A DNA stretch of 63,212 nt, filler included. It is 12 parts of 12 records of this genome, joined end to end, with 100 filler letters (N's around TTAATTAATTAA, not from the genome) between each part and the next. Parts side by side here need not be neighbours in the genome. Positions count along the whole stretch, not along the records: positions 10,283 to 23,899 come from SRR9670534_1247; positions 24,000 to 33,109 come from SRR9670534_1251; 10 more parts are not named here. One strand, 5' to 3'. The notes beneath the pieces are model-generated. The model made no database searches, was not told the DNA's origin, and worked only from the letters and a program-made list of their open reading frames with translations. Below, one piece after another: positions 1-63,212 of the stretch (its first letter is position 1; each line of letters begins with the position of its first letter). The position numbers and the translations under genes are program-made.

Positions 1-43
1 TCATACGGAAAAATATATTAGCATCTATAAGCTGCATAATTTT

Positions 44-1300
44 CTAGCGAAAAATCTCTAATTGAGGATGCCGAAGGAATATTTTTTCTTCTTGGGGATA
101 ATTTTCAAACAAAGCACGCCTTGAAGGAAGAAATACCCAGGCTAAACTAATATCTTCTTCTCCCTTTTTAAATACAGTAAAAATTCTCTCATAATCCCGC
201 TTCAAATATCCCATCTCTGAGGCAACTTTTTTCACCAATTTCTTTCCAAAGCGAAAAAGTGGCATTTTCTCTTTAGCCGATGCGTGGCGAAAATTATAAT
301 CTTTTTTTAAACGATGAAGAAGAGATTGGGGGGGGATTTTCTTGAAAAAGCTTGATTTGTAGAGGTAAATGTATCCTTTATCGTAGTAAAGAAAAGATTC
401 TTTATGAAGGAAGAAGGATTTTTTTCTATTGAGTTTTTGCAAAGAGTCCTCGAAGAATTTTCGAGAAAAGCGCCAAGAAGGACAGAGAATCGAATGAATA
501 TAGCTTAAATAAAAAAGAGCAAAATCCATATTTTCCCCTTTATAATCCCAAAAAAAGAAATCTTCTTTTTGAAAAAATCTCTCCTTAATCTCTGCACGCA
601 TTAAGGCTTCTAAAAGTCGACGAGCTTGCCTTAAAATAGAAAAAGATTGGAAGATATTATCAAAGGCAAAGGGGAAATTTTCTTTAATATGAGGGCTTAT
701 TTTATTGCGAAAGCGATTTCTTAAAAAGTGATTTTCTGCATTAGAAGCATCGATGAAATACGAAAGAGAATTATTATCAAGCTCTTTGATTATGTCCTCT
801 TTAGAAAAGGAAAGAAGGGGTCTAATAAAAGGGTCACGATAAGCTTCAAAAGCACTGAGGGACCAAAATCCTTCTCCTTGGAGAAGTTTCAGAAATTGGG
901 TTTCCACAAAGTCATCTTGATGATGGGCTACGGCAATATAATCATAAGCATGCTGCTCTTTTAAATTTTTTGCTTTATCATAACGAAAGCGTCTAGCAAA
1001 ATCCTGGAAATTTCCCTTATTATCGTCGCCATTTGCTCGAAAAAAATAAGCTTTAATCGAATATTTTTGGCAAAGATTACGAAGAAAGTTTTCCTCTTTA
1101 TAAGCATCTTGTCTCTTTTGATAATTAATATGAACGAAGGAGAGGGAAAATTTTTCCTCTTTACTAAGAAGGTAAAGAGTATAAAAGAGGTACAAAGAGT
1201 CAGGCCCACCTGAGAGCATAAGGAGGATTTTTTTCTGAAAAAGAGAAATCCCCTCTTTAAGGAAGAAATTTTTTATTCTTGTCTGATGAGTGAAAAGCAC
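44..1300 (-). CDS. tilS: tRNA(Ile)-lysidine synthetase
   Basis: PP-loop SGGPDS, HINYQKR, ARRFRY, AHHQDDFVET, IRPLL and RNRFR motifs; GTG start at 1300. Confidence 0.95.
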   Translation of the reverse strand: MLFTHQTRIKNFFLKEGISLFQKKILLMLSGGPDSLYLFYTLYLLSKEEKFSLSFVHINYQKRQDAYKEENFLRNLCQKYSIKAYFFRANGDDNKGNFQDFARRFRYDKAKNLKEQHAYDYIAVAHHQDDFVETQFLKLLQGEGFWSLSAFEAYRDPFIRPLLSFSKEDIIKELDNNSLSYFIDASNAENHFLRNRFRNKISPHIKENFPFAFDNIFQSFSILRQARRLLEALMRAEIKERFFQKEDFFFWDYKGENMDFALFYLSYIHSILCPSWRFSRKFFEDSLQKLNRKKSFFLHKESFLYYDKGYIYLYKSSFFKKIPPQSLLHRLKKDYNFRHASAKEKMPLFRFGKKLVKKVASEMGYLKRDYERIFTVFKKGEEDISLAWVFLPSRRALFENYPQEEKIFLRHPQLEIFR

Positions 1301-1380
1301 AATTGTCTTCTTTTAATATTCCCAACGCCCCCAAAGAAATCCCAGTCTTTGCAAGAGGAAGAATCGATACACAATAAGGA

Positions 1381-2019
1381 TTATTCACCAGAAGCCGCAG
1401 TCTCTTCTGCTTTATCTGTTCCTTCTTCTGTGCCATCTTCTTCTGTTTTTTCTTCCATCTTCGTTTTTCGTGAGGCAAATACTGCAAATAAGGAGGTATC
1501 TTTAGCATTTAAGATTTTATGATCTTTATTTTCTAAAACAATGTCGCTCACATAAAGTCTTTGCCCAATATCAAGCGCACTGGTGTCAATAATTATTTCT
1601 TCTAAAATATCTTCTGCATTTACTTCAAGCAAGAGATCGCGAAAATAAATTTCAAATCTTCCCCCACGAAGAACGCCTTTAGGACTTCCTTCAAAGCGAA
1701 GAGGAATACGCATTTTCACTGATTCTCCCTTTTCCAAAAGCAAAAAATCCATATGCCTAACATAACGATCTTTTGTCAAAGACATATCATAACTTTTAAT
1801 GAAAGCTTTATATTCTTTTCCCTCATATTTTAATGTCCACACGGTGTTTGATTTTAAATTATCAAATTGCAAATCAAACTCCTTTTTATCGACAAAAATG
1901 GGAATACTTCCTTTACGATTGTACATTACCGCGGGAATGCGACCTTCTTTTCGGCCCTTCTTCCCAAGATTACGACCTTTTTCCCGTCTCTTTACACTTA
2001 ATACAAAATTGCTATCCAT
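1381..2019 (-). CDS. rplY: 50S ribosomal protein L25 / general stress protein Ctc (long form)
   Basis: GRIPAVMY, RHMDF, GSPKGVLRGG motifs and acidic tail. True start is ATG 2019 with GGAG RBS; the longer ORF call runs into the tRNA. Confidence 0.93.
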   Translation of the reverse strand: MDSNFVLSVKRREKGRNLGKKGRKEGRIPAVMYNRKGSIPIFVDKKEFDLQFDNLKSNTVWTLKYEGKEYKAFIKSYDMSLTKDRYVRHMDFLLLEKGESVKMRIPLRFEGSPKGVLRGGRFEIYFRDLLLEVNAEDILEEIIIDTSALDIGQRLYVSDIVLENKDHKILNAKDTSLFAVFASRKTKMEEKTEEDGTEEGTDKAEETAASGE

Positions 2020-2051
2020 AAAAAATCTCCGAAAAATATCACTAATAATTA

Positions 2052-2124
2052 CTGGGGCGGTAGGATTCGAACCTACGCATGACGAGACCAAAACCCGTTG
2101 CCTTACCAACTTGGCTACGCCCCA
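2052..2124 (-). tRNA. tRNA-Gln(UUG), CCA not encoded
   Basis: TGGGGCG/CGCCCCA acceptor stem, D arm GCCAAGTTGGTAAGGC, anticodon stem ACGGG/CTCGT with TTG, T arm GTAGGTTCGAATCCTAC. Confidence 0.96.
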
Positions 2125-2194
2125 TAGAAAAAAATTTAATACTGATTATTGTAGCATTTATTTGAAAAAAATAGTAGAATATTTACAATATTTT

Positions 2195-3337
2195 ATGAAT
2201 TCCTTAATTTTTCTTTCCCTTCTTATTCTTGTTTTTGCATTTATTATTTTCTTCCTCCTTCTAAAATCGGAAATTAAAAGCAAAATCCAAGATTTTTCTC
2301 GAAATTCTGAAAAAGAATTAGGAGAGAACTTCTCGAAATTAGAAAAAGATATGCAAGAAAATTATCAGGACATATATAAAGATCTGAGCTCTTTTAAAGA
2401 GAGTATTCACGGCTTTAGAGAAAGCATTAAAGTTTTCTTTGGAAAGGAATTTAATGAATTACGAGAGAAGATTGGCAAAGATTTTGATGCCATTAAAAAG
2501 GAATCTCGAGGAACCTTGGACGAGGTCTTTGAAAAGACCAAAGAAAGTTATGCTATTCTCATTGAACGCATTGCTAAAATAGATGAATTTCAAAAAAATA
2601 TTCACAAATTTTCCCAAGAAGTAATCTCTTTACAAGACATTTTAAAAAATGTTAAAACCCGAGGAAACCTTGGAGAAGTTCAACTTTACAAACTTCTAGA
2701 ATCCATTTTTGGTCCCCGAAATAAGAAAATCTACGAGCTTCAATATAAAGTGAAAGAAGGTGCCATTATTGACGCAGCGATTTTCTTTCCGCCTCCGTTA
2801 AATACGGTGGGAATTGACGCCAAATTTCCCCTAGATCCTTACAAGAGAATTACAGAAAAAGGAGTTCCTGCAAAGGAAAAAGAAGAATATACCAAGCAAT
2901 TTGTCAGGGATATTAAAAACAATATGAAATCTCTTCACGAAAAATATATGCAAGGAGAAGAGGCCCTATCTCAAATTGTCATGTTCATCCCTTCTGAATC
3001 CATTTTTTCCTTCCTCGGTGCAGAATTTCCTCAATTAATTGAAGAAGGAATAAGAAAGCGCATATGGCCCTGTTCTCCTTCTACTTTTGGTGTTATTTTA
3101 CAAAATCTCTACCTAAGTCATGTCACTATCCGCCAAGGAGAACAAGTGAGATTAATGCAAAAACATCTCTTTGCTTTAGGAGAGGATTTTAAAAGACACG
3201 AAGAACGTTGGGAACGCCTTAGTAGACACATTAGTTCGGCGCAAAAAGATGTCGAAGACATTAATATTTCTGCAAAAAAAATTAGAAATAGATTTCAAAC
3301 AATTTCAAAAGTGGAATTGGAAGCAAAAGAAGATTAA
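2195..3337 (+). CDS. rmuC: DNA recombination protein RmuC
   Basis: N-terminal TM helix, coiled coil, KTRGNLGEVQL, IDAKFP, MFIPSE, SPST motifs; likely start MNSLIF at 2195. Confidence 0.92.
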   Translation: MNSLIFLSLLILVFAFIIFFLLLKSEIKSKIQDFSRNSEKELGENFSKLEKDMQENYQDIYKDLSSFKESIHGFRESIKVFFGKEFNELREKIGKDFDAIKKESRGTLDEVFEKTKESYAILIERIAKIDEFQKNIHKFSQEVISLQDILKNVKTRGNLGEVQLYKLLESIFGPRNKKIYELQYKVKEGAIIDAAIFFPPPLNTVGIDAKFPLDPYKRITEKGVPAKEKEEYTKQFVRDIKNNMKSLHEKYMQGEEALSQIVMFIPSESIFSFLGAEFPQLIEEGIRKRIWPCSPSTFGVILQNLYLSHVTIRQGEQVRLMQKHLFALGEDFKRHEERWERLSRHISSAQKDVEDINISAKKIRNRFQTISKVELEAKED

Positions 3338-3972
3338 TCCTTTTTTTTCTCATTTTTCTCATAAACTTCACGAAAAGCTCGCCAATGTTCAAGATAAAGT
3401 ATTCCCTTTATTTGCAACGCTTTTTTCTGATTATTCAAAAAGACATAAAAAAGCAAAAAAGGAAAGGCAACAACAAGACCTGTCTGAGTTGTTAAAAGGG
3501 CCTCTGAGATACCTCCTGATAGAAGAAAGGGATTACTTGTTCCAAAGGTGGAAATCACATCAAATGTCGTAATAAGTCCATTAATCGTCCCCAAAAGCCC
3601 CAATAAAGGCGCAACCATAGAAAAAATCTTAATATAACCCAATTTCTCATCAACCGTATCAAAATATTTATGATTTACGCTATCAAAAAGCTTCTCCATA
3701 GAATTAATGGAAGTATAAGAGTGCTCACTAATTACCCGAACAACATCTTCACAATAAATCCCTTTTTTAAATCCTGCAGAAGGAGGAATAGGATTTTTAA
3801 TGATTTTTTCAAAAGCTTCTACACTAAATTGAGGATAGGCCCATTGTTTTTTAAAAAAATAAAGGAGAAGGAAAATATAATACCAGCCAAAAAGACCGAT
3901 GAAAAAAAGAGGATAAAAGACAAATCCCATATTAAAGGAGACTTCATAAACAACTTCAATAAAATTAATCAT
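3334..3972 (-). CDS. MotA/TolQ/ExbB proton-channel family protein
   Basis: APLLGLLGTINGLI and GISEALLTTQTGLVVAFP signatures. Confidence 0.92.
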   Translation of the reverse strand: MINFIEVVYEVSFNMGFVFYPLFFIGLFGWYYIFLLLYFFKKQWAYPQFSVEAFEKIIKNPIPPSAGFKKGIYCEDVVRVISEHSYTSINSMEKLFDSVNHKYFDTVDEKLGYIKIFSMVAPLLGLLGTINGLITTFDVISTFGTSNPFLLSGGISEALLTTQTGLVVAFPFLLFYVFLNNQKKALQIKGILYLEHWRAFREVYEKNEKKKD

Positions 3973-4008
3973 CTCTTTTCCTTTTTATTTTCCTTTTCCT
4001 AAAAACTT

Positions 4009-4175
4009 TTATTTTTTCTTTTTTCTATTCGCATAAATGACATTGAGAAAGCGATAAAGAGAAAGTTCCATTTTTTCCACAATATTTAATCTCAGACGCA
4101 CAATAAAGTGATGCAAAAATATTGTAGGAATAGCAATCGCTAAGCCAGCTTGTGTCGTTACAAGGGCAACGGAGA
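4009..4175 (-). CDS. Second MotA/TolQ/ExbB family protein, C-terminal fragment (contig end)
   Basis: Reverse strand reads SVALVTTQAGLAIAIPTIFLHHF...NRKKKK*, the last TM helix of the family. Confidence 0.85.
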
Positions 4176-4275
4176 NNNNNNNNNNNNNNNNNNNNNNNNN
4201 NNNNNNNNNNNNNNNNNNNTTAATTAATTAANNNNNNNNNNNNNNNNNNNNNNNNNNNNNNNNNNNNNNNNNNNN
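4176..4275. other. Artificial contig spacer (N-run, TTAATTAATTAA, N-run). Identical spacers at 10183-10282, 23900-23999, 33110-33209, 38162-38261, 40578-40677, 44927-45026, 51121-51220, 54509-54608, 58607-58706, 61039-61138
   Basis: Eleven identical 100-nt blocks carrying a six-frame stop linker; composition and gene content change across them. Confidence 0.99.
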
Positions 4276-5330
4276 CTTCATAAGGTCACAGGTCTTGCTG
4301 TGACAATAATATATTGGAGTATAGTTGAACTAAATACTATAATAATATATCATTTCAATAATTATTAATGTTTTAAAAAATTAAATTATGGTAATGGTTT
4401 ACGTAATATTGCGTAATATTCTTTTTTTACTTTATTTAATCTTTAAGTCAATATTATGCAAAATTTAGGGTATTACTAATTTAGTAAATATTACTTTTTA
4501 TATCATAAAACACAATAATATAATTAATTTTGAGAAATATTATTATGCCTACATATTTATCACTCTTATTATTAATAATATTATAATTAATTATTATGAT
4601 AAATATGTATTTTCAAATAGATATTGCATAAATTTTCATATATGGAGCAATAAAAAAGTAATTAATCTGTTGTTTATATAACACTACATAATATTAATAT
4701 TCAGGTTAAATTTTTAAGTGAATAATATATGTAATTATAAGCAGATATTATGTAACAATAAATTTTAATCAATATTATGCCAATTACATAATATAATAGT
4801 TTATTGACATATGTAATAATTAATAAATGTATGCCAAACTAATATTGTGCAGCGGCGGTCCTGATAATAAAAGCAAAAACACATATTAAGACACATATAA
4901 AGACATATATTTTTATTCCGAATAAAAACGAAAAACGCTATTGTGTAACATATGTTTGCATAAATATCAGTAGAATAAGCAAAGTATCTGATTATTAATT
5001 GATAAATATGATACGATCTTACAGAAAAATTTAGAGAAATATGAGCTTAATTATACTGCAATAGTATAATCGTTGCGGTATAAAATTTAAGAAAGAACTT
5101 TTGGAACAGAATGAACCAAATGTCGGTAATCAAATGCTTTTGTAAAAAATTGAAATGCTTATCAACTTGATAATATCAAGCTTTATTAATTGGGTGCACT
5201 CAATTTGATACCTATATTATGAAAAACACAATACAATACATTTTGAAACACAACGCGATTTTTATGCTTATTATATAATTATGTCAAATGAAAAGAAAAT
5301 GTAACACTTATTAGTAATAAATTGTTATAA

Positions 5331-6802
5331 TTAAGGGATTGAATATGCATCACAGTTATCCATGAAGTTACCAAAATCGCAACCGTATTCAGCTTGATTT
5401 CCCGCCAGACAAATCCCTTTGGTATAATTAACATCCAAATTAAAATTGCTAATGGCCAGTATTTCGAATATATCATCTGCACTGATGTCTTTCTTTGAAC
5501 TTGAAAAGATCCTTCCATCTAAATGTATATCTTTCTTATATTATATTTACTAGTAAATATAATAATTGCAAATATGCCAATAATTGTGTCAAAATACACC
5601 TATTTAATCATTATCTATAACTTACTGCTTTTATTAGTAATTCTTTCAATGACTATATCATTATCAGTGCCTTCTACAACATAATCTGTTGTACAATCAC
5701 CAAATGAAACAATTAGAGACTCTCTCTGATCATCCATCAAACATATAACCTCTTTGATATCTTTAACCAAAACTTCTTCAGGAACAGCAATACTCCATAT
5801 CAATATATGTTTTATTTTTCCAATAAAATAATTATTGGAGGGTGACACTATCCCATCATAGGGAGGCCCAGAATGCCCCTGTCCTGATGTAAACACAGTG
5901 TCACTAGGCAAATTATAGCCAGCTATAAACTTGGATGTTTGTATAACAATATCATTGTTATGTATTAGTGTGAAATTTCCAGTCGTTCCATCATAGGATG
6001 TGCAAATTTTATGCCAATACCCCTTTGATGGTGTATCTATTTGTTTTTGTTCATTAATTCTTACACTGTCAACTGTCACTATGATCAGCATGGTATCTTC
6101 ATATAGTGCCTTTACCTTAAGTTGTATTGGGTAAAGTGGGTAACTGTTTACCACATTTGAATCAGAAATACTAAGTAGGTCAGAATCTCGCGTGTCATAG
6201 AAAAACTCACTGCAGACTGTAAAGGCAACAATCCCTTCTGGAACTTGCCCTGAAATGCTGATTCTTGAATCTTCTCTTTTGTAAAAGGTAGCTTCTTCAG
6301 AGCACTTCTCTGGAACTTCAGAACCTACCAAGACAATTGCGATACATGTACATTCATTCATTTAAACGTCTTTTTAATAGATTATTTTTTCTAAATAATA
6401 TTGAATATTTCTGATAGTTCAGATGAATCACAATTTAATAAATAATGTTGACGCTAAAGTTTAGGGTTTAATACAAAGCTAATTTTTAGCAATAATACAA
6501 TAATATTATTGTATAATCAGCATATATAGGTTATAATTGCAGTTCCTAGCGGAACCGCCTTGTTTATGATGTAAAATAATGTAGATTAAGTATATCTAAA
6601 ATTTCCTGATAAATACTCATTGAGTAATTTAATAACATATAAAAAATATTCCATACTTCAATGTGATAATGATAGTAGAGATAGTAGAGGTAGCGTTTTA
6701 AGAAATTAATGTCCATTTGCACAAGAGATACTTAACCTCACCTTTGATAGATAAAACCAACCACATTGCTCCCAGAAACAACAATTTCCAAACATGCAAC
6801 AT
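5331..6802 (-). CDS. Secreted pentraxin/LamG-like domain protein, 3 exons (6802-6742, 6324-5626, 5518-5331)
   Basis: Exon 1 is a signal peptide (MLHVWKLLFLGAMWLVLSIKG). Exon 2 has AFTVC, WHKICTSYD, GQ and FIGKIKHILIW pentraxin-like motifs. GT-AG junctions are phase-consistent. Confidence 0.75.
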
Positions 6803-9800
6803 TTTGTTCAAAAATTATTGGGAATTTGTGTTTACATGGGATGATGGTAGTAAAATATTGTTCAATAGGTGCTGGTCAGTGGAATTATATCTTATATTAT
6901 CATGGTATTCATGTGATTGCTATAGAAACGGTGCAAGATCTTTGATGTTTTTGCGGAGGTGTGCAAAACAAAGTTTTTGCGGAGGTTTTCAAAACAAAGA
7001 ACATTTGCTTGCAAATTCTCCTCTTTTAATTAATTACAGGTAAAGGCATGATAACACATATTTTATATCTTTCTCTTTTAATCGATTATCGATTCGAGAA
7101 GGCAGCTTCAACCATATTTTAGGTAATAATAGTTTTGCCTGGGAAACAGTTAAAATCATAATAAAAACCCTAGTAAAATTTGCAAAAGCAATAATTACAA
7201 TATTGGTACATAGTTTTAATTAACGAGAACTTTTTTTCTATTTAATAGTAAATTGGTAGGTTATTATTTTACATATAAATTATGTATAGTACATATAATA
7301 TATTTAATTATTTTAAAATAAATATTAAATAAAACGAAATGTTAACTAAATATTAATTTAACATGTTAAGGACCTTACTAATATTATTAATAATAAACGT
7401 ACGTTCATCGTTATTAAATTATTAAATATTATAATATTAATAATTATTAATAATTTAAATGTTAAATGTTAACATATATTATTAATAAATATTATATTAA
7501 GCATACAATTTCATTATAATGTACAAGAGAAGGTCATGACATAGCAATGAGTGTATACATAAATAGTATGGAAATAATAACATCAATCACATGTGTGTCA
7601 ATATCTTAATAGGCCTATATAATAAGTATGTATGCTCCCTCTGCTGCTCACGAATTTTAATAAGTATATATGTAAAACATGTATGCAAAACGTTTCTGTA
7701 TTACATTTTTTACTACTACAATCCACAATATCATATTGTGCAATGCAATATTGCATTTGTCCACAGCCTATTTGCCATGGATGGAATATTCTACTTCTTT
7801 TATTAAAGACACAAATAAATAATAACATAAATGATAACGTAATGTGGAAGGCAAATCAGGTGAGAACATATAATTACGATTGTATGTATTACATATAGTC
7901 GTAGTTACTTGCTTTTACTTTATTTGCTTTCCACTTTCTCTTATCGTTTATGTATCATAATCCCATGACTTTTCAATAATGCCTGTTTCTGTTTTTTTCT
8001 TGCCTTATTGCAAAGTTTATTTAGTTTTTATTGATAGACTTGATTTTGTATATGCAGTACCATAAAATGTGTAGGACTATGAATATTTACTGTATTTCAT
8101 TTTATTCATCAATAATAATTATTGTGAACCAGATAATATATGCTATATTTGGTACATATGTCAATAACATTAATAATAATAATTTCAAACTTTTGGAGAA
8201 GGTTTTGTTGAACGATCCAAATTGCGTCATTTCTTTGCATGATGGAAGCTGTGGTCCCAATAGAATTACTTATAGCGCTATTCATCTTAAATGGTTTAAG
8301 GTGTAAGTGGTTTTTATATAAGCTCAGCAACATTTTGTAAACGTATGCAGTGCTATATAATTTGTTCAAAAACTCTAAACATAATCCTCACAAAAATACA
8401 TTTAAATTTTATTAAATAATTTAAATTTTAATTATTAAATGCATTTAATTATTAAATTTAAATTTATAAATTTTTTTTAACTATTTAATACATTTAAATT
8501 TTATTGAATAACATTTCATTTCCGACGATTCGTACATTCTAGACTGTATAGCTTATTAATGAGCTAGTCTTTCAAAGATCACAAAATTAAAATATAATTA
8601 TTTACAACAAGAGAGCATTTGTGGTATAATCACATGACTAATCAATCCGTTTGACTCATCTATTCACATAAGATATTATAAGTTTATTAATAGTAGCATA
8701 TGTACTATAATATTTTGTTCTTTTAGTACATTTGAAATCCGTTATGCATTTCTAACCTTTCGACCTAAGTTTCATACTTTGCGTAGTAGTTTTGAAAAAA
8801 AAATAAGAATTAAATATTTGATAAAGAAAGATTATAACCTTATAATTCTACATAATTAGAATATATTTTTACAAAATTAATAATATGCGATGTGCTATGT
8901 AATATTAGGCATTACTAAAACCTTATTATTAATAATATCATTATGTGATTCGAATTTATCTGTTTTAATAAACAAATACCTGTTAAACAGGTCATCTTTT
9001 ACATACCTGTTCACTGAATGTGGCACATAGGAAGATAACAATATGTGTTGTTTTGCTGGCTCAATTATAAACACTTACCTGTTTCCAAGTCGATGATGAT
9101 AATGACAAATAATGCTAAATTAATAACTATTTTTTAAACCAATTGCCTTTATTGCCTTCTAATGTAGGTAGCAAACTCTAACAATCATAGTTATTATTAT
9201 CAGCTATAAGTTATGACTTACAACTTTTACAAAAGTTAACAGCACACCTGAATGCTGGAATGTATATTGCAATTTCATTAGTAATAATAAGAATTATGAT
9301 TATTTTTAATAAGTTATTCTTAATGAGAATTTCTCATTAGTCTGCTAAGCTACTACAACATTTAATTCTACACATGTTGTTAGTTCTTCAATAATTTTTT
9401 CATGTATCATACATAGTAACTAAGTTGTCATTACTGTGTTAGTGTTGTAACAGTAGCCTTTGTCATAAATTTCCTATTGTTATACATAGCATAGGTTATT
9501 GAATTCATTGAATAGGTTATTGCATTCATCTTGTTTACAGTATGCTTATTGTCAACTATGACTATATATTATTAGTGATTACTATTAAAATAAATTGTAC
9601 CATTATTATCTATTATATATTATTAGCTGTTGTGCATATTATGTACTACATAGAATAATATTATTAATAATAAGCAAGGCTACAAAAGTTCTTAGATACA
9701 CATAAGATTGTATATATAATAACTAATAGTTATAACTAATGATGTCAGTTCTTAGTAAAAAAAGTTATAATTATTACTCTTTTTAAATAGATTTGAAGAC

Positions 9801-10155
9801 TACACTTGCAACAACATCACAAGTACCAACGACAACTGCAGGTCAAATATGAAAGCTATAATATACCACCTGCTGTATACTATAATATAATTATGGTAAT
9901 ATTGCATAGCATAGTTTGCTTTGCATTCTATGGTATTTCAAATAAATCATAATGTTTGCAGTGTTCATTGTTAATACTAAAAATAATTTTTTAATGTCAA
10001 GTTAATAACATTGTAATAAATATGTAGTACAATTTTATTAATTTTACATTAAAATATTATTAGTAAACGAAATTAGTAAAGAAAATAAGCATAATAAATT
10101 TTTATTAATAATAGTGTACTTATCAGTAAAAATGATCAAAAATAACATTTGCAGA

Positions 10156-10182
10156 CATATATATATATATATATATATATAT
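10156..10182. repeat. (TA)n microsatellite at contig end
   Basis: Direct sequence. Confidence 0.9.
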
Positions 10183-10885
10183 NNNNNNNNNNNNNNNNNN
10201 NNNNNNNNNNNNNNNNNNNNNNNNNNTTAATTAATTAANNNNNNNNNNNNNNNNNNNNNNNNNNNNNNNNNNNNNNNNNNNNTAGGTAGGTAGTACCTAC
10301 TAGGTACTTATTTAATAAGTCTTATTATGTATTAATAATAAACGTGTAGTACGTTACTATGTACTATGTACTGGCTAATAAGTATGTAGAAAATTTGTAC
10401 TAGAAATGTAATTGGGGCTCTACCTAAGGATGCGATGAGTCATCACTGTGAGTTACTAATTAGTGTACCTTAATTGTTGTCTAATCATTAGACTCTAATG
10501 AAATCTGTTGTAACTGTTTCATTAGGTATGAAATCTGACTTGTTGAATTTGTTAGATATGTACTAATGAATTTGTTTTCAGCAATAAATTACATATATGT
10601 ATTGAACTTATTGTTATGAAATCATGATATTCTAGGAATGGAACAGTTTTTTGACGAAAAGTAAAATGATATGGTACAACTGAACATTTTGCCGTTACGA
10701 CCGAAATCACGCTTACAAAATATTTTCATGTTTTGAATTTTATGGTTTATGAAGTTGCCCTATGTTAGATAGAAATCTAAATGCTGACTTAATGAATAAA
10801 TGGTTACTGAATAACAAATAGTCTTTGTTGTTGTTGTTATTAATGCTACTAATTCAAGATTAATTAATACTGAAGTTTCAAGATA

Positions 10886-13800
10886 ATGAACAAATTATCG
10901 ACGTCTACTTCTGGAGTTGATGTTTCATTGTTACCACTCGATGTCAGAGAGAAGCTTTCAGAATTAGAGCTAGAATTGCAGGAAGGTCAGTACATGTATG
11001 TAATTGATGCGCTCCCTACCAACTTACCGCATACTGAATCAGTACTATGTACTACTGAACTACAATACTTCTGTACCTAAGTGATATTGCCATGATATGC
11101 CATGGTCGATGGCCCATGGTGGTATGTACATATCATGTACATATGTGCCTGTTTGTTTGTAGCAGTGTATGAAAAACGTATAGGTAGGTATGTACAATGT
11201 ACAATGTAACATTTAGCATGTATATACCTACCTAGGCTAGCTCAAAAATTACAGTTTAGGTAAATTGTATTATGTAATTAGTATGTATTGTCTACGTACA
11301 GCACTAATATTTCTATTACCTAGGTACGTAGACTTACGTATGTACATCTTACGTACAGTAATAATATGGTGATACAAATTGTACTGTACAAACTATACTT
11401 AATAATATGTATGACTAATACACCAACATATTGTAATATGTATTACAATACACTTATAGGTAAGAGCATAAATGCTATAAATATTTATTATTACATGTTA
11501 TTATTATTATTAAGAGCTGTATTATGTACTATGTATCATTGAGTACAAGTGTAGTATGTACACTTAGTGTAGTAAAATTTGCATCATAACTTACGATTCG
11601 TAGGTAGAAAGGATATCTATTACGTATCCTTGGTGGTAGACCTACTACCTAGATAGATAGCTAAATCATAGACAGGTAGATTTTATTATGCTCACTACAT
11701 GCACATACACATACGGCTATTAACGCATCATGATGGCAAATGTTGCAAGTTACAATACATGGAGCTAGTAGAGCTCCATGTTTGTAACTTAGACATTACT
11801 TACAACATTTGTCATCATGATGCGTTAGTTACGTGTATATAGTATTTAATCGCAAACTATGCCTACAAAATAATAGGTATACCTATAAATGAGTGGGTAT
11901 AAGATAATGTAGACCTGTAGGTTATTATTTCTTTCACCTAGTAGATTTGATTTGCAATTTACAAATTGCAAATTGATGCATGAGAAGGATATTTGTTGCA
12001 CCATAATATTCAAACTAACGCTAGCCCTTAATCATGTCTACGCCATATGTCTTTGTCATTATGACAATAGCAATGTTATTGTAGCTTATTGTAAAGTTTA
12101 TTATCTGTTGCTATTATGCTACATTTTGGGAAAGGCATGGCTAAGACTGAGTCACCAAACTAGTAGCCTGTGTTCCATCTTGTTACACATTAATAATATA
12201 TACCCACATATTAGTCTATACACTGCAATTGATTATCTTTAGGTGACATTACTGAAAAGGGATTTGAGAAAAAGCGTACTAAATTACTGGCTCCATACCT
12301 ACAATCAACCACTAACAACAATAGTGTTAATCTACGAGAGACCGTTTTACGAGAAATATCTCCTCCCCCATCTAGTAATCGCAGCAGACAATCATCTGGA
12401 GGTAGTAACACTCATTTAGATGCACAGCCTACCGATGTACCCTTACTGGATAAAGCTCAACGAAAGGCAAATCGACGAGCTACTAGAGAAAATCACCGCT
12501 TTCATTCGGGTGAGATATTTCGGCTAAAATCGTGTAAAAATTTTATGGTAAAATATTACAAATTGTAATTTACAATCTGTAATTTGTGGAATACATATAT
12601 ACGCATATAGATCTACAGTAGAAGGTACGCATACTTATGCTGTACATTATTGTAATGTCATTACAAATTATAAGTAATGTGCTACACATTATGTGCATAT
12701 AAGTATTACACGTACATATTTTCCACGAATTTAGTCGAAGTTACTACAGTTACTGTAGTACAGTATCAATATGCCTACTTCAGTAGAATCTAATGTACTG
12801 TGTTAGATTCTACTGTAGTATGCGTATACATATTGTAAATTACAGGTTACTAAAGATTGTGTTAGATGTACTACAGTGAAACAAACCCCTTTGTAGTCAA
12901 TTTGAAGGGACCCAAAGTTGTAATAGATTATAAGTTGTAGTTTATAACCGAAAATTGACTACTATATCTGTGGGAAAATTTATCATACAGTCTATAAGAA
13001 TGGTATAAAAATTTTTCCCAAAAATGTATTGATTACAACTGACTATATGCAGGTTGGCTTTATTAACGGGCTTTCACTGTAGTAGTAATGCAAGAATGTA
13101 AATTTTTCTTGTCACAATAATATTAGGTTGGTTATCTAGCATGCTTTGCAAACGTCGATATCTATATATGTAAATATGTATAATATTTAAAGGTAATTAT
13201 CTAAACCAGCTTTGATCCGCTCATTTAGAAATTAGAACAGAAGCTGTTCAGCAAGCATTAAAACAAACACAAGAGGCTGAATTACATGTCCCTGTACCTT
13301 TAAAACGAACTAAGGGTAATTTCAAGCCTAGGCATTTGAAAGAAGCTCAGCCATCTCATCAAACTAAAGCTGTCAAAACCTTTTATGACTCAGAATCCGA
13401 GGTATCAGAATCAGAAGAAAGTTCATCTGCAACACCAATTGGAACTAATAGTAAAGCAAATTCTCGTGCAAATAACAATGCAACAAAAACCAGTAATGAA
13501 CAGTTAGACACCTCCTCTGACGCTCACCCACTGCCTGATGTCACAAATAATGCCCAGACCTTACAAAGGGCTGATAGATTAAATAGGTTTACAATTCCTA
13601 CTAACAATAATAAAGAAGTTGCCACTTCAATTGTTGCAAGTGGAAAACAGCCAAAAGTTTCAGCGAAAATTTCCCAATTATTGGCCACACTAAAGAGGCC
13701 AAAACGGAAATCCTTACCTGAGTTTTTCATTGATGAGAACGACCTTGAAAATATCCCCTTGGATCCCAATGCCCCAAAACCCGAAGGTGTTCAAATGACG

Positions 13801-16800
13801 CCTTTTAAGCAAAATGATTTAGCCGTTCCCAGTGGCCTTTCAGCAGATTTAGAATCCGCCCTGGAACGATATGGGAGTAACTCCAGTTACAAAGCTCCTG
13901 CTATCACGCAACTAAATGCAGATGGCAGAACATTGCAAACAATCTCTTATGGTAGCTAAATTGATTGACTTACTACAGTAGTATCAATAACTCCTTTGTT
14001 ACTTGTTATCACTTTCATGTTTTCATTTAGCGAAATGGTATAGCAGAGCAAAGAAAATTGCATATACCCTGTTGGAAAAAGTGGGCTTAAAAGGCCATTC
14101 TGTTCACAAAGGCGATAAGGTTGCCTTGATGTTTCCAAATCATGACCCCATTGGATTCGCTTGTGCTTTTATGGGATGTCTCTTGTAAGGAAGGTTCTTA
14201 TTTCATTTGCGGCAGGATCGCGGCAGGAACGCTTTCTTCACCGCAACGGGCTCAATTACTTACTGCGATCATTTGTTGCGTATTTTAGTGCTAATGTTGT
14301 TCCTGTGCCAATTGAAATTCCTTCAACAAAAGATGATTCTCCGATTAACCATGAGATGTCTGTTTTGCTAACCACTTGTAACATAAATGTGGCTTTAACG
14401 TCAGATGAGATGTTTAAAGATTTACCGAAATCAGGTTGGTCTTGCTCAATTCATACATTCATATAGTAAACTTATATAGAATTACGATTACACAATAACA
14501 TTTTAGCTACTGGTGAAATTGTTAGATTTCGAGGTAATGACTGATTTTGTACATAGGTAATTAATGAATTAGTGCTTCTACATTTTTATATTGTTAAAGG
14601 GTTAACAAATAACTTCCATTTTTCTTGTTCTGTTGTTAAAGGTAAGAATGATCGCAAAATGCAGGGGTCATAAGTAATACTTATTAAGTACCGTATTTTT
14701 ACCTGCTGTTTTACATGTTTTTTGTCTTGTGAAACACTACCTTTCTTTTTGCATGGTGAAAGAATTTACACCTGTATAATAACGTACCTTTTGATTTGAC
14801 AAAAAGACAGTCAGGAACACTTTTGTTTCACACACCATTGCTACAGCAACATGTACCTAACGTATATTTCCAGTATTGTTTCTTATTAACACTGTAAACC
14901 AATGCATTCTTTTTGTTACTTATCAGTTTGTATTACATGTGCAGAAAATGAAGTGCATTATATTAATGAACTGCTTTATTAGGCTGGCCAATTTTGACAT
15001 GGGTCATTATAGACTTTTGTGCTAGACCCAGTAGAGATTGGAAAATTCCTCCACGGGCGGATGATGACTCTCCAGCGTACATTGAGGTTGTTAATTTATT
15101 GTTGAATCATTAGCTGTCTTTTGTTAATCTAAATGTGCTATTGTCATTTTAAGTTAATAACAAAAAAGCTAAGTTGAAATGAAAATTATTACAATGATTT
15201 CGAAGTTTTATTAAATTTGATTTTGATTTAGAAATAATTTAATTTTTAAATACTCATTAAATTTTCAGTAAGATTAGTTTATGAATTTAAACAAAATAAA
15301 TTGCTTATATTTATGAGAGGATTAATAATAGATCGCTAACACCATTTGTAGTACTGCTATGGCAAAGAAGGCAACATTATGGGTGCTGTTGTTACCAGAA
15401 AAGGGCTAGTAAATCACTGCAAGGTATTACACTCAACCTGTAAATATTCTGAAGGCGAGGTTATTGTATCCGTTTTGGATTTTAAACGAGAAATGGGATT
15501 ATGGCATGGTATTCAAGCAAGTATTTTACATGGTATGCATCTTGTTCACGTTCCATATTCTGTTATGAAATCCAACCCTTCCTGCTGGTTGCAAATGATC
15601 ACAAAAACCAAAGCAACGATCGCAATGGCTCGTTCAAGAGACTTGCATTGGGGTATTCTTGCTCATAAAGATGCTCAAAATGTCAACCTCTCCTCCTTAC
15701 GCATGTTAATTGTTGCTGATGGAGCTAATCCTTGGTCACTGACGTCTTGTGATGCCTTCTTGAACATATACCGTGCCAAAATGTTAAAAGACAATGTTAT
15801 TTGTCCTGCAGCTTTTTCCCCATTTTGCTTGACACTTTCCATTAGAAGCCCTGATTATGATGAAAATACCAGTGGCAGGGCAATCTTGTCAATGTCTGGC
15901 ATGACTTATTCTGTCGTCAGAGTAGATAATGAAAATAGTGTTACATCCATGACACTCCAAGATGTGGGTTTGGTACCACCAGGTGCAACAGTTTCTGTTG
16001 TCAAAGCAACTGGACAGCCCTATCTTTGTATGACAGATGAAATTGGAGAAATTTGCATCAAAAGTGAGTTTGGAGCTTCCCAGTTTTACGGCTTGGAAGG
16101 TTTATCAAGGCAGATTTTTCAGGTTAAGCCATTAAAACAAAATGGTAATCCTTGTAGCGATGAATACTTTGTTCGATCAGGACTGCTAGGTTTTCTTGGT
16201 CCTGTAAGTGGTTCTATTGTTATAGAATATTATCAAATATTGATGTTGTACTATTGTTTGTGAAATGTATTATATAAAAAGTTATTATCCGTAAAATATA
16301 ATATTATATTTTACTGATAATAATCTGTTATATAATAAATAATGTTTAAATAATTAATTGTTTTAGTATATTAATAATTATTAATAATATAATAAATTTT
16401 ACAACATATATAATGTTGTATTATGCATAATATATGATTTATAACGTTTATTACATATATCTATTATAATACGATATTACGTATACTACTATATCATTAA
16501 TAATAATAATTTACTATTGATACATGTACTATTTTATTATGTGTAATTATTAAATTTATATTTCTCTGTTAATTATTGTTTGTACATGCTCTAATACAGT
16601 AACTACAGTACTTATATTGTAGACTACAATTTGTAGTGTTGTATTATTAATAATAAGTTATAATAGTGTACAGCATTTCTTTATACAAGTTAGTAACCTG
16701 AAGTAACTACCTATGTACAATAATTTATACCGTATTATCATATTAAATAGTTTTAATACTACAATATCATACATATATTACTATAACCATGCTTAAGCAT

Positions 16801-19800
16801 GATAATTATCATAATATCTAACTAATACTTAATAATAATGGTTGTTGCTATTATTAAAGATAGGTTGAGTTGACCTACTACAATGTAAATGTTTATGTTT
16901 TAATCAAACATGACATTACCAAATTAACAATCATGTAGAATGGCATGGTATTTGTTAGTGGGTACAAGGATGGTTGCGTGAATGTGAGTGGCAGAAAACA
17001 TAATACATCTGACCTAATCGCTACTGTCCTTGCGGTTGAGCCCATGCGCCTCATTTTCAGAGGCAGAATCTGTGTTTTCTCCATTTCGGTTCTGAAAGAT
17101 GAGCATATCATCATCGTTGCTGAACAAAGAGCTGACTCTTCCGAAGAACAGTGCTTCAAGTGGATGAGTTCTGTTTTACAAGCTGTTGATTCCATCCATC
17201 AGGTTGGAATTTACTGTTTGGCTTTGGTGCGTCAGAATAGTTTACCAAGAAATATTTTTGGTGGTATTAACACCGCTAGCACTCGAAAAGCGTTTTTAAA
17301 TGGTGAATTGCATCCAGTTAATATTCTCATGTGTCCTCATACTTGCGTGGTGAATTTGCCAAAACCAAAACAGCCTACACCAGGTGTTGGTGCTGCATCA
17401 ATGTTTGTTGGAAATATTGTCAGTGGCAAGCGCACAGCAATTACACATGGCAGAGATATTGCCATGCTGGATGAAGAAGGTGTGGATGGTAGCCACATTA
17501 TTTACCTTACTGACATGCTGAGGTCACGAGCAATTAATAACCCAAATCATCTTTTATTTACTGTCCTTAACGGAAAGGTAAATGTGTCACTATTTTGTCC
17601 AGAATAAAGTAAACTTACATGTACTGCCAAGCGTAGACCGTTCAACTGCGAAGATGTTGCTTAAATTTGTTGTGGTATTATTCTAATAAAGTTAAAATTT
17701 ATATTGCAAATTGTTGAAACGTTTTTAATTTTAGATGTTGATTAGTTGTTTCTATAAATTATAACTAAGAAACTCCAAAAATTTCAACTTATTATGTATT
17801 ATAATGTATTATTAAAGTTATGAAAGTACAGTATGTTTATAATCTTAAGATAATAAATGTTATTAATAATAATAACTCATTACGATAATAATATTATCTG
17901 ATACAAATTAAACATAAACTTACTAATTTAACAGGATTATTTGCATTTAAAACTATTTATTAATTATATAGGGCTTAGTTGTTGCGGAATTGTCTTGTTC
18001 CACTCTGTATAAGAAGGCAGAACGTGTAGCCTCCTTGTTATTTGAAAAAGCAAGAGTATGTGAAGGCGATAATGTTGGTTTGATATTTTCTCCTGGAACT
18101 GACATGATTGTGGGATTTTATGGCTGTTTAATGATTGGCGCTGTTCCAGTGTGCATTAGGCCACCAATAGTTAATAATCTGTCCACGACATTACCAACTG
18201 TTCGAATGATAACCGAAATGGGACACATTAAGGCGGTTTTATCCGTTGCTCCTATACTAAAACTGTTAAAATCGAAAGAAGCAGCTGGTGTCGTTGATGT
18301 CAAGACTTGGCCATTGTTGCTGGACATTGATGAATGCCCCCGGAAAAAGCCCATGTTTTCGTACCATCCACCAACGGCAGATGTCACAGCTTACGTTGAC
18401 TTTACTGTTTCCACCACTGGTATGCTGTCTGGTCTTAAAATATCTCATGGAAGTATTTTATCATTATGTCGATCCTTGAAGGCAGCTTTTGAACTTTATC
18501 CACTACGAGATATTTGTTTGTGCTTAGATCCCTACAGTGGATTAGCATTAGCACTTTGGTGTGTCGTGGGGTCAGTTCTTGATTACTTTTATTATGAAGG
18601 ACCAAAGGCTATACGGTCAACACATTAACTTATATATCACCTCTCTTTTTAGTATCTATTCAGGACACCATTCAGTTCTAGTGCCACCATGCGAATTGGA
18701 AGTGAACCCTGTTTGCTGGATTACAACCTTGAGCAGCATGAATAGTATGTCCTTGTTAATAATTATTATTAATGATATAACTTTTGTATTGGTCACCCAC
18801 GTGTTGGTCACTCACAAAAACTAGATACTTATGAACTGTGTTTTGTAGTTCGGGACACTTTTTGTTCTTACTCAGTTGTTGAACTATGCACAAAGACACT
18901 GGCTTCCAGTTTACAACTGCTGCAGAAGGTAATTCTGAATTACTAATTCATGATTTATATATTATTATAATTTCTTATTCGAATAAGGAATTCTTTTCGA
19001 CAAATTTTAAAACATGATGCAAATATCATATGTAGTGCATATTATGTACTGCATCCATAGAAATGAAGAAATCTTTATTTCTATGACCTAAAACCTGAAG
19101 CTGGGTTTATATTTAATAAATAGTTATGTTATACTATAGTGTATTATAAATAATTAGTGTAGCATTATTAATTACACAGATTTCATATTATGAGATACGT
19201 TGATGCATATGCTATATATATTATCATAATGCTAAAAAAATTTATTATCAATATGTTGACATATTATTGAAGCTTAATTGAATACATATTAAGACCTTTT
19301 TGCCATCATCGCTTAGTCTTATGAAGCTAAAAAGAATATGTTTAGGGATGTATCGATTTGTCAAAAGTCCGTTCTTGCGTTGTCCTTTCAGAAGAACGAC
19401 CCAGAACTCAATTAACTCAGTCATTTGCAAAATTCTTCTCGTCACTTGGATTGCAAGCAAGAGCTGTCACCACCAGCTTTGGCTGCAGGATAAATTCAGC
19501 AGTTTGTGTCCAAGGTCCTAGTGACCCTTGTCCACCCAGTATTTACGTGGACACGAGATCCCTGCGATATGATCGTTTAACTGTGGTCGAAAAAGGCAGT
19601 CCCAATAGCATATGTTTGATGGGGAGTGGACGCGTAAGTTCAATTTTCTTTAACAGTCCTTCCAATGCCAATTATAGGCTTATACATACAAATATGGTAA
19701 TTTGATTTTAGCTTCTTCCTGGTGTGACTGTGGCTATTGCCAACCCGAAAACCAAAGGATTATGTGGCGATTGTGACTTAGGAGAGGTTAGTAGCTAACA

Positions 19801-21033
19801 ACCCAGAAATGTTGAATAATTTATCCTATGTGTTTTGATTATTATGGAATAATATTAGATTTGGGTTCAATCGGGGCACAACAGCTCTGGTTATTATACA
19901 GTTTATGGTGACGAGGAAACTTTGAGCAATGATCATTTTAACGCTAAACTTGCCACAGGTGATCAACAGGGTATTACTTTTGCAAGAACTGGATATTTGG
20001 GATTCCTTAGACGTACTGACCTGACACATTCTGATGGAGGTACGTACACCATATTTTAGATGTCTATGTACTACATTACTTATTGCAAATGACTTATCTA
20101 ATAAATAGTATTTACTAATCGAAGTTTATAAACAACAAAATAACAACAAATGGCATCTACTAAAATTTTGTTGATTAAAATTCTTTATTAATTTGGTAAT
20201 TCTTGTGGATAATAAAATATATTTAAAAATAATGGAATTAGCAGTTGGCATGCGCTATTTCTGCCCTGGTGGCTAACCTTGAATACTTATTAATAGCTAT
20301 TATTTCCTGATACCGTTGTTTCTTGATTGCTTTAATGTGAAATCCTTTGCAAACAAATCACCATAATATTGATATACCTGTATGTAATATTGACTATGAT
20401 CTTACGATTATTATAATATATTGTTCTATGGAATATATATATTCTATGGAATATATATATCTGAAATGAGTTTATTTAAAGAATTAATAAGTCTTATCTT
20501 CAATGATTTGATTCAAATTATTTATAGTGTTTCAGTATAATAATAATATTCATAACAGTATTTTACTCATTCTCATCCATTTGACCTTTACTTTTAGAGC
20601 CTTATGATGCTGTATATGTGGTAGGTTCTTTGGACGAAGCTATCAACTTGAGAGGATTACGATATCATCCTGTAGATGTTGAAACATCTGTCATGAGGAG
20701 CCATAAGGACATTTGTGAATGGTTTGTTGCCTTTGTTGACTAATTATTTTAATTTATGAGTAATTTTGCGTGCTTTTCAGTGCTGTTTTTTCATGGACTA
20801 ACCTTTTGGTTGTCGTAGTTGAGTTGGATGGTAATGAAAACGTGGCCCTTGATTTGGTACCGATAGTGACTAATGTCGTTTTGGAAGAGCATTACTTAAT
20901 TGTTGGGATAGTTGTCGTTGTTGATCCGGGAGTAATTCCCATAAATAGCCGGGGAGAAAAGCAGCGAATGCATCTTCGTGATGGCTTTTTGGCGGATCAA
21001 TTGGATCCTATTTACGTGGCATACAATATGTAA
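10886..21033 (+). CDS. DIP2: Disco-interacting protein 2 homolog, ~17 exons (approx. 10886-10985, 12243-12509, 13229-13951, 14031-14184, 14289-14434, 14507-14533, 14983-15086, 15352-16203, 16939-17577, 17972-18570, 18652-18744, 18849-18928, 19326-19632, 19712-19786, 19859-20039, 20598-20721, 20781-21033)
   Basis: DMAP1-binding N-terminus LELELQE|GDITEKGFEKKRTKLL, two AMP-binding (FAAL-like) domains, conserved C-terminus RGEKQRMHLRDGFLADQLDPIYVAYNM. Confidence 0.96.
11721..11827. repeat. Nested inverted repeat / hairpin in DIP2 intron 1
   Basis: TAACGCATCATGATGGCAAATGTTG pairs with CAACATTTGTCATCATGATGCGTTA; inner ACATGGAGCT pairs with AGCTCCATGT. Confidence 0.8.
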
Positions 21034-21496
21034 AAAATAACCAAATTTCTTTTGATGATTTCATTTGATAAAAGTGGGTTTTATTTTATATGAACGAAAT
21101 TATTATTAATCATAATTGTTATTATTACCTAAACTATCAAGAGTTTTGACTCAAAACACCTTCCTCTATACGATGTATTATGTATAATGACGTTCAACTA
21201 GTATTTTGATTGATTAATGATTTAATAATCGTCATTTTTAATAACAATTTTCTTTTATTGTAGCTTGATAGCTGTACTAGTCATTCCGCTTTTCTGTATT
21301 TGTCATTGTCACAATGAACCTTTTTTTTGCATATAATGTCTTGTCTAACTGTTATCAAAATATGTAATTGTAGCAATATGCATCTAATAGTAATGTTAGT
21401 TATGCACATTTGAACAAGTCAAAGTACCAACTATTCAATAGTATTAAATAAATTTATAAATTTTCTGAATAAAAATTATTATCAACAACCATTTCC

Positions 21497-22636
21497 TTAG
21501 TGGGAATATTTTGGCAGCCAACAATGTTCTTGAGGACTCCAAAAGGTTGGTGCAAGATAATCAGTCTTGGTAAAAAGACCCTTATTGAGAAAACGGCAAA
21601 GTTGACAAGAAAGTGAATTCTTTCCTTTTGACTTCATATTTAAATCAAATTCAACAATTTCATATTCATTGCGCCATTTATGATAATCCAAATATTCCGT
21701 ATCATTGTTTTCCAGATTATTTAAAAAATTACCTAATGATTTGACATTTTTAAAGTCATTTACATGAATGAAGGAATTTGGAGGTGCTATCTTTTCATAC
21801 GTTTCCTTGGCAGCACCAAGGACAACGGGAACTGAACCAGCTTTTAACGCTCTCCAAAATTTTTCTGTTACGTAATCTTCGCATAGTGAATTTTCAAAAG
21901 CAAGGTAAAATTTGTATCGTGATATTGTTTCAAGGGTGCAATTGTCTTTTCTATCTGTACAACTTTCGAGATTCTTGCCACACAAACCAAATATTTCCAC
22001 ATCTATGTACTTCCTCAGTTGGAGTGCTAGTTGAAGTCTGTGGCTTCTTGAATGGCAATTACTTACAAAAATAATAGATCCTTTTGTTTTATTTCTGAGA
22101 AACTCAATATTGGTGGAATTGTCAGTTTTCAATTTTTTTTGAAATCTTCCATAAGGTATATAAAATTCTGATTTTAAGCGGTAGGAAGCTGAGGCACGAA
22201 AAATATTTGCGTTTGAAAGCAGTCGACGGTTTCCTATTGAATTGACTGGTGATTCTAGACACAGGTATACGAAAATGATCCGTTCCGAAAAGGAGTCCTT
22301 AACTTCCTTGTTGTCAAATTTATAGATGTCACTATTAATCCCATCTCTGCAATGAACAACAATGAGGTTAATTTGATCTTTTGGCAATGGAATTCGACGA
22401 CCACGTTTTGAAAAAATTTGACAATTTTTATAGCGTGGACATTCACTGAAATCTTTGTTAATATAATCAGTTTCATCAAAAAATGCATTCCAAAGCACGA
22501 TGTTATAGTATTTGGGCAATGGAAAATTATTTTTATGTAAGTTGAGAGAATAATCCAGCCTTAATAATAAGTAAGTGCCAGGGTAAATTACTGTGAAAGA
22601 AAGCAGACACAGTAATAAAATAGTACCTACAAACAA
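21497..22636 (-). CDS. Alpha-1,3-fucosyltransferase (GT10). Frame stays open upstream to a probable acceptor near 22732, so the true start may lie in an upstream exon
   Basis: N-terminal TM helix, LESP, FVSNC, YKFYLAFENSLCEDYVTEKFW, PPNSFIHV motifs. Confidence 0.93.
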   Translation of the reverse strand: MFVGTILLLCLLSFTVIYPGTYLLLRLDYSLNLHKNNFPLPKYYNIVLWNAFFDETDYINKDFSECPRYKNCQIFSKRGRRIPLPKDQINLIVVHCRDGINSDIYKFDNKEVKDSFSERIIFVYLCLESPVNSIGNRRLLSNANIFRASASYRLKSEFYIPYGRFQKKLKTDNSTNIEFLRNKTKGSIIFVSNCHSRSHRLQLALQLRKYIDVEIFGLCGKNLESCTDRKDNCTLETISRYKFYLAFENSLCEDYVTEKFWRALKAGSVPVVLGAAKETYEKIAPPNSFIHVNDFKNVKSLGNFLNNLENNDTEYLDYHKWRNEYEIVEFDLNMKSKGKNSLSCQLCRFLNKGLFTKTDYLAPTFWSPQEHCWLPKYSH

Positions 22637-23418
22637 GATGCTGTTATAAGTTGGGAATTTATGCCAAGAATAGTGAAATCGATCAATTAGTAGTAGATTA
22701 TAAATATTTAATAAAGTACTATCTGTATTTTCTGAAAAAGTAACAAAGTAATAACATTATTAGGTAATTATTAATAACATAAAGAACTTATGAACTAGAA
22801 TTTTAGCAGAAAATACTCCCGCATAAAAACTAACCCTAATTAATAATAAATGGACCTGTTATTTTTTTCTGAATATTCAAAATAAAAAGTAAAAAGATGT
22901 CACTAATATGTTTTTGATGTTTTCGCGCGAACTACCAATTGAGGCATTGTGGCTTATATGCCGGGAATAGAAAATCAGAAGAAGTTGAAAACTGGAATAC
23001 TCTGGAAAGGCAAAGAATTATTTCTGCTAAGCTTGGTGTCCCGATGGCGCCATCTTGGTTAAAGGTGCCATCTTTTGGCTTGTTTGAAGACATCAATGAT
23101 GTTATTGTTATGATGAAAATCTATTGAAATAAATGAAGAAGGATATTAATCCTATTTAATAAAAACGCTTTCATTTGGAAGTGCTTTTCACCAAGAAGGC
23201 GGTGGATGATGACGTAGGAGAAGGGAGCTTAAAATTCCCAAAAAACATGACTAGATGAATTGACAACCCCTAATAGTAAAGTTAGCAAATTGCTAAATTG
23301 CTAACTTGATGAATTTTTTTAATCGTTAATAAATTTGTAATAGCACCTATGACTATAATATAATGTTTCCTTGTTATCATAATAATTAACATCTAATGAT
23401 TAGACTTCTTTAATTAAA

Positions 23419-23851
23419 CAGGGTGTTCCAAAAAATGTATTAATACTTTACTTATTCATTAGTTTGGCACTATTATATTAGTAATAATTATTAATAAACA
23501 CTAACGTTACTGATATATAGCACAAAATGAAGATGAAGTAGACCTGTTTATTAACAGGTCCTATTATGCCACATAACATTCCTTCAGATCTGTAATTTAT
23601 ATGCATATCTCAAAGACCAACAAATTGCTTTAGTGGCAATATTACCCACGGAGCAAGTCTTTGGAAGCATCATAGAAATCCATTAGAACTTCTGAAAAGT
23701 TTATTTTCCAGCTGCAGATTTGAAAGCCAATATTATGCTATAGCAGATTAACTTATTCCTCATCTTCATTTTGTAATGTATGCCAACAATGTACGATAAA
23801 TAGTTATTAATATCCAATGGATAATTACTGTACATTTTTTCGGACACCCTG
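23419..23851. mobile_element. Non-autonomous Tc1/mariner-like MITE (degenerate)
   Basis: TIRs CAGGGTGTTCCAAAAAATGTA / TACATTTTTTCGGACACCCTG plus an internal inverted match (CAAAATGAAGATGA); TA target duplication not intact. Confidence 0.7.
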
Positions 23852-24949
23852 CATATACATTAAATACTAACACAGTGCAACAAAATTTTGGGACCCAAAN
23901 NNNNNNNNNNNNNNNNNNNNNNNNNNNNNNNNNNNNNNNNNNNTTAATTAATTAANNNNNNNNNNNNNNNNNNNNNNNNNNNNNNNNNNNNNNNNNNNNC
24001 CGATAATAAAGGTCGTACCTCAACAGGGTGACATCTTTTAGATGAAGTATACTTTTTTAGTTAGTTGAGTTAATGCAAAATGTTTTTTAAATCGTTAATG
24101 CAAAAGTTCTTGAATTATTCTAAAACTAACTGTTTGGCTTTAACTAGAGTTAATAGGGTTAATATTAACTTGGTTAAACAAAGGACTTTTAAAAATCCTT
24201 TAAAAAAGTCTTTTCTTGGCCTTTGTAACTTTATTCATAAGAATAAAATAAGAACTTTTGACTTTTCATTAAGCTCTAAGAGTAGAGAGAATACTACACT
24301 TTTTTCTGACATCTGTAAGAGATGTATTGTCAATCATGACTTTGACTGTATATGTATGTATAATAGCTTTGCACAGGCTAATACAGTTAACAACGTAGTT
24401 TTTATGTACCTGCCTGAGTATGTACAGACCAAGGTATATGTAGACCCTTCTAGGTGTGATTATGGAAATCGAGATCTTGTAAGTACATGTACTCTTCAAC
24501 TTCTCTTAATACATACATACTTGGTGAATGATACACTATTATGTACATACAGTGTATTTGGTAAATTATCTTTTGTGGTATGCTCTACACGTAAAGAACA
24601 GTTTTTATGTACTGTATGTAGTGGGTACATGTATTCAGTAGTACGTATTTGTGAACTAGATAGAGTACATATAGATTTTTGGCAATGTACGGTATGTATG
24701 TACTGCGCATTTTGCGACTTGTTCGGTAATTCATGTAAAATTGATAAAATATAGTCACTCGTTTGTATTAGGCTCTATGAGTTCGAACTACTCAAGGTAG
24801 TAATTAACAAAAGTTACCCCAACATGTATACGTGGGTAGTTATTTTGAATAAACCGTGTAACTGTAGAAATTTGGCACGTACTGTATATGTACGCAGTAA
24901 TGCACTTGTATTAGGTACGGTTCGTTTGGTCTGTGACATCTACTGGGTG

Positions 24950-26072
24950 ATGGAAGAGATTTGTAATGAAATATTGAAGAAACATCTACTCAAGAACAAC
25001 TACAATCTTGGTCAGTTAGCTGAAGTTGATTTGTCGAAAGTTCTAATGAATCTTCGTCATCGTTATTGTGATATGATTGATGCCAAATCCTCAGAAAATT
25101 GGGAATTGTATTCTGATCATAAATTGGAACTGACGTTAGAGCTACTTGGCTGGTTTGAGAACGTACATGGCTTTCGTTTCAAAGAGCATAAATTCTATAA
25201 TGAAGTGAAATTTTCGAGTGCAACAATTATCGGACAGCAGAAGGTTTCCGAAATGAGTGAAGACGAACTCCGTAAATTGATGGATTTTGTTAGACCAGAG
25301 TATCTAGAAATGACCGCCTTGGAGACTGAAGTTGACGCAGATAAATTGAAGATGAGATCGAAATTTCTGACGAAACTTAATCTTGGTTTCGATAAAATTG
25401 AAATCTATCGCAAAAACGCGTACAGAGAATTTTGCTCCAATGTAATCTCGGTGGTTGGTGCTTACTTACAGCTGAATACTGAAACGATTTCCGCTGATGA
25501 ATTGGTTACTTCAGATTCAGCGAACGAATTTCATGAGAAAATTACAGATTCGGCAATCAATGACAAACTTGGGATGACGTTACAAATTGCGTCTTGGTAC
25601 TTTTTGAAGTATGGATAGTATGCTCTTGAACAAGAGTTCACAAAGTATATCAAAGATATGTATGAGGAGATCCATGGTACTTCAATGTCAGAGAAAAAAG
25701 TTGGATACATAGTCAATAAGTACCGTACAGAGTACATCAAGATGTGTGCATCTGATCCTGCAGCAAAAGCAAGTGAAGAGTTTCTGAAGAATTTTGGTGA
25801 AATTTTTGGAGCTGTTGATGGACTAGAATGGTATGTCTTACCTAAAATATGTACGTTAATAGATGGCATTATGCTCCTACTTGATCGGAATCACGTGATG
25901 TTTAAAATCAAGTTTTTTCAAACTTGTTTTTTCAATTATGTATTTAAGAATGACAGGTACTTTAGACCGTCTTATTATATCTATTCGTCGCTAATAACAC
26001 TATTATTTCAGGTCGGAAGAAGAGATGTTGAATGTTTCCAAGACGGATATGACTGGAGGAATGTCGATTTAG
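24950..26072 (+). CDS. Predicted spliced cargo gene 1 (24950-25830, 26012-26072), two copies of an unknown helical repeat; internal TAG at 25616 in this copy
   Basis: Acceptor TGTATTAG before the ATG, donor GTATGT at 25831, acceptor TTATTTCAG at 26011; spliced end WSEEEMLNVSKTDMTGGMSI*. Confidence 0.55.
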
Positions 26073-26299
26073 CGGCTAAATTAGTGCACTTGCAACTACA
26101 ATTTGGTGGTGGTTATTGCTTATTAGGTAATTCGTTCTTTAAATCCTTAAACTGCAATAAAACTCTATTTTTTCAGGTCTTTTCGTTTGTTTTATTATAT
26201 ATTTCGTATTTATGGCAGTTTCCCTTTGATGTTTGGCTTTGCAACGACTTATTACTTAAGGTAATCTTCTCATTGAGTTATTATTGTACATTTAGAGAA

Positions 26300-27459
26300 A
26301 TGAACACGGGTAAAATTCTTGCTGCTGGCTTAGCCTTTCATAAAGCTAAGGAATGGTGTGCTAGAGTTTTAAGATGCTATAAACTGTACGACGATGCGCT
26401 AGCTGGTGCCAAAATGAAGAGAATTGATACTACACCTTTCATCGCCAAGTACACAGACGAATTGGACTTTATTGTAGATGCCAGAGAGGATGAAAAAGAT
26501 GAAACATTCTTCATTAACTGCGCAACCATCCAGATGAGCTTAATCACGTGGTTTGAGAGCACATATGGACCAAAATTGCGAGAAGAGAACTTCCAAATGC
26601 TGGTTTTAAAGTCCTTCAAGAGAAAAAGTGAAAACAACGAAGATCGAGTCTCTCAAATGCCTGACATGATTCTAGAAAAGATACGTCCTAAATTCCATCA
26701 ATGGAAATGTGATGATGTGGGTGATATAGAAAAATGGATTGACAACTTTGTTGAAGAATGTATGACCGAAAAGGATGATAATAATACGAGGTATAGATTG
26801 TTTTCGTATCATAGTGTTTGTATTACACTTTTTAGACCGTTCATGCAACTTTCATGGGAAGAGAAGGAAGAGAAATTAGGACGCTTCGTTATCACGACGC
26901 TTACTAAATACCTAACGCAAAATGGTCGTCAATTAGGAGCTATTGATAAAGATGATATGAAATTTATTGTGGCCAAATTGATGGGTCAATATGTCAAAGT
27001 GATTAGCAACAATCAACAAGTAGATGGTCGTTGGTCTGCTGGTTTGTACAATGAGCTCAAAATGGTGGTATATTGTTGGTACGAGACTACTGATGGTTTT
27101 TATGAATATGACCTGATCGTCAATGACTTCATTTTTAATGCGTACAGAAACATGGTAGGCCTAGCTTCTTCAATGGCACCGAAACCAGAGATGATTTCGA
27201 AAATTCGTGACTATTGTCGTCTCGAATTAAACAGGTGTGATCTGATGCTGAATAAACACATTCCCCTTCACCTTGAGAAGGAGAATCCCATGGTTATTCA
27301 ATTCAAAGCGAAAATGCGAGAATTTTTGATAAAAGAGGGTGTTATTATCATTGTAAAGCCTGGGTATGTACTGTATGTACGTAACCGTAAATTTATTTAT
27401 ATTGTTGCATTTTTAGAAAGTATTCGTTGGAAGTTTGCTGTCCCAACGGTGGATTGTGA
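26300..27459 (+). CDS. Predicted spliced cargo gene 2 (26300-26790, 26836-27363, 27417-27459), paralog of cargo gene 1
   Basis: Acceptor CATTTAG 4 nt before the ATG; 45-nt in-frame intron; 53-nt GTATGT..TTTTTAG intron gives GKYSLEVCCPNGGL*. Confidence 0.6.
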
Positions 27460-27811
27460 AGTCTATCCCGTGACAATTATTTCAAACTGGTTCATTTATC
27501 TTTATAATCTTTGTCAAAATTTTTGTGTTTTTTACTTTGATATTCAATTTTTGAATGCAATTGAGGCGTCTAAATTTTATTTAGTATGCCTAGCTTATAA
27601 CTATTCGTTATGCTTTTTTGTACTTCTTAGAGAACCATTTTTTTGGTTTCTCATTAAGAAGTTAAGCAAATTTTTTACAAATTTATTTGGTATTTTGATA
27701 ATTTTTCACAATAGGGGTCGCCAACTATTGTTGTTCCTTATCTGCTTCGAATTAAGTTTATTACGTACTACTTTGGTACAAATACAAATGTTTTTTGAAT
27801 TGAATTTTCAG

Positions 27812-29279
27812 TCGGCAGTAAAAAGAAAACGTGGTTCTTCAGAATCTAGCGATATGGTGGATAAGGACGAAGAACTGGAACTTGAAATAAGTACCGAAAT
27901 GGCCAAGAACAACCAAATGGATCAAACTTCTGGTGATGAAAAAGCTGGTGTGCAATTCGAGAAAGGTAAACCGATAAAAGTACACGACCTTCTATGTTTT
28001 TTCCAAGACAACATTGATTGGTTTAAATGTCTCATGCAAAGATCTGGAATAACAAGTATGTTGCGTACCATGAACATTCCGCGTCCTCTTCATGAATATG
28101 ACGTATCTGACTTGAAAAGAATGTTCAAGACCAATACCATTTATGGTGATATTAGAATAAGGCTGGATAGCAACAAGACTGAACTTACCGAATCAGATAC
28201 TGCTGAATACTTCAAAACTGGTTTGACGAGTAAAGAAGATTTGGATAAGAAAGCAGATTGGCTTAAATCTTTCTTGCTCCCGTATGTTCCACCTAACAAC
28301 ACAGAAAACTGGATCGAGGTTAGAGCTAGAAAATGGGCAAGTGCAGAAGAAGCCTTTGGCTGCCAACCTTTTGAGATAATGTATGAAGATACGTCTGCTA
28401 AGCACCTTAAAGAAGAAGGTCTGAAAAAACAACCACCGGATGATGGACGGAAAAAATTTCGTACCGAAGTCATGCTTAACATGACTGTTCAATCAGAAGT
28501 GGAATTTGTCATTATTTTTGATGTATGGATGCAGTCAAAGAAGACTACTTCTTTTTTTGATGATAATCAAGCAGTTGCGCTAATTTGAGACGCGATTTCA
28601 TGGCTATCATTGGAAACGCTGTTTAATCACATGCACATTTCGAACAATGCCATCCATAGTGTCGTTATTGCAGCTCCAATTACTTTAAAATTGGGTATAA
28701 TTACTTTTATTGTGTTAATTAATTATAATACAATATTCATTAACATTATAGGAAGTGATCAGGATCGTAATTTGATTGAGAAGAAATTGACCCTAGCCAT
28801 TGACAACTTCCTTCGTCTACACCTGGTAAATCAGTTTATTCTGTATATTATCCCAGGTTGGGAAATTGCCAAAAATCCGATTGCTAATGATTTTGCCCAG
28901 GCCGTGTCACTCTGGAAAGACATCATCAAGAAATCTCAGTACAGCCAGAAAATTCGCTTAATTTCATTGGATAGCTCAAAGCTAGCTTTGATTGACAAAA
29001 AACCATGGGAGAAAATGATCTACTACGAAGATAGGATGGGGGGTTTTAGAGTTTTTGCCCAATGTCCAGATAATGGCAATGTGTTCAGAGAACTGAATGA
29101 TTTACTCTGGAAGACGATAGCCAATCTAGCGTATCTTACGGAAAATCATGATCAGCTGGATAAATTTTTGGGAGCCAAGATCGAAAGTAGGTATTTTTTA
29201 TTTAAATTTGTAAAAAAGACGAATTTTAATTCATCTATTTTTAGAAGCCTACAAGAGAAGACGCGGTCAAAAGTATTAA
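27812..29279 (+). CDS. Predicted spliced cargo gene 3 (introns 27966-28007, 28695-28751, 29187-29244); first internal ATG at 27854; internal TGA at 28586 in this copy
   Basis: Acceptor AATTTTCAG at 27811; 42- and 57-nt in-frame introns; 58-nt GTAGGT..TTTTTAG intron gives EKAYKRRRGQKY*. Confidence 0.6.
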
Positions 29280-29769
29280 CCTCCAACAATGCTTCTCCTC
29301 AACTAGAGCCTTTTATTTGCCATTTTCTCCATTATGTTTACTTTATTATATGTGTAACAGTTGAATTAAATTTTGAAAAATTCTTTATTAACAAATTTTT
29401 GAAAATTCTCTTTAACTTATTGTCTGTAGCGTTACCTTCTTTTAAGTTGTACTGTTCAATGTTTATTAATCAATTACTCTTACAGAATGTGTTGTTAGGC
29501 ATTATGATAGTATTAACGATTTTAATGTACATCAATTTATTGATATGTGTTTGTGTCGATGATAAATTTAACAATAAAGTACAACAGTGTGGTAAAAATG
29601 ACTCTAGCTCTTCTTTGATTAGAGTTAATCCAATTCAGCATGCACAACAAAATCCCAGTAACATATCCAATACTGGACAGCTGGTAACAAGAGGAAAAGG
29701 CCTTAAGATGAAATTTAATATGAGCCAACTGTTTGAAGTAAATGGAAAAAAGGTGCGTATTTTTAAAAT

Positions 29770-30365
29770 GTTTATGTACATCAATCTGCGTGGGTTACAA
29801 GGGAAACTAGCCACTTTCTTGAGGGATGCGTTGATTGATAATCAATGTATGAGTCTTACTGAGACCTGGTGGGATGATACACTACCCTTTTCTGACAACA
29901 GATTTTATGCCCATTTTACCAATAGGGGTGATTTTCATGGAGGAGCTGCACTCCTATCTCTTTCTCGCCTTGGAATTCAGAATGTATTGTACGAAACAAA
30001 AATATTTGAAATTCAAGCAAATACAATAGAACTTGATAAGTTTATTGTTACTACAATTTATAGTCGTCCTGAAACTAGTATAGTGTTAATTTACAACGCT
30101 ATTTCATCGCACCTCTTGGCGACAGAAGGGATTGATAAGGCCCATGTTTTTGTTGGTGATTTAAATTTATGTTATTACACTGACAAAAAAGCCGACATTT
30201 TGAAACTGATGTTTGAAACTAACAACTACGTAAATCATACAGCTAGGGTAACACGTATAAATGGGCATAGGGGTATTGACTGGCTTTTGATTAAAGAAAG
30301 TCCTGATTTTAAGGTAATGAACATTGAACTGGACCCTACTATTTATTCTGATCATTACACCTATA
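29770..30365 (+). CDS. Apurinic/apyrimidinic-like (APE) endonuclease domain of the element
   Basis: YINLRGL, LTETW, GGAAL, TIYSRP, VGDLN, TR...IDWLL, SDHY. Confidence 0.92.
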
Positions 30366-31096
30366 GCTTTAATTTTCAGGTAGTTGCTAAACCTCAAAAT
30401 ATTCAGAGCAAACGAATTTGGCTTTGGAACAATGTTAATTTCGATCTCTTTACAGATTGTTGGAGATGGTTGTATTTCCAAAGGATTAGAGATTTGGCTG
30501 AATCCAATGAATGTCCAGATTGGGACCTTTTTGAAGACAATCTTTCGGTAGATTTTAAAAATTGTTTAATTAAATCTTCATTGCATCAGGCAGCTAGCGA
30601 ACTTGTACCTACCAAGACTTGCACGAACAATGACAAATTTGCTAATATCTTCCAATTTAGTAAGGATCCCATAATTAAAGAGAATAAAACTCATCAAAAG
30701 CAGTTGAAAAGGGAACTGAAAATTGCCAATCAAGTGAATGACAGCAATGAGATTGAGAGAATCAAAAAGAATCTTAAGACTGCTGCTGCTGAACTTTGGG
30801 CATGGAAAAATTTGGTAAGATTTATTAAACTCAAAGAATTACGTAACACGAACAGGAAGTTCTTTTATAAAATTATAAATGATTTATCTTTTCAGACTAA
30901 AAAGAAAAAGAATGACATTTCATGCATCAAGGTAGATGGTGAAGTTATTCAAGACGCAGAGGAAATAGTGCACAACTTCAACAGATTTTTTTCTATGGCA
31001 GCTATAAAAACTTTAGCTAAGAATGGGTGGAGTCAAGAAATTATGGATGACAATTTTGGTAAAATTCCTTTCACTTGTGATGATGTTTGATTCTGT

Positions 31097-32791
31097 TTGC
31101 CTTCTGTATTGAAGAAATTACAATCACATAGAGCTGTGCCTGATATGGAATTTCCGCGTGAGGTATGGAAAGAGATAATTCTGACTAATGTCCAATTTTT
31201 TACACACTATTTTGATACAATTATTCGAACTTGCCAAGTACCGCAAGAATGGCATTCCTACGAAGTAAAACCCCTGTTTAAAAGAGGAGATCGCATGGAA
31301 TGTAACAATTATCATCCAATAGCGTTATTAAATCCTCTCTGTCTAATTTTCGAACAAATTGTACTAGATCACCTTATGAAAACTAATTGTTTAAACGTTG
31401 CAAACAATCAATACGCGTATAAGTGTGGGACAGGATGTAAAGATGCTCTTTGGAGTTTCTCCTCCATGATGGCCATTGCTAGGAAGAATAAAAAATTTTT
31501 CGGTGCTATTTCCTTTGATGCCTCTAAAGCATTTGATACTGTACAACCGAATACGCTGATGTCTATCTTAAGGGACAATGGTCTATCAAACCACATGACT
31601 GTTTTACTATTCAACTATTTAGCCATGAAAAGAATGCATATATTTATTGATGGAACAGCTTCTGACGAGGAAGATATAGTGGTGGTATGCCAACAAGGGG
31701 CCAAGCTTGGCCCCAAGTTATTTACTATTTATTTAAATAGTGTATGTCATTTAGGGCAAAATTGCTCCGTTTGTCTAGGACCCAAATTTGAAGCTTGTCA
31801 GTGTGTTCATTTAAATGATTACGCAGACGATATTGTCATCTTTGCTACAGGTGATAGTCCTGAAGAGTTGATTGGTAAATTAGAGAAGCTGGCTTTCAGA
31901 ATTATCTCTGAACTAGATAGTTTGAAAATTGTACTGAATATGTCAAATACTGAATTTTTTGTATGTCACCCCAAGGATGCTGTTCAAAGTGGTAAATTCA
32001 GGGTAAAGGTTAAGGATAATTTTATTAATAATTCTGAACAAATAAAAATTTTAGAAGCATTGTTTTCTTCGACGTCTAATGAGGAAGTGGTGTTAAATCA
32101 ACTGAAAAGACAACTTGGACCGTACTCCTTAATGGCATCATCCAACAAAATGTTCTTGTCACTCCATGAAATGAAGGTTATTTTTAACTCATATGCCTTA
32201 CCAATATTTGGTAATGGATCATTGATGTGGAACGCAGCGATTGTGAAAAAGATGGCCATTATTTTTAATTCAAAACTCAAAGAGATGATGTCTCTTTCTA
32301 CATTTGTCAGCTCGACTGCAAGTCGCTGTATCATGGATATTGACGCTTTAGGTAATTGGCTTAATAAGAATAACTCTAAGTGGATACTTAGGGGGGTAGT
32401 CAATGTGGTTGACTCCCCCATTATAAACAAACTTAGACTTATTTTATTAAATTGTAGAACTTGGCAAATTCCCCCCTTCTTTCCTGACCCCCAGCACCCC
32501 CTGGAACTATCCAGAGTGTTTCTTAACACTCATTTACAACGAACACCACCATTCAATGGCTGGCAAGAACTACTACAGTCCTCAGACCTCAAACTGAGAC
32601 AGCAAACGCTGACGAGTCTTTTGAATCAATTGGACAATGTTTGCAAGCAATCACGAAAGAATCAATGCGAACAATTTAAACAAATTACTGGCCTGAAATT
32701 AGACACAGTAAAATGGATCATAACGGAAATTCCACGAGCTGTACGTTACTTTCAATGGGACGTTAAAGTCTTACAGAAACGTAATTGTTAA
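31097..32791 (+). CDS. Non-LTR reverse transcriptase domain and C-terminal region
   Basis: PLFKRGD, NYHPIALL, NQYAY, DASKAFDTV, QGAKLGPKLF, YADD. Confidence 0.95.
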   Translation: MPSVLKKLQSHRAVPDMEFPREVWKEIILTNVQFFTHYFDTIIRTCQVPQEWHSYEVKPLFKRGDRMECNNYHPIALLNPLCLIFEQIVLDHLMKTNCLNVANNQYAYKCGTGCKDALWSFSSMMAIARKNKKFFGAISFDASKAFDTVQPNTLMSILRDNGLSNHMTVLLFNYLAMKRMHIFIDGTASDEEDIVVVCQQGAKLGPKLFTIYLNSVCHLGQNCSVCLGPKFEACQCVHLNDYADDIVIFATGDSPEELIGKLEKLAFRIISELDSLKIVLNMSNTEFFVCHPKDAVQSGKFRVKVKDNFINNSEQIKILEALFSSTSNEEVVLNQLKRQLGPYSLMASSNKMFLSLHEMKVIFNSYALPIFGNGSLMWNAAIVKKMAIIFNSKLKEMMSLSTFVSSTASRCIMDIDALGNWLNKNNSKWILRGVVNVVDSPIINKLRLILLNCRTWQIPPFFPDPQHPLELSRVFLNTHLQRTPPFNGWQELLQSSDLKLRQQTLTSLLNQLDNVCKQSRKNQCEQFKQITGLKLDTVKWIITEIPRAVRYFQWDVKVLQKRNC

Positions 32792-33055
32792 AATTTCAAC
32801 AATAGCTCTCAAGTTGGTTACAGAGTCTGGTCCAGAAAATGGAAACAATCTATTCAGGCTAATTAGTTAATTTGTCAATTGATTAGTTTATTATTCTACA
32901 TGAATTTTTTCCGACTTTATGTCGTGTTCATGATATACCTTTGTCACTGTCATACGCGTAAACTGTAGTAGTTATTTGTAGTTTCTGTTGTTTATTGTAA
33001 TTTTTATTATAATGCCATTTTTCTATTGTGTACGTATGATTACTGTTATGGTGAG

Positions 33056-33081
33056 AATAAAGGAATAGAATAGAATAGAAT
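33056..33081 (+). repeat. 3' terminus of the LINE: AATAAA followed by (GAATA)n tail
   Basis: AATAAAGGAATAGAATAGAATAGAAT; short tandem-repeat tails are typical of CR1/L2-group elements. Confidence 0.75.
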
Positions 33082-33209
33082 TTGAAATCTCTGATAACGA
33101 TTTAGTAAANNNNNNNNNNNNNNNNNNNNNNNNNNNNNNNNNNNNNNNNNNNNTTAATTAATTAANNNNNNNNNNNNNNNNNNNNNNNNNNNNNNNNNNN
33201 NNNNNNNNN

Positions 33210-36200
33210 GTCGGCAGGTAGACAGCAGAAAGCAACTCCCTGTTATCTCCCTGTTGTCATAATTGCAACATGACTTATTCTATCAAAAGCCTTTGCGTAG
33301 TCCATGTAGACAACAAAGACATATTTGTTGTCTCTATTGTCCACTCTATGCAAAAGGTCATGACAGAAGTCATATAATGCAATTGTGGTTGAAGATTCCT
33401 CTCTAAAAGTAATTGAGTAATTTTTCTGCAGGAATGGTCATTTCAATTTCGTGTAGGAAAACTTTCTCTACTATTTTACTAAGTATGGATAGAAGAGTAA
33501 TCGGTCTGTACTCTTCCACCTTACGTTAGAAGCCGTTTTTGGGTATGGGATGTATTATCCCAATCTTCCATATGGGGGGAAATTTGTTTGAACAGAGTAT
33601 GTTTTTGCACAAAGTTTGGATGGGTAGTGCAAGCTTGTATTTAAGTACTTTGAGCAGCCTACCCGATATATTATCTATACCTGGAGCACCATTCTTCTGC
33701 TTTGTTATGAAAGATATTATTCTTGCTTGATGTGTAAAAGGAGTGTGATCCTTTACATGTTCGTATTTGGAATATACCATTCTAACAAATTCTGGAGTAA
33801 TATCTTCCTCCTTGTAGACGTCATGGAATTGTGAACTTAACCCTTTCGCCTTTTGCTTGTCTGTGGTTAGATGTTCACCATTGTACAGCATAACAGGTGG
33901 TAACTTTGTGCTTTTCTGGCTGTTTAAAAACTTGTATATTGATCTCAAATCTTTGCCTGCCATCGATAGACGTTTATTAGCTTTATATAAATCATTTTGA
34001 AGGCTGGCCAATAAGCGCTCCTGCAATTGAACAACATTTGTTTTGTTATGTTTTAAACTGTTAGACAATTTTATTATTAAATTAGCCGATCCTGGTGATA
34101 CCCAATTTGAATATTCCCTCCTTTTTCTAGTCTTTGGTCTTTTCAAGTTTTTTAAACCAACCACCAATTCCTTTGAAAAATTTAGAACATCAAGTTTCAC
34201 ATCTTCAGAGTTGCATTCCAGAAAATTTACACTTTCAAACGCTTTCAGTATGTCAGCATCTTCAAAGTAATTCAAGTTGTATTCCCCTATTTTTCGAAAC
34301 AATTTTAAGTATTGCATATAATATGGTATACTACGTTTTAAAAACTCCTGCTGTTCAAGCCCAGCTTTTTCGTCAGCAGTCATATTTATCACTGGCTGAT
34401 TTACTTGAAAATTAGATTCATGCGTATATACTGGGTGATCAGACAGTAGTTTGTCCTCAGAAAGACTATAATAGAATTTCTCAGCTTCAACAGCATGTGT
34501 ACATTTTGTACTTGAAGTTTAAAAGTTTTGCATAATACACATTTTTTGCTCATCGAAATCTATTAATAGATTTTCAAAATCGCCAATGTCTAGGCATTCA
34601 TCTAACAATGCTTCTTCTTCTTCAACATTTATAATTCTCGTTTTCTTATTTTTTTCGTTTTACCTCAATGCATTTTGCATTGCTCCTATTTATATCCCCC
34701 ATTAAAATTAAATTGTTGTAGCTCTGCTGTTTTAAGGTGGTAAGTAAAATTCCTAAGTCTTTCTAAGGAAACCTATAATCGCTTCCATAAGGTGCATTAT
34801 AGGCTAAAATAATTATGTAATTTATACCTCCAATGTCCAGTTTGACCACTAGTATGTTTTGTCTAGCATTTTCGCTCAGAGATTTCGGTAGTTCAAGTGG
34901 TTCTGCTTTTAAATTTTCATCAACTAACAATGCCAAACCACCATGTTTAGATACCCCATTTTGCTGATAAGGTCGACCATTTGATATAATATTATAGTTC
35001 ATTATAGTCAGTTGGCTAAAATCTTCGTTGCTAAACCAAGTTTCTATCAGGGCATAAATGCTATGGCATGTGCTTAGGATTAGCATTTCCAAGGCTTGTC
35101 TTCGTGAGAGTAATAATAAGCTTCTGCAGTTGAGCAGCAATGTACATAACATTACCTTCTTTTTATTTACATTTACATTCATGGGTGAAATTTGGGTTTT
35201 TCTCTTATTTCTACATGTACAAGGAGAGTTTTTTGTGCTACCATATAGTCAGAAATGCCTGCCATGGCCAGCACCTCTGGAATTTCCATAACCTCTTTCA
35301 CGGTTCCAACCACCATCTCTATCGCGATTAAAGCCACCTCTGTAGAAACCTCTATTTCCACCTCTTCCTCTATATCCTCTGGAATAACCTCTGCTGCCAG
35401 CATTGAAGTCTCTGTTGAATCTTTGCCTAGGCTGCTCTCTGTCATCTCGGTATTGGTTTCTGTCATTGCGATTTCCATCACCATATCTCACATTTTCTTC
35501 ATCCCTTCCATATGCACCACCAGGCATTTGGTATTGTTCTCTCATATTATCAATGGTATTTTTCTGCACTGATCTTTGATGTCCATGTTTTAGATTCTGC
35601 ATTTCAGTTAATACAGATGGCGTTGGAGCTTTTTTGTTTCTATCCTTCTGCTCTCTGTAAGCGTTGACTAAATCTCTAAACATCAATTCAGTATCATCAT
35701 CAAATCTGGTAGACAAAGAAGAGCTACGGCTAGAAGCTTCATTGTTATGTTTTCCCTCATTCTTTCCAGGTTTACTAACTAGCACTTCATCATCCCACTG
35801 TTCCCAAGGCCTGCTAGTTTTGTCCTCTTTTGATAATCGCCTGTGATTATTGCCGTAATCTTTACTGTGCTCTTTTGAATCTCTATCTCGCTTGCTTTCT
35901 CTTTGCGTTCGATTATTATTATGATGGTCGCCATCTTTTCTGCTATATCTTCTTGGCGACGCACAATGCTTCTTACTAGATGTCTCCCTGTCTTTATGAT
36001 CCATACTCCTTCTTCTTTTTGATCCTTCAGCCGCAACTTTTATGTTTTTGATGTTCAGTTTCACTGTTTCTGTAGGTCTCTTTCATTGTTTTCTGGAAAT
36101 CTGCATGTTACAATCTTCAGTATCACTGCCAAGCTCGCTGATGGTCTCAAAAGAGGCATTAGGATCGTTGAATAAATCATTCAAACTGAGGTTTGTATCA

Positions 36201-37102
36201 CTTTTCTGCAACTCACTTTTGTCCACCTGTGAATGTGTCTCCTTCTTTTTTCCCCCTTCCAGCATTGTACTTTGCAACATTTGCTTCTCCATTTCTACTT
36301 CCTCCTTCTCCACCTGTTCTTTAATAAACTGAGAAGCAGTTGTTGTAGCCATTTGAGATCCATTTGATGATGAAAAGGATTGAGATTCTAATGCAAATGT
36401 GGTCATCCTGGCTTGTTTAGGTACTGCACCAGTAAACATATATGCAAACTGTTTGCCATTGCTTGTAAGTAGACTGTTTACTACTTTAGCTTCAGCTACA
36501 TTCACACTATCAGGGAGAGTTCCTTGCCTTCGTCCATGCTGAGCCATCATTCTTTTAATTGGTGGTACATATTTTTCGATGTAAACGCCAGATACATGAT
36601 TTAATTTGTCTGGAGTAAGCAATGTTTCCATTAGTAGTGGGTCCTTGATTTGAAAATGCACATGCCTGAATGCTTTTTGCTGGGCAGATGGTTTACCTTT
36701 TCTTCTTGCAAAATGCAGTTGTGATTGCCAATTCGTAATACCTGTAAATTTACGAAGATAGAAGCTGACTTTTGCTCTAAGTTTCTTCTTCGGTTCTTTG
36801 AAATCCACCTCTTCTAGAATTCCTCGCATGAAAAGTTCGTCAAGGTACACTCTATCTTCCATGTCAGCCATTGAACAAGTTTGGGCTCCTTGTATAGCAT
36901 TGAAATGTTGTTCATTTTCAGCTATCTTCATGGCAGTTGCTGTGATATTTTCACTATTTGCTTCAACCTGTGTGCGTAAGGCTTCTGTCTTCTCAAGAAT
37001 GGGCTATGTAATCGCCTTCATTTGGTCCAGGCTTTCCTTGACTCCATCTTGCATTAAACTTTCAATTTTATCCCAAGTAGCATCCGTAATATTTTCAGCC
37101 AT
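33210..37102 (-). mobile_element. Second, decayed non-LTR retrotransposon (ORF1 + APE + partial RT), truncated by the contig end
   Basis: APE: LNCRSL, LIETW, HGGLAL, LMGD, SDH. RT: APGIDNI, WKIGIIHPIPK, YRPITLL, DYAKAFDRI. Several stops and frameshifts between 34763 and 33210. Confidence 0.9.
35249..37102 (-). pseudogene. ORF1 of the second LINE: coiled coil, L1-ORF1/RRM-like domain, Ser-rich linker and RGG-rich tail; premature stops at 37006 (TAG) and 36085 (TGA)
   Basis: ATG 37102 (MAENITD) and ORFs 36083-36931 and 35249-36064 share one frame; MEDR..DELFMRGI.E and ARRKGK..RHVHFQI resemble the ORF1 RNA-binding domain. Confidence 0.7.
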
Positions 37103-37486
37103 ATGTACAATACCTTTATCTTCGTAGAAAGGTTTTGCAATAAAAATTGAAACACCTATAAAATACACTGCATTACTTTCAGTCGAAAGTTTTTCTTATC
37201 TGCTATATGCATATTCCTAGGCTTAAAAACTTAATTAAAATTTAAAATTCTAGCTTTTAAATAGGAATTTTCAGAGGGGTTTCCTTTCATATGGTTCATG
37301 GACTTTTGTTCGTAGATAGGCATTCATCCTCAAGATTATTCCAACTGTTTCATGTGGTTTAAGAAATCTTCCTAATATGTAATATCTCTGCACATCCAAA
37401 TACATATTGCGGAAGGAGTACAGAGTACAGAGCAACCGACATAGGAGCTGCTGTATACCATCAATATCTTGCGTAGCCAAAAACGA

Positions 37487-37573
37487 AAAACTGCTTGGGC
37501 AGTTAGGAAAAACTACTTATGTAGTTGAGCAAAAAACTGCTATAGCATGTGAAAAACTGCTTGCACAGTTGAG
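37487..37573. repeat. Four imperfect ~21-bp tandem repeats (AAAACTGCTT..GCAGTTGAG-like) upstream of the second LINE's ORF1
   Basis: Direct sequence. Confidence 0.6.
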
Positions 37574-38355
37574 ATGTACATACAGTAGTACTCTATATAC
37601 ATACTAGCATATACATTCAATACATATATCGTTTACTGCTAAGGTGTTAAGCGGTGAGTAGAAGTTTCTTCAATAAGATGTCTATACTAATATAACATTA
37701 TTGTATTGCATGTCAACTCTACCCAGGCAAGAACCATTTTAGTGGGATCACTTAGCATTACTAGAATACCTAACAGCAAGACTTATTACAATAATGTAAA
37801 ATACTTAAGACTCACATACCTAAAAACAGTTTCTCCCAGCCCAGTAAAAAAGGGCAGGGAGCTACCAATAGGCATAGTGAGTCATGGGCAAGTTTGACAT
37901 TTATGTACGTACCGTATCTACTATACATAACAGTAAAATAAGAAAATACACTATAATTTGAGATCAGAGCTTCGTATAACTAAAACATAGTATTATTTTA
38001 AATAGCATCGACCTAATTTTAAACATAGACTGTATCTTATCTGGAATGTACATAGCACCATAAGCACAAATAAATGTAACGAGTATTAGGTAAGCTGTCT
38101 GGGATAAACTATACATATTAAGAGCTACAAAGGGATACCCTCCCTAGGGGATCACTAGGGANNNNNNNNNNNNNNNNNNNNNNNNNNNNNNNNNNNNNNN
38201 NNNNNTTAATTAATTAANNNNNNNNNNNNNNNNNNNNNNNNNNNNNNNNNNNNNNNNNNNNATTTTTCAAAATTATTAAAATTTTAAATTTCTCAAAATT
38301 ATTAAAACTTTGAATTTTTCAAAATTATAACAAAATAGGGATAACAATAAAAAAA

Positions 38356-39529
38356 TCAATTTACATCATGGTTGACCATTGGATTAGTCAAGGCAAACTT
38401 TGGCTTCAAATTGGTCATTTCATTTGTCTTGCGGTTCAAGGCTTTATCCAAGGTGATTTCAAGGTGAGTTTCATCTCCAACGCAGGAACCTTCAACCGTA
38501 CCATCTTTGATAATATCCTTAAAGTCTGCCAAGACCTCTCTCTTCTCACTTGGATTCTCTTCATCGCTGGCATTTGCCAAGACCTCAACAAAGACAAATT
38601 CGTTCCAATCTCTTCTAAACTCATAAGCTGGTCTTCGAGACTGCCAGTTTTCACATTCCACAAAAAGCGTTACCCTTATATGGAAAAGGGGTGCATCGTT
38701 ATCCTAAAAGAAAAAAATTTAAACCTTTTTTAAATTTTAAACTAATTTAAAAAAAACAAATTAAAATTAAAATTTGTGAATTAAGTATGGATATGAAAAT
38801 AATTTAATAAATTTTATAAACTATTAAGAAAATAACAATAAAGTAAAATTAAAAAAGTAATTTAAATTTAAATTAAATTATTTAAAAAATTTAATTTAAA
38901 TTTAAAAGCAAATTAAATTTAGATTAAATTATTAAAAAATTTAATTTAAATTTAAAAAAAAGGAAATTAAATTTAAATAAAAATAATAAAATTTAAAAAA
39001 AGCAAATTAAATTTAAATTAAATTATTTAAATTAATGTTCTTTGAAATTATTTACACAAACCAAAGACATTCTTCTCAGATAGCTATGAGTAAAGATATC
39101 TCTCAAGCAAATAGTCAACGACTGACCGGTAATTCTACCCTCACTCTCGCAGTAACAAGGTTGAAAAGGACTTGGGTTGGGCGAGATCAAATCTTTCCAA
39201 ATGACACTAAATGGTCCACCATCTTTTGCCATATCCAACAATAATCTTTCATTGAAGCAAATTCTTGGTGATGGCACAGCCTGTCTTTGAAAGCCAGATC
39301 TTAGATCGATGGTGACTGTAGCATGCCCATCTTCACTTCTAGAAATGTTTACGCATCTATCAAATGCAGCTGGAACTTCTGATTCGTCGGTGTCATCAGA
39401 ATTGGATGTAGCCGCCAGCATGAAATACGAATGGGCCAGTGTCTCAGATTGTGTTCCGCTCAACTCATTCTTAGCATTATTGCTGACATTTTGCGCACGA
39501 ATGTCTTTGCTTTTATGAACTTCTGCCAT
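38356..39529 (-). CDS. Unknown ~270-aa protein, 2 exons (39529-39062, 38703-38356)
   Basis: Two coding-like blocks joined in frame by a GT-AG phase-0 intron (RRMSL|DNDAPLF); the intron is almost pure A/T. Confidence 0.65.
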
Positions 39530-39747
39530 TTTAACAATTTTTCAATAATTTGATATATTTAAAAAAGAAAACACAGCGTATTTTAATATCATGTGTAGCA
39601 AAAACGCTTTGCATTTAATTTTGCAAATTGTGCAAAATGTGCAGTAAAAAACGCTTCATTTTGTTGAGTTATTATTAATTAATTTATTCTTTTAACTAAT
39701 GTTGCAAGAGGAGTTAATCAGGTCATTAAACTCCAGTATATGATAGA

Positions 39748-39967
39748 AGCATATAACTGGCAGCAGTGCTGGCGGTATGATGGCGACATCTAACTGCTGG
39801 TGGTACCATAGCTGCATCTAACTCCTCGCAGTATGATAATGGTACCTAATTCCTGGTGGCATGATAGCCGCAGCTAACCACTTGTGGCATGATAGTGGCA
39901 TCTAACTGCTGGCAGTATGATAGCGGCATCTAACTGCTGGTGGTATGATAGCGGTAATAAAATGCTG
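39748..39967. repeat. ~27-bp minisatellite (GCATCTAACTGCTGGTGGTATGATAGCG-like)
   Basis: About 8 imperfect tandem units visible. Confidence 0.8.
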
Positions 39968-40677
39968 GTAGTAGATGTGGTTGCTATATATAGTATGTAC
40001 GTGCATCCCCTATAGCAATCGGCAACACCAAGCACCAATTTTACAGCTTTTTCCATTCAAGATCTGCACAAACATGCATGTAAAACAGTATTAAAAGCAG
40101 GAAATATATTTCCAGCAGCAAATTGCTATAAACTTTTTCATTGGTGATCTTAGGAATCTTTGGAATATGGAAGTTGCAAATGCATAGGCAATATTCAAAT
40201 GTCAACAAAATGAAAAGCAGTTATTTAACACAAACTGGTGTTCCATAACAAATTTCCATAGGTTGATATTACTTACATAATAAAGGGGTAGAGTTACTAC
40301 TAGTCACGATGTCAAAGTGACATTGTGTGAGTTAACTAGCCATATGCTTGAAAAAGTGGTAGCATGAGTAACTCATGATGAGTCTAGTGGTATAAGAAAT
40401 GAAAGTCATGCAATTATTACTCATCTCATAGGCCCTCAATTAAGATGCATTAGAATATATTATTAGTTACTACATAATAGGCATGCAGCTAAAGTACCTG
40501 AGGTTATCCATTTAGTATACTCTATAGAGTATATTTTACCTTTGAGAAAATGTACAGTGAGACACATAAGTTGTGTCNNNNNNNNNNNNNNNNNNNNNNN
40601 NNNNNNNNNNNNNNNNNNNNNTTAATTAATTAANNNNNNNNNNNNNNNNNNNNNNNNNNNNNNNNNNNNNNNNNNNN

Positions 40678-41009
40678 ACTGTGGGAGCTCCCGAATCTGC
40701 ACTTGAATAAGAATTCTTCTTGATAATTAATGGGTATAAATTAATATACTAATAATGTTTACAAAAGTATAACAACTTTTTTAAATTTTAGCGGTAGTAC
40801 TATTTGGCTTGGACTGAAAGATTTCAATGGTGATAACACTTACCAATTACTAGATGGTACTGCCTTGACTTACACAAATTGGGCTGATGGTCAACCATCA
40901 TCAACGGGTGAACGCTGTGTCTACATGAGTGGTGGAACTGGAAAGTGGAACGATCAAAGTTGCACACCACATGCAAAAACTGCTGTATGCAAGAAAAATG
41001 CTGTCGTAA
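40678..41009 (+). CDS. C-type lectin domain, last exons (..40733, 40792-41009); in-frame TAA at 40708 suggests a pseudogene
   Basis: IWLGL, DGTALTYTNWADGQPS, ERCV, KWNDQSC, VCKK. Confidence 0.85.
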
Positions 41010-41508
41010 AGCGTTGCGTTCCCTAATCGTCATTCTTTTTGCAAATTTGAGGGCACAAAAGTTGGTCTTTTGTTAACATATCTTCACTTTCTTTACAAGA
41101 ATTGCAGTGCGGCTTAGTTAAATTCATTTGCGGTGTAAGTATTATTAATAATAACGACACACAATGTGTATTACACATAGAAGGACATAAATTAGTCCTA
41201 ATTTTTTGTACAAATTTGCATTTCTATATAATATGACTATATTAATGTAATATAGATCATATTATTAATAATAAAGAAAACTAATAGATGATCTATTACG
41301 ACATTTCAGTTTACATAAGCACCAGTCTCTTGGGTGTAAGACATTATTATTATTAATATGGGGAGTACTCATTTCACGTTGAATTTGTACATGGAGTACT
41401 TTATTTACTAATGTTACACTACCACGTCTGCTACGCGTGTATTGTGGTTTCTACTGCTTATTACATATCACATATATATTGACAACGACCGTAATACAAC
41501 AACTTACG

Positions 41509-44064
41509 TTCCGTCTTGAAAATAACTCTAATATCTGGCAAGGAATCAGCGTCAAGATCGAATCGATCAAAGTATATGTACCACCATTGCTTATCATCAG
41601 GGAAATCAGGATGACATACGGGGGTTAGAGTTTCTGTCTGTTCACAAAACGACTCAATAGAAATTGTGTCCCAACTAGAGTGGTAGAAGTATAAGCCTCC
41701 AGTTCTACAATCATCGCCTAAAACAAATATTTCATCATATATGCAATAATAATGTATAATATTCTGATGCATTACGTACATATTATTGCGCTATCTATTA
41801 CGTAATAGTTAATGCAATAGTATATGTATTACTGTATGTATTACACAATACGTATTACGTAATATTCGGTATTATTTATATATCATGTATTACGTAATAA
41901 AATGCTTTATTTAATACTGTATGCATTACGCAATAATATATGTTACTTTTATAAGTGTCATGTATGTACATATAATATTATGTATGTACATATTATTAAT
42001 ATGTAAGATGCATAATTATAATTATAAGTATTACGTATACTAATAGGTATGTCATACTTATATCCGTGCTTAAAACAGAAATGTCTACAACAGCAGCATC
42101 AAATGCAACAATGTCAACGTAGCAAGAGATGAATGATCTCTTAACGATAGATTCAAAATCTGGATCAACAAATTCTCTGAAGTCAAATACATATTGACCA
42201 GAGCCATAAATCTTAACCAATGCATAGCAATCGTAATTCAAAAATCCGTAGTCAACGTAAAGAGTTTGTGCCTTGTCAATCGCTAAAATGGGGACATCGA
42301 TTAATATAGGTATTACGTAATGCTCACCGATCAAGCAAAAATTAATTGATTAGTAATCAAAGTTAATAAGCAATACCTACAAAAATTAACGAACATACTT
42401 GCATTAATATTGGGAATAACGACATCACTATAATAACCAGGACAGCTGGCTCCTGTAAACTCGGTGGCATTAATAACTTCCCAGTTTCCCCACCACCACC
42501 ACCAGTAACTCCAGTAGCTTGAGTAATAAGATGAATAATAGTATGAATAGTATGAGGAATAGTAATATGAATAATAACTTGAATAATAGTATTGACGCTT
42601 AAATCTTTCCACCTGTTTACTTTGCATTTCTAAAAAACAATAAAATAGCGTTTATAATACATTAAGTACCTACTAATGCACGTAAAGTATAGTATACTAA
42701 CGTACGTGTAGTAGATGTACATGTTACAGTACCTGTCACATGATTTGTACGCAGCACTTAAGAAGTACATTGTCGTACCATATATCTAGTATGTATCGTA
42801 CATAAGCATACGTATACTATAGTATCTACGTATTACGTAAACGTCATACATAACATATTACATACGCACATGCCACGATACAGAATATGCATTAGATATA
42901 TTAATAATAATAATACTTGGAGTAGTATTTCTTGCGCATAACAATATATGAGCGACAACTGTTAGATGTTTACCTAAATTTCTTGATGAGTTTTCGGATT
43001 TATTACCAGGAGTTATGTCATTATTCATGAGCTTAATGAGAGGGTATCGCTGATTAGAAATCTGCCTTGCGGGGTTCTTGGTTTTGCCACTGTATCGATC
43101 ATGACTAATTGATCTTTTCTTCCTTGTTGTGTTTGCAAGTGCTTCATCAAAGAGAGAATATCTTAGGTCAGCAGTTAAAATCTCCAAACTCTCTAAAGTT
43201 CATAAAGTACACGAACAAAAGCAAAATGAATGCGTGCTTACCTTCAACTTCACTAGCATAGGAATCATTCCCTGTAAAAACGCTACTAACCATTTCTTCA
43301 ATGTCAAGTAATCTTTGTGTTAACGAGTAAACATTGTTTTCGCTCAAAGTTCGAATTCTAAACGAAAATGAAGTAAAACGCTGAAAATTGATCAATATAA
43401 TTCACCTAAATTTATTAGCGTTACAAATGGTAACAGCTGGAAATATCATTTCAGCAACATCTCTCAAAATGGACACTGAGCTGGTCAATTCATATCCAAT
43501 ATAGGCTTGCGTTCTCAGCACGAAAAAGTAACCAAAAAGTAGAAACGTTCCAACAACCATTACACCCCAAAATATGCTAAACATTTAAAGCGTTTTAGCT
43601 TAATATTATTTCAATACTTTAAATAAATTACAATGTGTGATCAATATTTACAAATGTTAGCGTTTTTCGCATTAAAAATAGCGTTTTCTCGTCGTAAAAA
43701 CGATTTCACTTTCAAACATTTAAACATTTAAAAGTAGCGTTTTTTACCTTCTAACTATTTCCAACCTTCTGTCACCCTTACTCAATGGAACATCTGGTGA
43801 TGAACCAACAACATATTTAAAAGCACTCATTTCACATTCTCTACCATAATCTCCAGCTAGTCTGTACCATGAAGTTCTATTGGCAGTTTCTTTCTCGCCG
43901 ACCTCTGAATCAGCAAGTATACTTTTAACATCGTGAAACGCGGTTTTGGGCCTTCCAAACGCTGCCGCCCTTGATGCTCTTCGACCGGCTCTGGTGCTGA
44001 ATGTGTCACTGTCTGCTTCACTAGGCCAAGCAGTATCTTGTCTTGAAGGTACCACTCTTGCCAT
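41509..44064 (-). CDS. DEG/ENaC-family channel, 5' part (cytoplasmic N-terminus, TM1, post-TM1 motif) followed by furin-type sites, a Tyr/Ser/Trp tract and CUB-like exons; 3' part not in the contig
   Basis: TM1 IFWGVMVVGTFLLFGYFFV followed by FPAVTICNANKFR; successive exons on the minus strand. Confidence 0.75.
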
Positions 44065-45545
44065 GATTTCAAAATTATTGACAAAAGTATCAAACGAAAA
44101 TGTTTTCTTATCATCTTGAAGTTTTCATATATATGAACAGCTATGTGCGCAAATATTTAATAATTAAACAAGTAGATATCAACAACACCATATCATCAAC
44201 TTTGGAGCAACATGCCATGAAAGTTATTAATATTTACAGGATTTATTGGAAGGTATACCTTAATAATTAATCATAATTAATTATTAATGTTACTTTATGA
44301 ACATAACGGTTTGTCAGAAGATTTATTATTATGGTTACATGATGAAAGTTTAGCTGAGAATAGCGGCACCTTTGGTGTAAGATGTATGAGTCATATCAGA
44401 TATGTTGTCACGAAGATTTACAAAATCAATACTAAATACCATGTATTCATACCATAGTGCAAATGTATTCTACAGAATGATCACCATTGTATATAGCACA
44501 TATCACATATTATATGTATAGTATATTATATTATTTTATAGTCTATTATAGCATAGTATATTATACTGCAATGAATGGTATAGAGAGTGTATAATGCATA
44601 TTGTAATGTCCTAAATATAGCGTGCACATGGTAGTACCGTAAGCAGTAATACAGTACGTAGTACATAGCAAGTACGTCATGATCAATGATCATTGACTGG
44701 ACTATGTATTGCGTGTAACATTATTACAGAGTATATTAAGATACCGTATTATACTATCGTGTATAGATTAAGCACTATCTATACGTAGCGAAATCGGCTA
44801 CATACCTTATTATACGCACATAATGCACAGCATCATTATCATTATAATGCAGAGATTAGGTATATGTAGCAAAAATCGCGTTTCACGTACGTGCATCAGG
44901 GTTCATACAGGATTTTAACATTTGCANNNNNNNNNNNNNNNNNNNNNNNNNNNNNNNNNNNNNNNNNNNNTTAATTAATTAANNNNNNNNNNNNNNNNNN
45001 NNNNNNNNNNNNNNNNNNNNNNNNNNGGTCACCGAGGAACTTATCAAAATTGCTACCAATTCAAATAAGTTATTTGAACAAACTGATTGCTGTGTTCAGT
45101 ACAATGAACTGCCAGAAAAAGATGCGAGCTGGTAAATTATTACAAATACTGATAAAAATTTATTACTGAAGTACTACGCATATACAGTATGCTTACATTC
45201 AAAAAGATCTAAAAACAACTATGACAACATCTGTCGGATGTCATCCGTAGAAGTGTCTATCTAATAATAAATGATCAATAATGGAATGGAACAATTGAAT
45301 AAAAGTCACTACCAAAATGAAAAAATTTAATCTTAATAACAATAAAGAATATAAAGGATACATAAAATGAAATAAACTGGTTGTGATAAAATGGAATGTT
45401 TGTGATTATAACCAAATGAGAAATGAATTTGCAATACAAGTATCTTGTCAGATCTAGAGAGATTTGTACTATTTACTGCTATTTTATACTTGATAAGAGA
45501 ATTAATAACATCAAAAAAGCTGTAATATAAGCTCTTAAAAAAGCT

Positions 45546-48500
45546 TTAATAATAAAGTTCACTGTATAGTGCTTCTACTTGATGTCTGATCCAGCTCTTT
45601 CGTATTTCCTCATATATCCATGCAATAAAAAAGAATCCCAGAGCAGGCGCACCTGGCAAAAGCCACCATAAATAATATCTAAAAATAGCATCGTTTTGGT
45701 TATAAAAATATATTACAGTGTATTAGAAAAGATGACATTACCTATAACTATCAAGGGGTGGAACATAGACAAATGTTTTGGGCCAAAATGGATGATATAC
45801 AAAAAAGGCACCAAAAAGAACTGCTGTTATGAACCCAACAGTTGCCAAATTATTTTTAAACCCACTACTACCTAATTGGAAGAAGGAATATCGCCTTGTC
45901 TTTCGAACCACCATTGCGGCAATTTGTACCAACAAAACTCCAGCAAAATACGCAGTTTGGGCTCCCCATTCAAGTTTCTTTCGACTGTTGTATGTCTAAA
46001 GCATATGCTTTGTCAATATAATACATACAATAATAATCTTTGTTTGTTTTAGGGAAACTTTTTGTAAATTTATTATAAATTTATAAGTTTATGTATCGAA
46101 CAATTGTATTAAGGATATTATTGGTATTGAGCGCAGCAATAACTTTTTTCGCGGAGTAATTATCTAATGCATATGCAATACGTCTGTAGTACAGTATTAC
46201 TTATACTGTATGCTATATGTAGTATGTTATATATAGTATATCTATTTGCACTATAATACTGTATTATTAATACATCACATAATATATGACATATATTGTA
46301 TAAATTTAAGTTAAAAATATTTAATACTATTTACTATTTATAGTATAAATTTTATACCTAAATGTATAATGCACAAATAATATTTAATATGTATAAATTT
46401 CGTATGCTATTTGAAATGTTAGTAATAATTACGTACGTACGAAATATACTGCTTTAATTATTTCACTACTGTACCACACAGATTATATAAGTAATATGTA
46501 CAAGTATACTGTATACAGACTGTATAATACAGTATACCGTAATATACTGTTATACACATGAATACAGTATACTTGTATTATTTATACTTAAATTAATAAT
46601 GTAGCAATATATACAAATTTTATAGACTATTTGAAATATTACGCATGTACGAAATTATTTCAAATATACATACATATACATGTATGTTACGTAGCCTATG
46701 TACTCAGTATACTGAGTACATAAATTATAATTTGATAGAACTAACCCATTCTTGGAGATAGGTATCTTTGAGATTATTTACAGCTTCGGAATCCCATTCC
46801 AACCTGGTATCAAATAAATGTCGAGGCCAAAATCCATTTTCTGCCATTATAACGAAATAAGCAAATATTCCGCCCAAAGTCATGAGAACACCCATTTGAA
46901 AATAGGCCAAACCATAAACGGTTTTGTTCAGCAAATCTCTCTTGGCACTTTTTCCTCTACCAAGTCTATCCTGCAACTCATTTCTTAACTCATTCAACCT
47001 ACCCATCTGAAGAAGCTTTTGCCTTCTGCCTCTGATCTTCTCATTTTCAGCTTCATCATGCAATAAAGCAATTGCAGGGTAAAGAACACCCACAGCTTCA
47101 AGCAGTAGGATGTGGAACACTCCAAGTGGTAACGGAATTCCAAAAAAGATATGCATCAAATATGCACAAAATTCTGGCATAGACGAGGCCAAGACAAATG
47201 CAATGGAGCGACGCAAATTGTCGTACATGCTGTTACCAAGTTCGATGCCACTGACGATGCTTTCCAAACTGTCGTCCAAAGCAATAACATCTGCAGCTTC
47301 CAAAGCTGCATTCTGAGAAGAAATGCCTAGCGCAATGCCAACATTTGCTTTTCTCAATGCATCGTAATCACGTGTTAAAGATCCTGTAATAGCAACAGTT
47401 CTAAAGGCTTTCTGAACACCCTGCAAAATCTTATCCTTTTGACTTCTACCAGCGCTAACTCTGCTTAGAATGAGACATTCATGCTTTTCAGCCAAATCTC
47501 TGATAGTATTTGGTGCCATCGTCTTTAAATCCTCTCCAGTAACTACTTTTGCAGTAGCTCTCCTAATACCCATTTCATCTTCAGCCCCACCAGCTGCTTC
47601 AGCGTCATCAGCGTCCATTTGCCAAGGACCTTTAAGAGAAATTCCTTCTGCAAAAGCTGTTGCTGTCCAATGATGATCACCAGTCGCCATAATAACCTTA
47701 ACACCAACAGCTCTACATCTTTCCAGGCTATCCACAATGCCAGGCCTTGGAGGATCCATGACAGAAATTAAGCCGAGCAATCTGTAACCCGACTTCGGAA
47801 TATTGTGCGTTGAAAATTTAGTATCAGTTGAGAATTTATCTGAGGGTAATGGTCTATCTGCAAGTGCGATGACTGTTTCACCACGAGTGCATAAATCTTC
47901 CATCACATCATTCGCCATATCTATCAGATCACTTTCAAAAGGGTGCTCGTCATCTTCCATGAATATTTTGCTGCACATTTCAAAGATGTATTCTGGAGCT
48001 CCCATGGCAAAAGCACAAAGCTCCACATCAGGCATGGACTTTGGTGCAAACTTCATACTTAATCGACGAATATACATTTGAAAAAGGTGACCTTCTCTTT
48101 TAAAAGGTTCAGAGTAAATAATATCGTGTTCGCGACGTTGTTCATCCACATCATTATCATGTATTTCAGCTGCTTTGAGAACAGCAATCTCCAGGGGATC
48201 ACCAATGCCATCCCATTGGAGAACATCCGTATCGTTAGGTATTAAAAAAGTTTCAGGTGCACAGCTCATTTTTGAACAGAAAGATAGCAATTGGTATGCC
48301 GTGTTGGAAACATCAACTTGGTAAACTAAAGAGAAATATATTGGTACAAGTTAACAAGGTAGTAATGTCATTCAATGGTGGAATTTCCATCATGGAATGA
48401 TAGCAATATTATATCAGGGCCGGATGTGATATCAATTTTGGAGCCCCCAAGGGAACCTATTATTTACAATTCGAAATAGTAGCAGGTAGAAAGTTCTCTC

Positions 48501-50887
48501 AAAATTTTGGGGATTTGAGCTCTGGCAAATCCGGCCCTGCAATACATATTAGATTTATCATTTTTACTATTTTCTTCTTCTGTCATGTTTGTATATGGCT
48601 TGAACATTATACCATCGCACCAAACGTGAGAGACAATTGGTCGTCCCTGGGTCAACACTCCTGTTTTGTCACAGATAACAGCATTGATTCTGCCAATTTT
48701 GTCAATAGCTCTTAAACTCTTTATTAGACAACGCTGATCGCACATCTTTTGAGTGGTTACTGACGTAATAACCAAAATGACTGGTATCAAACCCTGTGGA
48801 ACTATGGATACGATCACACCAACAAACAAGAATAGTGCATCGAGAAAATAGTATTGCATAGATACAAAAATGATGAAAAATATCAGCCCAATAGCACAGG
48901 AAGCCAGGGTAAGCCTATCAACAAATCTTGTAACTTCACATCCAATTTCGGTCTCCATCATATCAAGGCATGATAGATACGAGTATACCATTCCTGCAAC
49001 TGAAAATTTTCCCGTATTGATAACAATTCCAAAACCTTCTCCATCGATGATTTGTGAAGATCCAAAAACCAAGTTTTTCGTATACAACGGATTATCATTC
49101 GTTTTTTCAACCGTTTTAACCACAACTTCATGCAGGCCCGTTAACCATGATTGATTCACCTAATAATCGCATTACATAATCATGATACTGCTTGCTTTTT
49201 TTATTATAATAATATATTAATGCATATAAATTTGATTATTAATAACTAACTTTCAAATTGTCCACATAAAACAATCTTATATCTGCAGGAGCGCGATCCC
49301 CAGCCTTTAGATGTACAATATCACCACTCCTAAGTTCTTCAGCAGAAATTGTTTGTTCTGTACCATCGCGAATAACTGTAGCATGCAAAGGTGCCATATT
49401 CCTAAGGGATTCTAAAATTCGAATTCCCTTCATTTCTTGATAAAATCCGAAAAGCCCGAAAATAACAGCTCCACCAATAAATGCCAATCCATTAAATAAC
49501 TAAACGCAAACAATGCATTCAGCAAAGAAGTTTACGCAAGGTATGTAATGCAACTACTGTACGTACTGTCTCATACAGATTTACGGGTATGGAGTCTAGT
49601 CAAGGCGATACCTAAACCTTTAGCTATCGCCTTGAGTCTAGTCCATACTATGGACCTGCTCTGTGAAAGAATAATAATTCTAGGACAAATGATTTGTCAC
49701 CAATCTAATGTAATATTGAAATATGTAGCAAAAATAACCAAAAGAACAAACCATATCTGCTGGTAGATCAAGAAATACGTTGTCTGTAATAGCTTGACAA
49801 ACAAAGCATAGAATTCCAACCATCCATAGAATAAGGCAATATCCGTCAAAGAAATGCTTGGTTAGGATAATCCATGTTGGAATTCCTTCCGGAACTACGA
49901 TATTTGGATCAGATGTAATCAAAAGTTCCCCAACCTGTTTATGGGAGAGCCCCTAAAACGAAATTAAAAAGATTTTTAAAAGAACTTTTCTGAAGACTAA
50001 TACGTATAGCTAAAAGTAAAAGTGAATTCAATTAAGGTTAACAAGAAGAAATTTAGTTTATTAATAATACCTACTGTATTTTCCCTATTATTAATTTCCC
50101 TGTCTCTATTAGACTAATAGTATTAGTGGACCCTCTCTAATAGCGGCCGCCTAATAAAGCTTACGAAACATTGTTTCGGAAACAATAACACCTAGCCCCT
50201 CTCTAAATTATTAGTAATAATGGCCATTCACTATTACTAATAGTCTATTCCACGAAAAAATAATGGCCATGTTCCATTAGTTTAAAAAATACTGTAGCTT
50301 AGAGTATGACTCAGAATGGGGCAAAATTTCATCGCGTAATAGCTTGGAGATACATAGAATAGGTGGAACTTGAGTAAATCGTTGTAGAGTCTACAACGTA
50401 GACACCCAATGCCAGAAGTGTGTTATTACTGCCCACATACAAAACCAAAAATCAAATTAAAACAAGTATAGATGTCACTAATTGCTATCGAATTAGAATG
50501 GATGACTCATAAATCATTGAATTCTGTACTAGGTACCATATGAGCAATAAAAAACAAAAGCACCTATTAGGGGCCCAAACACATTGTACATTAATTAATT
50601 AAGGTTACCTCGTCAAGATTTGTGTTATACTTCTGTGCAACTTGTTCAGGATCAAGTACATGATCTTCCATTCCAATTAGCTGTCGCTGAAGTCCCTTAA
50701 AAATGTCCGACTTCTCCTTGTTGCCCAGTTTTTTCCCAGGTTTCTTTTGATTTTCAAATACTTCAAGGGGTATTCGTACTGATTCTTTGACGGGTGTCAA
50801 TCCGGTTGATGTTGATGACGGCCTACCCAACCGAGGCTTTGTGTTATTATTTGCTGCAACCATATAACTATCCAGTCGCTCATCCAT
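45546..50887 (-). CDS. Divergent Na+/K+-ATPase alpha-like (P2C) protein, ~7 exons
   Basis: YQE.K, GDRAPADIR, CDKTG, GAPE, DPPR, TGDH, YDNLRRS, MAENGFWP, LKDTY.QEW, C-terminal YEEIRK...ELYY*. Confidence 0.92.
48415..48539. mobile_element. Short hAT-like MITE in an ATPase intron
   Basis: Perfect 11-bp TIRs CAGGGCCGGAT / ATCCGGCCCTG; target-site duplication not clear. Confidence 0.6.
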
Positions 50888-51451
50888 GATAACAGGTACA
50901 GTTTTAATAAGAACCCTCTGTAAGAATACCTACCTTATACAAGGTAGACCTATAACAAATCAAAAGCTGGGAATGTAGGTGAATACCTAAGTATTGCAGT
51001 GATAATAGTATTATCATAATACCTACCCTATGTACATGTCAAAAGTACATAGGTACATATTATCGAACAATATACATGCCAACTTGGCATTGCCAAGGCT
51101 CTCTATAACAACCTTGTTATNNNNNNNNNNNNNNNNNNNNNNNNNNNNNNNNNNNNNNNNNNNNTTAATTAATTAANNNNNNNNNNNNNNNNNNNNNNNN
51201 NNNNNNNNNNNNNNNNNNNNAAAATTACAATAAACTTTATCTATCTATCTTCAAGAGCATACTACAGTACAATCTAGGTAATGATAGTAACTCCATTCAC
51301 ATTAATAGCACATTTTCACCTATTTTATATGGTATTGTACTTTAATAATAACAGCATTTGCAGGCAGATAGCTGTAGTCTTGCATTCATGCCTACGTATA
51401 TGTCTATTTATTATGTCTATGGTTGCATTTTTCATCTTGTTGAATATTTAG

Positions 51452-52104
51452 AAAATTCGAGACCCTCGGTTTGAACAGACTAGTGGTGATTTCAATTGGA
51501 ATATGTTTGCAAACAGTTACAAAATGATCGATGCAATGAAAAGTGAAGAAGAAAAGGTATTGGCCCAATACTATTGGGTGTATATTATTTATCATATCTA
51601 CCTCATGTTTTGTTTAGACACTTAAGAATGAATTAAGAACATGTACTGACAATGACAGGAAGAAGGAAATAAAAAAATTAATACAGAAAAACGTGAGCAA
51701 CATCTTTTTGCGTTTTCTTTACAATATATTTCTTTACAATATTATCGCATACCAACATATTGGATATGACTCAATATTATTGACTTTATAAAGCTTTTGA
51801 ATAGAATATTAATCAATAATCATTGTATGGATGATTTTTTTTATCAGGGAGACAAAACCAAATCACTGAATGATATACAACTGAGAAAGTCAATCATCAA
51901 GGCTCAATCTAGGAAGAATAAGAAGCTTCTTGGAGAAGGAAAAAAACCCTATTTTCTCAAGAAAAGTAATGCGGTACTATTTATTGAAAAGCACATTCAG
52001 CAATTGTATATCAATAAATTATTCTGTATTTAGGGGAAATTCAAGCTCAATTTATAAAATTAAAGCAGGAGAAAGGACAGTCAAGTCAAACTGATTCAAA
52101 ATGA
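51452..52104 (+). CDS. RRP36: Ribosomal RNA processing protein 36, 3' exons
   Basis: KIRDPRFEQTSGDF...Y and GKKPYFLKK motifs on spliced exons. Confidence 0.8.
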
Positions 52105-52560
52105 TTTTTTCAATTATTATAGAAATACTTTACATTGTATTTTTAGTAGAAATGCCTAAGAACTCGAATTCAATTATTAAATCAAATTGTCTCTAACGAG
52201 TATTTTCTTTTTGCAAATTTTCATTTACACTTTTCCCAGGAAAATGTTTACTAAAATGAAAATAGAATCATATTGCATTTATTTATACAGTTTATTAAGT
52301 TAATGGACAATATATGCTAGTTACACAATGAATTCTTTTATTCATGTTATCCAGAAGTCTCACATGATCATTTAGACACCAAAGAATACCACGGAGTATT
52401 AAACCGTTTTAACTAGAATACGTCTATATGTGGATATTGCTAGTGTAAGCTTATGCGATATGCAGTCCATATGAATCTGTAGGGTTTTTAAACTTTATAC
52501 ATATAATATGTATGTAAGGTTCTTACACATAGATTTATGTACTTTTGATGTAATAAATGC

Positions 52561-52574
52561 GTTGCTATGGTAAT
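52561..52574 (+). promoter_or_regulatory. RFX X-box candidate upstream of CFAP45
   Basis: GTTGCTATGGTAAT, close to the GTTGCCATGGCAAC consensus, ~70 nt before the ATG of a ciliary gene. Confidence 0.7.
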
Positions 52575-52642
52575 GGCTGATATACAACATGGTGGCATTC
52601 AACATTCAGTTCAAGCCATTGTGACTACAATATTTAATAATC

Positions 52643-54508
52643 ATGGTAAGACTTTGCTTTATTACATGTAATTGTTTGAATGTTTTGAAGTTTATTTACA
52701 TTTATTAAATATATAGCCTGCAAGTGCAGTAAGTTCAATACCAAGCAGCACTGGGTCTGGATCCAGAAAGTCAAAAGGTTTGAAATATCACACCATCTCT
52801 CGCCATTCTGGTGCTGATGAAAACCTTTTTGGTGAACCCAATCGTGTCAAGCAAATGACTGGCAGCAAAAGTGCCGATGCTCAAGCTGACAACATTAGAG
52901 TACAAATACATTCTCCACTAGAAGAACAAGCTGCTCATAGAGTAAAAACTAAAAAGGCTGAAACAAAGAACTCTCCCGAGACTATTCGAGTTATAACAAA
53001 AGATCTCATCAGAAATTTAATGTATTAATAAGCTTTTCGCAAGTATTCATCGCTCATTTATGTAATAACTTATGTTTTTAGAGTTCCAAGAGAAGATCCT
53101 AGTGGAAATACCATAGTTTTATCTCCGTATGAATATTCAAGACTATTACATGCTGCAGTATTCAAGTCTAAGGAAGAACGACAACTAGAAAGTAATGAAA
53201 TGAAAAAAACAAAGGAACAGCTAATGGATGACAGTTCAAATAGAAAGACTGAAATGCAGAAGTTGGATTTGGAAAGACGCAGAAATGATAAGTTGTCAGA
53301 TTTGGAGGAAGAAGCAAAGCAAAAGGCACAATCTCTCTTGGAAAGAGCAAATGAGTTGAGGCAAGAACAAGAAGACGAAGTTAAACACTTAAATGAGGTA
53401 CCAGATACTTATCAAATTTAACGACAAAGGGCCAAATTGCGTACTATTTTTAGTTGATATTAAATGCTAAATGTCATGCCATTCGTGATGCCCAACTTCT
53501 GGAAAAGAGGGAAATTGTTGAGGAACTCGTTGACGACGAGCGCAGATTAGATCGAATGATGGAGATAGATCGTGTTAATAAAATCAAAATGCAAGAAGAA
53601 ATCGAGAGGAAACGAAAAGAAGAAATCCTTGAAGCAAGACGAGTTATGGAACAACAAATTCAGGAAAGAGAGGAGGAAATGTTACTGGAGAAGGAACGCA
53701 GAGAGCAAGAAGGGTATGAACAACTAAGAAGAATAGAACTATTACAAGAAGAGGATTGGGAAGAAATGCAAGAAAAAAAGAAGCAACAGGGTGAGATGCG
53801 TGCAGAACTTGATGTTGCTAACAAGAAGCTTTTGGAAAGAAGGGAGATACTGAAGGAACAGGAGAAACTTGAGGATCTGAAGGTTATGGAATTCCAGCGA
53901 AAGAAAGCCGAAAGGGAACAAGAGTATGAAGAAGAAATGGAAAGAAAACGAGTTGAAAAAGAAAAGGAAGTGGCGCGCTTAAGAGCTCTCCAGGAGCGTG
54001 CCCGAGATTATCAGGCAGAACAAGACGCTTTACGCGCAAAACGCGCCCAAGAAGAATATGAGCGAAAGTGGCGACAGAAGGAACTAGAAGCAGCTAGAAA
54101 AAAGAAAGAAGTGGAAGCAGATTTGACCAGAGCTAGGCAAGAACAACAAGCAATTAAGGAACGAGTTCTTGCTATTCAAGCCAAGCAAGATAGAGCGGAA
54201 TTTCAAAAAGTTTTGCAGTATGTCTGTTTACTTTATTTACTCAATATTTCAATATAAAATCTATAATGTAAATTTATTGTGGAATATATTTAGAGCTCAA
54301 ATTGAAAATGCAGAAAAATTGAGACAACTTGAAGAAGAATTGGCTTTTAGAAATGCACAATATTCAGATTCTTTGAGGAAACAGATTACAGAAAAGGAAA
54401 AGGACCGAATTAAGGACAGAAACCAAACCTTTGAGGATGGTATTAAAATGGAAGAAGAAGCCAGGCTTAGGCGTCAGAAATTAGCAGAAGTTAAGCAAAA
54501 GAAAATAA
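52643..54508 (+). CDS. CFAP45: Cilia- and flagella-associated protein 45 (CCDC19), 3'-truncated; first coding exon is the ATG alone
   Basis: YHTISRHSGADENLFG, ITKDLIRNL, ILNAKCHAIRDAQ, DALRAKRAQEEYER, long coiled coil. Confidence 0.92.
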
Positions 54509-54729
54509 NNNNNNNNNNNNNNNNNNNNNNNNNNNNNNNNNNNNNNNNNNNNTTAATTAATTAANNNNNNNNNNNNNNNNNNNNNNNNNNNNNNNNNNNN
54601 NNNNNNNNTGCGACTTGGACGCTAACAATATTAATTAATAATATAATGTTCATACTAGAAATGTTGTTACAAAGCTGGTTGTAATAATAATTAAGTAAAA
54701 GATGAGAAATACAGCAGGTAAAATATATA

Positions 54730-57415
54730 CTAGTGGGCTTTGAGCTCATAACAACTTTCAGCAGAATGGAGAGAGTCAATGCCACTGTCATTCGTTTGAT
54801 GCTGCTTTTGCTTGGTAAGTGAACCAGTTTTGCTTGATGACCAGGATTCTTTCTTTTGATGATTCGGAGATTTGTATAAATCCTGAAAAAACTTTTTTCG
54901 CTTCTTTGCGAAATCTACTGCAGGATTGGTCTGATTTCTAAAATTATCATGTTGACCAGACAAAGAAGTTTTATCAGTAGTCTTATTAATTGTATCATCG
55001 TTATGTATGACTTCTTCATATTCTAAGAAAAGTACCAATAGATAGTATTTTCATAAAGCACATAGTTGATCACTTACCGGCATTCTTTTTGCTACTAAAG
55101 GTAGATTCATCTTCCTCTTCCTCCTCATAGCAATCTCCTAGACATTTCTGCTCTAAATACTTGCGATATTCCTCCAGGATTTCGCTCGAACCTTTATTGT
55201 TATTAAAAGCTCGTTTAGAACGCTCTTCACTTTTGGATCGATTAGAAAATATGCTGCCATTACTTCTGCTATGAGGGACATGATTATTTTGATCAAAAGA
55301 AAAAGTGACTTTGGAAGTGTCTGTGGTGATACCATTTGTTCTTGCCATCATAGCTTCGTCATAACTAGCATTCATCTGATGATCGCCATACGGATTGCTG
55401 TTTTGACGATTCCATTTTGAGGGATGTGGTAAACTGTTTGTCATTCGGGCAGGAAGAGGTTCTGGAAATTGAGCACTAAATGTGGAATAAACAATTCTGG
55501 AGGAGGATGAAGATCTTTTATCGTTGCGAGGGGAGTCCTTGGATTTGCTTCTTCTTCTGGAGAATAACCTTCGCAGCACATTCCCTGGCTTGGAGGATGA
55601 AGATGTATTTGTGTCTGAACCGTCATTATTCGAATTATTTCTTTTCTTTTCTATAAATGAATTTTACGTATTGATCGTTATTGATTTTTACATATTGATT
55701 ACCATTTTTTGGCGATGGTGTCGCTGAGGAAATATTCGGAGTTGATGTTCCAGGATAGTTTGTTCTCAAGGTTGTCTTATTAAGAGATTGAGCACGATTA
55801 AGCTTTAAATCTGATAAACTATGTGGTCGTATGGGAGGTCTACTATTTCTGAAATGATATTTTTGATAACAATACATAATGCATTATTATATTTTGGGCA
55901 AACATGATATCTAGTACTTGTTACAGCCCTTGTGTCAATAGACCTAGCTACACGTAGAGGTACCAAAGAGGAAATGCATAATTTAGTAAACATTTGACAT
56001 GTCATGACATTTAATTATGGCTATAACATTATTATCATTATTGTTATTGTTAATTCAACAATTTGATAGAATATTCTAATCTGATTATTGTCCATGTCAA
56101 AATGTTATCTCGTGATGATGCACTTTAGCAAAACCAAAATCAAGCGTTATGGCAGACGCAGCTGTTAATGAAATAAATTAAATGGGTCAAATTTACCATT
56201 GAAGCCCAAGGGACAACAAACAAGGATAACTAAAACACACAGGTTTCTCCTGCACACAAATAAATTATTGTACTTTTTCCTGCTGACATGACCGACGTTG
56301 TTACCGTCCAAGGAAGTCGAATAAAAATGTACACTGCCTCCTGTTCTAGTAGAGTATATTTCATCCTCTTCGTCCGAAAAAACGACAGATTTGCTGCTAT
56401 TTGGGGTAACATAATAAATAATCATTTACATAAATTTACAAAGCAGATGTATGTTATGATGTTTGATGATGTACAACGTAAGTTTATGCATCAAGACATA
56501 CCCATTTCTGGGCTCTGTACTTCGGCTGCTGTTATGTCTTGCCAGATGTGTTGTTGAGCTTCGAATGTTATCCATAAGGGTTTGGTACAGGGGCTTGTGA
56601 TTTGGGTGAAGCACCAACAAAGCTTCTTCATTGCTTAAAAGTCTGGAAGGGGTGTTCTGCGCTACCAAACGACCGTAAATGTCTGGAGTTACGATGAAGT
56701 AATTAGCACCAACGGCGTACAACTTGTGTTCTCGCACCAAAGCATTTAAAACATCAATCAAGAGATCCTCGTCAGCATCATTGAAATTTCTTTCCGCCAA
56801 ATAGGATAGGATATTTTCAGGAGTAGCAGCTACTTTTAGATCACAAAGATCTGCAACAGCCACACATACAAAATCTCCCAATGGTACGAATGGCGACTGC
56901 ACAATAGGCTTCATTGTTACTTTTTGAAGGCGACCTAAAACAATAGATAAATGAAAAAAATTCCCACACACAAAGTAAATAAAGTGAAAAAATCATTAAA
57001 ACAGCTTAAATTGCTAATAACAGCTAGAATATTTACCTAGGTTGGTAATAATCAGTCCTTTGGGTGCTCTTAAATTTCGTCTGTGCCACGCATTTTGGAT
57101 AACGTCCAGATAAAAAGAGTCTGAATGTTGTAATCCAGCTCCTCCACATATTAAGATAGTAGCTGGATTTATATGGCCCAAGTATTCTATACAAACCATG
57201 GCTTCAACTAGCAAAGGGCACCAATAACTAGTTTTATTGGTCTGAATAAACTTGTGAAACAGTTTTAAACCATTATATTTTCGCGATTTCATATGACTGA
57301 GGACTGCTTCTTGGTAGACACCAGACTGTTGGTTATTATCCCAATTTTCCACTTCAGAAGCAAAGTAAATAGCGATGCAATCTTGATTAATCAGCAGTGA
57401 CAGATTCTCATTCAT
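54730..57415 (-). CDS. STOX: Storkhead-box protein, multi-exon
   Basis: N-terminal domain ending AWHRRNLRAPKG, winged helix PIVQSPFVPLGDFVC...LNALVREHKLY..GANYFIVTP, then low-complexity exons. Confidence 0.85.
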
Positions 57416-59157
57416 GGTACATTCAAATCACTATAAATCATACCTGAAAAGGAAGGAAAAGAATACTAGGGCAAAAATAGCCACTTAAGGTTGCGCAGAG
57501 TTATTTAAACCATCATAATGGTTCTATTCAAAGCTTTGTAAGAGGGTATAATAAAATCATTGGAGCATAGAACCACTAGATATTGTATTATTAGGCACAC
57601 ACGTACAAAACCTATCTATTCAATCGGTCAAACAGTATCTTCAACTGTCATCGTAAAATCTGTGTACATACCATCCTATTAGGCTGTAATAATAGTAATT
57701 GCCCTGCAATACATTATCAATGAACTGATTTCGATGATAACGTATTTATTAGTACACATGTAATAGGTACCTAATACTAATAACAATAACAATAATTTAG
57801 GTACAAATTACGCATTTTTAATAAAAATATTATAGTATTCCTACAATACTCAATAGGGTATCTGTAGCGGTATTCAGCTGTTCACAAGGCAAACTACTGG
57901 ACGCCCCCTCAGTTTGCACCAACTTTCTATAATTAGAAACATGCATGCTCTCTAAGGCTATGATTGAATTTAAACTGTATGAGGTTCAATCTCTGTCACA
58001 AGGAGCATGTAAGACTGTAACATTGAGCAATAAACATTACAGCAATACACAACATCGTATGTAAGTACGCAACGTACTGTAGCCTGTAGAGTCTACATAT
58101 CGTACAATGTAGACTCTACAGGCTCTCATATTATGTATAGTATGGACTCCATACTATGGAGTCTACAGTGTACTACAGACTGTATAGCATACTGACAGTC
58201 TGTAGTATACTGACAGTCTACAGTGTACTACAGACTGTCAGTATACTATACATATGGTACAATCGTAAAGGTACAATAACGGTGCACAACAAATTGTCAA
58301 TTACTAATAATTAATTGTTATTTAATAATTAATAATAATTAAACAATTAAATAATTACGATAACTGTAATAAATTAAATAATTACGATGACTGTAATAAA
58401 GATTACCTATGCCATTTTGCCTATTGTATAAAATTATTCATAGACAGATATTGCCTTGTAGTTGCAACATTGTTCATGTATGTACCTATAGGCTATGGCA
58501 AATATCTCTTGTAATAACAATTTTATTAAAAATGGATTGATGTTTACATAAGCTGCATATGATAAGCAAGACTGAATAGAAAGAAATCCTCTTTCATATA
58601 TATGACNNNNNNNNNNNNNNNNNNNNNNNNNNNNNNNNNNNNNNNNNNNNTTAATTAATTAANNNNNNNNNNNNNNNNNNNNNNNNNNNNNNNNNNNNNN
58701 NNNNNNGGGGCACTTACTTTTGCACATACCAAATAGGATTGGGTGATATTATTCACATAAGTACATGTACTGAAGGCACATTAATAATGTATTCATAGTT
58801 GCTTGAAATCATGGTACTACTCTAGTACAATATTATTGCACAAAGACGTACAATGTACAAAGATGTACATTGTACATAGTTTACTGTAACATGTACATTA
58901 TATACTGTATAATAGCTGGTGCATAAAATACAGTGTAATGCGGCTTATAGTGTAAAATGTATAGTATACACTGTATTGTACACTTTATATAATTCACACA
59001 TAGTATAGTATACAATCTAGTGTTCAATATTTTACTTTATATAATAATACTGTATAAATTATATAAAATATTGTACAGAGTACGTACTTGTTAGTGCAGA
59101 ATGTATAGTACTCGGTATATATAATATAAATTAAATAATACAACATGTCGTTGCATA

Positions 59158-60887
59158 CCTGGATAAACACAAGTCTGAGTCTCAGGTTCCTTGACAAAAC
59201 CTTCAATGCATGCGCAAATAGGTCCATATATAATATCGTCAATGCATTTTTCATTAATACCGCATCGAATATTCGTACAGTCACGTATAGTCGTAGTGAC
59301 TATGGGAGTTGTAGCAACAACAGTAGCATCACATGTACCCACATAGCTGTCACAAACAATCTGAGAATTTTCATTCACATAACATTCTTGTGATGCTGAA
59401 GGACAAGTCTCAAGACATGGGTCATATTGAAGACACTGTCCAGGATATCTTAGATAACCCGGTTTGCATACACATTTCTGAGTATTGGTAGCTAAATCCA
59501 CAGCACAACACTGACCTTCACCGCAAGTTTCACCACCACAAGTTTGGTATTCTATGAAATTATATATTATTACCAATGATAAAAATCACTCTAAAACTAT
59601 GGTAATTAGTAAACATACCTGCTATAATGGCAGTACATTGGTCATAAGCGTTACCTTCAAACCCACTATTACATTGACAATACCCATTGGAGCAAAAAGC
59701 ATTCGCGCCACATCGGACAGCGTCACATGGATTACTTGTTACTAAAACAATTATTTGTATTATTAATAAATCATTACATATTAGGGCAATAATTTCACAT
59801 AAACATTTTATTTGTGATCATTTAATCAAGTTAAATTTGACAAATTTATCCGAATATTGTTGCCAATGATTCGTTGGTACCCTGTCAGCAACACTGATTG
59901 TAACAATGTTACATATTGGTGATCGAAATTTAATCGAATAGTAATTGAAATCTATCAATTAATGAATTTAATTACACAATATATAGGAAATGTTTGCTTA
60001 TTATTTTAATAATTATTATTATAGTGTAATAATAATTATTATTGTTATAACAATTTATTATTAATTCTTCATGTTTACTAATATTACAAAATAATGCACA
60101 ATATAGTCAAGCAAGCAAAGCTGTGCTAGCTCAATTTTCCAGCTAATGCAGAATTCTTGCATAGTCTCCATCAAGTTGATGGCATAAACGCAATTGTAAA
60201 TGTATAATATCATTATTATTAATTAATAAATGGATTTTGCAAAATCCTCGGTCATCATAGTTATCATATTTTCAATAACATTTCTATGTACCTACGCTTT
60301 TACTATGTGCAAATGTATCGTAAAACAAAAGCTTGTAGACACGGCAAAACATAGTCGTGACAGCAACTACGGCGCTTTACGAACTCCCTTACTGCATTGT
60401 TTTATTAAAAGCAATTATTACTCATAGACAAATTTGTCTATGTTATTACTGCAGTGCTGAAAGCCAACTGAATACTTTTGGCTATTACGCACTTACCAAC
60501 AGAAATTTGAGTACAAGTAGAATAAGGATCCCCTTCATATCCACTGTTACAAACACAAAGCCCACTGTTATCACAGTATGCATTATACCCACATCGAACA
60601 GTTTCACAAGGATCTGAAGTAAGAGAAACAACTCGTTAACTTCGCTGATTATGACATACAGTAGTGCAAAGCAACAAGCATTGCTTTAGAAGCATAAGTA
60701 CAATATACAATGCTCATCTTGTGTACTGAAGCACCTTGTGGATAAATTTACAAGTATTCAATGCTTACCAACAGTTATCAAGGTACAACCAGAATAATAA
60801 GGATCACCCTCATAACCACTATTACATAAACAGTATCCATTTTCACAATAGGCATTAGAAGAACACTGAAGCTCAGCACATGGATCT
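59158..60887 (-). CDS. EGF-like repeat protein, internal exons
   Basis: Repeated phase-1 exons: DPCAELQCSSNAYCENGYCLCNSGYEGDPY, DPCETVRCGYNAYC..., NPCDAVRCGANAFC..., and the Cys-rich exon 59158-59551. Confidence 0.85.
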
Positions 60888-61445
60888 GAAAAAAACCTCA
60901 GAAACATGTATGCTGAATTTCCATATAAACAGCGACATCTTTTTACTCGTAATAGTGCAATACATTTGTGTATTCATAGGAATTGGCAAAGACCTACCGA
61001 CAGTTATCAATGTGCAACCATTGTAGAAGGCATCACCCNNNNNNNNNNNNNNNNNNNNNNNNNNNNNNNNNNNNNNNNNNNNTTAATTAATTAANNNNNN
61101 NNNNNNNNNNNNNNNNNNNNNNNNNNNNNNNNNNNNNNTAACGGTACGTATGCATTACAATAATTACAATAATTACATGTACAGTAAATTGCATTACCAA
61201 TAAATTGTGGTATGTACCTATAATACCGGTAATTGTTGAATAGGTAATTAGGTACATGTACAGAATCTGTACTACAGACTATATGATACAGTACATTATA
61301 GCAATGACCATTTGTTCAACTATTGTTCCAAACGTACTGCACCACTGACTCTGTTAATAAAATAAGTTTTTCACACACTGTGATTCACAATTTTTGCTTC
61401 TTATTAAAATTTAGATTTTCAAATAATTTACCCACTTGTTGTACA

Positions 61446-62532
61446 ATGCCTAGAAGAAGTGGTGGTGGAAGAAGATCCGGAGGATTTGGTGGCGGTGGTG
61501 GTGGCTTTGGTGGCTTTGGTGGATTTCGGTCAAAGTCCAGACCCGTTAGGTACCTATGTATTATTATTTACATAGTATGTAGGTACTGTAATAACATATT
61601 ATTTTGTAGCACGTTACATTGTACTAGGTATATTATTACATTGTACTTATTACATTTTGACTTGTTACCTTTTCCTTGAACAATTTGACTTGTTACCTTT
61701 TCCATAAAAACAAATTGCTATGCATGTTCTCAAAATTTATTGTTTTAGCACAACAACACAACGTTCCAAACCACCCCCTCCGAAACCTCAGCCTTCTGCT
61801 GTACCTGCGAAATCTACGCAAGGAGCTGCAACTACTCGTCAAGGTGGTGCTGGTGGTGTCGTTCGTGACATTGCAACTACAGCTGCTGGTGTTGCTGCTG
61901 GAAGCATGATTGTATGTATACTTGGTACTCATAGTATTCATATTTGGCACCTACCTACTATATGAAGCATAGGTACATGTATATGCTGTACTGTATACAT
62001 ATGTATAGGGTATGTAGGTAAATCATGTATTGCATCATCAATACGGTTCATATTATGAACTTCATAAATAATAAGTACACAACTCACAATTGTGATTGAC
62101 AAGTTACGCAATATTATTAGTGAATTTCAAATTCAAAAGTTCTGAGTTCGTTCGAGTGCTTGATACGAATTGTGTTACTGTTGATTCGTATTGCACGCGA
62201 AATTCGCATCGCGAATTCTGAAATGAATTATTACTACACGGTAGTAGTAGTAAATATTTATAATAATGGATTGTTCATTATAGGCTCGTTCGTTATTTGG
62301 TGGCTGGGGAGGCGGTGAAGAAGCCCCTGTTCAAGAAAATTTCCAAGGACAGCCTCAGGATCAAATTGCGCAGCAACCGCAACAGATGGAGCAACAACAA
62401 AGGCCCCAAGATTATTGCGCGTTCGAAGCCAAACAACTTTACGAATGTGTCAGTAGTCAACCAGACATGAGCGTATGCGATGGATATAAAAGCATCTTGA
62501 CGGAGTGCAAGAATTACTATGGAATTATGTAG
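61446..62532 (+). CDS. CHCHD2: CHCHD2/CHCHD10 (Mix17)-like mitochondrial protein, 3 exons
   Basis: MPRRS..Arg/Gly N-terminus, IATTAAGVAAGS helix, twin CX9C (CAFEAKQLYEC...CDGYKSILTEC). Confidence 0.88.
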
Positions 62533-63212
62533 TAATGGATATATCATGAACATATGCAATAGAAAAATCTCCAGTTTATTATCTGCCATATTTTTGTGTG
62601 TAAGTTTACCTATTGGTTTTATTTTACCTACCTATGTTTATTTGAGTCTTTTTATTAATAATACTTTCGAATATTGTGTTGTGTTTTCAACGGACGGTAC
62701 ATGTACGCTTTACGTTATTAATATGCTTACTACTATTATTACGTAACACCTTTATACTGCAGTATTATTTCACTTTATTTAAAAAAACCTTTTCTAATGT
62801 ATCAATATTCATAATAAAAAGAGGTTTTGGGTAAATAATTACGATTGGTGAATCTCGAGATAAACTTGAGGTTATTTTTGTTGTATTGCAACCTTATCAT
62901 TAGCAATTTATTGTTTACACCTGTTCGAGCAAATTATCAGTTTACCTTGATCCATCATTTATCATCGTGTCCATCTTTATTAGTAATAGTAATAACCTTG
63001 GCAAGATGATTATTATCAACAGAGTTGTAGCCTTTGCTTCAAATTTTTCATATGACAGTTATTGTACTGAATACGTTTATTATTATTAATAATACCTAAT
63101 AATACACATATTAATTTTTTCTATTAATACCATAGGTATTATATATTATAATAATTATATAAAGGTTTTAACTTATAACCTTTATATGGGCATTTTCACC
63201 GTTACGTACGCA

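Follow-up and report, generated by a model that had tools for sequence, protein, structure and literature searches.

The endonuclease and reverse transcriptase (EN-RT) of an APE-type LINE were found at the far end of one reading frame of ∼2,900 codons. This architecture is unusual: the frame takes in the whole 8.7-kb LINE body, including ∼2 kb of intron-like sequence in which in-frame stop codons are strongly depleted. The element fills a 9,110-bp contig of the source assembly (24000–33109, unstranded), one of 12 that are joined by N44-12 nt-N44 linkers to form the window (the whole stretch of DNA analysed, 63,212 nucleotides with filler), and has no match in the other 11. The best explanation, to which we give slightly less than even weight, is that it is a young, nearly intact APE-type LINE in which EN-RT is the distal part of the single frame and the intron-like blocks are spliced in other RNAs.

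An 8.7-kb frame ending in EN-RT

The frame extends on the plus strand from its first in-frame ATG to a TAA (24080–32791) and contains four internal stops. Measured stop to stop, it comprises five contiguous ORFs (24074–24754, 24755–25618, 25619–28588, 28589–31090 and 31091–32791), separated in turn by TAG, TAG, TGA and TGA and closed by the TAA at 32789. The first-pass annotation had proposed that five ORFs share a frame and that 8.7 kb pass without a frameshift, and both statements were borne out; two of the ORF starts it gave, 28610 and 31097, are not ATG codons. Over the same 8.7 kb, 214 and 334 stops fall in the other two plus-strand frames, and 164, 118 and 230 in the three minus-strand frames. 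That the whole body, intron-like sequence included, keeps to one frame with only four stops suggests a need for ribosomes to traverse all of the unspliced RNA before they come to the reverse transcriptase.

The frame terminates in ORF2 (29558–32791, plus strand), which from its sequence is a complete endonuclease plus reverse transcriptase with catalytic residues kept: an APE-type endonuclease (∼29768–30370), a linker, the RT (RVT_1, ∼31286–31981) and a C-terminal domain. The RT matches Pfam RVT_1 at E=5.1e-18, and its FDASKAFDTV and YADD motifs align with those of six EN+RT proteins. The endonuclease was assigned from the same alignment, in which N17, E43, D142, N144, D182, D206 and H207 occupy invariant columns; no Pfam EEP model gave a match at E≤1 on 29558–30400. 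The earlier identification of an APE-type LINE is upheld by the RVT_1 match and the aligned catalytic residues of both enzymes. The best RT matches are EN+RT proteins of typical 3–6 kb LINE contigs, at just 29–31% identity, and its tail type and C-terminal motif point tentatively to a CR1/Jockey-like element. ORF2 is followed on the same strand by a 3′ untranslated region (32792–33062), containing no Rfam family and no SECIS, and by a (GAATA)3.8 microsatellite (33063–33081), which begins 270 nt past the stop codon and is the probable 3′ end of the element. A search for a target-site duplication found the flanks to share only an 8-mer (24005 and 33056), a match short enough to arise easily by chance in AT-rich sequence.

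Stop-poor blocks and the segments between them

Some 2 kb of the frame had been described as intron-like, with a single in-frame stop where dozens were expected. A two-state segmentation seeded with those blocks bore this out, classing 671 codons as noncoding-like with 1 stop against 49.5 expected, and an unseeded run recovered five internal T-rich blocks. When the stops in each block were compared with those in 500 dinucleotide shuffles, as the earlier annotation had proposed, none of the shuffles was as low for any of the four large blocks: 24080–24914 (1 stop, 22.4±4.6 expected), 25831–26295 (0, 10.1 expected), 27364–27811 (0, 9.6 expected) and 29187–29580 (0, 10.0 expected). The short block 28640–28750 (0, 2.4 expected; 41 of 500 shuffles as low) is non-significant alone. 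As a control, host non-exonic stretches of the same window hold 1–40 stops per frame, or ∼3–16 per 100 codons, the sole exception being one open frame, 88 codons long and possibly exonic. Stop avoidance in this noncoding-like sequence is real and cannot be chance, and we found no explanation that fits it other than selection for uninterrupted translation.

A quarter of the single frame has no coding character. Base composition in the blocks varies little across codon positions (T ∼0.40/0.45/0.44, G1 0.15–0.19), whereas coding periodicity is evident in ORF2 and in the segments that separate the blocks (G1 0.25–0.32, T1 0.18–0.24). The deviation of sense codons in the blocks from base composition is G/codon 0.135 in frame 0, against 0.169 and 0.194 in frames 1 and 2. 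Nor are the blocks membrane-protein coding, since only three TM-like regions were found. In every inter-block segment, frame 0 is the sole open frame.

The 5.7 kb upstream of ORF2, all described here on the plus strand, begins with a GTA/TGTA-rich leader (24080–24946) of weak codon periodicity, open apart from one TAG at 24752. Coding-like segments follow: S1 (24947–25830; ∼294 codons, ATG at 24950, a TAG at 25616 inside it), a short stretch of 38 codons (26012–26126), in which frame 0 alone is open, S2 (26296–27363; 356 codons, first ATG 4 nt past an acceptor-like AG), S3 (27812–28694; ATG at 27854, containing the TGA at 28586) and S4 (28752–29186; 145 codons, no Pfam family). S1, S2 and S3 have no homologue, and the part of S3 at 27812–28585 has an AF2 pLDDT of 34. 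These segments had been read as cargo genes, a designation that found no support: HMMER returned 0 matches for 25619–28585 among 1.84 billion representatives, Pfam and Atlas searches of the upstream segments gave nothing usable, and a search for an ORF1 domain found no Pfam family above threshold in any of the five. They may equally encode the element's own ORF1-type proteins. The upstream frame holds one isolated CX2CX4HX4C match, at 24314. The upstream proteins are putative; the case for them is codon periodicity, and none has a confident fold.

Several blocks have splice-like borders. The best intron candidate (25831–26011, GTATGT...TATTTCAG, 181 nt, plus strand, as are all those below) holds no in-frame stop, and its removal would shift the frame, which then ends after 20 codons. 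The T-rich block at 26127–26295 has two small candidates, 26127–26176 (50 nt) and 26261–26295 (35 nt), with 84 nt of open, T-rich sequence between them. Removing the stop-free 27364–27811 (GTATGT...AATTTTCAG, 448 nt) would bring a stop after 3 codons, and the AT-rich 28695–28751 (GTATAA...TTATAG, 57 nt) is open in frame. A further T-rich block (29187–29557), with a 25-nt tandem duplication at 29368–29416, precedes ORF2. The description of the blocks as GT..AG bounded suits the five candidates but is not clear for 24080–24914 or 29187–29580. Only the 57-nt candidate and the outer span 25831–26295 (465 nt) are multiples of three; the remaining lengths (181, 448, 50 and 35 nt) are not, so splicing would mostly end translation within 0–20 codons. 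This fits with the unspliced RNA alone delivering ribosomes to ORF2.

From these sequence features the intron character of the blocks is partly supported, good at their acceptor-like ends and weaker at their donors. Three of the five unseeded block ends lie within −3 to +15 nt of TTHYAG (P∼0.0007 against random positions, for a motif chosen post hoc), and a T-run plus YAG is found at 3/5 (strict motif) to 4/5 of them. T-rich blocks hold T-rich motifs through composition alone. The donor motif GTRWGT lies within ±3 nt of one of five unseeded block starts (P=0.055), while positions 25831 and 27364 coincide exactly with GTATGT, the hexamer of the single host donor seen. Downstream of the acceptors at 24915, 26295 and 27811, the nearest ATG falls in frame 0 in all three cases; at the candidate exon starts 28752 and 29486 it is in frame 1, giving frame 0 in three of the five examined.

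The same features bear on a second reading, appreciably less probable than the one we favour though the strongest of its rivals, in which the element is likewise a single-frame giant polyprotein LINE whose blocks, however, escape splicing altogether: they would be translated linkers that have drifted to the T/G-rich composition of a transcribed strand while remaining open, with incidental splice motifs. It would account for stop depletion without amino-acid constraint and for the positive GC skew and excess of T over A that we observe throughout the element. The weak donor statistics and the two large blocks lacking clear borders are also as it would have them, and candidate lengths that are mostly not multiples of three are awkward for ordinary introns of a frame-0 protein. 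Against it stand the exact GTATGT at two composition change-points, the acceptor-like block ends and the frame-0 ATG directly after three of the acceptors, and neither a 2A peptide nor a protease was found that could process the polyprotein.

The four in-frame stops

The earlier inference that selection keeps the unspliced RNA translatable is supported by stop avoidance in the blocks but weakened by the four stops of this copy. These are, on the plus strand, a TAG in the 5′ leader (24752–24754), a TAG in S1 (25616–25618), a TGA in S3 (28586–28588) and a TGA in ORF2, between EN and RT at a non-conserved alignment column (31088–31090). Most probably they are nonsense mutations that would have arisen after insertion. 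In a second LINE of the window, which is clearly decayed, frameshifts are about half as many as nonsense codons; by our estimate from this element, four stops without a frameshift would not be an improbable state for a young dead copy (probability ∼0.1–0.15). The stops are a problem for a currently working element, and this copy cannot do what we propose below.

An alternative that we regard as unlikely is that the stops are functional, the five in-frame ORFs being joined by low-level readthrough (or by termination and restart) that throttles EN-RT, as in retroviral gag-pol. All four internal stops are the leakier TAG or TGA, whereas the terminal stop is TAA; the ORFs share one frame without a frameshift, an arrangement that readthrough requires and reinitiation does not. 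However, four non-TAA stops out of four are expected by chance at P=0.10–0.13. Readthrough is favoured by a C after the stop, but the bases following these are T, T, G and T, and the 120 nt past them fold no better (z=0.76, −0.98, −1.63 and −0.35) than control windows (z=−0.51, 0.43, −0.28 and 0.96). The TGA at 31088 splits EN and RT, a pair that all six aligned relatives encode in a single ORF, and four leaky stops in series would leave almost no RT.

The stops also count against the still less likely proposal that there is no mobile-element architecture here, but a LINE ORF2 fused to or domesticated by a single-copy host gene, or a host-LINE assembly chimera. A single copy was seen, relatives were absent from every collection searched, and the intron-like interruptions upstream resemble those of host genes. 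Yet a domesticated gene would not bear four stops, and no junction that is in frame by chance can account for a single stop where ∼50 are expected, the blocks being open in the EN-RT frame while host non-exonic DNA of the window carries a normal stop load. A LINE-typical 3′ untranslated region and microsatellite tail, besides, follow the ORF.

Decoding of the stops, with TGA read as selenocysteine or with TAG and TGA as sense codons of a variant nuclear code, is very improbable and largely refuted: the second LINE likewise has an in-frame TGA and a passage of PMC8557442 describes selenoprotein retroelements (Naiad PLEs), but the second LINE has frameshifts too and is simply decayed, selenocysteine does not account for TAG, host ORFs of the window (a 419-aa GT10, a 541-aa ATPase exon and a TPH exon, few as these genes are) contain no in-frame stops, and a host intron hits stops at once. 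A selenoprotein-encoding retroelement is contradicted by the absence from the contig of SECIS, or any other Rfam family, at E≤1, and by alignment of the TGA at 31088 with H/Q/M/L/L/F, not a conserved Cys.

A possible route to intron retention in a LINE

The usual view is that LINEs lose introns because they copy processed RNA, and that ribosomes get to ORF2 by reinitiating downstream of a compact ORF1. Our proposal, put forward tentatively and with a little less confidence than the reading of the element itself, is that this LINE keeps spliceosomal introns by tying RT synthesis to in-frame translation through them. EN-RT would be made solely via the frame opened by the first AUG in the full-length, unspliced RNA, and this RNA would be both the only EN-RT mRNA and the only template. 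If the RT preferentially copies its own coding RNA, a cis preference that is established for L1 and assumed for this clade, a stop or frameshift at any point ahead of the RT would bar a copy from propagating, and this filter would hold open even segments free of amino-acid constraint. The T-rich blocks would be real splice substrates, either introns or spacers ending in acceptor sites. Because most are not multiples of three, spliced RNAs would stop within 0–20 codons of the junction; making no RT, they would never be copied, which would give a retroelement a route to keep introns. Spliced forms may instead supply the S1, S2 and S3/S4 proteins, each with an ATG just past an acceptor. One copy, read at the level of its sequence, is the evidence base for this scheme.

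Like APE-type LINEs of the CR1/Jockey kind, the element has an ORF2 in which the APE endonuclease is N-terminal to the RT and a C-terminal domain closes the protein, and beyond it a 3′ untranslated region and a short-repeat tail. It differs in carrying 5.7 kb upstream of ORF2, where they have an ORF1 of 1–2 kb, in holding everything in one frame, noncoding-like sequence included, and in that no known ORF1 domain was found. A long ORF translated from the 5′ end to the RT is shared with single-ORF LINEs (such as R2 and ingi/L1Tc) and 2A-peptide LINEs, whose ORFs are compact coding sequence, unlike the frame described here. The 2A motif of the latter, D(V/I)ExNPGP, has no counterpart, there being no NPG or PGP in the 2,905-residue read-through translation.

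Penelope-like elements (PLEs) keep spliceosomal introns after retrotransposition, which a passage of PMC8557442 calls ‘highly unusual among retroelements’. The candidate introns make our element similar to PLEs and Terminons, but in these the RT is telomerase-like and the endonuclease, where there is one, is of the GIY-YIG type; its own APE-type N-terminal endonuclease, together with the failure of Pfam to find GIY-YIG, sets it apart from both. We know of no in-frame stop-free introns in PLEs, and text searches of the literature found no LINE with such introns. The proposed logic would be functionally like that of retroviruses, in which unspliced RNA is RT mRNA and template, spliced RNAs provide other proteins and Pol can be reached, among other ways, by reading through an in-frame stop; here, by contrast, there are no LTRs and no gag, pro or int, and integration would proceed through target-primed reverse transcription. 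The blocks also recall exitrons, intron-like sequence that has no stop in the reading frame of its neighbouring exons and can be translated when retained. Exitrons are multiples of three within ordinary coding exons, whereas with most candidates here splicing would end the frame instead of shortening the protein.

If the proposed mechanism is correct, a simple rule would let a retroelement carry introns and several extra proteins, and a LINE would show a retrovirus-like division of labour, recognisable by introns that are free of stops. The stop-free, noncoding-like 2 kb would then be direct sequence evidence that a copy's propagation depends on its RNA being translated in cis from end to end. 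For annotators there would be a caution too: very long ORFs in transposable-element contigs, and ‘introns’ that lack stops, are not necessarily artefacts. Even if the blocks are mere linkers, the element is, to our knowledge, among the largest single-frame LINEs.

Stop avoidance in the frame of the element

The element, a LINE copy on the plus strand, occupies one frame that ends at its endonuclease–reverse transcriptase (EN–RT) ORF, ORF2. Five contiguous plus-strand stop-to-stop ORFs share this frame (24074-24754, 24755-25618, 25619-28588, 28589-31090 and 31091-32791), with four internal stops (TAG 24752, TAG 25616, TGA 28586 and TGA 31088), a terminal TAA at 32789 and zero frameshifts across 8.7 kb. 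Stops in this stretch number 214 and 334 in the two remaining plus frames and 164, 118 and 230 in the minus frames; the frame is therefore real and unshifted, as the first-pass annotation had described it.

That annotation had also marked T-rich, intron-like blocks within the frame, and we compared the in-frame stops of each with 500 dinucleotide shuffles. The 5′ leader (24080-24914) holds 1 stop against 22.4 ± 4.6 expected, and blocks 25831-26295, 27364-27811 and 29187-29580 hold none against 10.1, 9.6 and 10.0, with 0 of 500 shuffles as low in any of the four. Depletion was thus borne out in all the large blocks; the short block 28640-28750, matched by 41 of 500 shuffles, is by itself not significant. 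Seeded with these blocks, a two-state model classed 671 codons as noncoding-like, holding 1 stop against 49.5 expected, and from an unseeded start it recovered five internal T-rich blocks. As controls, almost all frames of the non-exonic host DNA in this window contain ∼3-16 stops per 100 codons, and a host intron behind the TPH exon hits a stop within 13 codons.

Base composition in the blocks is flat by codon position (T about 0.40/0.45/0.44, G1 0.15-0.19), their sense-codon usage departs from base composition no more in frame 0, the frame shared with EN–RT, than in frames 1 and 2, and only three TM-like regions occur, so that the blocks are neither ordinary coding nor membrane-protein (membrane-helix) sequence. 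Phase-locked repeats were likewise rejected as the reason for their openness, composition being flat and tandem repeats only short. The sole visible constraint on the blocks is the absence of stops. What needs explaining is hence why ∼2 kb of sequence with no other evident constraint avoids stops in the EN–RT frame, and selection for uninterrupted translation is the only explanation we found that would fit. On this stop avoidance the core of the earlier proposal, that selection keeps the full-length RNA translatable to the RT, survives.

Two local features of the blocks were also observed. In the last T-rich block, 25 nt are duplicated in tandem at 29368-29416 (2 copies, 84% matches), which suggests that blocks grow through local duplication yet stay open. 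The 5′ leader at 24300-24910 is dense in GTAC/TGTA/GTATG motifs, with many TGTACA-like palindromes, and is still open in frame; this cluster may be an internal promoter or binding-site array.

Splice-like borders of the blocks

The positions where composition changes, 25831 and 27364, coincide exactly with a GTATGT, the hexamer that also forms the only host donor seen. Acceptor-like block ends are TATTTCAG at 26011, TTTTTCAG at 26176, ACATTTAG at 26295, AATTTTCAG at 27811 and ATTATAG at 28751. TTHYAG, a motif chosen post hoc, falls within -3 to +15 nt of three of the five unseeded block ends (P about 0.0007 versus random positions); donors are weak, GTRWGT being found within ±3 nt of only one of five block starts (P=0.055). 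Clear borders are missing from the 5′ leader and from 29187-29557. The first ATG is in frame 0 past all three acceptors at 24915, 26295 and 27811 and in frame 1 past the candidate exon starts 28752 and 29486, giving frame 0 in three of the five examined. A pattern in which acceptors are strong and donors weak would likewise suit trans-splice acceptors placed ahead of cistrons.

The candidate introns measure 181, 50, 35, 448 and 57 nt, and the 57-nt one alone is divisible by three. Since frame 0 is the only open frame in every inter-block piece, translation would stop after 20 codons if 25831-26011 were excised and after 3 if 27364-27811 were. Such frame-breaking lengths are odd for ordinary introns and would be expected if spliced RNAs must miss ORF2. 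Our leading interpretation, to which we give a little under an even chance, is that the RT is reached only when the full-length unspliced RNA is translated in its single frame, the blocks being spliceable and mostly of lengths not divisible by three, so that spliced RNAs would be barred from ORF2. Next, and rather doubtful, is an identical element in which the blocks are linker peptides that are never spliced. Joining donor 25831 to acceptor 26295 (465 nt, divisible by three) creates a TGA exactly at the junction (25829-25831 with 26296), which may be chance.

By its RT, EN and tail the element is best placed among APE-type LINEs, and it is a member of neither the Penelope-like elements (PLEs), the selenoprotein elements nor the 2A-type LINEs; 2A peptides in the element were rejected. 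Intron retention is described as highly unusual among retroelements and as typical of PLEs (PMC8557442). Among the papers listed by full-text literature searches, none described a LINE whose introns are in frame and stop-free. The sequence observation is firm and odd, and it comes from a single damaged copy.

The internal stops and a second LINE

Sense or leaky readings of the four stops were tested in four ways and none held. Readthrough, in which the stops are functional and passed by ribosomes, is improbable: the 120 nt past each stop fold as controls do, and four of four stops being non-TAA has P=0.10-0.13 given codon content. Somewhat less probable again is a host fusion gene or an assembly chimera. 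Recoding can be largely set aside, as no SECIS or any other Rfam family was found at E≤1 and the TGA column has no conserved Cys, which rejects selenocysteine, and the few host ORFs examined, all free of in-frame stops, reject a variant genetic code.

TGA 31088 falls between EN and RT in a non-conserved alignment column across which relatives are continuous. Some 4.5-5% of substitutions in the element frame would be nonsense, so that four stops imply ∼1% divergence. As a local yardstick of stops versus frameshifts we used a second, unrelated LINE on the minus strand of contig 33210-38161, with a coiled-coil and RG-rich ORF1. This copy is plainly decayed: it has in-frame TGA 36085, TGA 35251 and TAG 34765 (inside the endonuclease), followed by no fewer than two frameshifts on the way into its RT, whose FDRISH motif lies close to the end of the contig. 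At its ratio, four stops with zero frameshifts are unremarkable (estimated P about 0.1-0.15). Given this ratio and the failed recoding and readthrough readings, we take the four stops to be recent damage, suffered by a copy whose frame was open at insertion.

ORF2, the upstream segments and the host

The last ORF matches RVT_1 (E=5e-18). In an alignment with six EN+RT proteins found as homologues, the stretch 29735-32788 has retained the endonuclease residues that are invariant (N, E, D-x-N, D and D-H), the RT motifs FDASKAFDTV and YADD, and a long C-terminal domain, and it is followed by a 270-nt 3′ UTR ending in (GAATA)3.8 at 33063-33081; these features identify it, at the sequence level, as a full-length APE-type LINE ORF2. 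The RT ORF has 108 relatives at E≤0.001 among 6,749 candidates, with a best identity of 29-31%. A 14-residue insertion ahead of YADD was rejected as an in-frame intron because no GT..AG fits. The search for a target-site duplication gave only an 8-mer as shared flank repeat. When EN–RT was searched for among longer proteins (1,783-5,000 aa), none of 3,709 candidates scored, which is weak evidence; a related-locus pattern search gave 27 metagenome, 1 viral and 6 genome contig matches, none confirmed, and the other 11 contigs held nothing that matched the element by tblastn or blastn.

Upstream of ORF2, four plus-strand segments with codon periodicity, S1 (24947-25830), S2 (26296-27363), S3 (27812-28640) and S4 (28751-29186), share with ORF2 a coding signature (G1 0.25-0.32, T1 0.18-0.24, A2 high). 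The region 25619-28585 had 0 matches among 1.84 billion representative proteins, Pfam at E≤1 gave the upstream segments only sub-threshold, chance-level rows, and their Atlas neighbours scored 0.75 or were lacking, with nothing usable. Single-sequence AlphaFold2 of 27812-28585 was unusable (pLDDT 34.2), and self-BLASTP of the element found zero internal repeats. With no relatives in sequence or family searches, the earlier description of S1–S4 as cargo genes taken from the host is unsupported; they might equally be rapidly evolving proteins of ORF1 type that belong to the element itself.

The 63,212 bases comprise 12 contigs rather than a single locus, joined by 11 identical linkers, each a 12-nt spacer with stops in all frames between two runs of 44 N (4176-4275, 10183-10282, 23900-23999, 33110-33209 and seven others); genes either side of a linker are not genomic neighbours. 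The element nearly fills its 9,110-bp contig (24000-33109). Contig 1-4175, with a PP-loop/TilS-like ATPase (minus strand), RmuC (plus strand) and 34% GC, looks bacterial and may be a symbiont or contaminant in an animal assembly. The genes on the remaining contigs are animal ones (GT10 fucosyltransferase, P-type ATPase exons, an AMP-binding enzyme and a TPH-domain protein); as the fucosyltransferase reaches at most 38-41% identity, to proteins from very diverse invertebrates, the host is a poorly sampled animal. A tandem array at 39769-39997 with a 28-nt unit, in which 6 copies of an 89-nt register overlap at 62-75% identity, adjoins very AT-rich low-complexity DNA at 38719-39031.

Follow-up and report, generated by a model that had tools for sequence, protein, structure and literature searches.

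The region analysed here covers the 5′ two-thirds of a lineage-specific APE-type non-LTR retrotransposon (LINE) from an AT-rich animal, present as a single copy that is young and slightly damaged, and its sequence suggests that splicing may decide which of the element proteins get made. Five segments with GT..AG ends (181, 45, 53, 57 and 58 nt) look like genuine introns, a conclusion supported in silico, and each of modules 1, 2 and 3 closes with a candidate whose length is not a multiple of three (non-3n). The logic resembles that of BARE1, known in LTR elements, and is predicted here three times in a LINE; we give this reading a little less than an even chance of being right.

The window, that is the whole stretch of DNA analysed (63,212 nt), holds 12 contigs joined by N44-TTAATTAATTAA-N44 linkers. 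The linkers at 23900-23999 and 33110-33209 flank a separate contig (24000-33109, + strand, 9110 nt) that is made up of the retrotransposon itself. A single long reading frame of 2905 codons (24074-32791, + strand, terminal TAA at 32789) contains, in this order, a leader, module 1, a spacer, module 2, a spacer, module 3, a spacer, the endonuclease and the reverse transcriptase (RT) (Table 1). In this copy the frame has four internal stops (TAG 24752, TAG 25616, TGA 28586 and TGA 31088), and therefore the copy cannot make the full product. The other two frames carry 227 and 354 stops, counted over 24074-33500, and stops return directly 3′ of the RT stop codon; decoding of stops as sense is rejected in view of the abundance of stops in these two frames and in the 3′ UTR. 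A (GAATA)3.8 tract at 33063-33081 lies 28 nt short of the contig end. No direct or inverted repeats were found in the element contig, which indicates that there are no LTRs, and in blastn and tblastn searches of the window for further copies the element matched only itself.

Table 1. Features of the element contig, with positions counted from the first letter of the window.
Feature	Position	Strand	Description
Leader	24074-24949	+	open in the long frame, 1 stop vs 23.3 expected
Module 1	24950-25830	+	orphan repeat of ~150 aa, predicted to be all-helical, in two copies, 24950-25399 and 25400-25828
Intron candidate, 181 nt	25831-26011	+	supported; phase 2, non-3n; GTATGT..TTTCAG
Short terminal exon of module 1	26012-26072	+	shifted frame, if the 181-nt candidate is removed
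Spacer 1	26073-26299	+	T-rich, non-coding-like; 0 stops vs 4.5 expected in the long frame
Module 2	26300-27363	+	two more copies of the module 1 repeat, 26300-26790 and 26836-27363
Intron candidate, 45 nt	26791-26835	+	supported; phase 2, 3n; GTATAG..TTTTAG
Intron candidate, 53 nt	27364-27416	+	supported; phase 2, non-3n; GTATGT..TTTTAG
Spacer 2	27460-27853	+	T-rich; 0 stops vs 8.2 expected in the long frame
Module 3	27854-29186	+	orphan protein; no similarity to the repeats of modules 1 and 2
Intron candidate, 42 nt	27966-28007	+	not supported; donor GTAAAC, weak ..CCAAG acceptor
Intron candidate, 57 nt	28695-28751	+	supported; phase 1, 3n; GTATAA..TTATAG
Intron candidate, 58 nt	29187-29244	+	supported; phase 1, non-3n; GTAGGT..TTTTAG
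Spacer 3	29280-29710	+	T-rich; 0 stops vs 9.9 expected in the long frame
APE-type (EEP) endonuclease	29711-30400	+	colinear BLASTP match with EEP+RT protein P0109, E 1e-5
RT, non-LTR type	31091-32788	+	RVT_1, E 5.1e-18, 66 bits (cut-off 29.6)
3′ UTR	32792-33109	+	318 nt; 7, 6 and 12 stops in the three frames

The alignment with P0109 covers the positions of the N, E, GDxN, D and SDH catalytic motifs of the endonuclease, which on its own is too divergent for a match in Pfam or PDB sequence searches. For the RT, the best PDB sequence matches are chains of R2 and of LINE-1 ORF2p (E 5e-10 to 4e-6), and 108 + 60 distant homologues were found at ≤35% identity, many of them also with EEP domains; no relatives were found in metagenome contigs. 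The sole giant protein among the RT matches, P0113 (2598 aa), is uninformative, coming from an unrelated element that contains low-complexity sequence. With both an RT and an EEP endonuclease the element is an APE-type LINE; gag-protease-integrase domains are absent according to Pfam, and it is not a member of the BARE1/copia LTR class, which it could at most resemble in its mode of expression.

Sequence comparison and structure prediction indicate that modules 1 and 2 are real proteins made of four copies of one repeat. The four repeats are mutually similar (Smith-Waterman z 7.6-10.1), and AlphaFold2 run on their four-way alignment reached a pLDDT of 90; from the single sequence of module 2 it gave a pLDDT of 40, which is unusable. 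Word-indexed search yielded no relatives of module 2, and neither did phmmer among 1.84 billion representatives, the ESM Atlas or metagenome contigs; the first two of these searches also turned up no protein derived from a transcript. Pfam has no family for modules 1-3 or the leader, the repeat profile matched nothing among PDB sequences and Pfam, and the predicted repeat fold has no match in the PDB (best Foldseek E 2.7, TM ≤0.31). The element provides a new, confidently folded all-helical repeat domain without relatives in these searches. None of the recognisable ORF1 types (CCHC knuckle, RRM/coiled-coil, esterase, PHD) was found, which is not required for LINE membership, and both the CX2CX4HX4C knuckle and the 2A NPG(P) skipping motif are absent from the element.

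Approximately 2.3 kb of non-coding-like sequence is kept open in the long frame. The frame runs through intron- and spacer-like sequence: these stretches contain 1 in-frame stop, compared to 55.8 expected from dinucleotide shuffles. The spacers and the five short GT..AG segments are stop-free in the long frame only. In the non-coding-like segments T is near-uniform by codon position (0.39-0.51), and G at position 1 amounts to 0.14-0.17, compared to 0.25-0.30 in exons. In composition (T.45-.46, A.27-.30) they match 12 putative host introns (T.45, A.28), a set with one verified intron and 11 that were predicted by bridging ORFs, a method that favours stop-bearing introns. Continuity of a Pfam profile was used to check one host intron, which measures 76 nt and has GTATGT..TTTAG ends. 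Even without splicing, selection for a stop-free frame across intron-like composition needs explaining. The leader is rich in GTACAT/GTATGT-type motifs and has six strong donor-like hexamers.

Six introns had been proposed in this region, and on recomputation their coordinates, lengths (181, 45, 53, 42, 57 and 58 nt), GT..AG ends, donors and resulting C-termini came out as annotated. A count of stops confirmed that all six are stop-free in the unspliced frame. We compared the codon log-odds score of each candidate to those of all windows of the same length in the module exons. Five candidates fall below all exon windows, with mean log-odds of -0.17 for the 181-nt segment (0 of 708 windows as low), -0.68 for the 45-nt segment (0/962), -0.45 for the 53-nt segment (0/944), -0.28 for the 57-nt segment (0/938) and -0.18 for the 58-nt segment (0/938). 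The 42-nt candidate is unsupported because its composition is exon-like (log-odds 0.38, the 51st percentile of exon windows) and its acceptor is weak. Four of the five supported candidates have a host-like size of 45-58 nt. The 45-nt candidate sits exactly between the two repeats of module 2, and three of the four repeats are each followed by a phase-2 candidate, at the equivalent point of the alignment.

Removal of the 181-, 53- and 58-nt segments in silico gives proteins ending in ..GGMSI* (TAG stop at 26070-26072), ..PNGGL* (stop at 27457-27459) and ..RRRGQKY* (stop at 29277-29279), with tails of 19, 13 and 10 codons past the junction, respectively. The earlier claim that removal would end the protein within 12-20 codons describes no more than chance predicts for an off-frame read: the tails lie within the 10-90% range of any such read here (medians of 8 and 5 codons), and therefore nothing marks the shifted-frame tails as selected. 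The proposal that the terminal exons are dual-coding reduces to a trivial result of the open frame.

Removal of the 45- and 57-nt introns would preserve the frame. With module ends set by composition, both internal candidates are 3n and all three terminal ones non-3n, a pattern for which simple arithmetic gives a chance P of (1/3)^2 x (2/3)^3 = 0.033. The annotated rule, that internal introns are 3n and last ones non-3n, had included the unsupported 42-nt candidate, and its definition of “last” is partly circular because removing a non-3n intron by itself ends the frame. The in-frame alternative donors that had been pointed out nearby do exist: the one at 27339 would give a 78-nt intron and the one at 29191, overlapping the 58-nt candidate, a 54-nt intron.

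In our preferred reading, which we hold with not quite even confidence, these five segments are real spliceosomal introns that are kept translatable, and translation would end once a terminal non-3n intron has been removed. They would be kept translatable because only unspliced RNA brings introns into new copies, and this RNA would also have to be read through to the endonuclease-RT, given that LINE proteins work preferentially on their own encoding RNA. Removing any non-3n intron (181, 53 or 58 nt) at a module end would cause a frameshift and termination, and the spliced RNAs would yield accessory proteins that lack the RT and outnumber the full polyprotein. After splicing at a non-3n intron an RNA would not encode the RT and therefore would not be copied, so that the introns stay in the lineage. 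The products are more likely to form a nested series with a common N-terminus than to be three separately initiated proteins.

A bolder version, which we find somewhat doubtful, holds that the strategy of copia and BARE1 arose independently in a LINE, where three consecutive frame-shifting introns serve as valves on a 2900-codon frame. Much module 1 would be made, less module 2, still less module 3, and the endonuclease-RT on rare occasions. Inheritance of the introns by every new copy would be guaranteed, as only fully unspliced RNA would encode the RT in cis. If true, this would be the first non-LTR retrotransposon known to use splicing to set its protein ratios as well as the retention of its introns.

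Against the proposal of translatable introns stand the approximately 75-140 hydrophobic residues that translated spacers would add between the modules of long products, the multi-kb 3′ UTRs that spliced RNAs would carry, chance donor-acceptor pairs of similar strength in the RT core, and the four in-frame stops of this copy.

LINEs are thought to be without functional introns because their replication goes through RNA. They are also thought to control the ORF1:ORF2 ratio at translation. If the proposal is true, intron retention would be the replicative state and splicing the expression switch, which bears on how retroelements keep introns and on how cis-preference shapes element architecture. 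There is a likeness to exitrons, alternatively spliced introns within coding exons of host genes that are stop-free and coding when retained: 3n exitrons preserve the frame and others truncate the product. Exitrons are, however, described for host genes and not as a retrotransposon switch.

The closest parallels are found in LTR elements. According to the report on BARE1, a barley element of the Copia superfamily, a 104-nt alternative intron lies at the end of gag; its splicing, demonstrated by RT-PCR, leads to a frameshift and a stop few codons past Gag, so that the spliced RNA, although of nearly full length, makes Gag alone, the unspliced RNA encodes everything, and the authors emphasise that replication of spliced RNA must be avoided (PMC3735527). 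Like BARE1, whose small U-rich non-3n intron lies inside the ORF, the present element is a single-ORF retroelement, its ORF is open through the candidate introns, and in silico removal leaves only the upstream protein encoded. BARE1 differs in having LTRs, Gag, protease and integrase and one such intron, whereas the present element is a LINE with orphan proteins, about 1 kb of spacers that can be translated, and five introns predicted from sequence, three frame-shifting ones in series and two of 3n length. In Arabidopsis EVD (Ty1/Copia) a subgenomic Gag RNA arises by alternative splicing coupled to premature termination (PMC5580714), and Drosophila copia makes a Gag-only RNA by splicing of a single-ORF element (PMC3735527). 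In both, structural proteins outnumber catalytic ones because the RNA of a single-ORF element is spliced, as would be the case here; however, these are LTR elements in which the intron removes part or all of pol, and a series of modules or translatable spacers is not described in the available text of these reports.

LINE-1 and the jockey-clade element Hebe of Adineta vaga (PMC2861651) share with the present element an APE endonuclease and RT in one ORF, upstream accessory coding and an inferred dependence on full-length RNA. In contrast, they have one stop-closed ORF1 (with zinc knuckles in Hebe) and are not known to carry introns by design, whereas the present element has no CCHC knuckle or 2A, three orphan modules and one frame from leader to RT. 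In LINE-1, which gives rise to spliced copies known as SpIREs, splicing of the full-length mRNA is reportedly a side reaction (PMC5860796). We found no description of a non-LTR element with translatable or frame-shifting introns in the open-access literature searched.

The main rival reading, which we consider unlikely although deserving of some weight, is that the element encodes a polyprotein with junk linkers that is never functionally spliced. The linkers would be constrained only against stops, their T-richness would reflect drift as in unconstrained transcribed DNA, and the GT..AG ends would be relics or chance. Every supported intron is found at a boundary between domains or modules, which is where a linker would be expected, and three of them abut long spacers with only islands of 35-61 nt between. 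T-richness need not mean an intron, given that the 3′ UTR of the element is T-rich as well (T.41, A.31). Read in the long frame, the island 3′ of the 181-nt segment is open and scores as strongly coding-like (log-odds 0.78), the tails that follow “splicing” look like chance, and in the RT core both strong donors pair by chance with a TTTYAG acceptor (31742-31899 and 31961-32054). However, strong donors (GTA[AT]GT or GTAGGT) occur eight times in 7839 nt, and three of them lie at transitions from coding to T-rich sequence, of which there are approximately five (binomial P 1.3e-4). T-runs followed by YAG stand exactly where coding-like sequence restarts; TTT[CT]AG occurs at 11 sites in 24950-32788, four of which are intron ends and two of which end or lie in spacers. 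Four segments have host-like minimal intron lengths (45-58 nt), never-spliced linkers would leave the 3n/non-3n pattern unexplained, and relic signals should decay within the time needed to purge about 56 stops.

It is quite improbable that each module has a separate mRNA, operon-like or from multiple promoters, with the spacers as true UTRs or intergenic regions. Modules 2 and 3 and the endonuclease-RT would each acquire a 5′ end, through trans-splicing of a spliced leader to the strong acceptors that end at 26176 and 26295 (both in spacer 1) and 27811 (in spacer 2, where the sequence turns coding-like again), or from internal promoters. Every module does begin with an ATG after a T-rich stretch, and strong acceptors without a nearby donor lie just 5′ of the start codons of modules 2 and 3: a TTTAG ends 4 nt 5′ of ATG 26300, and a TTTTCAG 42 nt 5′ of ATG 27854. 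Separate mRNAs would not, however, need an open frame through about 1 kb of spacers, and a search of the window (63 kb, 12 unlinked contigs) revealed neither a spliced-leader RNA gene nor any other RNA family. AATAAA is at chance level, with 10 occurrences in the contig compared to 10.4 expected and none in the spacer after module 2, so the internal polyadenylation signals annotated at ~26156 and ~29573 occur at no more than chance frequency. This alternative is the nearest to the first-pass idea of discrete cargo genes, which lacks support. Nested, N-terminally shared products are at least as likely as discrete genes because the leader is open, there is no excess of poly(A) signals, and eight frame-0 ATGs (the first at 24080 and 24098), in addition to 19 out-of-frame ones, precede the proposed ATG 24950. 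No separate start for modules 2 and 3 can be argued.

Very improbable, in our estimate, is a conventional multi-exon gene in which long in-frame introns remove whole spacers to give a compact polyprotein, with short forms from alternative 3′ sites. The spacers are intron-like in composition, and in-frame options with acceptable acceptors exist at 27364-27849 (486 nt) and 29191-29622 (432 nt); these serve the junctions of module 2 to module 3 and of module 3 to the endonuclease. Between modules 1 and 2, however, joining donor 25831 to any of the four good acceptors ends translation, at 26011, 26126 and 26176 by frameshift or stop and in the 465-nt 3n option by a TGA at the junction, so that the compact polyprotein is feasible at two of three junctions. 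Roughly one acceptor in three would be in frame by chance, and the stop-free state of the removed sequence would be unexplained.

Scarcely credible, finally, is an artefact of chimeric or collapsed assembly, or a set of ordinary host genes upstream of a LINE insertion: the contig is a short one of a fragmented draft and ends at the element edges, as repeats do, but a LINE and unrelated host genes would not have a reading frame in common with so few stops across UTR- and intron-like DNA, and this frame begins less than 80 nt from the contig start and closes at the RT stop codon.

Judged by its sequence, the contig at 24000-33109 is one copy of a non-LTR retrotransposon. Its 3′ part matches the reverse transcriptase (RT) profile RVT_1 (E 5.1e-18), with R2 and LINE-1 ORF2p as the best matches in a search of PDB sequences, and an APE-type endonuclease lies upstream of the RT; its alignment with a database protein carrying EEP and RT domains is colinear and takes in the catalytic motifs (E 1e-5). 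The RT relatives are all distant, at 35% identity or less. One frame of 2905 codons runs from the leader to the RT with four internal stops (TAG at 24752 and 25616, TGA at 28586 and 31088), and the two alternative frames hold 227 and 354. Because there are four nonsense codons and no frameshifts, we regard the copy as young but not intact. The shared frame also makes an assembly chimera very unlikely.

The long frame passes through sequence with little resemblance to coding DNA. The stretches between the modules are T-rich (T 0.44-0.53) and lack codon periodicity, with T at 0.39-0.51 at each of the three codon positions and G at codon position 1 at 0.14-0.17, compared with 0.25-0.30 in exons. 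Across the leader, the six candidate introns and the three spacers we observed a single long-frame stop, where dinucleotide-preserving shuffles give 55.8; the other frames of the same sequence contain 58 and 97. For the leader taken separately the long-frame values are 1 and 23.3. Stop avoidance is limited to this one frame and ends at the RT stop codon, directly after which the 318-nt 3′ UTR has 7, 6 and 12 stops per frame. A LINE with a single frame kept open across intron-like and UTR-like sequence is thus real, and the statistics for it are overwhelming.

The modules upstream of the endonuclease represent real proteins. Modules 1 and 2 are built from four copies of a single repeat of about 150 residues, alignable end to end with invariant W and G, and repeat 1 aligns locally with the other three at z = 7.6, 10.1 and 8.2 (300 shuffles each). 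AlphaFold2 run on the 4-row alignment predicts an all-helical fold (mean pLDDT 90), for which Foldseek found no similar PDB fold (best E 2.7). Searches for sequence relatives drew a blank in Pfam, PDB sequences, 1.84 billion representatives, the ESM Atlas and metagenome contigs. Module 3 shows no kinship to these repeats, and no family was found for it in Pfam.

Features of the retrotransposon copy and of the other contigs
Feature	Position	Strand	Detail
Consecutive stop-to-stop ORFs, one frame	24074-24751, 24755-25615, 25619-28585, 28589-31087, 31091-32788	+
Leader motif region	24300-24720
Module 1	24950-25830
Candidate intron	25831-26011		181 nt
GT..AG segment, spacer 1	26127-26176		50 nt, GTAATT..TTTCAG
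GT..AG segment, spacer 1	26261-26295		35 nt, GTAATC..TTTAG
Module 2	26300-27363
Candidate intron	26791-26835		45 nt
Candidate intron	27364-27416		53 nt
Module 3	27854-29186
Candidate intron, dropped	27966-28007		42 nt, GTAAAC..CCAAG
Candidate intron	28695-28751		57 nt
Candidate intron	29187-29244		58 nt
Probable second LINE	33529-37003	-
Tandem array	39769-39997		28-nt unit
Host intron, TPH-domain gene	54218-54293		76 nt, GTATGT..TTTAG
RmuC ORF	1793-3334	+	intron-less
PP-loop/TilS-like ORF	47-1312	-	intron-less
tRNA	2052-2124	-

Are the candidates introns? The coordinates, lengths, GT..AG ends and donors listed for all six in the first-pass annotation are correct. We scored them by codon log-odds, training the coding model on the endonuclease-RT alone and using the three spacers for the non-coding model. 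The 181-, 45-, 53-, 57- and 58-nt candidates score below every module-exon window of the same length (0/708, 0/962, 0/944, 0/938 and 0/938 as low), so that five of the six are supported. The 42-nt candidate was dropped because its log-odds of 0.38, at the 51st percentile of exon windows, is exon-like and its splice pair is weak. In base composition the five supported introns (T.45, A.30) and the spacers (T.46, A.27) match 12 putative host introns (T.45, A.28). Stops in all three frames occur in 9 of these 12, of which one is verified and 11 are ORF-bridging predictions from a method biased toward stop-containing introns. The verified one lies in a gene whose TPH Pfam profile continues across both exons, and it shows that the host employs short U-rich introns with GTATGT donors.

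The main rival holds that nothing is spliced and that a giant polyprotein is made in which the segments serve as unconstrained linkers, which would explain both the open frame and the positions of the segments at boundaries. It leaves unexplained the length pattern, to which we return below, and the placement of donors and acceptors. Strong donors (GTA[AT]GT or GTAGGT) number just 8 in the 7839 nt after the leader, and three of them fall exactly where coding sequence gives way to T-rich sequence (binomial P 1.3e-4, taking ±10 nt around each of five such transitions). Among the 11 TTT[CT]AG sites after the leader, four end supported introns, one closes spacer 2 (27811) and another is inside spacer 1 (26176). 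Splice-motif pairs alone prove nothing, since in the RT core both strong donors have a TTTYAG 94-158 nt downstream and one such pair spans the active-site region; the weight of the motifs is in their coincidence with composition breaks. All three introns in modules 1 and 2 are in phase 2, and each comes after a different one of the four repeats at a matching position of the alignment; both introns of module 3 are in phase 1. This pattern fits duplicated exon-plus-intron units and domain-plus-linker units equally well.

The orphan acceptors ending at 26176, 26295 and 27811 would be accounted for by separate mRNAs, made by trans-splicing or from internal promoters, but the open frame in the spacers would not. 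Two junctions offer long in-frame introns that would take out the spacers, at 27364-27849 and 29191-29622; none is available between modules 1 and 2. Of the two further GT..AG segments in spacer 1, the 35-nt one ends 4 nt 5′ of the module 2 ATG. The 181- and 50-nt segments add up to 231, a multiple of three, yet the exon between them has a shifted-frame stop. The leader carries a region dense in GTACATGTA/GTATGTAC-type motifs, with a Cys-rich conceptual peptide containing one near-miss knuckle (CX2CX3HX3C), and six strong donor-like hexamers in its 876 nt. The motif region could be an internal promoter, decoy donors or a degenerate fourth module.

It had been proposed that internal introns have lengths divisible by three (3n) and that the last intron of each cargo gene is non-3n and creates its stop. 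In silico, removal of the 181-, 53- and 58-nt candidates does yield the predicted C-termini and places stops at 26070, 27457 and 29277, and the in-frame alternative donors at 27339 and 29191 are present. That the proteins end within 12-20 codons is uninformative: the post-junction tails of 19, 13 and 10 codons lie between the 10th and 90th percentiles for any off-frame read of the element (median lengths 8 and 5 codons). The rule for the last intron is in part circular, since taking out a non-3n intron at any position ends the frame; what stands is that a non-3n intron lies at the end of each compositionally defined module and 3n introns lie inside. For five introns of random length, 3n in 2/2 within-module and non-3n in 3/3 module-end introns has P = (1/3)^2 x (2/3)^3 = 0.033. 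AATAAA is not enriched, with 10 occurrences against 10.4 expected and none in spacer 2. The leader is itself open, with first frame-0 ATGs at 24080 and 24098, and 27 ATGs come before the one at 24950 proposed to start module 1. Translation therefore more plausibly begins at the 5′ end of the element than anew at each of three cargo genes. With five of six introns behind it and modest statistics of its own, the arrangement is plausible at the level of sequence.

How might splicing operate in such an element? To carry introns, a LINE copy would have to derive from an unspliced template RNA. LINE proteins favor the RNA they came from, as established for LINE-1, so the unspliced RNA would have to be translated through to the RT, and this need could account for the purge of stops. 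If the RNA is spliced at all, removal of a 3n intron would leave the frame unharmed, and removal of a terminal non-3n intron would stop translation after that module. The outcome would be more accessory protein than endonuclease-RT, most simply as a nested series. RNA from which a non-3n intron has been removed would have lost the coding sequence for the RT from its frame and would not be copied, which would preserve the introns.

By analogy, the arrangement has precedent in another class of retroelement. In BARE1, an LTR retrotransposon, a 104-nt U-rich alternative intron inside the single ORF shifts the frame and brings in a stop three codons past Gag (PMC3735527); this is the device proposed here, demonstrated there. 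Related forms operate in copia and EVD (PMC5580714). The rotifer LINE Hebe has an ORF1 with a zinc knuckle, and its description does not mention introns. Searches of the open-access literature gave no non-LTR element with translatable or frame-shifting introns.

All 11 N runs in the window are N44-TTAATTAATTAA-N44 six-frame-stop linkers (including 4176-4275, 10183-10282, 23900-23999 and 33110-33209); the window is therefore 12 unlinked contigs, and neighbors in it are not genomic neighbors. The intron candidates all lie within one contig of 9110 nt. GC is 0.25-0.37 across the window, and genes of animal type with short introns lie on other contigs (fucosyltransferase, P-type ATPase, TPH-domain protein, Storkhead-box protein). 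The contig at 1-4175 looks bacterial and may be a symbiont, a contaminant or a transferred gene. It has an RmuC and a PP-loop/TilS-like ORF with a tRNA reported between them, and the closest relatives found for RmuC reach just 39-41% identity (Mycoplasmatota, Muribaculaceae and Tenericutes records).

Another locus, on the minus strand, probably represents a second LINE, of a different kind and in a more decayed state. An ORF1-like protein, coiled and RG-rich, and an endonuclease-like start share one frame with single stops between them, followed by frameshifts; unlike the element described here, it has no stop-free spacers. Its endonuclease weakly matches P0109, a database protein with EEP and RT domains (E 0.03), and a Pfam search of the locus gave zero matches. 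A separate small contig holds a tandem array, in which six overlapping 89-nt register copies share 62-75% identity.
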